A stretch of DNA of 56,718 nt, counting the filler, from Sphacelaria rigidula (taxonomy: Eukaryota), in the NCBI GenBank assembly GCA_964200075.2. It is 6 parts of 6 records of this genome, joined end to end, with 100 filler letters (N's around TTAATTAATTAA, not from the genome) between each part and the next. Parts side by side here need not be neighbours in the genome. Positions count along the whole stretch, not along the records: positions 28,411 to 37,780 come from CAXNAA020008660.1; 5 more parts are not named here. The stretch is one strand, 5' to 3'. How positions within the stretch are numbered: the stretch's first letter is position 1; the number at the start of each line of letters is the position of its first letter. A program made the translations under genes and the position numbers. The notes under the pieces were generated by a model. That model did not search any database, was not told the DNA's origin, and was given only the letters and a program-made list of their open reading frames with translations. Below are positions 1-56,718 of the stretch, in pieces.

Positions 1-289
1 AAATGGCCCAAAATCCCCCCCCCCTATCCTAGGATGACTCCCTTGCTCTTTTCCTTTTTTTTCCTGAGTGACTTTTGAGGAGAAATAAACATTGCTCTTG
101 GACCTCATCTCTGTTATTCAGCCCATTCTTTAGAATTGCGATTTGAAATCTAGCATGGAAAACCACAGAGGTATGCCGAATCACAAAAACAAATGGACCA
201 TTATTTTGTTTTTCTTCTAGAGGTTCGGGCGTTCTCGTTGAAAAACGTTTTTTCTCCCTGACACTCTGAACTCCTCCCCTTCGTCGGGA

Positions 290-552
290 TGAGTCCGTGG
301 TCTCAAGGGATCAAGTCCTCTCTCCCCCGGTATGTGCCTTTCGTTTTGATCTCGCGGATTGGATCAGCACTCCCGCACCGCGTCAATTCACGTCACACAA
401 ACCCAGTCGACTACGTTTGTTTACTCACGTTCTCACGCTTTCCACTGTGGAAATCATACATTGCGAAGAAAAAACCCAACGCATCGAGAATCGAACCCCC
501 GTTCTCTCCACCCTAATGGCGACAGTCGGGCCATTACACCAGGGGGACGCGG
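290..552 (-). mobile_element. tRNA-headed SINE, family A, copy 1
   Basis: The minus strand starts CCGCGTCCCCCTGGTGTAATGG (box A-like) and contains GGTTCGATTC (box B). The body is homologous to 21925-22177 and 29146-29405. Confidence 0.75.
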
Positions 553-578
553 CGGTTATAGGTCTTTACTATACTAAA

Positions 579-1059
579 ACGGCCTAAACCAGTGAAGAGA
601 AAAAATAATACCAAAAGGACCCACCGTTGTTTTCGTTTGTTGAGTGCTAGCGAGATTTGACACCAAATTTCAATACACAGACACAAAACGTGGGCCGGTA
701 AGTGGCTTGCAAAATACTGTGCAAAATTTCTACCGACCCGGTTACGAAACGACCCATTCTCATCCCAATTTCTAAAGTTGGCCCCTGAAACTTGGTATGG
801 ACAGCGTAACAGGCATACAAAAACAAAGAAAAGCCAGGCCCAAAGGTTGTGTTTATAATTTCATGAGTTAGAGGCCATAGGCACTTTTCAGGTTCCAGTA
901 AAACGCCGTTAAACCATGAAAAACAAATATTTGGGTCTGGATTTCCTTGTTTTTATGTTCTATTCATTACACATACCAACTTTCAGGGGCCAGCAATACC
1001 AACTGAGGTGAGAATGGGCCGCCAGACTACAAATCCGCATCTAGGCTGGGTAAGGCCGT
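579..1059. mobile_element. Putative MITE
   Basis: Imperfect terminal inverted repeats (TIRs) ACGGCCTAAACCAG ... CTGGGTAAGGCCGT around a non-coding interior. No clean TSD. Confidence 0.4.
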
Positions 1060-1212
1060 AAGGGGATACGTGAGGGAAAACGGATATTGTTATTGGATCT
1101 TATCTCAGTATTTCAACTCGACTTTCAGGATAGTGATTTAGAACAGACATGGAGAATCGCGAAGGCATGCTGGAAAATAGGAGGTGGGTCTTCTGTAATG
1201 GGGTTACGGTGC

Positions 1213-1668
1213 TGTTATGGCAAGCACAGACTCACTAGGCAAGGCAAGGGGATCAGTACTCACAACTGAACAGCCAGACCCACAGAACAAAGCACCGTAT
1301 CACACAGACGTGTTCAAGCAACAAGTATCTCACGCGTAAGCTGTATCTTCCTTCTTTACTGCTCGGTCTTGACCTTCCAGTATCCACTCAATCAATCCAA
1401 TCTCACACTCAGTATATCAGTCTCACCAGTGGTAGACTTCTTGCTGAGAGAGAGCAGTAGATGGTAGAGGGTAGGATGGGAACTAGATTTGTACGATATC
1501 AAATGTGGCCGTCACCATCTCTACCACATACAACTTCATACTCGTACCTGACCAACTCTGAACAGACCTGCAGTATTGGGTCTTAGGATACCCTAATTGC
1601 AAAGGTAAAGCGACTCATCAACGGGTATGAGGCGGCATGATAGCAGACTAATATGCGTCCTCATGACA
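1213..1668 (-). repeat. 3' LTR (~456 bp)
   Basis: Minus-strand termini TGTCATG...CATAACA (TG..CA, 6/7 inverted match), directly after a G-rich tract. The second LTR is not available to confirm the boundaries. Confidence 0.65.
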
Positions 1669-1680
1669 CTAACCCACCCA
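1669..1680 (-). promoter_or_regulatory. Polypurine tract (plus-strand primer)
   Basis: TGGGTGGGTTAG immediately precedes the TGTCATG start of the 3' LTR. Confidence 0.55.
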
Positions 1681-1964
1681 GACGAACCTTCATTACAGCT
1701 GCAAGGCTCTATCCTCAAAACAGCGAAAACCAAGTTTTTTCTTTACCCGTAAAGTCATGAGCGGCTAATAAAGCACACCTAAGGAAACACTCCCGTACCC
1801 AACACTCCCATACCCACTCCCACACCCCAAAAGAAGGGAAGCACAGACTGCTTCGAGGAGCAGAAAAACTGCTCCAAAATGCGGGAGCACAAACTGCTTC
1901 TGCGTGTTAGAAATCAACGAAGAAGCACAAATTGCTCCGGCGTCCTAGCAAAACCAAGGGGGAA

Positions 1965-2100
1965 GACAGGGAGGTACAACAGGGAGCAGAGCTCGAACCT
2001 GGGGAAGCCAAAGGTACAACAGGGAGCAGAGCTTCAACCTGGGAAAATCCGAAGGTACAACAGGGAGCAGAGCTTTAACCGAGGGGAATCCAAAGGCACA
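1965..2100. repeat. ~38-40 bp tandem repeat (3+ copies) in the retrotransposon 3' UTR
   Basis: The unit AGGTACAACAGGGAGCAGAGCT...AACC occurs at about 1972, 2012 and 2053. Confidence 0.85.
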
Positions 2101-2343
2101 AAAGTTGCAAGACCAGAAATATGAAAATCGGCGATCTAACGAGATCGAGCGCTAGCCGCAAGGGGATACTATAGCTCCAGCAGTCGTAGATGGTGGTCGT
2201 CTTCGGTAATTTTTCGATCGTCGTCCGGTGTAGGTTGCCCTTTTGTGACGTCGTAGAAGAGGGTCCTGGTGGAGAAGGGAGGGCAAACAACGCTACAGAA
2301 AAAGGGAGGGGGGGGGGCAACAGTTGCGACGAAGGAGCGTGGT

Positions 2344-5300
2344 TCAAAGCGGGGCGTGGACGTCGTGGGTATGGTCGATGTTGCGCTGGAGACCGCGGCG
2401 AAGTCCTTCGGACTTTAGGTGCTGGAGGCATCAGGATCTGCGTGGTACAGATGGGCTGGTGGTGTATAGTGCTGGCCTAAGCTTGAGCAGTATAGGTCCA
2501 GGGTCATCGATGAAGCGCACGATGTATGTGTCGGCCGACACCAGGATAGCGGAGTGGGTCTGACCCAACCACCAGAGGTTGTCGCTGTCTTTGAACCAAA
2601 GGTAGCTGCCCTTGGGCAGTATCCGCTGGTTTTCGAAAAACTTCGTCTTACAAGTCTTGGTGGGTACAAGTTCGTAACCATCGGCGACAAAGCGTAGTCC
2701 CTGATCGCGATGAAGTTCGCGGGCTGCTGCGCCACGACGCATGTTGCGATATTTCTTGTTGTGAGCAAGATGCTGATGTTGGGATGGCGTCCAGCATAGG
2801 AGGATTGTACGACGGTGCAATTGCAGGTCGGATTCGCGTTCCCAAGACGCTCTCCGGGGACCGTATCAGTGTGCCTTATACATGACAGCGATTTTGCCAC
2901 CTCAGTCACGATTGATCTGGTGGCCGGAGATGGAGGACACGGTCAATCGGAGGGGCTGTTCCGTCACGTCGTCGGTTGTAGCGTGGTAGAGCGGGGACTT
3001 GGTCGAGTAGCTGTTGAGAAAATACTGTGTGAGTCCGGCATGGAGGAACTTGGGCATGTCGCTTGTATCATGCGAGTTCGTGCAGGGTTTGCATCTTTGC
3101 ACGGAGACGTGGGGTTTGGTGTCCTTGCCCTGAAAGTCGCGAGGCAAGTCGAGATAGAGCAGTTTGTCACCAACGGGTTTATCATCCGGTGATGATGACG
3201 ATGGTTCGACTGTCAGGATCTTGAATGGTTCTGTCCACTTGAGGGACAATTTTGTCTTCAAAATTGTTTCGTTGGCTGCCTTGCTGGTGCCTTGGCGGAT
3301 GGTCGACAAACTGTTGTAGATTCAAACCCAATCACCAATTTTCCAGTTGGGGCTTTTGTACATGAGGTTGTAGAGAGCAATGTTAGATCTCTTGAGGCGC
3401 GAGGCGTTGATAGCATGTTGTTTGCGCACGAGGGTAAACGCTTTGCGTTGTCGTGCATGCGCTAGCTCGTGGTAGGATATCTGATCCTGATCCAATCCTT
3501 GGTGGCCGTCGAACATGTGTTGCTCAAACGCGGTGATGGGCAGCCGAGGGTAACGTCCAAAATGAAGTTCGTTCGGGGAAAGGCCTGTGGCGGCGTTAAC
3601 CGAGTTGTTGTAGGACAACATGATGTGCGAGAGATGTAGGTCCCAGTCATTTTGGCGGTCATTGGCAACCTTAGAGAGCATCTGGGCCATGGTGTAATTA
3701 AGTCTTTCGGTACCACCGTTACCGTTCGGATGGTAGGCGCTCGTGGCAATTTTGCGGATACCCAGGAGCTTGTGAGGCCCATCAGAGAGATGTGAGCAAT
3801 ATTGCTGACCATTATCTGAAAGGAGTCGCTTTGGGCAACTGTAGTGCTTAATGTACTCGTGAACCGCTATGTCGGCCGTTCTGGCGGCAGTGAAATCTGC
3901 GGCGGTTACCGCGTACATGGACGCGTGGCGGCTGAAGCGGTCAGTGAAGAGTAAGATGTAAGTGTTGCCGCGACCTGTGGTCGGTAGAGGGCCAAAGTAG
4001 TCAAAGGACACAAGGTGGCCTGGCTCGTTGGGGAGTCCCATAGAGATGACGGGCCAGCGTACTGCCCGCCGGGAAGTTTTTCGGGCTTGGCATTTGAAGC
4101 ATCACCGAATCCAGAAGCGGGTGGAAATTGTCATGCCAACCCACCAGTAGAAGCATTCCAAGAGCACTAGGGTGCGGGTGACGCCAAGGCGACATGAAAA
4201 GTCTGTGTGGCAGCCTTTCATGACCCAGAGGCGCATCAATAATGGAACATATATGCGCGTTGGTTCGTCGCCGAGTAGTCGTGCGTGGCATCCCGTGGGT
4301 GAGACGGAAATTGCGCCTGTCAAGGGCGTGGCGCGACGCACGAGTAGTTGTACACCTTCATCCGTAGTAAAAAGGATGCCTTCACGCACGAGCTCGTATA
4401 CGTCAGAAATAACTGGTGGTGGGAAGGTGCCCACCGGGGTCAGAAGGGTGGATGGAGAAGGGACTGGCCAGTCGAGTTGTATGTGTCGAACGGCTGCGCG
4501 ACATAGCGGTTCCGTGTTTTGTTCGCGAGCCCAATCGCGGTGAGAGTAGCTGGCGAGAAACTCGCGTAGTTGACCTTCCGCTGGCGAGCCGACCAAACAT
4601 GGTGGGGTAGGCAGCGGGGGAATAGGCGACGGGGCAGGAGTGCCGTCGTCCATATCTGCCCCGGGAACAGGAGCTCCGTCGTCAGCTCCATGCTCAGGAG
4701 TGGTAGATATTGGTGGCGCTGTTATAGGCGGTGGGGCTGTAGTAGTGCGCGGCGAAGATTGTTCACGGCGCGTAGTGCAGGTTGCAAGAGTGTTCGAGGA
4801 GCGTTGCGTGCTGGTCCGTGGGACCTGTGTTGCGTGGCTCGTGGAATTTGCAGGTGTTATCGGTGGCGGCGGGATACTCGAGGTGGTGCGGGCAGCAGAC
4901 CTGGAGCGCGTATTGTCGGAGATTAGTCGGGTGACCGAAGGTGTCCCCGCTAAGAGCTTGGCGCGAGTACCGAAGGTCCGAAAATCGACAAAATCGGAGG
5001 TAGTGGGCGTTAACCCACCCAAGACGGCGTCATATAGTAGAGGGCGGGGTCCTCCCATATGCATACCAGTTTCTGGGCATTGGAGGTCGAGGGCGTAAAC
5101 GGGCATTGAAAAACGTCTAACCGCATAAATTCCAGGTTCATCGGGTTCCGTTAAACGGCAAGCCGGGCTGGAATCTGCGGCCGTAGGCAGCAGGTGTAGG
5201 CGAGGAAGAAGATCAGTGTTCCCGTTGGTTTTGCCTGGACGGTGCTCAATGGTATACTGGTACGCTGTTAGAAAATCCAACCATCGCTGTACACGCGAGT

Positions 5301-7560
5301 TATGTTCGCCAACCTAGGTGAGTTGTTCGAGTGCCCCACGATCCGTATAGATGTCGAAGGGCACGTGAAAAAAATGTTGTCGAAGACGCTTAATGGCTCA
5401 AGTGATTACTCCACCTTCCAGTTCTAGCGGGCTCCGATTGGCCTCGTTGGGCAGGGTAGCACGGTTGATATACAGGATGGGTCAGACGGAGCCATCAACC
5501 TGAGGTTGATTCAAAACTCCTCCAAATCCGTTTGTGCCGGCGTCAGTTTGGAGTTGGAAAAGGCGAGAGCCATCTTGTACTGCCTCCCAATCAGGAAAGC
5601 AGAGTACCGACTTTTCGGTAAGCGTCTTGAGTAATTCGCGGGTGATATTCTCCATTTCGGTTGTGAAGGAAAACAAGGCTTCTTTCTCGAGTAGCTCAGT
5701 AAGGGGGCGAATCCGTTTCGAGAGATTCAGCAAATATTTGCGGTAGTAGGATAGTCCGCCCAACAATGAGCGAAGTTGAGAAATGTTAGTTGGCATCGGT
5801 AAGTCAGTCGTCTTTTTTTGTATCCGGATGTAGGCCTGCTGGCGAAATGGAATGCCCCAGGGAATCCAAGTCAGTCGCACCCAGGCGAACTTTGGATGGA
5901 GACAGTTTCAAATCGTGTGTTCGTAGGCGAGCGAGAAATTCTCGTGGAGTGCGTATATGTGCAATAGGTGAGGCATTGAAAGCGATAGTGTTATCCAGGC
6001 ACATGATGACGTGCTCGAGGCCCTCGGTGACGCGTTATATTAAGCGTTGAATGTATCCCGGGGCAGTGGCAGCGCCTTGTGGCATTCGAAGCCACTCGTA
6101 GAGTCCGGACGAGGTACAAAAGGCCGTCAGTGGGACTGTGTCAGGGTGTACAGCGTTCTGAAAGAATCCAGAAGCTAGGTCGAAGGTGCTGAATATTTTG
6201 CCTTCGCCTAAGGAGTCGAAGACTTCATCGATGCGGGGAATTGGAAGTGTACCTACCACAGTGACGCGATTCAACTGTTAGTAATTCACGGTTATGCGTG
6301 TGTTTCCATCCTTTTTGGGGACGACCACGAGGGGCGAGGTCCAAGGAGAGGAGGAATGTTGTATTAATCCCGCTCCCAAATATGCATCCAAGATGGCCTT
6401 AACCTTTTTGGTAAGGATTGGGTTTGTCCGGTATGGCCGAGAAGAGATCGGTGAGACGCCGGGTTGGAGGGTAACCTCAAACGGCAGCTTTTTGCTATAC
6501 CCAAGATCCGTCTTGGATCGGGAAAATCGATCTTGGTACTGTAGCAAGACATCACTCAGTTCTTGGATGACTGCCAGCTCCCAGCCGGGCACATGAAGGT
6601 CAAAATTGATGTCGCGCATGTGTGGCGGTAGTTAGTGCCACATTTGCAAGAAAGTATTCCGAGAATGTGGTGACAAGCGTTGAAGCGCTTCAGTAGGAGG
6701 ATCGGAATTTGACTGGGCAGGATCCACGGTGTGGACCTGGGATGGAGTCGCAGAGGCGAGGTCGAAATAAGGTTCATCGACACAATGGACTGGCGCCACA
6801 GGAGATGTGGCGTTTGGCGCAGCAGGCTCTATTACGCACGTCTCAAGTGGGATGTGCATCAGGGGAGCAGCGGTGGTTATTTAAATATCGCCGGGTTCTA
6901 AGTTAGCACGACCCGTAAGAGGGAGGAGTTGTTGTCCCGCCGAGACAGAACGTTCTGTGTCAGCTAGTGCGCCAATGCGGGGTAACATTTCGGCAAGATA
7001 ATCACCCGTAAGTGCTGGCATGACATTTCGGCGAACTAGGGCAACTTCTACAAGTTGAGGATCGTCGGAAAGTGTAATACCAACGCTACCGTTGTATCGT
7101 AGGTGGTAGGCAGCTCCGGTTGCTTGAGTATTCTTCTGGTAGGCCAGGGCGCCGTGGAGAGTACCAAAGTGCTCAAGGTTGAATGCTCCACGAGGCGTGG
7201 AATGTGGCGATAGTGGTGGAAGCGTGCGGTAGGTTCGTTTATTAAACCGCATATAGCTATCTCTGCCCAATAATATGGCGTGGTGCATTGTGCTGTCGGA
7301 GACAATGTATGCCCGGATTGCCAGGCTGGCAGAACGAATGGTGTTGTGAAAGAATTGCACACTGAGACGTACAGATTTTCGTGTCGTCAGGGGTGCGGCA
7401 GAATCACGGAAATCGCCCCATACTCGAGGTTTGGTGGTGGTTTTGCAAGCTGCAGTAGCAGTACCTGTCTGTTTCATTTGTTTTCATGTTGACTCTCGAA
7501 TAAATGTTTGCGGACTGCCGCTGTCCAACGAAGGTACGCATTTGGTAGGCGTGGTAGCGT
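2344..7560 (-). pseudogene. pol: Gypsy pol: protease, RT, RNase H, integrase, chromodomain, Tudor-like domain
   Basis: Protease LDSGS (~7515-7530). RT SSSPWTSPLVVVPKKDG, FDLASGFFQ, RMPQG, and decayed YLDD (CLDN, ~5995). RNase H LQTDAG...IYTD. Integrase H..C..C region, core VSFDYFGPLP...LLSDNG...GGTERLN, and KWTEPFKI. The terminal stop is at 2344 after reading through premature TGAs. Confidence 0.93.
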
Positions 7561-9240
7561 TTGGACCAGGGTAGATCGCAACGCGTGTAGCGAAAGTGGC
7601 TGGATCCCCAGACACATTACCACTGACAAGATCCGGACCATGTTCCGGCAAGGTAAATTAGCGAGGATCAGCGGGGCTGACAGCAAAGACGCATGGCGGG
7701 TGATCCGCCGGTGGGTCAGATTTCTCACCAGAGAAGAGTGTGGACGGTATATTATTTCCAGGTGTAGCACTGTCGGAGTGATCATTAGCGATTTCGTAAA
7801 TGATAATTTTTGGTTGACAGGGATCGCCGTCCGAGGGGGATCCAGATTGTGCGGGGCTGGAATCGTCAATTGAAGAAGTGGGGACGTCAGAGATATTTGA
7901 TTTTGTTTCTTCCGTGACACTTGATAGAGCCGCCGAGCCCAAAGTCGTCGCATTTTGGAGATATTGAGGTCGAGGATTTCCGCTCGAAAGAGGTGTAGGT
8001 GATGATGCGCGCGCGTCCTTGGGGGCATGCGTACGGGGCGTTCTCTTTCGCCGTGACAAAGGTCGGGGAACTTCCATAACATTTTGGGATAAAACCACAA
8101 CTGCGTCCATTCGAGTGGATGGGGTCAGCATCGGGGCACGACGGAGCGAAACCTGTGGGCTGGTTTCCGTAGGCAAGCTTGGCTGGTGGATTATAGCCGA
8201 AGATATGTTGGGGAGATTGTTATTCGAACCGGCCGAAGGTAGGTCCGTTCGTATTGAAAATCGCAGGGAAGGAGCTCGACCTAATTGATTGGGAATTACA
8301 TGATCCGATGGGGTCAAGTTCAAATCAGTAACACTTGGGTCAGCTGAAAAAAGCTTGCTACTACCTGTGCGTGCGGTCGCTGAGAGAAGCGTTTGCCTCA
8401 GGAACTGACGGTTGGTCCTCTCACACCTCAGACTTATACTCGGCACTGAAGGACCAAGTTCAGGGCCGAGTGTAGGTCTGAGTCACGGGGTGACACAACT
8501 GTTACGTGGTGTGTGGAGGGGTGAAGGCGGGGGTCGATGTGAAGGTCCGTCAGTTACGCTCCTGCATAGTGCCGGGGAAGCCGGGCGGACAATCCTAGTG
8601 TCGGGCTCTGCGGGCTGTGTTGGAAAGTTTGTGAAGGTTGAAGACGGGGGTCGATTTGAACGACCGTCTGTAACGCTCCTGCAGAGTGCCGGGAGAGCGG
8701 GGTGAACAATATTAGCCACGGACTCCGCGGGCTGTGTTGAAAAAATCTTCGCTACTGCTGTCGGCGGCGCGGAAAACCGTAGAAAGCCGGTGTCGGCGCG
8801 GAAGACCGCGTCAACACGTCATGGGTTTACGCGATCCGTAGTGAAGGTACCCGGGTTTCTGGTATTGGGGTTCGAGTTATGTGTCGGTCCCATCCGCTTA
8901 TGTCCATCAGGGGATCGTTTGTTGTCGCGAGAATGATGATCGTTCTGGCAAGGGGTTAAACTATTGTTGTTCTGTCGGCGGCCGCGAGAAGAGCTCTTGT
9001 GGCCACGTGAATTCGAATCATTACGATAATTTCGGCTTGGTGGGCGATCGTCGCGCATAAGTTTTTGCCATCGGTGCCGTGCGGGTTCATTGTCCTGCAA
9101 TTCAGGGTTGATGAGATCAAAGGCATTAATGAACAGACAATTATATAAAATGAGGTTCATCAATTAAATGAGGTTCGAGCCCAAAACAGTACTTTCTCCA
9201 TACTTTCAGCGATGGTGCCCGATGACGTTCTTGTCGGCCT
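7561..9240 (-). pseudogene. Probable gag remnant and Pro/Ser-rich gag-PR linker
   Basis: ORF fragments 8819-9163, 7658-8446 and 7474-8100 lie upstream of the protease on the same strand. No diagnostic gag motif was recognised. Confidence 0.4.
8523..8748. repeat. 117-bp (39-codon) tandem duplication inside the Gypsy element
   Basis: The unit GAAGRCGGGGGTCGAT...GCGGGCTGTGTTG occurs at 8523 and 8640. The peptide (S/L)PALCRSVTDG appears twice. Confidence 0.85.
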
Positions 9241-9370
9241 AATGCCCCTTGATCGCGTAGGTACTTCTTCAGCGCATTTTACCGACTCTGTGAGCTTACA
9301 GCGCTGACCGAAACCGCCCTTTTTCCCGGTTTACGTCCTCGCCTTCCCCTCCCCCTTCTTGCATTTTTAT

Positions 9371-9470
9371 NNNNNNNNNNNNNNNNNNNNNNNNNNNNNN
9401 NNNNNNNNNNNNNNTTAATTAATTAANNNNNNNNNNNNNNNNNNNNNNNNNNNNNNNNNNNNNNNNNNNN
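9371..9470. other. Artificial contig spacer (N44-TTAATTAATTAA-N44); also at 18841-18940, 28311-28410, 37781-37880, 47250-47349
   Basis: An identical 100-bp construct with a six-frame stop linker occurs five times at ~9470-bp intervals. Confidence 0.98.
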
Positions 9471-9722
9471 AGGTGAGGGAAAGCACGGCTTTTGAGTTGA
9501 ACCTCATTTGTTTTTCAACCCCATTTTCAAGAATCGGCTGTTAATAAGGCTTCGGTGCCATGTGACTTCAGCAAAAGTGGGCCGACGACTTTATGCTGTC
9601 TTTTGTGTCGTCTTGATGCAGTATATAGTTCACCATTTAGGAGGGTATGTTGGTCCATCTTGATTTGAGTGTGAAGATGGAAATCCGGATCTTTTCATGG
9701 AAAATGTGCTCTTAGCATGCTC

Positions 9723-9878
9723 CTAGCGTGCCCACAACGCGTTTTTGTCTGAATTGGGGCCTGGGGCACCGGTTTGAGGTTTGCCGACGCACACTTCGCT
9801 TAGGGAACATGTTGCACCCGCCTTGCCCGAGGATTCTCGGTAGTATGCCCTTGTTGTGGTTAGGGTTAGGTTTGGTTT
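9723..9878 (-). mobile_element. Short non-autonomous element with telomere-like head and CTAG end (Helitron/Helentron-like), copy 1
   Basis: Homologous to 27411-27569. It has TTAGGG-like units at one end, a CCGAG-N4-CTCGG hairpin, and CTAG at the other end. Confidence 0.5.
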
Positions 9879-10113
9879 CATAATTTGTTCGGTTCGCTGC
9901 TGCAAGGTCGCAAAGATGATTTTTGCTTTCGTTCGTGCCACTCATGATCATGTCTATATCAGCTGGTGGAGTGTGTAGCCATTGCGGATACTGCTCTCTC
10001 TTCTTGAACGCCAGCTTGCTCTGTGGCTTTCTTTCTTCAGTTCAGAGTTTGTTCATACTTGCTGCCATCTAATCTACGCTATCGATGGTGGCGTGATGAT
10101 GGCACCGGGTGCA

Positions 10114-10229
10114 GGAGAACGAGCGCGACTCTTGGCACTATCACAAGCGAGGCACAGATGGGGGGAAATATCGGTAGACACGGAAGCCTCTAGGGTTTGG
10201 GTCGAACCTTCAAATTCTACATCTGTCGA
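10114..10229 (+). CDS. Possible upstream exon of the FN3 gene
   Basis: It encodes ...RVWVEPSNSTSVE, which joined to the 12316 exon gives STSVECSW, an FN3-like strand. This needs a weak GA|GCATTC donor. Confidence 0.25.
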
Positions 10230-11259
10230 GCATTCCACACATGCAATGTATCATCCATCTACGCTATCAAGAGTCATTCATTGGTGTACCTATTCTGAGG
10301 CCCTTGGACAGGGGTAATATTTTCGCATGTCGTGGAAACTAGCGTGTGTTGGAGGCGCTTGTTTGGGCTGATAGCCCAATCTGTTTAAAAAAATACTCCT
10401 GACCAAGGTCATCGGTTGGGAAACGAATATTTGCATCACCTGCGCCAAAACCACGCCTACAACTTTGAGGCTTGGAATTTTTTAATTCACCAGCATCCGA
10501 GTTTTATAACGAATGAAGTGGGAAAAATATAGTTTTTTTGCGATTTTCTCGATCACCATAGCTTATTTCGCCACACTGAGCACCAACATCGTAGCTTACA
10601 CAAATACACGCCAGTGAGTAGCCGAGCCACGCCGTGGTTCGTACTCCGGGACGAGAAACTTGGAAACCGTGAAATGGAAACCCCACTCAAATCGGAAGTG
10701 CTTTGGGTGATTTTACGGCGTGCATATTCAGGGGATGAACAAGATCTGCGGTCTGTTCGTGCTTTTGGTCGGTGACACTTTTTTGGCTCATTTTGGGGGG
10801 TCAGGCGCGCCCATAACTGTCCGCGGCACATTTTCATATTGCGAATCCTTGAGCGGTTATGAGTACCTCAGGTGCTTGCCCAGTAGAATTTTGGGGTGAG
10901 CCACTTGATTTCAGTATTGAGAGGCTCCGCCAAATCACCGGCCTTCTCCCGGGCCTTGTCAAGAGGCAGGTTTGTCCACACATGAACACGTATCCCGCTT
11001 TAAACGCCAGAGCAGGTTCTCTGTCCAGTCGGCATCATTTTTGTTTAAAAAATGACCATATCCAGGTGACCCACCCTGGTGGTCAAAGGGATTACAGCCA
11101 GGGAACAGGCTAGGCAAGCACGTGAAGATCGATTGCCATAGCTTTGGCTCCATGTAGTAAGCCCTCCAGTCCCAATCAGTCACCGTTGGCAGCGTACACG
11201 GTTGCCAGTACTCTCCCTGGGCGCAGGCGATAATTCGTTTCTGCCGCCGGCCATACTCT

Positions 11260-12030
11260 GCGGTCGGAGGTGTCGGCCACACTCTCGATTTTTTCCGCGA
11301 CACTTGTGAAGCTGTCGGTGACACTTCCGACGCTGTCTGCGACGCGGCCGACACTGCCGCCGACACTTGCGACACCGTCTGCAGTAATGGAACTGTCGGA
11401 ACTGACGACGCCGTCGGCGGCACCATCTCAACTCTTAGCGGCACTGTCGAAAATGTCGGAACTGTCGACGACGACATTGTCGGCGTGTGACCGATAGCAC
11501 CAGCTGTGTCTGTCACCAACAGCCCCGACAGCTCCGACAGCTCCGACAGCTCCGATGATGTCGGGTTAGAGTTCGGGGCATGGGTGTACGATTAGGATTA
11601 ATGAGTGTCGGCGATAGTGTTGGCGACAGTGACGGAAGTGTCGTCGACAGTGCCAAATGTATGTGTCGTTCATATTCCCGACAGTGTTAGTGGATGTAGC
11701 AGCAACAGTTTCGATGGTGTCAACGACAGTCGGATGTGTCAGGGCGACGGTTTCCGCAGTGGCGGCGACACAGTCGAAATTATTACCGACACTCGTGCAG
11801 CTGTCAGCCACTTCGCCTAATGACGCTGGGCGCGGAAATGACGAATGGTGGGCAAGTCTCTACAGTGTCGTCGACATTGTTGAAACCGTCGCTCTGACAC
11901 ATCCGACACTGCCCCTGACACCGTCGGCACTGTCGCCGACGCTGTCGCCGACGCTTGTGACGCCATCGCCGACGCTTTTGGTACAGTCACCGACACTCGA
12001 CCCCAACCCTAACACTAACCCCAACCCTCT
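11260..12030. repeat. Degenerate GTCGGCG/CCGACAC array with foldback structure and telomere-like ends
   Basis: 11711-11772 is an inverted copy of 11863-11927. GGGTTAG-like sequence lies at ~11563 and AACCCTAACACTAACCCCAACCCT at 12005-12028. Confidence 0.65.
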
Positions 12031-12315
12031 CATTTGCCCGACAATTCTTACGACAATCCGATATTGTCGGAGCTGAACGAAAGTCTACCGTGCCGCACCT
12101 GCAAGTGCGGTTGTCTGTACGTTGGTTACCAAGATTTAACACGCTCTACGCCACTACTGGAGCTCTATATTTATACATGCACTGGAGTGGACATACCCTG
12201 ACGCGGTTAACCCCGTCGGGTCCATTTTTGAGCTACACATGCCTGGTCTTCGAAGACGTTCACACCGCCGCCCTTCGAACCACTTGATCCAATGACGTCA
12301 TCATCGTGCTTTCAG

Positions 12316-12568
12316 GTGCAGCTGGGCCCCTGGCATGTCCGTCGGCGACGAAAAATGGGGTCCGTTGGTGGCAAGCGGGGCCACCGGTCAAGTCGGCCGC
12401 CCAAACGGAGTTTATACGATGATAGAAACAACACGTGACGACCGGATTGTCGCGTGGGAGCTGCAGCCCGGGTGCGGCTATCGCTTCAAGGCGCGCGCTA
12501 GAACAGTTTTTGGGTGGACTCCAGGCGGACCACCGAGCGAGATTTACACGACGGCCAGACGGTTTTGA
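12316..12568 (+). CDS. Terminal exon of a fibronectin type III domain protein
   Basis: TTTCAG acceptor at 12315. The frame reads CSWAPG...WELQPGCGYRFKARARTVFGWTPGGPPSEIYTT...stop, matching the FN3 pattern LxPxxxYxFxVRAxNxxGWS. Confidence 0.8.
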
Positions 12569-13555
12569 ACACAGACCCGTCAGTAAGAAACGTGAAAGAC
12601 TCAATGCCCTTTCATTTTTCCCACCCGCAGCTGTTTTTGTAGTCAACGCGTTGGTACTTCGCGAGACTTTCTGAGCAGAAAATTTCCTTCTTATTGCCTA
12701 TTGGCGATCAACGCTGATAGCGATAATACTGTGCGTGTTGCAACAAGGTATACAGTAGCCGGGGGCTTTCCGAGGGGCGCATGGTAGCATCACGAAACAG
12801 TTACTGTACGAGTAGCTACAAATGGTTACTTCTGTGAGCGGGCACTACTCATGGACATGTATGTCCTCAAAGCGCTTGGATGGTGCGAATGCTTCGCTGC
12901 TGTTTTTTTGCACATCAACAGCAGGTGCCGTAAACTTTGAACGTGAGGGTAGCGTAATAAGACACGCGTACTTCGTGTTTCGAAGACTCTATGCCGTCAA
13001 GTGTAGGAATAGGTGCGGATCCCTCGAAGCAGAAGTAAATGTGCATCACCACATTTCTTATCTTGCTCCATCATCTTGTTACAGACTTCAAGAGGTGTCT
13101 TTCTTACACCAAAATTTGGTTGTTGAAGAAAAAAGCCGGGCTTGAATTCTTTGCGAGGTCGGGTCTGCGTCAGACTTTTGCTTTATATGCGCGCATGTGA
13201 TTTTGTATGAAACGGAGTCTAGCCAGGTTTAGCGCATAACCTTGTGCGTTTTTGAAAATATATATGCTTTTGGAGATTTCAGCATAGCGAAGGAATAAAG
13301 GCTGAGTTTACGCATAATAACTTGGCGCACACAGTATTCCAACGGGATTATGCAGCCCATGCCCAACAGCTAGTAGCTGCCCACGGGCGAGCGCCGCATC
13401 TGGCGTGGCTCGTCGACTCGTGGCGTTTGCGTTCGTAGTTTCTTTTCTTGAACTTTGTTGTGGGTCTGGTATCGGTGATTGTGCTGTATGTGAACTACTT
13501 TATACTCTAAATTTGTGTGAAACTGATGAAAAAAGAAATGTTTCATAGTTCACAT

Positions 13556-13794
13556 CAGACGTGGGCTTTTGCTTTTTATGCGCCTTTTTTTTTTCATGCT
13601 GGAAGGTTCGTTCCATGCGGGGTGCCTGCCGCGAAGAACCGCCGCAAGGACGCGAAAAAGGCGCATAAGTCGCGCATATTTCACCAAAATACGCATAAAT
13701 CGGCGCATAATTTTCACCTTAAGAGCAAAGGAAAAATGAAATAAGACGCATTAAAAAAGAAAAAAATGCGCATAAAAAGCAAAAGCCTAGTCTG
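13556..13794. mobile_element. MITE with repeated (T)ATGCG/CGCATA motifs
   Basis: TIRs CAGACGTGGGCTTTTGCTTTTTATGCGC ... GCGCATAAAAAGCAAAAGCCTAGTCTG. TSD is poor. Confidence 0.65.
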
Positions 13795-15136
13795 CGTACA
13801 CGCGGTCATCACACCCACCAGTTATACAGAGATGGTGTAACCTGCTGTTGTGTGGCATGCCAAGTAGATACCGTGCAGCGTATTTCATCGTGTTCCATGC
13901 AATGCCGCTGAGCTTTCTCTGCCATTCTTGGGTGTTCCATGTGAGTTTGAATCGTCTTGCGTAGGAACCCCACCGGTATGCACCAACTGGAGGGCGGAGC
14001 GTGCGCGTAGTACTCTGGACACATGATAACACTCTGACGCAAATATACTTGTGGTGTGAAGTAGGTGGCGTGGGCGATGATCGTGACTGCACGAGCGTGC
14101 ACAATGCCCGTTGGACTATGTAATCAATACAACTTTAGCCACTGAGCGAATCACGGGACGCGGCTTTCGGGTTTTCTGTATGCCTTTCGCGCGAGTTTTA
14201 TACTCCCCCCCCCCCCAGTTTCTAGACGCCGTGTCGGAACTCTCTACGGCACTCTACATACAGCACATGAACAACGGACGGGAGGATCCACCTCACAACT
14301 CCGTGTCGGTCGTCATACGGATTCATCTCCGGGCGACTATGGCAATTGCTCTCGAGTTCGTCGGTTGCACGCGTCGTCGATTGCAAACACCAACTAATCA
14401 TATTTTTGCTCCACGAACTAATGAGTTGACAGCACCGACGGTTAGCCTAGTACCCAAAAATGAGCACTACAAGTATCCGTCTTGCAATTTCGCTTCACCC
14501 TCCACGGCAGATTTTCCATTATTCACGGGACGCTAACGATACAGTCGTAATGTACTTTGTGCTGACTAAAAACAACGGTGTTTATACAAAGCTTGACACC
14601 TGCACACCTTGTGCGCGGAACCAACCCACACAACGTATCTTTAGCGAGTAATGCGACCGTAGGGGTGCACTTTTCAGTCCCAAAGGTTGCTGAGGTTGCA
14701 CACTAAGGCCCGCATATTTTTCATTCAGAGGTTCCTTCAACAAAGAGCCTTAGAGAAAAATCTAGCCGCGGTTCGAGTGAAAAAGAACGACAACTTTGTC
14801 AAAGCTACACTTGTTTCTCAAGTCTGAAATTGAACCGCATAGTACAACAGCCCTTGAAATTGTGCCTGTGAACGCGCCGCGCAGCAATACTTCTTCATCC
14901 CTACCCCGCTACCGCTTTTCTGGCGGTAAGACGCTAAATTCCGCCTATCTTGTCCAATCGCGGAGGTTCTGCGCTCATGTTCACCCCAAACAGATCGAGC
15001 GGACGTAAGATCTAATTCGACATTCTAGCCGCACCAAGTCCTTCGCTTGCACCCATGGCGCTTCAGAGCTCAATAACGGAATACAATTCCCTGCAAGAAC
15101 AAAAAATAACTACAGTATTATCTGAATCAAGTCTAC

Positions 15137-15346
15137 TCATTCGTCCTTCGGCCCCTTGGACAAGTCCCAATCACAGCGCCATGGGCCAAAGCCCAGCAGA
15201 GGGTGGTCAACATCCCAGCCGTTTTGCCTGATCAGGTTCACGAACTCCCCGAAGTTTGCCCTGCAGTAGGCGTGTGACTCTGACAAGAGCGCGAGGCACC
15301 GCTCCCGCTCCAGCATGTCACGCACGTCCACTTTCGATGCCGCCGC
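15137..15346 (-). CDS. RUS1/DUF647 (root UVB sensitive-like) protein, terminal exon
   Basis: AAACAG acceptor, phase 0. FGEFVNLIRQNGWDVDHPLLGFGPWRCDW matches the RUS1-family C-terminus (F..FL..L...GW......L....WR..W). Stop at 15137. Confidence 0.8.
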   Translation of the reverse strand, partial: AAASKVDVRDMLERERCLALLSESHAYCRANFGEFVNLIRQNGWDVDHPLLGFGPWRCDWDLSKGPKDE

Positions 15347-16078
15347 CTGTTTCGCAATCCATGTCGGACGCATTACATTCAAGCATTTGAAGTGAAGTGA
15401 ATGATTGACCAGACACATTATTGGGGGGGGGGGGGGAGAGAGAGAAGGGGAACAAAACGAAAAGTCGTTCTACGGTTAGGGAATGAATGTTTTTCGATCT
15501 TTCCGGGCTCGAACTCTTCGAAGGATAGATACATTACAGACACATGTTACATGTCACACATGCAGACACGCAGGATAGGTGAGACGGGTAAGTACTCGAA
15601 ACGAAAGGACACGCGTGATGGAAGACGGCATGGCGAACACATAAATACGGAAGTCATCGCAACTGTCCCCCAATAAAACACGCAGTGAACTGGGTCCTCG
15701 GGTTACAATCTAGACAGGATGCGAGGCGGAGCAAAGCACGAAAGTACACGCAACCTACGCCCCCACAATATAAGCGGGGATGATGATACAACATGCTAGG
15801 AAGAGCAAGGCAGGAAAAGCACACGACTCTGTCTCCGTTCCCGCAGCATTTTTTTTCTACATACAAAACGAATGTGGTTCCATACGCAGTTACGGCATTT
15901 CAGCTCATCATGACACATGTCATCATCACCACGGCTGCGAGATCTCATGGACTCCGTGGACTCAAACAATTGTAACGACAGATTCGTTCCTGTGTATCGT
16001 CACGCAAGCAAAAGCGATGCTCTCTCTATTCCCACCATCCTTTGTATACTGCCCTCTATCGTGTGTGCTCTTGGTCAC

Positions 16079-16190
16079 CTTTTCCCAGAACACCACGCAC
16101 AAAACAAAGGCCTTGAGCATGTCCTCAGCCGTGGCTCTCGCATTAAGCACGACGCTAAGGTGTCCCGATGGGCTCATGGCCGCCATAAAT
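16079..16190 (-). CDS. RUS1/DUF647 protein, penultimate exon
   Basis: CAAAG acceptor and AAG|GTGACC donor. It encodes HLSVVLNARATAEDMLKAF. Phases (2 in, 0 out) fit both neighbouring exons. Confidence 0.8.
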
Positions 16191-16664
16191 CTTTGAGACA
16201 ACAAGGAACAAAGTGCATGTAGGGCACGAGACGGTGTGCGTTCGGAGGGGTTCAGGGCATAGACTAGCTGCTGGTTGTTTTGTGTCGCGCGAAATGTACT
16301 TTATTCTGAGAGACGTATTCCGCGTACCCGTATTATTGAATTCGCACCGACTGTGAGGCGTTGTACGGGTCAAAAACAAAGGTCGATGGCCACCTACAGG
16401 TACAGGAGTTTGATCGGATACAGGGCACGTGAACCGGGGTAGGATCAACAATAAGGTCACCAATGACAAAAAGTAGGGATCGTCATCAGTGAACCTGCGG
16501 TTTCACAAAATTTTCCACGCACGATAAATTCTACACTGCGGCCAAAACCGCATGCGAGTAAAAAGCAGTAATTGAAGTACAATGCTACTGTTTATACCGA
16601 AGCGCATGTGATGGTTCACGGCATGACATCGCGCAAAAGCCGTTGCACGACAACTAGGTCTGAC

Positions 16665-16783
16665 CTCTCCTCTCCATACACCTTCCTGAGCTGTCTGAAA
16701 GAACTGCGGTCTTGCGCTAGGGAGGCCAGCCGTCTCCCCAGGCTGTACTGCCACCACAGCGTCAGGGGAACCCAGACACGCTC
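16665..16783 (-). CDS. RUS1/DUF647 protein, internal exon
   Basis: CTAG acceptor and AG|GTCAGA donor. It encodes ERVWVPLTLWWQYSLGRRLASLAQDRSSFRQLRKVYGEE, and the phase-2 end makes an Arg codon with the next exon. Upstream exons were not found in this contig. Confidence 0.75.
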
Positions 16784-18288
16784 CTAGCACAAGAAGAACG
16801 CGCGGACAAAAACGAAACAGAACACTGGATGAGATGTTCAAACGAAATATTGTATGTGCATATTTATACACGCTACGTAGTACGTATTTCATCTCCTCGA
16901 CCGCGAAGTATCAATTCACGACTTTTTGAATCGGCATAGCTTCCACCAGACCTGCATATTTGTACCACCTGTGCGTTTCACCCGTGCGGTAAATCACCAA
17001 CAGAAATCATTTCTATGTGGGACACTCTGCTATTTCTCCGTTTCCTTTATGACAACGCTGCCCCGTAGATTTGTGGGTCGGAAAAGAAAATAGGGCAACC
17101 AGCGCCGTCGACTCTTTCGAGAGCGCAAAACATTGGCGGGGTATTTGTCCACCGTAAGCAATTTCGCATTGCATAATGACACACAGAGCATCACGCGGGG
17201 AGGAACCCATGGGATCGAGGGAGAATGTTGTCCTGGGGCTCGATATTCCGCTGGAATTCCCCCTTTCCAGGCAACGCAATCCTGGACGCCTTAGTATGAA
17301 TGTTCGTCAAGTTCAGGAATGATATATTTAGTTTGCCAACTTTGTGCTGTGCTGTACCCAGTTTTCTTCGGCGATGACATCCACGCCGCCTCTCTGCGTG
17401 TTGCCCTGTGAAGTTTTGGCACCAAGTCGCGTCAGTATCCAAGCACAAGTGTATTTATTCCTCGAGCAGCCGTGGCCTACCAACAACAGAAACACTTGCC
17501 CGAGGGTAGCCGTTCACGTAGTCGACCGACGTCATTGAGAACCCCCAGATAAAAATAAGCCTATAAAGTGGGTGTCACCTGGTGCCATTGTACGTTATTC
17601 GTCCACACCCCACCGTCCTCAGCTCAGGTCGTGTATCCACTTTAGTTTCGGCGATGATTTTCCTGCTGTTTAGGTTTGTTGTTTAATCCAAGCAGTATCG
17701 TCCATGGGGGAACCTGAAAGTTTTTTTTTCAATTCATTACTTCCTCGCTCGACGTCGGAAATCTACGCCAATGCCACCACTGGCTCTTACAAACTAGAAA
17801 AATCTATTAGATCAATGCACAGGAATATATGTGGTGCCATAGCGATCGCTTGCACGGAGCGACTTCCACTTCGATGTGTAGCTGATGTCAATCATATCAC
17901 CTCACATCCAACCCTACGATGCTGCTCTCTATATGCTGTTGGTCCCGAGCAGGCGCTGTAGTAGCCATGTGCTACACTAGCAACAAAAGTCGGCAGCAGC
18001 ACTGAATACAGGTTCAAGGGCTTTACCGAGCAGAGCACTCATGTAGTGCAGTAGTACCGCATGGTATACTACTAATAGTAGGTCACTGTAAGCATGCAAA
18101 AGAGAGTGCCGCACTCATTTTCTGCCGGGACTCGCCGAGGGGGAAGGCACATGGAGGTTCAGGCACCGCAGCAGGATGGTAAGGGGCAGTGTACTCAAAC
18201 GCTTGCGGTGCACATAGGGGTACGACCGCCATCGTCGTCCGTGTGTTCACGGGTCATCGTTAGGGTAGCACACTGTTCTATCCTTTTC

Positions 18289-18342
18289 TGTACTGGACGA
18301 TTCTATACTGGACGATTCTATACTGGACGACTCTGTACTGGG
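18289..18342. repeat. 15-bp minisatellite (~3.5 copies)
   Basis: TACTGGACGATTCTA units in tandem. Confidence 0.85.
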
Positions 18343-18721
18343 CGGTGTTAGTGCCGTGCGGTGTGCGCGGGCTAGTCGGTAAGGGTAGCGAAACGGAGCT
18401 AAAAAATAGCCGACACTTTGGAACAGAAGGTGAGCCGAAACAACCCTTGGGCTGCTGAGACGTGATGATAAAACAGCCCGACTTCACACACCGTTGGTTG
18501 CGCGTTGGTTGCTGTAGGGGTTGACGCAAGGGTTGACGCCGAGCACGATAACCACGTCGTTCATGTCACACAGGTATCGTAACTGACAGTACGACACTTG
18601 GGGTATGACGTGCTCCTTTTCAAAACCATACTGCCATTGTGAACAGCGAGCTAAACGCAACTCATGTGTCGAGTATCGAATCGATAATGGTAGATACAAA
18701 TAGTTACCAAAACCACCTTCA

Positions 18722-19083
18722 TGGGGGAGGGGGGGGGGGCGTACTCATTTGTTGCTTGCCTTAGTCATTTGACCATTGACCACTCATGGGGGAGGGGGGG
18801 GGCGTACTCATTTGTTGCTTGCCTTAGTCGTTCGACCATTNNNNNNNNNNNNNNNNNNNNNNNNNNNNNNNNNNNNNNNNNNNNTTAATTAATTAANNNN
18901 NNNNNNNNNNNNNNNNNNNNNNNNNNNNNNNNNNNNNNNNTTGCCTTAGTCATTTGACCATTGACCACGCATCCCTTTCGAGACGGAGCACCGTTCCTAC
19001 TCCTAATAGAGGGGGGGGTACTCATTTGTTGCTTGCACTAGTCGTTTGACCATTGACCACGCATCCTTTTCGAGACGGAGCAA
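18722..19083 (-). mobile_element. Stacks of short LINE 3'-end fragments on either side of a spacer
   Basis: Repeated G-run + GTACTCATTTGTTGCTTGCCTTAGTC...GACCATTGACCAC, matching the 3' end of the LINE at 51718. Confidence 0.8.
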
Positions 19084-19095
19084 ACCCGATGGGGG

Positions 19096-19576
19096 GTACT
19101 CATCATGATTCTGCATGCCGTAGTCATATGACCATTGACCTCGCATCCCTACAAAGCCGGTTTTCGCTGAACCAGGCTCGCGATTACCAAGCGCGAAGCG
19201 CCGTAGTTTGTTCTGCCAATCATATCAAGGGTGAGCTACATCCTGCTTAGATTGTTCAGCCCGAAACGTACTGAATGTCTTGCATTTGGATGATAGCTTC
19301 GAATGTGTTGCTTCATTCTCTGGTATCGCCACTTCCAGAGACAGCCACGGCTTACACACTGCCTCATGGGTGTCTCACCGTGTCAACACCACGTACGATC
19401 ATCCCCATTGCGCCAAGCTCGGGTTCTCCCACCCCGCACAATATGCCCTAGCTCGACCACCATCATGGCTACCGCAATAAAAACGCATGCGCGCGAAAAA
19501 AAGTCGGTGACCTGGTTGCCTAGCTTTCGAAGTGAGTTGCGTGTTTTACAGCGTCGTTGCCAACCGACGCCAACCC
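19096..19576 (-). mobile_element. SINE family B (~480 bp), full-length copy
   Basis: It shares the 5' end GGGTTGGCGTCGGTTGGC and the LINE-like 3' end ...GAGTAC+C-run with copies at 22309, 28411 and 55980. Confidence 0.8.
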
Positions 19577-20671
19577 TCAAGGGGGGACGGAGTGGGATCA
19601 GTGTTCATACATTTTTGTATGATACTAAGGGAACGGAAACCATAAAGTAACTTGCTTGTTAACTGAAAGCAGTGTTGTTACCGTTTCCCTGGGTGTAGCA
19701 TGTTCGTGCTGCTGTGCCGCAGGATGTTGGGTATTGTACCCTCGGGCCCAACAGCATGCACATTTTTTTTTATTTCTCCAATACGTTTATTACCGCTCCA
19801 GAACATAGGATACCCTTTTGTTATGCCCGGCGATACTGCCTGTAAAAAAATGTGTCATTTTCGCTTTGTGTTGGAGCGACTTCTCAACATTTAAAGGAAT
19901 CAAGGGAAATAAAACCACGGGATTCATTCCTGGGCGAAAGGGCTAGGGGGCGGGGGAGGAGGTGTACTCATGATTATGGGGAAGGGGGGCAGGGGGGTTA
20001 GGTATGTCGCTACAGTATTTATTTTGTACAAAATAAGCGTGCGAATGAAAACGAATATGTTTCACTCCTTGCAACGAGCAGAAACACACCGAAATCTGAA
20101 ACTCGACTCTTACTCGATTCCGATGGAACTAGCTACCCTTTTGACCACCATCCACCCAAAATTGCAGGACCGCCATCGAGGTCCCCATGTTCCCTGGGGT
20201 TGTGTATCCCGAAAACTAGTCATAATCTATTTTTTCGTTTTGTTTGCGAGGGTTGAAAACGTCTTTCCCTCGATAACTCTACAATCTTCGTGCTCTTGTT
20301 TTGCCCCCCGGTGGTGTGAGTCAGGAAATGGTTTGCAAATGCCATATTGGTACACCCCCCCACCCACCCCGAGTACACCCCCCCCACCCCGCGCTTATGA
20401 CTACGGCATGCAAGATCATGAGTGCACCCCCCCGCGCGCACCCCTCCCTCTCTCCGCGCTCTCTGTTGTGGGGGAGATTACAACTTGTCCCATCTTCGGG
20501 GTCGGGTTTTTACATGATTGTCCGCGTAATATACCCCATATCTTCATATGCGCATACATGGTATGTATTGCATTGGTACAACAATATACCGCAAACATCC
20601 TACGCCTATACATGCATACCTACGTTTCCTTATTATCTTGTGCGCACTCACTGACTTATTTGTTATGTTAG

Positions 20672-20845
20672 ACGTTTCGGAGTGTGCGGTTGGTGGAAGC
20701 TAAGCCGCAAGAGAAGGGGGCCACGGGCAGTAGATCCACGGCACGAACCAACGGCTCGGGCAGCTTGGGGGTTGGCGGGGCGCGAGGTAACTTCGGCGGT
20801 ATCGGAGGGGGAACCGGGGAGAGTGCGGCTGATGGCGAGATTGAG
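20672..20845 (+). CDS. EXOC8: Exocyst subunit Exo84, internal exon (Gly-rich linker)
   Basis: CTGAC branch site, TTAG acceptor and GAG|GTGACG donor. 58 codons, phase 0/0. Assigned by position and phase. Confidence 0.65.
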
Positions 20846-21254
20846 GTGACGTGTTGGATTATGACTCTTGTCTGTACTATGCTGGGGGGTTGGAGTAGTG
20901 GCATGTTTCGTAGCGGAAGCAAGAGTGTCTAGTGTGTACAGGAGTGGGACAACAGGGGAAAGTGGGGGAGATGCGGACTTTGAGGTAACGTGTTGGATTG
21001 TGACTGTTGAGTGCTGGGCTGGGGTATTTTGGAGTGTGGTATGATCTGTTGTTGAGGCAGTGCTTGCTTGTTGCGTAGTAGAGTTTGATCATATTATGTT
21101 GTTTCGTTTTGTTTGTGTGTTTTGTGTTTGTTCCTTTTTGGTGTGTTCCTTCGTTTTTTCGTTGTGTCGTTGTGATGACGTCCCGGTCTCTTTTTTTCAC
21201 CTGATCAATGATCGGAACACACACAAACGCGTGCTCCCTCTCACACTTACCCAG

Positions 21255-21320
21255 AGTGATGCGGCAGGACCGTCCAGGGGGCTAAAGCTGCCGGAGTGGC
21301 TTGATCAAGCCCCCATCGAG
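21255..21320 (+). CDS. EXOC8: Exocyst subunit Exo84, internal exon with GC donor
   Basis: CCCAG acceptor, peptide ...LKLPEWLDQAPIE, and donor GAG|GCAAGT. It joins to LEELLLER, giving the Exo84 W....P.EL...(L/I)AER motif. Confidence 0.8.
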
Positions 21321-21324
21321 GCAA

Positions 21325-21490
<166 letters not shown>

Positions 21491-21643
21491 ACATTATCAT
21501 CGTCGTTGATGCTGTTTTACACAGTTGTCGTTGAACAATGGTTGGCATCGCGTTCGATAGACGCAGTGTAATGTTCAACACACCCCTTCCTCCCTCTACC
21601 CCCCCTGCAACCATTACCCCCACCGCCGGTCGAGGAAATATAG

Positions 21644-21841
21644 TTGGAAGAATTGCTGCTGGAGCGCAAGCACCAGGCCGCTTCAACGCTGATAAAAAGA
21701 GTGCGGGATTTTTCTGGGAACGTTCAGAATGCGAATAACCTGGGCCGGGGTGTGGAGCGTATCTTTCAGAGGGTGGAGACTATGGCGGAAGGAATGGCAG
21801 ATCGTCTCCTGGCGGAGATCGCCGCAGCCAACACGTTGACT
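21644..21841 (+). CDS. EXOC8: Exocyst subunit Exo84, internal exon
   Basis: TAG acceptor and ACT|GTGAGA donor. 66 codons, LEELLLERKHQAASTLIKRVR...MADRLLAEI. Confidence 0.8.
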
Positions 21842-21924
21842 GTGAGAGTCTCACTGTTATTTTTTTGGTCACAATGTGAACCCCTCTTCTTCCTTGGAAC
21901 GAGTCGATGGTTCTAAGCAATCAA

Positions 21925-22177
21925 CCCCTCTCTCCCCGGTGCACGCCTTGCCTTCTGGTCTCACTGTTTGAATCATGACCAATACTCCCGCATCGCGTCA
22001 ACTCGCGTCAAGCAAGCTCAGTCAATCAGTTTTTGTTTACTCACATGCTCATTCATGCTTTCGACGGTGGAAATTCAGATACATTGATTAGAAAGAAACA
22101 ACAACCTATGGGTAATCGAACCCATATTTTCTCCGCCCTTACAGGGACAGTCGGACCATTATACCACCGGGGCGCGG
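21925..22177 (-). mobile_element. tRNA-headed SINE, family A, copy 2
   Basis: Homologous to 290-552, with TGGTATAATGG and GGTTCGATT boxes on the minus strand. Confidence 0.7.
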
Positions 22178-22308
22178 TGGCTCGCATCAATGCAACCTTG
22201 GTTTTTTCATTCTTTGCTTTTTAGTTGGCTTGGGGTGGCTTGAATCCTTTCCGCGACGTTCAATTTTCGTGATCAGTGTGTATTTGGGCGGGGGGGGGAG
22301 GGGGGGGA

Positions 22309-22797
22309 TACTCACGATTGTACATACCGTAGTCATGGGGCCATTCACTTCGGACCCCTAAAACGACGGAGCACGTCGGGTTTTCGCCGGACCGGGCTCG
22401 CAATCACCAAGCGCGAAGCGCCGTGATGTGTTCGGCCAGTCACATGAGGGTGATCTGCATCCTTCAAGAATTATTTGACCGGAAGCGTACTATTTATCTT
22501 GCGTATGAATGGCAGCCTGAAATGGGCTGCTTCATCTTGTGGTCTCACCACTTCCAGAGACAGCCACGAGTTCCACACCGCCTCACGGGTGTCTCGCCCT
22601 TCAAACACGACGTAATACGATCATCCTCTTTGCGCGGAGGTGAGGTTTTCCCACCCCGCACAGGATGATGTAGCTCGACCACCATCACGACTGTACCGCA
22701 GAAAGCCGCAAGCGCGAGAAAAATACAGCAACCTGGTTGCCGAGCTCACGCGGTGTGTCGCGCGTTTCACAGCGTCGTTGCCAACCGACGCCAACCC
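22309..22797 (-). mobile_element. SINE family B, full-length copy
   Basis: Homologous over its full length to 19096-19576 and flanked by G-runs. Confidence 0.8.
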
Positions 22798-22938
22798 TTG
22801 AAGGTGTACGTGGGGCGGGCGGGCGGGAGGGGAGGGGAGGGGGGAGGGGGGAAAAGGCGGTCAGTTGTGGAAAATATTTTCACGTGTCTGAAGCCTTCAA
22901 ATATTGATTATGATCGATAGCTCTTGTTATTTTTCCTC

Positions 22939-22940
<2 letters not shown>

Positions 22941-23004
<64 letters not shown>
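22941..23004. repeat. (GT)n microsatellite
   Basis: Read directly from the sequence. Confidence 0.98.
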
Positions 23005-23006
<2 letters not shown>

Positions 23007-23272
23007 AACTCGATGGGAAAGGCGGTGTTGTTGATATTTTCACCACTAAGAATACCTGCTCGTATAAACAAAAGCGTTATTTCTACAAGCACTTGTACAC
23101 TACCCGACTCGACTGCCGTTGTACGCTCTTCAGTCGCCATAGAACAACATACTTACTCCTTGCAATACCATCTAATAATTATTTTGACCTGTCCTCCTAT
23201 GCAGATGATATCGAAAATGATTACCCCCCCCCCCCCCCCCCCGCCGTTCCCCGCCTACAATCAAACATCCAG

Positions 23273-23458
23273 GTGTGGGGTTTCCGAGAACATAAGAGTA
23301 ATTTTGCCCTGCTTATTTCCTTGGGTCACGGAGAGAAGGCGGCGGTGTCCTTCGTGGGAGAGCGCAGTGCCATGATCAGGAGGTCTCTGAGGCTAGTGGA
23401 GGTCACCGCCGACCCCCTCTCCTACGTCGGCACTCTTTCGGACACATTTTTCCAACAG
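23273..23458 (+). CDS. EXOC8: Exocyst subunit Exo84, C-terminal helical domain exon
   Basis: CCAG acceptor and CAG|GTGTGT donor. ALLISLGHGEKAAVSFVGERSAMIRRSLRLVEVTADPLSYVGTLSDTFFQQ parallels the EXOC8 segment LIRLG...A..LFL..R....R...G....YI..L...FF. Confidence 0.88.
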
Positions 23459-23494
23459 GTGTGTGTGTGGTGTTCGAATTGGTGGGGGGAGTGG

Positions 23495-23734
23495 AGACAT
23501 GCCATCGTGTCTTTAGTCGCTCTCTTTTGCCTTTTGCCTTTTGCCAGTTTTTCCCAGACCACGTCGAAACAGAACAGGGATAAGTTGTGTAAAGGCTTTC
23601 TGTGTAATGTATGGAAGAAGCGTGATGGGCGCCCAAATGTTGGAGGTGTCCATCAAGAGTAGGAACGGTGTTCCGCCTCGAAAGGGGTGCGTGGTCAATG
23701 GTCAAGCGACTAAGGCAAGCAACAAGTGCGTACG
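23495..23734 (+). mobile_element. 5'-truncated LINE 3' fragment in an Exo84 intron
   Basis: It encodes ...RNGVPPRKGCVVNGQATKASNK like the end of the 51718 LINE, and its 3' end abuts CCC. Confidence 0.85.
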
Positions 23735-24026
23735 CCCTCCCAGAAAAATGGTTGGGTTGAGGAGGCAAGATCTGCGTGCGAATCCAAATGTTGGAAAAAA
23801 TCAATCAAATAATCAATGAATATATCAATCAAGATGTGTAGTTTATATTTATGTTTACATGTTACTGTATTGCGTACGTACAGGTGGAGGGTGGTACAAT
23901 TACAACAAACGAGGTTTATTTGATACGCCTTACGGTCTTCTGTGTTGATAATATCATATCCTACTTCTTATCTTATCGTATCGTATAATCGTATCGTCTC
24001 TTATCGTATGGTTATACACGAATATA

Positions 24027-24710
24027 CAGGGCTGTGAACTGCACCAGTTTGTACTGGCAGTTAAAGTGGAACTGATGATGAGGACTCCAGTTTATCCAGT
24101 TTATTTGAAGTTTGCCGTTACCGGCTATGTTTATACCATTTTTAGTACGGTGAGTTTAGAAAAAAGATGCTTACATGATTGGGAACAAAGTGACAGTAGG
24201 ATTGGGGTCTGCACCTGACAACAGTACAGGTCAAGACAGTACAGTACAGTACTCGTGGTCACTACACCTCGAAGTGATATTGCGGATATACACCAGGTTT
24301 GTTGTTTCATACGAGCTGGGCCAGTCAAAAGTAGTATGAATCTCGCTCATGCAACGCACGGCGCGATATTAGGAGTTGGACGCTAAAGTTTTGACAGCAG
24401 CTTTTTATGATCGAATTCCAGAAGATCATGGGACCAGCAAATAAAAAAATAAAAAAAGAAGTTGTGAGCATTTGAAATTTCCGCATTTTTGAAGGAAAAA
24501 CAAGCCAAATAACGCAATTTTTCTCGCCTGCGGCGGCGCTCCCGCGGGGCCCCCTGACCAGCCGGGGGGGGGGGGGGGGGGGGGGTGTGGGGGGGGGGGT
24601 GGAGGGAAAGAAGCGAAGGTTGGGGCGCGGGGGGCGGCTGGTGTAGCATCCGGNNNNNNNNNNCAGCGGACGCGCAAAGAGGCACGGCCCGGGGGGCGGG
24701 GGGGGCGCGG

Positions 24711-24761
<51 letters not shown>

Positions 24762-24856
24762 ATTGGCGGCCGATTAACTGGAAAACAATCGATGTACTGG
24801 CCGCTGGCGCGGCCAGTTTAAACTCAACTGGCCAGAGCAGCCAGTTCACAGCTCTA
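24027..24856. mobile_element. Non-autonomous DNA transposon (hAT-like)
   Basis: TIRs CAGGGCTGTGAACTG...CAGTTCACAGCTCTA, a perfect 8-bp TSD CGAATATA, repeated CCAGTT/AACTGG motifs, and internal poly-G tracts. Confidence 0.85.
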
Positions 24857-25291
24857 CGAATATATCTTATAATATCGTCGCAATCTGCACCCATGGCGTT
24901 GTCTTATCGCACGGCCTCCTTATCATTAGCTGTGACAGAACTCTGCTCTTTGTTTTTCCTCAAGGCCGGTACTGGATGTCAGCCTGACGTTTTCCCCTCC
25001 GCTATACTTTTAGTTTCCCCTCCTTATTTTTTTCTCTTTTCCCCCCAGTTCATTTCATTTTTTCTTCTTCTGTTTTTCTTCCACAGCCCCCCCTCCTTTT
25101 TTTTTCTCTCCTCGAGTTTTCTTCGTTGGCGAATACTTTTGTTCCGTCCACCTCTGGCTATGTGCGTGTATAATGTTTTTAGTGACCGTGGATGCATTCC
25201 CAGAGGATGAGCCAATGCGCGACCATTGATGAAGCAATAAAACCGATCCACATCACATAACATCAAATCAAAACACATCGAACCGATACAG

Positions 25292-25393
25292 GTTTCCGAC
25301 GCAGTAACGGCGTTTCTGAAGCTGTTCTGTGGGTCGGCGAAGATACACCAGCGTAGGGCTAACAAATCGGGCAAGTCGATAGCCTACTACCAG
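25292..25393 (+). CDS. EXOC8: Exocyst subunit Exo84, internal exon
   Basis: ACAG acceptor and CAG|GTGAGA donor. 34 codons, VSDAVTAFLKLF..., continuing the helix after FFQQ. Phase 0/0. Confidence 0.75.
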
Positions 25394-25831
25394 GTGAGAG
25401 ACGGGGGGAAGGGGTGTACTCATGATCATGCATGCCATAGTCACAAGACCATTGAGAAGGGGGCGTACTCATTTGTTGCTTGCCTTAGTCGTGTGACCAT
25501 TGACCACGCATCCCTTTCGAGACGGAGCATTGAAGCATTGAGAAGGGGGGGGGGCGAGAGGGAGACAACAAGGGAGATGGGGAGGTAAAAGCGGGCCGAG
25601 TTAATTTTTGTCTTCATTTCTGTCCATCATGTAGCTTCAGTACGCGGGATCGTCTTCTCTCAAGCGTTCTATTACAGCGGTTGATTGCGACAGTACGTTG
25701 AAATCATCTGCTCACCCCTTGTTCTATGTCTTGTTGTTGGTGTTGATGGTTGTGCATCTTGCCCTCCCCTTTTGACAATGTGTGGTTCACTTGGACGTCA
25801 TTTTTGTGTTTGTTTCCTCCCCTGTTTTTTC

Positions 25832-26066
25832 CAAGGGTCTACACGTGACACTCACTACGTGTCACGTCGTGTCACGTTTCACGTCAAAAGTTAAACCAGG
25901 CTAGTACTACGGTGGGGGACCACGTGGGGAGCCCTGATTTGACTTGACTTTTGAACAGGGCTCCCCAGGTGGTTCCTATCCCCCACCGTAGTACAAGCCC
26001 GGCTTAACTTTCGACGTGAAACGTAACACGACGTGAGATGTACCGAGTGTTACGTGTAGACCCTTG
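25832..26066. mobile_element. Foldback MITE
   Basis: Inverted arms of ~100 bp (CAAGGGTCTACACGT...ACGTGTAGACCCTTG) and a perfect 8-bp TSD GTTTTTTC. Confidence 0.9.
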
Positions 26067-26418
26067 GTTTTTTCGTCTTTTGCGAGTGTTTTCTCTTCAT
26101 GCCTCGCTGTCTTGTGTTTCGTTCGTCTTTCGCGTCGTGATTTGTCTGTTTTTCAGTGTGTCATCGTCGCTGTCGTTTTACTTGCCTGATTTTTTTTTTT
26201 TTAATGTGTATATACATCTTCATCGCTGTTCCTTGTCTTTATGCTGTTCTTGGAGACATTCTTGCCACTTGATGATTATTATTGTTCTCTCATTACTCCT
26301 CTCCTCACCTCTCCTCTCCTCTTCTCTTATTTTCTATGTTTCCCCGCGTACTTCGTTTGTCTGTGTTCGCTTTCAATGGTTGGTACTTCTCTCGTATCTC
26401 CAGTGTAATATCTATATA

Positions 26419-26600
26419 TGTACAAGGTTTCCCTTCGGGGAGTTGGTACGGGCCTCCCGGGGGTGACGCAAGTCGAAAGTATAAAATATACTTCGTACGA
26501 GTGTGCCCTTTCAGTGCGCTGCAAAAGAAAGCGTGGGGAAATATACCTTGCTGGCAGAGAAAACTCGGCAAAAGTGAACATGTGAAATGATACCTGTACA
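26419..26600. repeat. Dispersed repeat with TGTACA termini; related copy at ~28100-28250
   Basis: Both copies share CTGCAAAAGAA.GCG...CGGCAAAAGTG...GTGAAATGATAC.TGTACA. Confidence 0.55.
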
Positions 26601-27410
26601 TAATACACATGGGTTGAATGAAAAGGGAAAAAGCGCGCGAGTCATCGCTTTGTCCGCGACGATCGAGCAAGTATATATTGCCCTCTGCGAAGAATAAACA
26701 GACGTGGACAAACAAGCACAACTGATGAGGGAGCCTCCAATTACATAGACCGATGTTTTCGTGAGATTGAGAGTAGAGGATACGGTTGAGAAGAAAAAGC
26801 GGCCAATTAGTGATTTAATCGTTTCAGTTCTGATATATCCCTCCGCGAGGCCCTTACCGAACCAGCGGGCTAATTCACAGTTATTCACCTGCGAAGCACC
26901 GGCACAGAGATGATCCTGTGAAGTCAGTGTTGCGCTAAAAGCAAAAGAAAAAATCGGAACAGAATCTCACCATTTTGCCCTCTAGTGCGCACTGCTGCAG
27001 CGCACAGCACCAGATATAGCGACTTGGAACTGTTGACTGTGTTTTGCACAGCCTATGAGCGATGTTTCAGCGCCTCGCAGCGGCTGCAGCGCGCTTAGGG
27101 CCGTGCGCCATGAAGTGCGCAGCTCAACAGACTGTATGCCGATCGGTGCACTACAGATGGTCATGATCCAGAAAGGACCGCAGTACAGACTGGTGCCAGT
27201 TTGCTACCGCTTCGGCCGTCCAGTCGCTCAACATGTCTAAGTTTATGCATCTGCGCATACATATATGCATTCGCCTGTAGTGCGACACTGGTAGACCTAA
27301 AGAAATATACATAAGCAGCGATCGGTAGTCGATTTGACTTTGTTTCAGACTAAAGAAAATTCTGAGAAAAATCATGATATGGGGCAGGTGAGCAGTGATA
27401 AGCAGTAGAA

Positions 27411-27569
27411 CTAGGTCGTCCAGAACGTGTTTTGGTCCAAAATCGGCTCAAAGGCGTCGGTTTGAGTTCTCGTAACGCACGCTTTAGCTTCGAAACTGCA
27501 CCCCCCCTTGCCCGAGAGTGCTCGGTATGCCTTGGTCGATGTTAGTGCTAGGGTTAGCGTTAGGGTTGG
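27411..27569 (-). mobile_element. Helitron/Helentron-like short element, copy 2
   Basis: Homologous to 9723-9878 and ends CTAG|T on the minus strand. Confidence 0.5.
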
Positions 27570-28410
27570 TGGCATCTCCATAGCACCAACCATTGTTTAC
27601 GTACATTTCCTCAAGCCCCCTCGGTGAAGTACTCGTGCAGGGATGCATCCTTGTCACAAGGACATTCTTGCGCCGGTACTTCACACAGGTGCATATTTTG
27701 AGGAAACTCTCTGTTACGGGTTGCATGACCACGGGGATTTGGTCACCCCCCTGCGCTTGTCGAGCACAGCTGACCGACAGCGAGGACGTTTGCCCACGTG
27801 TGTGCCTTGTTCAAGTCGCCAACAGCTCATTGCACGGACTTAGTTTTGCTGGTGACTAAGGCCAAGGCAATGTTTCAATTGTTTTCAACTACTTTGCTTT
27901 CATGTTCTCGTGACATTCGCTACACAACCGCTGTCTTCGTACTCCCGAATCAACGAGAACGCAAAGAAATACCCCGCCATGAACAGGCTTTTGTGGTTCG
28001 GGTTCTTGTTTGAAGTTTTCCATGATGGGGCTTTTCTGGTTCGGGATCGACACCCCGCAAAAAAGAGCCAGTGTGGGCGACTTTCGATGGCCAGAACACG
28101 CGCCACAGGTATCAGATGACACCCATACCTGAAAGGTAATGTACCGCTGCACCTTCTTCGCGCACTGCAAAAGAAGGCGCGTGATAAGATGCCTTGCCGC
28201 CTGAGGAAACGCGGCAAAAGTGGTGAGAGAAGTGAAATGATACATGTACATACTTCCTCTGTCCCATAAGTCTGTATCGTTATGTTTGTACGAGCCCTTA
28301 ACGATGTCCGNNNNNNNNNNNNNNNNNNNNNNNNNNNNNNNNNNNNNNNNNNNNTTAATTAATTAANNNNNNNNNNNNNNNNNNNNNNNNNNNNNNNNNN
28401 NNNNNNNNNN

Positions 28411-28912
28411 GGGACGGAGCACGCCGGGTTTTCGCCGGACCAGGCTCGCACTCAATCACCAAGTGCGAAGCGCCGTGATATGTTTGGCAAGTCGCATGAA
28501 GGGTGAGCTGCATCCTGCTAAGATTCGGTCGGAAGCCTATTGATTATCTTGCATTTGGATGACAGCCTACAATGAGTTGTTTCATTTTCTAGTATCGCCA
28601 CTTCCAGAGACAGCCACGGCTTATACACTGCCTCATGTATGTCTCACCATTAAAACACTACTTAGTACGATCATTCCCCTTGTGCAGAAGTGAGGTTCTC
28701 TCCCACGCCGCACAACATGATAAAGCTCGAGCACCATCATGGTTACCGCAAAAAAACGCAAGCGCGCAAAATAAAATCGTTGACCTGGTTGCCCAGCTTA
28801 CGTAGTGAGTGGCGTGTTTTATATTCGTCATCGCCAACCGAAGCCAATCCCATCGGGGGTCCGCCCCTACAAAGCCGGGACGGAGCACGCCGGGTTCTCG
28901 CCGACCCAGGCT
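28411..28912 (-). mobile_element. SINE family B copy (3' end cut by spacer) plus a short fragment
   Basis: Homologous to 19096-19576, with the same 5' end at ~28851. Confidence 0.8.
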
Positions 28913-29145
28913 AAGGGGAGGAGACTGTGACGTGAACCCTGCTTCGATCAATGATTCTCGTACCTAACAACCCTAATCCTGTAGTACAGGGAATTCAGCG
29001 CTTGAGTTTCTCGTATACAGCACACAGGCAGATGTGCGAGGTGCACAAGAGGGAACAACCATATCGATCTCTGCTTCATAAAATGATGTCGTGATGTATT
29101 TATTCACCTATTCGTCGCACTTTGAACCCCTCCCCTTTCTAGAGA

Positions 29146-29405
29146 CGAGTCCGTGGACTGAAGGGGTCATCCCCTATCTCCCCCGGTACACGCCTTGCAT
29201 TTTGTTCCCGCGGATTGGGTCAGTACTCCCGCACCGCGGCAACTCACGTCGAACAAACCCAGTCGACTGCTTTGTTTAATCACGTTCTCACGCTGTCCAC
29301 GGTGGAAATTAGATACTACGAAGAAAAAAAACACCGATGCGGAATCGAACCTTCGCTCTCTCCACCCTGACGCCGACAAGTGGACCATCACACCACCGGG
29401 GCCCG
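29146..29405 (-). mobile_element. tRNA-headed SINE, family A, copy 3
   Basis: Homologous to 290-552, with TGGTGTGATGG and GGTTCGATTCC boxes. Confidence 0.75.
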
Positions 29406-30024
29406 ATAGCGTATATATGTATGTATATATATATACGGTATGGTGCCCGTTCATCGGGAGGAAGAGCTCGAGCTCGGCTCACCTCGGCACACTACGAGAT
29501 GGGCCAGCAAACGCACGTCACGTAACAACTTCTCGAGTTTCACGAATTGTCCCTATTTAACCATATCGCTATGAGCTGTAGACCAACCTGGTCATGCACG
29601 CTCTGCCGCTGAAAACAAAAATGAATGAAATCCACTGCAAAATACATCACCTTGACGACGGAACGAAAAAAAAAGAAGAGGATATATCGGGATTCGAACT
29701 CGTGACCTCTATAACTGGAGTCTCCTGTATCACTTGGATTGCAGGAGCTGGGTCCAATTTTATTTTTTTTCGTCGAATTTTGACCAGAATCTCCTGCACG
29801 CAAATACGAACAACACATCGGGGGATGCCGCTACTTTTCGTTTTTTTCACGGAGTTATGGCATTTTCCCTTTTTTTGCTGAAATTTCGAATCGCTCCAAC
29901 TCTCTGTTTTTTTTTTTTCCTAGGCATTTTGAGAAATGTTGGGCGTGTTGATGATAAAAATCTTGTGTCAAAATTTCAACGCCCAACTCCTCAAAAATTA
30001 GCACCGCCGAACGCGAAAACATCC

Positions 30025-30280
30025 CATGGTTCGGACGAGTCATCGCCGGTTCTAATCACCAAATCCGCGGTATTTCAGGCCTGGTTGCTTGAAGGAGAGA
30101 AAACTTCGATCGCAGGTCAAAAAGGTCTCCACGCCATTTTTGCGTCATCACGGGCTTGGGTTGTGCGTGCCTGGATTGCAACGCTGCAAACAAAGCCTAA
30201 GGATTGATTCGTACGGTACGAATTAAATCACACTATAATCAAGTAATTTCCAGACGAATCATCAACTCATCCGACCCTTG
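30025..30280. mobile_element. MITE (CAxGG...CCTTG family); second copy at 39807-40064
   Basis: TIRs CATGGTTCGGA...TCCGACCCTTG and internal homology with 39807-40064. The TSD is degenerate. Confidence 0.75.
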
Positions 30281-30601
30281 AAACGATCAAGAATCACCGT
30301 CAGCTGGCCCAGCTCGTACTTGTGTGAAGCAACACTAAATTCAGGCGTCTCTTCTTCTGCCCCGAATCCTTCCCTGTCTCTTTCTCACATTTCCCGCTCT
30401 CCCCTTGAACAGAGGGTACAAGAACATGTTCGGTTCTCATTGTAGCGTGAAGCACTCGGATCTTGAAAAAAAAGCGAAGCGTCAGTTCCACCTGCTTGGC
30501 AGCGCGTCCACAGTACCTATTTCTGCAAAAAAAAAAACAGCACGCTGGATCGATCTGTCTTTGTTTCTCTCCCCATCTCTACTTCTAAATTTGGAGTCAT
30601 G

Positions 30602-30738
30602 CATCCCTGGACAATACAATACACAGTCAGAAAGTGTACTGTGTACAGTATCGACTATTGTGCCCATTACAACAGACAATAGATTCCATACTGTACGCAG
30701 TACATTTTTCTATAATGGAATCTCTTGTCCAGGGTGTG
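30602..30738. mobile_element. Small MITE of the CACACCCTGGACAA family
   Basis: TIRs CATCCCTGGACAA...TTGTCCAGGGTGTG and TSD GAGTCAT(G/T). Confidence 0.75.
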
Positions 30739-31799
30739 GAGTCATTCCACGATAGGGGTCCCACGTTTGGGCCCAGATCTTTCTCGCTGAGGGGGTCCTA
30801 GAGTAGGAGCTACACAATGAATACGGGTGAGGATATTCCCCTTTTAAAATTGGTTCAAGATATCCCTACGAGTAGCCCATTGGAACCCTGATCTTGGCGT
30901 GCTCTCACATGTTCCATAAGCTTCTCTCGGGTGAGATAAAGCAACAGGATGAAGGACTCCGAATTTACCCAAGCCTGATGGATATTTTGTTCGCCCTTAC
31001 CATGACATGACTATTTACCAATGAATACATTTTGCCTAGGATAACCCCTGCCTCCCCCCCCCTCTTCCCACACACACTGCGACGAGCCTGGTGGGGCGAA
31101 AACCCGGCGTGCTCCGCCTCGGCTTTGTAGGGATGCAAGCTCAACGATCTCATGCCTGTGGCATGCAAGACTATGAGCACACCCCTTTTTAGTGCTCCGT
31201 CTCGAAAGGGATGCGTGGTCAACGGTCAAACGATCAAGGCACGCAATAAATGAGTACTAACCCCCCCTCAGACTGCAACCACCATCACTCTCCCCTTGAT
31301 TCTTGGGTCTGCCCTGGGTTAGCTTTCGGAATTATATAGGGTCTTTTTGACAAAAAAAAACAAAATGCACAAGTGTATGTGTCCAAGGTTGTGTTCTGTG
31401 CCCTACACCAGCTGAAATTATTTCGGGTATATATCCACACACATAAAAAATGAGGGTACTTACGTCAAGTATAAAATAAATTAGGTGTTTTATCGGTAAA
31501 CGCCCTTCCGAACCATACCGGATTGTTCGGAACGGGGCCCGTTAACCCTGCCGAACCACACCAGAATCTTCGACACATATTCCGGTATGGTTCAGTATGT
31601 GAACCATTTTCCGGTATGGTTCGGTATACGAACCAAGAAATCAACCACTTTCGGGTACACACCATCTAGACAAAACACAACCTTGCATGTGTCATTCAAC
31701 CATGATTTTTTCTCGTTTTTCACTATAGCGACCGGTTGACGTAAACCCGTCCTGCCTTCGCGCTCGTAAAAGTCACAACAGAACACCCAACGCGCTCAC

Positions 31800-31967
31800 C
31801 TTCCCCGACTTGCAGAACGTTACCCGTCCGCCACACAGTCGTCGCACCGCCAGCTGCGCCTCCAGCAAAATGGCCGTGTTCTTGTGGTTGACCTTGTCGT
31901 CCATGACGGCAATCTCCAGCTCCGCCAACGCGGGATGAGTCCAATCCGGAACACTTCGCGGGGAAAC
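31800..31967 (-). CDS. Inositol polyphosphate 4-phosphatase (INPP4-like), catalytic exon
   Basis: CACAG acceptor and AAG|GTGAGC donor. 56 codons ending KNTAILLEAQLAVRRLCGGRVTFCKSGK, the first part of the INPP4 CKS(A/G)KDRT CX5R motif. This frame is not in the supplied ORF track. Confidence 0.88.
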
Positions 31968-34070
31968 CTGTGACTGGCCGAATCATCGGGAGCGGCCCGG
32001 GGGTGCGGAGAGAACAAGTGGAAAAAACAACAACAACGACGAAACTGTCATTTTCGAGAAAGCACACGTTTTTTTTCATCGAGTGTTCTGTTCACATAAG
32101 AGGGGATTATTATCTGAAAATGCGCGTGTTTCTCCAGAACTTTTTTTTTTCTCGTTCTCTCACACTCAACACTGTGTATGATGCCGTCCCTCCCTCTTTC
32201 CCCCCTTCTTCGTGACTAGAGATGGGCACCGGATAACAAAAACAAAAAGAGCGGGTACCGGATAAGAGGCGTTATTCTCAAGGCTCAATCTCACATCTCC
32301 GCACCAGTGCAGTACCGGTCGAACTTGACAGCACGGTGGCTGGTGACAACAATTTTATTGTGAAATAGGAAATGGTATTGATGATTACTTGAACAGCTGC
32401 AGCTGTTCAAATCTGGCACCCAACTCTAGCCAGCACAGGGTGTCGAAAGGAAAAACTATAGTAGTAAATTGGGCACCTTAACGGTTCATTTAGCAATTTC
32501 TTCGTCACTGGCGATTTTCTTGGGCTCTTTCGCTTACCACCTCTCATCACATTGGGGATCTGAAGATACTTGTATCCACTCCACGTGCCAATATATATAT
32601 ATATAGATGTACTGCACTCGATATTGAGTGACTTACGGGCTGACCAGTCATCGGGGGGCCCTGCCACTTTTCAGCCCAGATTCTGACTCTTCGGTATTTT
32701 CGGTCGATCGAGTCTGTCCCGATCGTATTTGTGAAGGAAATGTACAGGCTTGTTTTTTGAAAATTCCACATACTCATTGCACTAGAGCCGAATAAATGTG
32801 CTTCACGGTCAATAAAACCCTCCTGATAAACGGGGTATCTACTCGTATCGTCCGATAACACCAATTAACATCAACTTGGGCACTGTGTTTTGAGGACGAT
32901 CTGCTTATTTTACCAAGATCTACCGACGCTAGCTCTTTTGAGTTCTATCGAAGAGTAGTACGCGAGAAAAATCCCCAAAACAATCCTGAGCAGTTCGGGC
33001 GCCCAGTACTGTATGCACCCCACACCCTGCCGGCCCTTGCAACCCAATGCCCGAAAATACGAGGAAGGAGCAGGGGTCATGCCATTCCTCAACTTCAAAC
33101 TTCGCAATTGAACCGGTTAAACCCGCTCACCGAAAAAATCGGTTTAACCGCCATAATAACGCCTCCTTTTCCCGTTTCCCGGTTAAACCGGGGGAAAAAA
33201 ATCCGGTTTGTTTTCTTCAGAACCATAACCGGTAAACGGTTATTGGGGTTTCCAAGAAACGGTTACAACCGTTTTTTGTCACTTCCCCAAAGGCAGATGC
33301 CGTCAAAAATATGTGCATCGTTTGTTGACACCACAGCAGCGAGAGAGCAGTGGGTGGAGTTGATCCCTTGAGGCTACGGACTCACTCCTCCCGAGCAAGG
33401 GAAGGAGTTCCAAAAAAGGATGAAAATACGAACAAAGAACCAAACAAGAATAATAGAAAATAATAGAAAACTAAGGAAAGAATTTAAAAAAAATGAGAAA
33501 AAGAGGTAGATATGGGACGACGATTGACCTGCTTGACACACCTTCGATATCGTTGCAAGGCCCTTGTGGAGTTTCGGCTAGGGAGGGTGGGAGGTAGTGG
33601 GGGGGGGTGTACTCATGATCTTGCATACCTTAGTCATATGACCATTGATCTCGCATCCCTACAAAGCCGGGACGGAGCACGCCAGGTTTTCACCCGACCA
33701 GGCTCGCGGTGGGGTAGGGGGGTGTACCTGAGCGATGTCAAAAACTATTCATCTAGAAGCCCGTGACTGCCGAGGCGTGTGGAATGGCTGCAGCATGGCG
33801 AGCTGCGGTCGCCGTGGGTACAGACGTGTAACTGGGAAGGTCTTTGTGTGCTGGTAATATGTTAAAATCCCAGAAAACATGAAAATCAGGGAAAGTCAAA
33901 GGAAAATAAATGAAATCACGATATAATACACGGGAAAACAAAACAACACACACTGAATTATGACCTACTCAAAAACGCCGTGGGAGGGTAGAAGGGAGGG
34001 AAGGGAGTGAAAGGGGGGGAAGGAAAGGGTATCTCCGCAAGCACTCTCGCGGTCCATCATCGTTCATCAC

Positions 34071-34889
34071 CTTCTCTGACGCCGAATATCCGGCCGTCGT
34101 CGCCAACCCGTCCTCCCCGGCACACCTCACGCCGGCCGCTTCCGACATATTCACTTCCAAGGAAGGTACTGGCGCCGCAAAGTTACCCGACATGGACGCG
34201 GAGCCATGACTCCCAGAAGCACCAACTTCAGCTGCCGCTCCGACTGCCGCTCCAGGCCCACTGCCCCACGGCCCGGCGCTTTCTACCGCCGCGCTGCTCG
34301 CTTCACCACGGTTACTATCAAAAGATAGAAGATCCACCAGATCGCCTGCTACCAACAATTCCTGCTTCCGCTGCTGCTGCTCTGGCCCTCGCTGCCGCTG
34401 TTCGATCTTGCTGCTCACGCTGCCGCCACCCCCCACAGCGTCATTACCACCACCATCATTACCATCGCAGTTATCACTGCCATCAATAATTTTGTCGTCA
34501 CCCCTGACCGCAATCGCGTTACTATCCTTACCGACGATCGAGGGTCTCTTCGCCAGAAATCGGGATATCAGGGGCGGAGCCGGGCTCGGGGACGCGGCAC
34601 GCCCTCCCTTCGAGTAACTCTCCACTCCCCCACCGCCTCCAAAGCTTTTCCCGCTGCTGCTGCTGCCGCCACCGCCGCCTCCGCCGCTTGGTACCTCGAA
34701 GCCAAACAACGATGGTCGCTGCTGTTGCTGTTGCTGTTGTTGTCGACGCGGCGACGAGCCTCGTTGCAAAGGATGCCGAACGGCGTGCCACGAGCCCGGA
34801 GTAGGGGAGGCTGCGGCGGGCTTACTGGCGGGGCAAACTCGGTGGCAGTACCGGTTAAGCCTCGCCAGATTTTGAGAGTTGATGTCCGC
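34071..34889 (-). CDS. INPP4-like protein, large exon with low-complexity insert
   Basis: AAACAG acceptor, then ADINSQNLARLNRY (INPP4 'Q..IN...L..L..Y' segment) and Gly/Ser/Gln-rich sequence. The AAG|GTGATG donor is phase 0, matching the 31967 exon. Confidence 0.75.
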
Positions 34890-35716
34890 CTGTTTTTTCA
34901 TATCATTTAATTTGGTCCGTTTATTTATATTTTACGGAAGCGGATAGGAAGGATGCAGTGATGCAACGATGGAAATACACGGGAGGTTTGGGTGGGTGGG
35001 TGGGGGCAGGGAGGAAGGCTGTCAACGAGGAAACGTGTTCTGATGTTCTCAACGCGGTACGAACGTGTAGTCAGGGCGCCCACGCGCGCCAGTTGACCGC
35101 CCGCTCTTCTTTTTGTTTTTGCTTTTTTTGCCGGAGAGATTCTCTTTGAAATATTTCACATCCTGGACAATAATAATATCTGATAATGATGCAATGGACA
35201 AAAAAATGTACAACGGTGTATCGGCCTATTGCAACTGTTGACGGCCGCCAGTTGTTGCAACTAACCTACATGCTTCACCTGGCACATTTTGTCTATCGCA
35301 ACTTATTGCAACTATTGATCAAATATATACATATATGTAGTGCCCAATGTGAGGAATATTCGATGTTTTCCCGGCGGAGGGGAAGACAGACGCCCTACTC
35401 AAGAGAGATCGTTCCGTTTGCCACGCATATATACCGCTCGCCAGAGGAATTCCTACACGCCTAATACTGTTCACAAGTGCAAAGCCTCTTGCTAATCAGA
35501 CATCATGCGCCCATACCACGATCGAGAGAAATGGGCAAAAACCACGACAAGCACAGGAATCTTCTCCCGGCCCATTATTTACTCGTGCACAGGATACTGT
35601 GTGACCCACATCGACGGTGTTGTGGAATATTACAGCAGTATCCGACACGGGGGATGTGTTGCAGAAGACATCAGACTGCATGCAAACACGCTATGCGGCC
35701 AGCCACACCGCCATCT

Positions 35717-36048
35717 GACACTTTCCACGATAGCCCCCCCTCAGAAAAGTGCTCCGTCTCGAAAGGGATGCGTGGTCAATGGTCACACGACTAAGGCAAG
35801 CAACAAATGAGTACGCCCTCAGAAAAGTGCCTGGTTTGGGGAGGCAATATCTTCACGGAAACCGAAATTGAAAAAGCGGAGCACGACGAGCAGCTGGGAA
35901 TTCCCACATTTGGGTTTGTTTTCGCCAATTTTACTCATACGAGGCCCTTCATGCAGCCTGAACCCAAACATTAGGCGCTGTATGTCCATTTTTTTCGTGA
36001 CACTTTTGGGCTGGTTCGGAGGGAAGGGGGGCTATCGTAAAAAGTGTC
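35717..36048. mobile_element. MITE with GACACTTT..ACGATAGCCCCCC TIRs carrying a nested 63-bp LINE 3' insert (35753-35815)
   Basis: 23-bp TIRs flanked by ATCT on both sides. The nested insert has a 15-bp TSD CCCTCAGAAAAGTGC. A related copy lies at 51489-51715. Confidence 0.8.
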
Positions 36049-36292
36049 ATCTCAGGATGATAAAATTTGGGACAGTTCAGTATAGCACAGTAGTCGCGGT
36101 CGCGCCAATAGTGCTGTAGTACATGGGCGTGGTCAACAAACGCAGCTCTTGTTCCGGAACAACCGAACGGGATGGTGTATTCGATGGGGGAAGGGGGGGG
36201 GGGGGGGGGGGGAGACACGCCCAGTGGGGGGGGCGGGGGGGGGGGGATNNNNNNNNTCCGCGCCTGTTGTTGTGGAGGCTGGGGGGGGTTGG

Positions 36293-36327
<35 letters not shown>

Positions 36328-37929
36328 ATACGCCATCAGTGGGGCGTGCGGTGCGGTGCGGATGTGGCCGCGTCGGGTTGACTTGGTGCTTCAATTTTGT
36401 TCTGACTTTGACGGAAATTTCCCACCGCACCCCCGCAGCTAACGGAGCAGAGCGAACACAAGTTGATACACACGCACAAGACCAGTAAGCAGCATGGAAC
36501 CGAAGCGACGAGCTTATCCCGGTCATAAGCCCCTGTTGCCCAAGCGGAAGCTCGTGACGTTAAGAGTTGGGGGAGGAAGGACGACCTCGGTCGGCTTTCG
36601 CACTCTGCACATTCAGGCAAAAAAAAAACTCACAATCCCACCCACACTCAACTATGTCAGGCTGCGACAGTCAGTCGGGCCTATCGGTCAAACCTCACAG
36701 CTAAGAATTCGTTTCAGCGCCCACCTGATCCACTAGCGGTCATCTACGCCTACTCTTGCTACACTCCAATAGTGTCATCCTCCAAAAACTGGCGGGACTC
36801 TTAGAGGCCGGATTCTCGGAACAGACGGCCGCGGGTGCTCAGAGTGTTCGTAGCTTGTGGATCTAGAAAATTTTGTTTTGTTAAAACGAGTGATGTTTGT
36901 TTTGGATATTCCAGTCCGCCACGCTCTGCATAATATTGATTGAACCTCCATCTGTGCAATATTGTGGACAATACATGTCCCTGCAGTATGTGTATTTAGT
37001 GATGCGCATCGTATCCTCAATCTCGACACGTCTGGGATATACTGTATCGACATCGCCTCAAACTGCACGAATTCTAGGTAGCATATCGTACCTTGCGATA
37101 CATCGTGCGATACGTGATATTTCCCACGATATATTAAGATTCAAGATACGATATGTGCAGTTTTACGTGCGAAAATCAAGTTGGTTACAGGTTATCGATG
37201 CTTTGGAGAATTTTGAAGGCCAATATGCCCATGTCGTATCCTTTATCATGCGATTTCACGCGATATGATATATCGGATATCGTGTCGATATCGCGATTTT
37301 ATCATCTATAAACATCACTAGTATCGTTCTTAAAAAATATCCCGAGTCGAAAAGATTCCGAATCTCCGCCACAGCAACGAGAGAGAAAAAAAAAAGGGAG
37401 GGAGATGACAGCGCGTTCATGAAGTAGGCAGCAGTTACTCATCCCATCATAATCTCCGATCCTACTTCCTGTCCGACACACCAACAAAAGCTAACATTCG
37501 TGTGTGAAACACGCGTGTGTACGTTTTCAATGACAAACGCGGGGAGGGGGGGAGCGTGCTCATTTGTTGCTTGCCTCAGTCGTTTGACCATTAACCACGC
37601 ATCTCTTTCGAGACGGGGCACCGTTCCTACTCCGAGAAGACGGGGGCGTGGGGGGGTGTTCGTGATCATGCATGCCATAGTCATATCACTGTCGACCTCG
37701 CATCCCTACAAAGCCGGGACGGAGCGCGCAGGTTTTCGCCGGACCAGGCTCGCACTCAAGCACCAAGTGCGAAGCGCCGTNNNNNNNNNNNNNNNNNNNN
37801 NNNNNNNNNNNNNNNNNNNNNNNNTTAATTAATTAANNNNNNNNNNNNNNNNNNNNNNNNNNNNNNNNNNNNNNNNNNNNGTCAGCGCTGACTGATCAGT
37901 AGTCTAGTTGGTTGTCTCTTAAACCGTCA

Positions 37930-40315
37930 CAGACACGTCCAACATGAAGGTGCTCATTGCGTTTCCATACCTTACACACAAAAACCTTTCACATATCTCA
38001 TCCCCGTCCTCTTTCGCCGTCTGTGGCCACCATCAACCTCCTTGTTTAACCATCGTTTCCTCCCTACTGTTTAATGCATCAAACGATTCCATGCCATCTT
38101 CGTTCACGTCCCGCATTTTTCCCTCTAGCACGTTCCGCTCCTCCTCGTGAAGTTCACATTCTGCAACCATATGACTTTTGCTTTCTACTGCTTTGCCCCA
38201 GGGGCAGTTGTGTGCATCTACTTATTTCTCCACACGACTGCTGATATATCTCTTTCTTCTTTCTGGCATGTCCAGGTCTCCCACCCGAGATCGCAGTTTC
38301 ATATTTTTCGCCGTGTCCATTGGGCCATGCAGATATGTTTTCATCCCGATCCCCTCTCTCAACCCCCAATATATCTTCAGGTTTTCTTCCTCGTCTCCTT
38401 TGCGTCTAAGCGCTCTTTTTCCCCCTTACTTTCACCATGTATATTACTTTTGTCTTGTATCCTTCGCCTTCATCTATTGACAGTATTTGTCTTGGTTTCC
38501 TCCAATCTCCTTCCATATTTTCTCGACTTCTTCATCCCACCTTATTCCAGCATGCCCTTTCGTACTTTTCTTTCATACGGCCCTATCAACTATAGCTGGC
38601 AATCTCTTTCTCTGCCTGTTTTTACGCTATGCTGCCGCCTCAATTTCCTCATGTCTATGTTTGTTTTGAGTGAGTACATTCCCAACTCTGCTCTCAATGC
38701 TGTATTTCTCGTCGGTTTCGAGCATCCCAGTATCTTCTTAGCTGCTGCCATCGGTACTGTTTCCAACTTCTTCGCCAAGTTCACGTTCCCCTCCCACATT
38801 TCTCCTGCATATTTCAGCTTTGGTACAATCACGTTCATCAGGATACATCTGTTAATTCTAGCGTCTAGATGCGAGTCTCCGAGGATCACGTCCATCCTGC
38901 CTATTTGTGCCTCACCCTTTTCTATTACTTTGTTCGTGTGTACATCCCAAGAGCAGTTTCTTGAGATCTCTACGCCGAGGTGTGTATAGTGGTCTAGCAT
39001 CGGCAGTTCCTCTTTCACCCACTTCCATTTGAACTCTACCGGATTTTTTTCATCTTCGTTACAGACAAGTACCGCGCATGTGTTACTGTTCGCTGTACTC
39101 CAGAGCCTTTTCTATTCGTTTTTACAGTCCTTCTGCTGTTCCTGAGATCCCCACAAAATCATCTGCGAACATCAAACCCGATATCATATCTTCACCCGCC
39201 TTGATTCCTTGATTTGCTGTTGTTTAGTTGATATCAGGTCATTGATAAATACCTTGAACAAAGCGGGTGATGACGTACATCCTTGCGCAACTCCTTTCAG
39301 AATACCAAAATATTTGGATATTTCTCCTTCTAGCATCATGACACTTTTGGCACACTCTATCATCTTCTTCACCATTCTCCACATCTTTCCTCTAATCCCA
39401 GCTCCCCACAACGTTTCCTACAGCCCATTTTTCCATACTGTTGCCATAAGCCTTCTGCACGTCCAGAAAGAAACAGTACCTTGTCAGCCCGGCGTATTTC
39501 CTACCGTGAATAATGTTACCTAGTGTATACAGCGTTTTTCTTGGGTACGTCCATCGTGAGACCACCGCTGGACCCCGGGGGGGTCAGTCAAAGTGCGACA
39601 AAAGAAACAAATCATCAAATACACATGGCATGCGCAAGTACAGTTTGGTCCGAAACCTATTTGTCCCTCGCTGATTTTTCGCCCTCTTCTGGCATCGTTC
39701 CTACTTCATCATTCGGAATCTTATAGAACGTTTTCCCTACCGTGCTCAGTAGCGTTATCCCTCTATAGTTCCCAGGGTCAGTCTTGTCTCTTTTTGTTTA
39801 TTTGTTCACGGTTAGGACGAATCATCACGGGTTCGAGTCACCAAATCTACGATTTCTTCGACCTGATTGCCCAAAAGGGAGAAAATAGTTGACCGCTGGT
39901 CCACGGGGTATCCACGCAACGTTTGCGCCATTCCACGTGCCTGGGCTGCGTGTACCTGGGTTCCAACGCTGAAAACAAAGCCTAGGTATTGACTCGTACG
40001 ATTCGAATCAATTACACGAAAACCAAGTAATTTCCAGACGGATCATTGATCTGTCCGACCCTTGACTTTGTTAACGACTACTCCTCCTTTTCACCTCTTT
40101 CTTGGAGGTGTACTCGTTTTCCCAGATCCAGTTGTGCAGCATAACCATCATGATAATCATTCCCTTCCCCCCGTGCTTTAGAAATTCATTCAGCATTCCG
40201 TCCGCCCCTGCTGCCTTTTCGTTCTCGAGGCTAGGTACGCACTCTTTTACTTCATCTCTGGTAAGTTCTCTCTGTAATTCTCTCGAGCCACTATCCTCCC
40301 GATTCATACGGAGAG
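37930..40315 (-). pseudogene. Non-LTR retrotransposon (LINE) RT fragment, degenerate
   Basis: Motifs KAAGADG, NYRGITLLST, GVAQGC.SSP.LF.VFINDL, GLMFADD, YTHLGV, LRAELG, and a C-terminal CPW...H...C. Interrupted at ~39532-39618 and 39807-40064. Confidence 0.92.
39807..40064. mobile_element. MITE inserted in the LINE RT
   Basis: TIRs CACGGTTAGGAC...GTCCGACCCTTG with an imperfect 8-bp TSD (TATTTGTT/ACTTTGTT). It splits the VVN|LFKKGDK-equivalent region. Confidence 0.8.
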
Positions 40316-40542
40316 GGATTTTTGCGTTGTTGTTATGTTTTGCACCTGTGGCGATCGCTCCTGCCAATGCTCCAGCGAAGGCCATCTTGATATCTCGCGC
40401 GACGTTCGTTCGCTCGCCGCCGGCCTTCGACAGCGAAGCACACAGTGATATGCGGACAAATCTCAACTCTCGTCGCGAGCATCAACGCTAATTCGTCACA
40501 CCAGGGGCGAGCAAACGAAACAGAGACCAAGTCGCATGATTT

Positions 40543-40712
40543 CACACCTTGGACAATATATGGTCAATAGATGCAATAGACGAAAAGTGTACTGCATAAA
40601 GTATAGGTCTATTGCGACTATCGTCGGCCGGCAATAGTTACAATAGGCCTACACTTTATGCAGTACACTTTTCGTCTATTGCATCTATTGACCATATATT
40701 GTCCGGGGTGTG
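40543..40712. mobile_element. Foldback MITE (CACACCCTGGACAA family)
   Basis: Near-perfect inverted arms of ~70 bp and a perfect 8-bp TSD CATGATTT. Confidence 0.92.
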
Positions 40713-40791
40713 CATGATTTCAACATACTCATGTGTGTTGAGTCGAAGGGTCATTTTAGGCGTCTATACGGAAGGCCCGGGTGAAGTATTA

Positions 40792-42447
40792 CACACCCTG
40801 GACAATACAATATATAACATGCATCGCCCGCTCAATATATCGACGCGTCGGGTGGTCAATATATATTGGGCGAGCAATATGATGGCACGAGAGAGGGTCA
40901 ACATATATTGAGCATCAATATGTCAAGGCTCGCGACATGCAATCTATACCGACCGAACAATATATCACGACACGCGCCACCTCAATATATATTGGCCGAG
41001 TAATATGTTGGTGCGAGAAGGCACCAATACATATTTGTCGTGTAATATGTTGGCTGCCACCCAAGGTCAATATGTATTGACGATTCAATACACTCGACAC
41101 CCGAAGCGTGAATAAAACTTTTTCGCCCCAATATGTCGTGCGTCAATGCGTCCAACATATATTGGGCGAATGATACACGAGGGAACCGACGGTCACAATA
41201 CATGGTGTGGCAAAATATATTGATTTTCAACATGTAGGTAGGAAAGTGTATTGAAATTAGTATGGTGGGCAGTTCTTTGTTCGAGGGCGCCATTCAAACA
41301 TGTATTTTACATGCCGAACACGCTCAATGTATTCCTCCGCAAGCGTGTTCAATAGATATTGGCTGCACAATAGCTATCCGATGAGCGTGCGCAATATATA
41401 TTGGAAAAACAATACTTCTGCATGATTTGTGTTCAATATATTTGATGGTAACAATATGCTACGCATCGCTTCGATCAATATATATTGACACTTCAATACA
41501 TACACGGCCGGCGTGCACAATATATATTGAATATTTTATTCCTGGAGCAAATGCATGTCCAATATATATTGTCATATATTACTTCATGATCATGACACGA
41601 GCAATATATGTTGTTGCTTCAATGTCTCCCAGGACATCTCACCACAATATACATTGACAGGACAATTTTCCAGCTGGCTCCAATACAAAGTGTTGGTGTC
41701 ATATTGGAACATATTGTATTCTCCAGGGTATAAGCAACACAGCCCCGGTGACCACAGGGGTACCAAAAGGGGCAGACCGACCCGCGTTTTCTGCCATCGT
41801 GATGTTTGGCCAAGATGTATTAATTACATACTGGGAAGGGGATGGGCGGCTCCGCAACGGTGGCCAGATAGGTATCAGGAGGCATATATACCGGATTGCC
41901 TCTTCTGTCACCATATTTTTTTACCAGTATATATATATATATATATGTATATGTCAAACACATTCGACAACTCTCCGTAGTAATGCACGCGAACTTCTGC
42001 GGCTCCCTTTGAAGCTTTCCCAATCTGAACGGGCTCCGGCATCCATCGCGTTTGGATCATTCTTGAAGCGAACACCATACTTTTAGTATCCAATATGTAT
42101 TGATCGGCCAATACATTGACACCCACGCAGACCCAATATATATATTGACCGGTCAATATGTTCTCATCAATGCGAGCTTAATATATATATATATATATAT
42201 ATTGGTCGTGCAATATGCTGTCGCCCACGCTGCCCCAATATATATTGATGGGACATGTGTTCGACCCCACAGTACCAACAAACATTGGGCGGGCAATATG
42301 TATGCAGTCCGACGACATCACTATATATTGGGCGCGCAATACGTGAGCAGTCCAAGGGTGCCAATATATATTACGCCGGCAATATATCGCAAATTTCCAA
42401 TATGATCGACTAATACATATAAAGTACATTGTATTGTCCAGGGTGTG
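40792..42447. mobile_element. 1.66-kb non-autonomous DNA transposon filled with CAATATATATTG-type palindromes
   Basis: Perfect TIRs CACACCCTGGACAATACAAT...ATTGTATTGTCCAGGGTGTG and a perfect 8-bp TSD AAGTATTA. No transposase ORF. Confidence 0.93.
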
Positions 42448-42640
42448 AAGTATTACCACACAAACGGGCACTGGACGCAAGGTCGCGTGTCGTTGGCCGA
42501 GCACGACGGTGCCACGAACCGTACCCGAAGGTATAGATCTGGCGTCCGGACGACTGGCGTCCTATGTCCGACACACCATTAATCTATTGCTGTGATTTGA
42601 TGAGCCCCCCTTTCCTGCGAAGCAATGACTTGGATTACAC

Positions 42641-43338
42641 CACACCCTGAACAGAACATGGTCAATAGATGCAATACTTCATCTGTCCTGTAAGTCTGTG
42701 CAGTTATGTTTGTATGACCCCCCAACGATTTCCGATTTGATTCTCAGTTTTTTTTGTTGCATTCGTCGACGTTTTTAGAGCTAATAACAATACTCTTTCT
42801 GCAACGTGGGTGCTTGACCCGTGCAGCCTCGGGACCGGAAAAAAAAGGGTCGGTCAAAATATGGTCATGTTTCGCTTTTTTCCCAGTAAAGCATAGCAGA
42901 CCCGGGAATCGCGAAAAATCGTGAAATATATGTGAAAACCGCGAAATCACCACGTATTTGGATATCTCCGTGACGTCAACCTACGCACGCCCCATCTCAC
43001 AAATTTTCAGTATGGAATCGCTAGTGCTCGACCTGAAGACGTCCAAAATCGGTCAACATTGGGGTATAAGTGGACCACCAAGGGCCAAAATGGTGTATTT
43101 TTTCCACCTAATTTTAGTATTGAAAATGTTTTATTTTCCCCTTTTTTTCGAGTCAGCTTCGTCTGTGCGTCATCTCTCTAACGAACTCAACTGTAGGATG
43201 ATCGTCAGCGTTGAAATACCCAAACGATCAAACGTCCATAACTGCACAGACTTAAGAGACAGAGGAAGTAGACCAACACTTCAACCAGCACACTTCTTGT
43301 ATACTGCATCTATTGACCCATATATTGTGCAGAGTGTG
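42641..43338. mobile_element. CACACC-family MITE with a nested Tc1/mariner-type MITE (42677-43268)
   Basis: The outer TIRs resemble 40543-40712. The inner element runs TA|CTTCATCTGTC...GACAGAGGAAG|TA with TIRs of ~40 bp. Confidence 0.8.
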
Positions 43339-44012
43339 GATTCAACCTATAATGGTGATTTATACCAATATTCTTGTTCTTGCCCTCCATCCTATAAAAG
43401 AGGCGGTTCATGAAATGATATCTCTATATGGTCAATACTCGTGCGGATATCGGATTCAAAGCACAACCGCCAGAGCTCCTACACTGCGAAGTGGAACCTG
43501 AATCAGGCGATCGGGAATCGAATACCCCGCTTAGTTGTGGATGCACACCGTGACCCCCCGCGCCCCCGCCCCCCCTCTACCCAAAGCGCGCAGGGGGTGA
43601 TCGCGAGCCTGTTTCAGCGAAAATCCGTCGTGTTCCGTCCCAGTTTTGTAGGGATGCGAGGTCAACGGTCTCATGACTACGGCATGCAAGATCAAGAGTA
43701 AACCCCAAAGTGCACAGGCAGGGATGTACGGACATATTTCGGAGCGGGGCCGTCTCGATCACCACGGGTACTCTACGCTCAAGCAGTAGAGTTCATCTGC
43801 CGACAACAAAAAACAAGATGTGGCTCGTTTGAAGGGCGATCCTCCCGAGATCTTTCGAATTTGGCGCACCACTTTTGTCAGCACTTTTTCAGCACTGTTG
43901 TTACCGAAAAAAAACCGCGGCAGCTAAAATGTACCAAGCCCCGCCCCGAAGGGCGTTCTGACTGACCGTTGCAGCGGAGGTCAACTACGGTGGATAAGCA
44001 CACCTGGTGACA

Positions 44013-44312
44013 TCATTTCCTCAGCCCGGGTTTTTTTTCATGGGAAAGGTTCTCCACAACATTAACCCCAATACCTCGCGTATGCACTAGAAGGATATCG
44101 ACGAGATCTTCCAACAACACACGATGTCTTTCTCTTGATGTGCAGTACTGTGCTGCCCGGCGCACAGCCAGCTTCAACATCTGAGCTTCGATTTTCATCA
44201 CCTTCCGTGCGAAGTCACGCGAAACCCCACTTCCCTCATCTCCCCCACGCAGAGTGAATGCACGAAACGAGGGGGGCGAAGCGACGGGGGGACGGGGGGG
44301 GTGCACATCCAT
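44013..44312 (-). CDS. Divergent histone H4-like fold (99-aa ORF from ATG, or C-terminus of a decayed longer ORF, or an exon)
   Basis: PPSFRAFTLRGG...VSRDFARKVMKIEAQMLKLAVRRAAQYCTSRERHRVLLEDLVDIL aligns by eye to H4 KPAIRRLARRGG...[45 protein letters not shown] with no gaps through helices 2-3. Confidence 0.6.
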   Translation of the reverse strand: MDVHPPRPPVASPPSFRAFTLRGGDEGSGVSRDFARKVMKIEAQMLKLAVRRAAQYCTSRERHRVLLEDLVDILLVHTRGIGVNVVENLSHEKKPGLRK

Positions 44313-44877
44313 CAGCAGCCCTTTTTCTGCGAGCTTCCCCACCTTTCTGCATAATCATGATCATGCACTTTCACGCCTTCTGAATACAGTTCTGCAATCT
44401 GGTTTTGCTGGGCGCTTGCCTGACTCAAACAATACCTCGGCAGTCTTCGAACCGTGTTCATACCACCCGGACCAGTTGAACCCAACGACTGTAGGGCACA
44501 CTGTGGACTAGACAGGTGCAACAGCAACACTTGACCGTTTGAACACCCTAGGATTATGTTCCGAGATTACGTTCACTAACAGTGCCGCGGAAGACTGGCG
44601 TTTTTTTCTTCATCTAGATGGACGATACGATGCAAACTGAATTTTTTCAGCCAATAAGCGTGCAGCACCATTTTGCGATGGTTGAGCGAGGCGGGTGCGC
44701 CATTTTCGTCTTCCGTTCAAAAATTTATCGTGTGTTTTGCCAGCGTCAGCAGTATCAGAGCAATGGCCACATCCGCACACCTTGCTACCCACCATGGAAG
44801 CACTTGAAGACAGATGCGAATGCTGCCGGGGGACACTTGCTGGCAATAGGGGTTTGTCGGGGGCAGAGGGGGTGGGG

Positions 44878-44992
44878 GTACTCATGATCTTGTATGCCGT
44901 AGTCTCGAGACCGTTGACCTCGCATCCCCTACAAAGCCGGGATGGAGCACGCCGGGTTTTCGCTGGACCAGGCTCGCAATCAGGCACCAAGC
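44878..44992 (-). mobile_element. 5'-truncated SINE family B copy
   Basis: G-run + GTACTCATGATCTTG...CATCCCCTACAAAGCCGGGATGGAGCAC. Similar fragments lie at about 20395, 25414, 31083, 33611, 37658, 43600 and 47185. Confidence 0.8.
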
Positions 44993-46639
44993 GACAAGAG
45001 TTTGTGAGGTTACCGCCACGGTTTTTATGCGCGTTGCTTGTGGGTGTTTCGACTCATGGTGCTTGACTTACTGCATTGGCTGCTGGGAGATGGGTGGGGG
45101 GAAATCGCAAATATTTTGCACAATAAAACAGAATCACCACCCAACCACAGCCCGCGCCTGCAGCACATGCATTGCCCAGCAAACACGCTGTCATTGATCC
45201 GTTCAGAAGTAACTACTTTCGTCGACCACATACTGTACTGGCACTATATTTTTAGTGCTACCACTTGTTGTCCTGAGGCGGTGAAGTGTTGCTGATCGCG
45301 GCTTGTGCAGCACTAACTATGATGCGGAGCACATGGAGGTGATGACGTTTCCCACTCTCTGTCTGCATGTGATTTTCAGGCCGTTTTGAACGATACGTGT
45401 ACAAATCGACGCTTTCCATCCACGTTTCCATTTTGCACTCGGGCAAACGAGAAAATAACAATGTCAGGCTATAATAAACGCTCTGAGGCCCACGTAAGTG
45501 GTACACATCCGATTACATCGAGTCATGTCAGTATCGCCACCGCCCTATAACATCATGACTCTCTCAAATACAGCAAAATCATTTTCGGCAAATCGTGTAG
45601 TCATGGTGTGTGTAGCACCAGGGCTGCGTGTCCCAACTGCGCGCAACCAACAGCAGCGGCTGATATTGAAGGGTTCCTAATTTCCAATTTGTGAACGGTA
45701 ATGAATAACGCCTCGGGCAAAGCTTCACGCACGTCCCCAACAGTGAATAAATAAATTGGAAAACGTGCGTGGAAACTACAGATATGGATTATATATATAT
45801 ATATATATATTCTTTTTCGCGTCTTCAACGGTTCACTCTCGGACCACGTCAAGGTTCGCACAGTGCGGCCGGCGCAACCGCTCTAATACTGGATTTAGAC
45901 TGCTGTGGAAGCCCACGAAATTTGACTTTTGGAGTCCAACACGCCCGATCTACAGCAGCAGCACACGACAACAAAGCCATAGCCGAACATACTGTAGAGA
46001 AGCATGGAAGCTGCACAGCCCGTTGACAGACATGGTCCACAACAAAGGTTAAGGAGGATGTTACCACAAAAAGCGGCGAAACAGCAGTCATCCACACACA
46101 GCACACGGCAGCAGACAGCAGTAGGGTTGTCAATTCACCGCTGCGCACGTTTGCGGCTTCGTAAAAACGACCTAAAGGGTTAAATAAGCTATATGGGTGT
46201 CCTAGGGGCGTACTAGGCCTTCGATTTCCGAGAGAGAGACTTCGCGGTCGCATTTTTCAGGTTTCAAATGCGCCTCAGTAGGGTCCCGGTATAAACCCCA
46301 CGCACACGCCCAAACGCATGTAGAGGGGCCCACACAGGTGTATCCGAGGCCAGTCACGGCATATTATCGACTCATACACTACTGGCGAGTGCGTTCGCTA
46401 AGTTTGTACTCCAATTAGTATCAGGTGAAGAAGAAACTGTTGCTATCCTAGGACCGGCCCGAAAATATGGATATGCGTGCGTTTTGCGATCCGATGGCGA
46501 CAGTATCTAGCATATGGCCTCGAGACAAAAAGACGGCGTGGAATATAACCTCAAGTACAATGCTACGAGATCACATTGACCCCAAAACATCAGAAAGTTA
46601 CAGTATTTCCCGTAGGCGGCATCGCGCGTGTTTATGCTG

Positions 46640-46982
46640 CTTTTGTGGGATTTTTTTTTTTTCTTTTCTTTATATAATAGTATTTTATTTTACTTTATTT
46701 GCTCTTTACTTTCCTCTTCTTTCCCTTTTTTATTTTTGTTTCGGGTCGGCCATGTTTTTGGGCTTTGCTTTTGTGGATCTTTTCTTCTTATTTTTCTGTT
46801 TTTTTGTCACGTCGTAGTCCACCATGTCGTCCTGTTCGGCTTTTTATTTTTTCTGTTCCTTCTTTTCCGAGCAAGTATTTCATGGGGGGGGGTTTTAGTG
46901 CGTCTATCATGACACTACGGCTGGACCCCTGGGGGGTCAGTTTAGGTACGACAATCAATCAATCTATCGATCAATCAAATCA
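46640..46982 (+). mobile_element. 3' end of a different retroposon with an (AATC)n tail
   Basis: GCTGGACCCC.GGGGGGTCAGT followed by AATC repeats. The same terminus is inserted in the LINE at ~39532-39618. Confidence 0.6.
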
Positions 46983-49118
46983 TCAGGGGCCTCCACCACA
47001 AAATCACGGCTGGCCCCAGCAAAACCACCGGCAGCTCTGCGGGGACGTCTGGCGTTTGGACTACAGTAGTTGTGCGTGGAGCAGTCTTTTTGAGGTTGTT
47101 TGGTGTTAAATCTCACCCTATTGCAGTAATCTGCTTTCTGTATGTGTGTTTTGGCCTTATTGCCCTCTCCCCCCAATGGTGGCGCACCCATGAGGCAGTG
47201 TATAAGCCGTGGCTGTCTCTGGAAGTGGCGAAACCAGAAAATAAAGCAANNNNNNNNNNNNNNNNNNNNNNNNNNNNNNNNNNNNNNNNNNNNTTAATTA
47301 ATTAANNNNNNNNNNNNNNNNNNNNNNNNNNNNNNNNNNNNNNNNNNNNTCTTTCGTGCAAGACAGATATGCCACTTCAGCCCCATATTTTGTTTGAACC
47401 CCAAAATATAAAATCGGCTGTTATATGCTGACTGTCTGTATACGGGCTATACAGTACATGAGCTATTCATTATTCTACGACGAATGTCGCACTACTTCGG
47501 TTATTCCTACGATCTTTTTCCTAACGATGAACCGTTAATGGTTTTACCGCTAATTCGAGCATGTATATTCGGAACTGTTATTTCTCAACTTCCAACAACT
47601 TCCTGGGGCTCTTCCTTGGGTTTGCGGCGACAGGGCTTTTGCGAAAGAATGAAAAAACGGTCGTAGTGCCGGCTTTTCGGGGTCCCAGAATGGGACGACT
47701 TCGGAAAACGAGTTCGATCCTGTCTGACCCCCGAAAAACGGTAACACACTCGCGAAGAAAAAAACTTCGTCGATCGAAACTTATGTCATGACCCATAGCA
47801 CATTTGTGCAAAGTCTCAGCGTATAACTACTCCTAATAACTGCGTGAAGGTTTGCGCGTATGTGCGAGGACGTGAGCTTAAAACGTGCAGAGTCCTAACG
47901 AATTGGTTTCAGGATGAAAACGTATTTTGGGGTGAATTTTGCGTCAAGGCAAGAAGAGCTGTATGAGGTTTTCGAGTTTGTCGACCAAACTTTGTTCATG
48001 TGTTCCTTGAACTATCCCGGGACGCATCATGTTATTTTTTTCGTTTGAGGCATTCTGTAATGCCTTCCGGCGTCTTTATACTGAGACCCCCGGAAGCCGG
48101 TAGAGAACGGAGAAACTTTGAAATCTTGCCAAGAATGTATATTTTTCATTCGGAGCAGAATACCTACGGAACTGCCAAGTCTGAGGATGATCTGAGATTT
48201 TCCACAACATATATAAGGGAAATCGTCACGAGGCTCCCTGGGTCTTTCGTACGTATCATGAGTTGAAAGTAGACGACGCCAAACCTCCACATCACCCAAA
48301 CATTACGGTTTCGATCATATTTCGAGACCCTTGGAACCGTTTTCAAATTTGTTTCTCCCGTTAGATTTCCGAGCTGATGACGGTTACTACGACTTGAAGC
48401 ATGTGGAGATTCGGTGGAAATTGGGCTTGAAATTCGTGTTCTCAATTTCAGAACATTTTGAAAGCCGCTGATTTGTCGAGACATTATTTTGTCCATAGCG
48501 CCACCGCTTTAGCCTTGAACAAAAATACGGCTATGTCACCCTCTTCGTCTGCACATTGCGGTCAGTATGATATCATGCATGCGACACTTGGGTACGTATT
48601 GCGGAAGGCATTTGCCGATGACAGAACTTTGGGTCTTTTGCGTAAACCAGCCCGTATGTATGAAGAAACATAGATAGAAACATGGAAGCAAAGTAAGCGT
48701 CGTTTTAGACGACGAAAAATGGTTCATTGCTTGCATTAGTGCGCGTTTCCGTGTCCATTTTCTACTTTTCCGTCCTGAATGTGGGCATGGCGGTTTTCCA
48801 TGGCGTTGCTCATTTCGACTTCCAAAAGTGGGAAGTGGGCACCCTCGAACATCATCACTGCTGCTCCTTTCATGCGGATTGAGGCATGCACAGTCCCGAC
48901 ATTGCAGACACCATGACAGCAGCAGCAGCGCAAGCGCCATCATCACCTTGAGAAACATATCTACATGTAACGCAGTCGTGACTAGTGTACCGCGTCTGCT
49001 TTCAACTACACGACACAGACAGCAGTGCCGACGTTTTGGGGTGATCACTTTCTGAATCTGACCTTGGAAACGGACACCCCGATGGAGAGCGATCACCCAA
49101 CTTTCCGTGAACATAATA

Positions 49119-49708
49119 CTTCCTCCGTCCATAAAGGTCCTCGTGGGCCTTCAATCGTTTGGGTACTTCAACCTTGACGATCATCCTATGGTTGGGTTCG
49201 TTAGAGAGGTAAAGCGCAGACGAAGCTGATAAAGAAAAAAAACGAGAACGAAAACTTTGCATCACTGAAATTATGTTGAAATACACCCCATTTTGACCTT
49301 TTTGATCCAGTTATACCCCATCATTGACAGGTTTTGGACGTTTTCACGTCGATCACTAGCAATGACATGCTAGCAAAATGTCGGATGGGGTGTGCGTAGG
49401 TTAACATCACGGACATGTCCAAAATTAATGGTTTCGCGGTTTTCACATTTTTTGGCCCATACTGATGATTTTTCGTGTCCCCGGGTTTCTCATGCTTTTC
49501 TCGGAAAACGAGCGAAAAATGGCCGTTTCTGGCCCGACCTACTTTTTCTCGGCCGCGCGGCTGCATGGACCAAGCACCCACGTTGTAGAAAGAGTGCTGG
49601 TTTGAGCTGAAAAACGCCGACGAATGCAACAACAAAATCGAAAATCAAACATCACACCGTTAAGGGTCCGTGCAATCACAAGGATCTTTACTTATGGGGC
49701 AGAGGAAG
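49119..49708. mobile_element. Tc1/mariner-type (Stowaway-like) MITE
   Basis: TA|CTTCCTCCGTCC...GGGCAGAGGAAG|TA. It is homologous in inverted orientation to 42677-43268, and a third start lies at 28253. Confidence 0.8.
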
Positions 49709-50839
49709 TATTATATGAGAACTATACATGGGAAACGCACGAACATGGAGAAACTATGACCCCGTTTCTACCGTTAACCCTTCGACTGCGAGCTTTGGTT
49801 GGGAACGATTTCGCGAGTGGTTCCGCCAGCCCCTAACCCGTCCCGACGAAAACTGCCATAGAAGGAATGATAGATGGTCTCAGTTTTCGTGAAATCCCTC
49901 ATATGGGCGACATTGGCAAAAACGATTCCAAGCATGGGAGTCCTCAGGTGCTCCGGGTACTCGCCTTCTGTCATTTTTGTTTACATGTCGATTTTGCCTC
50001 CTCAAACAGACATGTTTCTGGGGGGGGCTGTGGCGTCATCACTCTTCCTTACTTCTGCTATACAACACGATTGTGGATCGAAAGATACTGCGAACCGAAT
50101 TTGACATGCCGATAATTTGTTATATACGGTATATTATTTGAATAATTCTGATACAAACTTCTCCGTATTTTCTATGAATGTACCGCAGCTAATTCCTTCC
50201 TGTAAATTTATGATTGTTATACATGCTATGATTGTACCGCGCTATTATGTCATTCATGGTTCTTGATTTAACCTGCTGCATTCAAAATTTCGTTTGTCAT
50301 CCCAGTTCTACTGTAGTCCATAGTCGTACATGACTCACCCCAGTTCAAGTGTTGTGAGGAGACTCTACGAGTCAACTCTCTCCCTATACGACGTACATCA
50401 TCATCTCCATCCGTCGCAGCCACTATCATACCCGTCAATCACCCGTAAATTCTGCCTCTTAATGAACCTGGGTTCGCGACGTTTTTTTTATGCATTCGAA
50501 AACAAGCATGTAACCTTTCGTACATGTACGTTCCTCTCGTTACATGTCATCCACGTGTGTATGATAGACGCGAAAACAAATCACGGTACACGGAATCTGA
50601 TGTCGAAGTAGATACAGGATTTGGGGGGAGGAGGAGATGCGTGCACCGACTTGTCACTGAGCACCATGTTTTGCGATGAGTTCCATTCTTATGAGGTGTA
50701 ACGCGTCTACAAGCTCACACAGTATGCGCACATTCGTATTGGTCTCAGCTTTGGTATCGACGGAAAACAAAGGCAAATAATATGAGAATGCGCACCGGGC
50801 AAGAAATACTCGCGAGGGGGTATACAGTCTAGTCTTGCA

Positions 50840-51245
50840 TTATCGTGATGAATCCATGATGTATATAGGTATCCATATGGGATATCCATGAGGGATACCC
50901 ACATCAATGGTAGCATCAGGGATACCCATCTTTTGGGTTAGTGTTAGGGTGGACATGGATATTGATCGTGGACATGACAGCTAGATATCCATGATGGATG
51001 TCCATATCACAGAGGGGTGTCACAGAGGGATATTCTAGATGGCTTATACACGATGAACATCCATGATTGATAGTCGCATCCTTCATGGATATCTCAGATG
51101 GATGTGAATATACATGGTGAATGCCCTCGATGGATGTCAGATCCGTCGTGAATATGCCAGATGTATGATGATGAATATTCATCATAAATCTGATATTCCC
51201 TGAGGATATCCTGTATGGACATCCAAATCCATGATGGATATTACA
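50840..51245. repeat. Degenerate ATCCATGATGGAT palindromic array with GGGTTAGTGTTAGGG
   Basis: Repeated (G)ATATCCATGATGGAT variants, with a telomere-like motif at 50935-50949. Confidence 0.65.
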
Positions 51246-51717
51246 CGATTACTCAAGCCTCCCCGTGGGGGGTGGGAAGGGGGGGGGGGGTTGTTCCTTG
51301 CCTTATGCCAAGCAGACAGAGCACCGTTCCTACTTCGAAAAGAGGGACCTCAGATCTTTGGGTGCGGTTCAGGTTTCCCCCATACATTACATGAGAACCT
51401 TTCACTTGTGTTATCCCCTTGCCATTTCGCCATCTGTAGCGATCGTCAATCTAGTATAGCAATCATCTTCTCGCTACTATTCAGTGTAGACACTTTCTAC
51501 GATAGCCCCCTGAGCAAAAGTGGCTGGTTGGGGGACACAAGATCTACACGCGAATTGAAATAAAAAACCGTGCATAACGAGCAGCTGAGAATTCCAACGC
51601 TTGGGTTCGTTTACGCCTACATCGCCCTTCTGCGGCGCTTCACGCAGCCTGAAACTAAACATCAAGCGTTGTGTGACCATTTTCCTCGGGACAGTTTTGG
51701 GATAGTTTTGGGGGGCG

Positions 51718-54170
51718 CGTACACATTTGTTGCTTGCCTCAGCCGTTTGACCATTGACCACGAGACCCTTTCGAGGCGGAGCACCGTTCCTACTCCTAAT
51801 AGAGACACGTCCAATATTCAGGCGCCCATTACGTTCCTCCCATGCATTACACAAAAGCCGTTTACATATCTTATCCCCGTCCTGTTTCGCCGTTTGTGTC
51901 CACCATTTATATCCTAGTATAGCTATTGTTTTCTCCCTACTGTCTAATGCATCAAACGATTTCATGCCACCTTCGTTCACGTCCCGCATTTCCCCCTCTA
52001 GCACGTCCCGTTTTTCCTTGAATAGTTCACATTTTCCCACCATACGACTTCTGCTCTCTATTGCTTTGCCACAGGGGCAATTCTGTCCATTTACTTCCTC
52101 CCCCTCTCGACGACTGGTGAATATCTTTCTTCTTTCTGGCAGGTCCAGGTCCCCCACCCGAAATCGTAGTTTCAAAATGTTCGCCGCGTCCATTGGGCCA
52201 TGCAGATATGCTTTCATCCCTATCCCCTCTCGCAACCGCCCGTATATCTTCAGGTGTTTTTCTTCGTCTACTTTGCGTCTGAGCGCTCCTTTTCCCCGAA
52301 TTTCTACCATGTCTCTTACTTTTGTCTTGTACCGGGCGCCTTCACCTATGGACAATATTTCGTCTCGATTTCCTCCTATCTCCTTCCATACACTTCTCCA
52401 CTTCTTCATCCCCCCTTATTCCAGCCCGCCCTTTCATAATTTCTTCCATACAATCCTGTCAACTATGGCCCGCAATCACTTTCTCTGCATGTTCTTTAAG
52501 CTATATTGCCATCGCATTTTTCTCATCTCTCTGCTAGATTTAAGTGAGTACATTGCCAACTCTGCTCTCAACGCTGTATTGCTCGTCGTTTTCGAGCCTC
52601 CAAGTATTTTCTTAGCTGCTGCTCTCTGTACTGTTTCCAACTTCTTCACCAGCTTCACGTTCCCCTCCCATGCTTCTCCTGCATATTCCAGCTTTGGTAC
52701 AGTCACCTTTATCAGAATATATTTCATAATCCTAGTGTCTAGATGCAAGTCTCTGATGATCACGTCCATCCTGCCTATCTGTGCCTCATCCTTTTCTATT
52801 ACTTTGTTTATGTGTGCATCCCAGAAACGGTTTTGTGAGATCTCTACGCCAAGGTATGTGTACTGGTGTACGATCGGCAGTTCCTCTTCTCCCCACTTCT
52901 TTACAGACAGGTACCACGCACTTGTTGACATTCGCTGTCACTCTCCATTTTCTCGTGTTTTCTAGTGTCTTGTCTATTTGTTTCTGTAATCCTTCTGGTG
53001 TTTCTAAAATCCCCGCAATATCATCCGCAAACATCAATCCTGATACCATATCTTTACCCATCTTGACTCCTTGCTTTGCTGCTTCTATCGTCAATATCAG
53101 GTCATGAATGGATACTTTGAATAAGGTAGGTGATAACGTACATCCATGTACAACTCCTTGTAAATATAAGACCTGTTTCGATATTCCCCGTCTACAGTGG
53201 CATCATGGCACTTTTGGCACATTCTGCCATCTTCTTTACCATCTTCACATCTTTCGTCTGATCCCAGTTTCCCACAACGTTTTTTCACAGCCCATTTCTC
53301 CATACTGTGTCATAAGTCTTTTGCATGCCCAGAAAGAAACAGTACGTGGTCAGCCCGGTGTCTTTCCTACGCTGAATAATCTTACCTAGTGTGTACACAT
53401 GGTCTACGCAACTACGGCTTGGTCTTAACCCTGCTTGCTCCTCGCTGATTTTCTATTCCTTTTATAGCATCGTTCCTACTCTATCGTTCAGAACCTTACG
53501 GATTGTTTTCCCTACCGTGCTCAGTAGCGTTATCCCTCTATAATTTCCTGGGTCAGCCTTGTCTCCTTTTAAAAAAGGGTTGACGATTCCTTCTTCTCTC
53601 CACCTCTGGCGTGTGTAATCGTTTTCCAGATCCAAATATACAGCATAACCACCATGGTTATCATTCCCTCTCCTCCGTACTTCAGAAACTCATTCACTAT
53701 TCCGCCTGCCCCTGCTGTCTTCCTGTTCTTGAGTTTAGCTACGCACTCCTTTACTTCATCTCTGGTGAACTCTCTCTGCAATTCCTTCGAGCCTCTATCC
53801 TCCCGTTCTGACGTCTTTACATTTGCCTCTGCCCGCGCGTTGATTTATTTTTCGAATTACATGTCGAACTCCGTGGTTGGTTTAGGTGTTTCTAATTTAC
53901 GGTAGTGCTCGACTAGGACTTCTCTCTTCCCCTTTGAACTTCTGAACATTTTCCTGTTTTGTGTCCGGAGTGTCGCTATTCCCGTGTCTATCTTTCCTGC
54001 CTGGTTTCTCGTTATCTCCTTTATCCCTACCCACATTTGTTTCATCCCGCCAACGAAATCTTCATTTGTTTTATTCACTATATCTTCCGATCTTCCCTTC
54101 TTTTTCTGCTGTACCATTTTCTTTACTTCCGTTCGAGCTTTCGTATACTACTCCCATCTTACCGTAGTTT
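51718..54170 (-). pseudogene. LINE, 5'-truncated and degenerate: RT plus C-terminal zinc knuckle, intact 3' end
   Basis: Motifs KTAGAGG, PGNYRGITLLST, EEQAGLR, GLMFADD, YTYLGV, LRAEL, KLRFRVG and CPCGKAIE...C. It ends ...ASNK just before GTACGCG + C-run. Same family as 37930-40315. The clade cannot be resolved by eye. Confidence 0.93.
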
Positions 54171-55229
54171 TACTCGATATGCATCTCGCGTGGGCAGCTC
54201 TCCTTACTCTTCAAGCTGCGAGTGGGCGCTAGAATGTGCATGTCGTACGCGCTGAGTTCGAGACAACCTTCCCCCCCGCCCTCCCGGACGATGAGATAAA
54301 CATATCTCCTCCCCAAACACCCTCACCCCCGCAGTGTTTTTTCACGTACTGTACTAGTCGTGTGTGGACGGACTACATGATGCTGTGAAGGCATGAGGGG
54401 TATGGTCTAAACATCTATACCCTTTCTATGTACTTCTCGAATGCTCAGCAGCACGACCATTCGTCTACAACAGGACAAAGCGGTGTATACCACGCTCGGG
54501 GACGGCTACTTCCCTATTCCCGTAAAGCCCATAGGCCCAATCTCCATATGCCGCATTACCAGCGCAGTGAAGATGCTTTTTTATGTAGTTGTACGTACCA
54601 TGCAGTGAAATATCGACTCTCGATGAGGCCTTCAGTGTACCTCAACAGCCAAAACGCGAGAGGGGCAACAGTAGCCGTCAGTTGGTCTAAATTCAAATAA
54701 ATTGGTGCGGACCTGTTAGCCCAAACGCTGAAACTTCATTATTTGGCGATGAAGAAGCGTTGCTTCACCCGATTCGGCCGCAAGGTTTTCCTATTCCCAC
54801 TATTCATAACACGACAGCGCAGCGGATGAGATTGCCGGACTGCCTTTTTGATGGCCCGTCTTGAATATCCCGAACCGTTTGTAGGGGTAGAGTCCCCTGA
54901 GAAGAGGTCCCAGAGTCTTTTGGAAATAAAACGCCCTGAGCTCGCTCAAACAGAGGCTCTGGTTGTAAGGTATTTCGTCAGCTGCTGCACCTCGTGGCAG
55001 TGTGCACAGGTTTCACTACAGTAAGACGTTTGACTTGGTGCGATGTGGAAGTCAATGCAGGATGCACAACAAGGAGGAAGCCATTACCCACAATCAAGGC
55101 TAACCGGTGTGAACTCGGCTTATTTCGTGGAAATGAGAAGAAAGAGAGTGTTCGAGACTGTCGAATAGGCCAAAGCTATGACTTGAGGCGACCCAAACCG
55201 AAGTGACAAGCCAGGAAGCTCGTGTCATC

Positions 55230-55954
55230 TTATCTCAGGAAGATACATCCGACACGTATCGTCATCGGTCAACACCAAGAGGACTCAGAAACGAACAAAT
55301 AGCAAGACGCGATAATGTCCACAGGTGAAAGTGGGGGTCACAGTACAAAAGTAAGAGGCATACTTGAAGGAAAACGAAGCGTTGAGACGGAATGTAGACG
55401 AGGAAGAGAACCTGAAGGTATAGAGGGAGCTAAGACAGGGGATAGGGATAAAAGCATATCTGCATAGCCCAACGAACTCCGCGAAAAAAAGGAAACTGCG
55501 ATTTCAGGTGGGGGACCTGGACCTGCCAGAGGGAAGAAAAAGATATACCAGGATGATAGTCGAGAGGAGAAGGATATCGATGCACAGAACTACCCCTGTG
55601 GCGAAGAAGTAGAGAGTAGAACTCGTAAATTGGCATAATGTGAACTGTACAATGAGTATAGGGACGAGCTAGGAGGGGAAGTGCGGGAAGTAAACGAAGG
55701 TGGCATGAAATCGTTTGATGCATCATTAGACAGTAGGGAGAAAACGATGGCTATACTAGGGGATAAAAGGTGGCCACGGACGGCGGAACAGGACGGGATA
55801 AGATGTATAAAAAGTTTGTTTGTAATGTATCGAAGAAGCGCAAAGAGCGCCAGAATGTTGGAGGTGTCTCTATTAGGAGGACGAACGGTGCTCCATCTCG
55901 AAAGGGATACGTGATCAATGGTCGAACGACTACGGCAAGCAACAAATGAATACG
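55230..55954 (+). mobile_element. LINE 3' fragment, same family
   Basis: REVNEGGMKSFDASLDSREKTMAILGDKRW. It ends GCAACAAATGAATACG + C7. Confidence 0.88.
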
Positions 55955-55979
55955 CCCCCCCGCCCGTCGCCTCCCCTAT

Positions 55980-56479
55980 GGGGTTGGCGTTAGTAGGCAA
56001 TGGCGCTGTAAGACACGCCACTCACTGCGTAAGCTAGGCAACCAGGTTACCGTTTGTTTGCGCGCTTGCGTTTTTTTTGCGGTAACCATGACGGTAGCCG
56101 AGCTACGTCATATTGTGCGAGGTGGGAGAAATTCAGTTCCGCGCAATGGGTATACATAGTACATGGTGTTTAAATGGTAAGACACCCATGAGGCAGTGTG
56201 TAACCCGTGACAGTCTCTGGAAGTAGCGATGTCAGATAACAAAGCAACTCATTGTAGCCTGTCATTCAAATGCAAGATGATCAGTACGCTTCGGGCCGAA
56301 CCATCTCAGCAGGATGCAGCTCTTCCTCCATGCCACTCGCCGAACACATCACGGCGCTTCGCGCTTGGTGACTGAATGCGAGCCTGGTCCGGCGAAAACC
56401 CGTCGTGCTCCGTCCCGGCTTTGTAGGGATGCCAGGTCAGTGGACATACGACTGCGGCATGCAAGATCATGATGAGTAC
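55980..56479 (+). mobile_element. SINE family B, full-length copy; a further partial copy at 56519-56718
   Basis: Starts GGGGTTGGCGTTAGTAGGC and ends GATGAGTAC + C-run. GGGTTAGGATTAGGGTTAGGGTTA separates it from the next copy. Confidence 0.85.
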
Positions 56480-56718
56480 CCCCCCCACACACACAGGGTT
56501 AGGATTAGGGTTAGGGTTACACCCATGAGGCAGTGTATAAGCCATGGCTGTCTCTGGAAGTCGCGATACCAGATAGTAAAGCAACTCACTGTAGGCTGTC
56601 ACCCAAATGCAAGATAATCAGTACGCTTCAGGCCGAACAATCTTAGCAGGATGCAGCTCACCCTTCATGCGACTCGCCGAACACACCACGGCGCTACGCG
56701 CTCGGTGATTGAGTGGGA

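What the first reader, a model, noticed from the sequence alone, without database searches (positions are those of the whole stretch)
35738..35830. LINE/SINE pair that ends in and targets C/G-runs instead of using poly(A)
Seen: over 15 LINE and SINE-B 3' ends terminate GAGTAC(A/G) directly into a C-run (e.g. 18740, 19018, 19096, 22309, 25414, 25465, 33611, 35815, 37557, 44878, 51718, 55954, 56479). None has a poly(A) tail. The 63-bp insert at 35753-35815 has a 15-bp TSD starting with CCC. The insert at ~25464-25536 has the TSD CATTGAGAAGGGGG, with the G-run at the element's 3' junction. Established: 5' truncation plus TSD is the signature of target-primed reverse transcription, usually primed at T-rich sites or simple-repeat tails. 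Inference: this family nicks or primes at G-runs, and it may seed or extend the many poly-G/C tracts in this genome.
Basis: partly seen in the sequence, partly recalled or inferred. Interest (0 to 1): 0.75.

Follow-up and report, generated by a model that had tools for sequence, protein, structure and literature searches.

The report
C-tailed LINE inserting at G/C runs
A jumping gene of a brown alga, and its short parasite, end in a run of C instead of poly(A) and insert at existing C/G runs, as already noted for related Ectocarpus elements, but about half of its recent copies are cut to almost exactly the last 66 bases, which I found nowhere described.

Summary
Observation confirmed. The element is a 5.9-kb single-ORF APE-endonuclease/RT LINE, probably of a brown alga, with a 510-570-bp non-autonomous partner. 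113 of 140 LINE 3' ends run into >=3 C (background 1.7%); 1 of 140 is A-rich. The C's come from both sides. 90 of 110 short copies have CCCC just 5' of the element (background 7.9%), and 29 of 29 empty paralogues of the focal site carry a C-run. 18 of 52 TSD-bearing copies also gained up to 10 pure C. Best model: oligo(C) RNA tail primed by a nick in a G-run. This is not new: Ectocarpus RTEX-1/2/N1 are listed with '(C)n 3'' and 'C-rich' TSDs (PMC12477816, Suppl. 3). The claim that it makes the genome's G/C tracts is weak: 6 of 159 runs in 200 kb adjoin element ends. Not found in print: 77 of 131 sampled recent LINE copies end 60-72 nt from the 3' end, mode exactly -66, inside coding sequence. 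The partner also has discrete 5' ends.

The parts
35734..35740 (+). Target C7 run (G7 on the nicked strand); the TSD starts inside it
35738..35752 (+). Left 15-bp TSD; last 3-4 nt are microhomology with the element 5' end
35750..35815 (+). 66-nt LINE 3' module: last codons of the ORF, stop codon 5 nt before the end, two hairpins
35816..35830 (+). Right 15-bp TSD
35717..36051 (.). Host MITE-like repeat with inverted ends whose left end holds the C-run (3281 first-look candidates in G000)
25464..25529 (-). 66-nt LINE module, with 6 extra nt (25530-25535) that partly repeat the TSD end
25450..25463 (-). 3' copy of the 14-bp TSD (other copy 25536-25549, inside a G10 run)
19018..19082 (-). 65-66-nt LINE module between a SINE tail and another LINE end
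31192..31257 (+). 66-67-nt LINE module inserted behind the C-run of a SINE end
51718..54211 (-). 5'-truncated, decayed LINE copy, 2.5 kb, RT region (Pfam RVT_1 E 3.6e-9); 3' end at the same MITE C-run
37931..40304 (-). Decayed, interrupted LINE copy
55303..55954 (+). LINE 3' 650 nt ending in a C-run, followed directly by a SINE
23561..23734 (+). LINE 3' 170 nt ending at the same MITE C-run
37555..37633 (-). LINE 3' 79 nt behind a SINE tail
18740..18840 (-). Two LINE ends in tandem at a contig edge with a repeated C-rich flank
19098..19585 (-). Non-autonomous partner (SINE-like), ~510-nt class
22307..22825 (-). Non-autonomous partner, ~500-nt class
55961..56477 (+). Non-autonomous partner, ~510-nt class, in the C-tail of a LINE
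33608..33707 (-). Partner, ~100-nt class; other short partner copies at 31083-31181, 43598-43702, 44877-44993, 37655-37780
25415..25455 (-). Partner, 41-nt stub

Best explanation
A stringent-type LINE with one APE-endonuclease/RT ORF, of the lineage called RTEX-1/2 in Ectocarpus, moves by target-primed reverse transcription with C in the role that A plays for L1. (1) The protein binds a hairpin module in the last ~66 nt of its RNA, inside the coding sequence; the partner carries an 82% identical copy (binding inferred). (2) The G-rich strand is nicked in or at a G-run, mostly >=5 G (position shown by TSDs; enzyme preference inferred). (3) The freed G-ended primer pairs with an oligo(C) RNA end; unpaired tail C's are copied and lengthen the run (extra C's shown; RNA tail inferred). 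(4) A second nick about 14 nt away gives TSDs of 7-23 nt that begin with C (shown). (5) In about half of recent events cDNA ends at -66 (range -62 to -70), a few nt past the module (shown); most likely the RT lets go once it has copied through its own binding site, or the RNA was trimmed to that edge. (6) Every new tail is a new target, which builds head-to-tail clusters (shown).
For: 3' C-runs in 113 of 140 vs 1.7%. TSD in 52 of 110 vs 2.3 with swapped flanks; C fraction peaks 9-14 nt 5' of the element; 16 TSDs start inside a longer run, 3 at its edge, 18 have extra pure C, 15 extra mixed C-rich letters. Target use rises with run length: 35 of 52 at runs >=5; runs of 5 about 34x and of 10+ about 340x the rate of runs of 3 (small counts). 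Empty paralogous sites 29 of 29. Intact relatives P0001 (72% identity) and P0002 are single ORFs with Exo_endo_phos and RVT_1 and end in the same peptide; the P0002 cluster holds Ectocarpus proteins. 4 of 4 relatives from other collections end GAGTACG + C-run. 58 head-to-tail junctions genome-wide; 4 of 10 inspected show a TSD remainder. In the RTE group the tail nucleotide matches the first TSD nucleotide (PMC6007223 abstract and passages).
Against: No RNA evidence for a C-tail. Homopolymer lengths drift after insertion and in short-read assembly; 21 of 52 junction runs are shorter than the target run. 58 of 110 copies gave no exact TSD, and 5 of 52 TSDs do not start with C. The module folds no better than shuffles (z -0.15, -0.78, +1.48) and the long-range closing stem is absent from the centroid. 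The partner carries the same module but has 0 of 79 ends at 58-77 nt, which a pure 'release after the module' model does not predict. Genomic data cannot separate endonuclease preference from selection by pairing.
Confidence: 0.8

Rival explanations
1. The endonuclease has little sequence preference; only nicks next to a G-run can pair with the C tail and be extended, so pairing alone selects the target.
For: Smooth rise of target use with run length; no fixed motif upstream of the TSD, and no T-stretch at -10 as in RTE proper, in 41 sites; PMC6007223 allows either role for the tail.
Against: 16 of 52 TSDs start inside a longer run, which means G|G bonds are cut; this fits both models and does not exclude this one.
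Confidence: 0.4
2. The RNA has no real C-tail: all C's are target-derived, and extra C's come from RT stuttering on the primer or from later slippage.
For: 19 of 52 TSD copies have no extra C; 15 have mixed C-rich extras that look like repeated priming.
Against: Runs of 4-5 C became 10-15 C at the 3' junction in five copies (L199, L201, L203, L212, L174), too much for slippage of short runs; any read-through transcript of a copy includes the flanking C-run.
Confidence: 0.15
3. The 66-nt class is copied from a discrete short RNA with a defined 5' end (cut, or trimmed 5'->3' to the protein-bound edge), not from premature RT release.
For: Sharp edge: match to consensus 0.38 at -67, 0.74 at -66, 0.95 at -64; 28 of 58 tandem junctions start at -66 (counted by eye); extra or blunt 5' joints in 31 of 52; one copy joined exactly to the end of a tRNA-like head (L015); the partner has several sharp classes (90-105, 300-307, 500-512, 547-561 nt); short copies are less diverged (0.62 vs 1.93 mismatches per 25 nt).
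Against: 9 of 52 joints have >=3 nt microhomology; no Rfam ribozyme or tRNA match; no tRNA-like fold; young long copies are under-assembled, which biases the age comparison.
Confidence: 0.3
4. The 66-nt class is one separate short non-autonomous family (a SINE with a head I missed, or a single short master).
For: Low divergence of the short copies.
Against: Left flanks are unique apart from copies behind other elements' tails and two pairs in shared repeats; the peak recurs in two sequence variants (38 of 66 and 39 of 65), one of them shared with a long subfamily; the tRNA-like head belongs to another SINE.
Confidence: 0.1
5. The 66-nt peak is an assembly or sampling artefact caused by collapse of young long copies.
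For: 14 of 145 copies are cut by contig ends; 80 regions were picked away from ends; by eye about 20 of the 100 rows listed have their 5' side at a contig end.
Against: With all 14 edge copies counted as long, 77 of 120 at risk end at 60-72 nt (0.049 per nt vs 0.003 and 0.006 in the flanking bins); short copies have their own TSDs; contigs of four other runs show loose ends at 35750 with C-rich flanks (217, 180, 45, 43 contigs). Collapse lowers the share but cannot create the peak.
Confidence: 0.03

Closest known systems
RTEX-1_Ec32, RTEX-2_Ec32 and RTEX-N1/N2_Ec32 of Ectocarpus sp. 7 (PMC12477816, Suppl. Material 3 rows and Results section)
   Same: Single EN-RT ORF, 5.5-5.9 kb, '(C)n 3'', TSD 'C-rich'; ~600-bp partner sharing '60 bp 3' end 83%' (here 54 of 66 nt, 82%), head weakly homologous to the LINE 5' end, 'can be present in tandem'.
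   Different: Another genome (244 Mb). The parts of the paper I saw give no junction analysis, no tail-versus-target test, no 66-nt class and no note that the module lies in coding sequence. Its FASTA supplements could not be read, so no direct alignment.
RTE-clade LINEs and their SINEs (PMC6007223)
   Same: No poly(A); tail nucleotide equals first TSD nucleotide; LINE/SINE pairs share 3' ends.
   Different: Tails there are (GTT)n, (CAA)n or T-rich, and TSDs start with T or A about 10 nt after a T-stretch; here the tail is C and no T-stretch was seen. Green-algal RTEX tails are (CA)n, (CAA)n, (CCAT)n and others (PMC3747384 Table 3).
Mammalian L1/Alu
   Same: Homopolymer tail paired with a complementary homopolymer primer (TT|AAAA, as cited in PMC6007223), ~15-bp TSD (PMC4245944 abstract), insertion into earlier tails.
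   Different: C/G instead of A/T; stringent 3' recognition; one ORF; sharp truncation class, whereas L1 truncation is broad (recalled).

Membership tests
Non-LTR retrotransposon (TPRT) | RT of non-LTR type | tested here: met
   RVT_1 E 5.4e-21; best PDB matches R2 and L1 ORF2
Non-LTR retrotransposon (TPRT) | Fixed 3' end, variable 5' truncation, variable-length TSD | tested here: met
APE-type LINE | N-terminal APE endonuclease | tested here: met
   Intact relatives Exo_endo_phos E 3e-12 and 8e-15; decayed own copy only E 0.0076; the same motifs are visible in own-genome frames
Ectocarpus RTEX-1/2 lineage | Single EN-RT ORF, 5.5-5.9 kb | tested here: met
   ~5.9 kb with 5' tandem repeats; relatives are 1328-1360-aa single ORFs. 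No intact ORF was seen in G000 copies.
Ectocarpus RTEX-1/2 lineage | (C)n 3' end and C-rich TSD | tested here: met
Ectocarpus RTEX-1/2 lineage | Sequence homology to the published consensus | not testable with these tools
   FASTA supplements unreadable; indirect: Ectocarpus proteins at 59% identity and in the P0002 cluster
RTEX-N1-type non-autonomous element | ~600 bp, ~60-bp 3' end shared with the LINE, head like the LINE 5' end | tested here: met
   568-nt reconstruction, 82% over 66 nt, head 79-88% to the LINE 5' end
RTE-X clade | Placement of the RT in the RTEX clade on a tree with reference elements | not testable with these tools
   No clade-labelled reference RTs were obtained; the label rests on the paper's blastp assignment
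True SINE (Pol III) | tRNA, 5S or 7SL-derived head | tested here: not met
   No Rfam match in three partner loci; head is LINE-derived. It works like a SINE but is not filed as one.
RTE-clade insertion signature | T-stretch about 10 nt upstream of a TSD starting with T or A | tested here: not met
   41 sites, no T peak at -10

The most novel reading that the evidence does not exclude
The 66-nt copies come from a discrete, promoterless RNA: the RT-bound 3' module plus oligo(C), trimmed out of LINE or host-intron transcripts much as a snoRNA is. Any short copy could then serve as a template, a self-renewing 66-nt retroposon that lands in G-runs, builds its own targets and decoys the LINE's RT.
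Probability: 0.22. Interest if true: 0.7.

Novelty: new member of a known kind. Interest (0 to 1): 0.4.

Why it matters
The C-tail and C-rich TSD are already recorded for this lineage, though in what I saw only as table entries. What this adds is testable detail. The family is a natural C/G mirror of the L1 poly(A)/T-run system, suited to asking whether target choice lies in the endonuclease or in tail pairing. It also has a sharp, recurring truncation point at the edge of a 66-nt recognition module that lies inside coding sequence. Since the cause of LINE 5' truncation is an open question (recalled), a family with a nucleotide-sharp mode makes it directly testable and defines a minimal cis element for RT-based insertion.

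Tried and rejected
A tRNA-headed SINE as source of the 66-nt class: the head in L015 belongs to a different SINE family, and only L015 among the head matches shown joins it to the module; many young head copies end at contig breaks. G-quadruplex targeting: 4 of 52 sites vs 58 of 1234 control runs. Ribozyme or known RNA family in the partner, module or LINE head: nothing near gathering score. A tRNA-like fold or stable closing stem: not supported. A 122-127-nt length class: artefact of a 21-bp duplication in a long subfamily; the step at 1180 nt is likewise taken as a gap in my working consensus. Template jumping as cause of tandems: only about 4-5 of 58 spacers are pure C, and nested insertion explains those inspected. 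Expression: no RNA holder listed; contigs cannot show RNA ends. An empty allele of the exact locus: joints across it are best read as paralogous MITE copies. Collection scans: 3 of 13 metagenome hits and 1 of 4 genome hits were relatives, the rest had no tblastn match to the proteins tried; 0 in viral contigs. Literature searches for a C-tail mechanism or a fixed truncation point (search listings only) gave nothing beyond PMC12477816; subscription papers and Repbase were not searchable.

Full report
OBSERVATION. The two TSDs are exact. The window holds 20 distinct LINE or partner 3' ends, all with at least three C's starting within 3 nt and none with poly(A); 6 of them have the exact GAGTAC(A/G). 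The window is six contigs of about 9370 bp joined by N-linkers, from a 244-Mb assembly. The nearest named proteins are from Ectocarpus, so I infer a brown alga. Exact 34-mers of the LINE end occur 232 and 1068 times in the genome and a 28-mer of the partner end 187 times.

WHAT IT IS. Near-complete copies (L223, L226, L234) give an element of about 5.9 kb: a short head, 63-bp tandem repeats, then endonuclease, RT and a Cys/His motif region. All G000 copies seen are decayed. Intact relatives P0001 (1360 aa, 72% identity over the query) and P0002 (1328 aa) are single ORFs with APE endonuclease and RT domains; the P0002 cluster includes Ectocarpus proteins. The ORF stops 5 nt before the 3' end, and relatives end in the same peptide, so the end shared with the partner is coding sequence. 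The partner is 510-570 nt, has a head like the LINE's 5' end, an internal direct repeat of about 60 nt, and a 3' end identical at 54 of 66 nt. It has no tRNA head.

TAIL OR TARGET. I took 145 LINE and 30 partner copies by exact pattern, so that selection did not depend on the flanks: the 90 loci returned, 80 further places of the 140 LINE rows listed without loci (chosen away from contig ends), and matches in other fetched DNA. Of 140 LINE ends with 25 clean nt behind them, 113 continue with >=3 C and 1 is A-rich; background is 1.7%. Of 110 LINE copies under 115 nt and not at an edge, 52 have an exact TSD of 7-23 nt (median 13-14), against 2.3 with swapped flanks. 90 of 110 have CCCC within 30 nt 5' of the element (background 7.9%; GGGG 4 of 110), with the C fraction peaking 9-14 nt upstream. 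So the run pre-existed. The focal site confirms this: it lies in the end of a MITE-like repeat, and 29 of 29 other copies carry C4-C18 there. Two more LINE ends in the window abut the same repeat. Target use rises steeply with run length, and G4-like context is not enriched. The element also adds C: of 52 TSD copies, 16 start inside a longer run without extras, 3 match the run, 18 gained 1-10 pure C and 15 gained mixed C-rich letters. Four relatives from other collections (72-97% protein identity to the proteins above) all end in GAGTACG plus a C-run (3 of 13 hits; 1 of 4). 58 head-to-tail junctions show insertion into earlier tails.

SOURCE OF THE G/C TRACTS. Each insertion duplicates a run; the 3' run is longer in 26, shorter in 21 and equal in 5 of 52. 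But only 19 of 76 runs of >=6 in the window and 6 of 159 in 200 kb from long contigs lie at element ends; for >=10 it is 2 of 14 and 1 of 24. Old, unrecognisable copies could raise this. The element exploits the tracts more than it explains them.

THE 66-NT CLASS. Of 131 copies not at an edge, 21 end at 35-47 nt, 4 at 48-59, 77 at 60-72, 10 at 73-110 and 19 are longer. With the 14 edge copies counted as long, the rate is 0.049 per nt in the peak against 0.003 and 0.006 beside it. Edge copies are under-sampled: about 20 of 100 rows, by eye, have their 5' side at a contig end and may be long, so 'about half' is the fair share. Match to the consensus rises from 0.38 at -67 to 0.74 at -66 and 0.95 at -64. 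In the 58 tandem junctions the start is -65 in 8, -66 in 28, -67 to -70 in 20 and longer in 2 (by eye; the pattern requires at least -65 and limits longer copies). Contigs of four public runs show loose ends at the same base with C-rich flanks. The peak recurs in two sequence variants, and left flanks are mostly unique. The focal insert belongs to this class. The module holds two hairpins in the centroid fold, and the first is kept through changes in the partner and in L252. Against a strong structure: folding z-scores are -0.15, -0.78 and +1.48, and a possible closing stem that starts at -66 is not in the centroid. The partner has 0 of 79 ends at 58-77 nt but its own clusters at 26-48 (20), 90-105 (14), 300-307 (9), 500-512 (10) and 547-561 (6). 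5' joints are mixed: 18 with extra letters, 13 blunt, 21 with microhomology, 9 of these >=3 nt, in line with the two joining types in PMC4245944 (abstract only).

MECHANISM. Shown: run-specific targets, C-initial TSDs, added C's, self-targeting, the -66 mode. Inferred: nick in the G-run by the APE domain, pairing with an oligo(C) RNA end, binding of the module. Overall TPRT model 0.8. For the -66 mode I put RT release or stalling past the bound module at about 0.55, a pre-trimmed RNA at 0.3, a single short master at 0.1 and artefact at under 0.05.

WHAT IS KNOWN. PMC12477816 (Results section 5 part 1, passages, and rows of Supplementary Materials 3 and 4) lists RTEX-1 '(C)n 3'', RTEX-2 '(C)n termini/TSD', TSDs 'C-rich', and RTEX-N1 of about 600 bp with a '60 bp 3' end 83%' like the LINEs, a head weakly like RTEX-2 and tandem copies. 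Its main text has no hit for 'C-rich' or 'homopolymer'. Its FASTA supplements could not be read and may show more, including short families. PMC6007223 (abstract and passages) gives the tail-equals-TSD rule for RTE. PMC3747384 (passages, Table 3) lists other RTEX tails. PMC11203168 (passages) groups RTE with RTEX. The element works like L1 with C for A and meets every tested feature of the Ectocarpus RTEX-1/2/N1 description; RTE-X clade membership by tree was not tested. Searches found no account of the junction mechanism or of a fixed truncation point; subscription papers and Repbase lie outside them.

VERDICT. A real feature, a new member of a known kind. The headline trait is in print as a table entry; the junction analysis and the 66-nt class are the additions. 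Interest 0.4.

Noticed in passing
window 9371-9470, 18841-18940, 28311-28410, 37781-37880, 47250-47349: The window is six unrelated contigs joined by N-linkers; adjacency across these is not real.
   Followed up: yes
window 35717-36051; also next to 23734 and 51718; L030: A high-copy MITE-like repeat with a C-run in its inverted end is hit independently by LINE copies of different lengths.
   Followed up: partly
L015 1500-1640: A chimera: the 72-nt tRNA-like head of another SINE family (1160 first-look candidates) joined exactly to the 66-nt module, possibly by template switch.
   Followed up: partly
P0010, P0014, P0015, P0064, P0075, P0080, P0091: Distant relatives (~50% identity, long unnamed contigs) keep a GCV(V/A)(N/D)G motif 7 residues before the stop; a frameshifted one ends FEYYYY, hinting at the same GAGTAC end with a TAC/TAT-type tail. 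No DNA was obtained.
   Followed up: partly
L223 393-940; L226 858-1220; L046 4509-5087: The LINE 5' region carries 63-bp tandem repeats that form an open frame of 21-residue repeats.
   Followed up: no
L024, L035, L036, L144, L155-L157, L165, L183, L184: A LINE subfamily with a 21-bp in-frame tandem duplication about 125 nt from the 3' end.
   Followed up: partly
L098, L106, L116, L117, L013, L034: The longest partner class begins with a copy of its own sub-terminal ~60 nt, in which the first hairpin is an 8-bp stem.
   Followed up: partly
L309: A contig of a bacterial MAG holds this algal-type LINE end (84% protein identity to P0001), probably binning contamination.
   Followed up: no
window 2900-8500 (-): Decayed LTR-retrotransposon-like pol region; integrase rve E 5.3e-9.
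   Followed up: no
window 11702-11936, 25831-26067, 40543-40712, 750-1021: Self-inverted repeats of 170-280 bp, probably MITEs.
   Followed up: no
window 56495-56520: A few telomere-like GGGTTA units follow the C-run of the partner copy ending at 56477.
   Followed up: no
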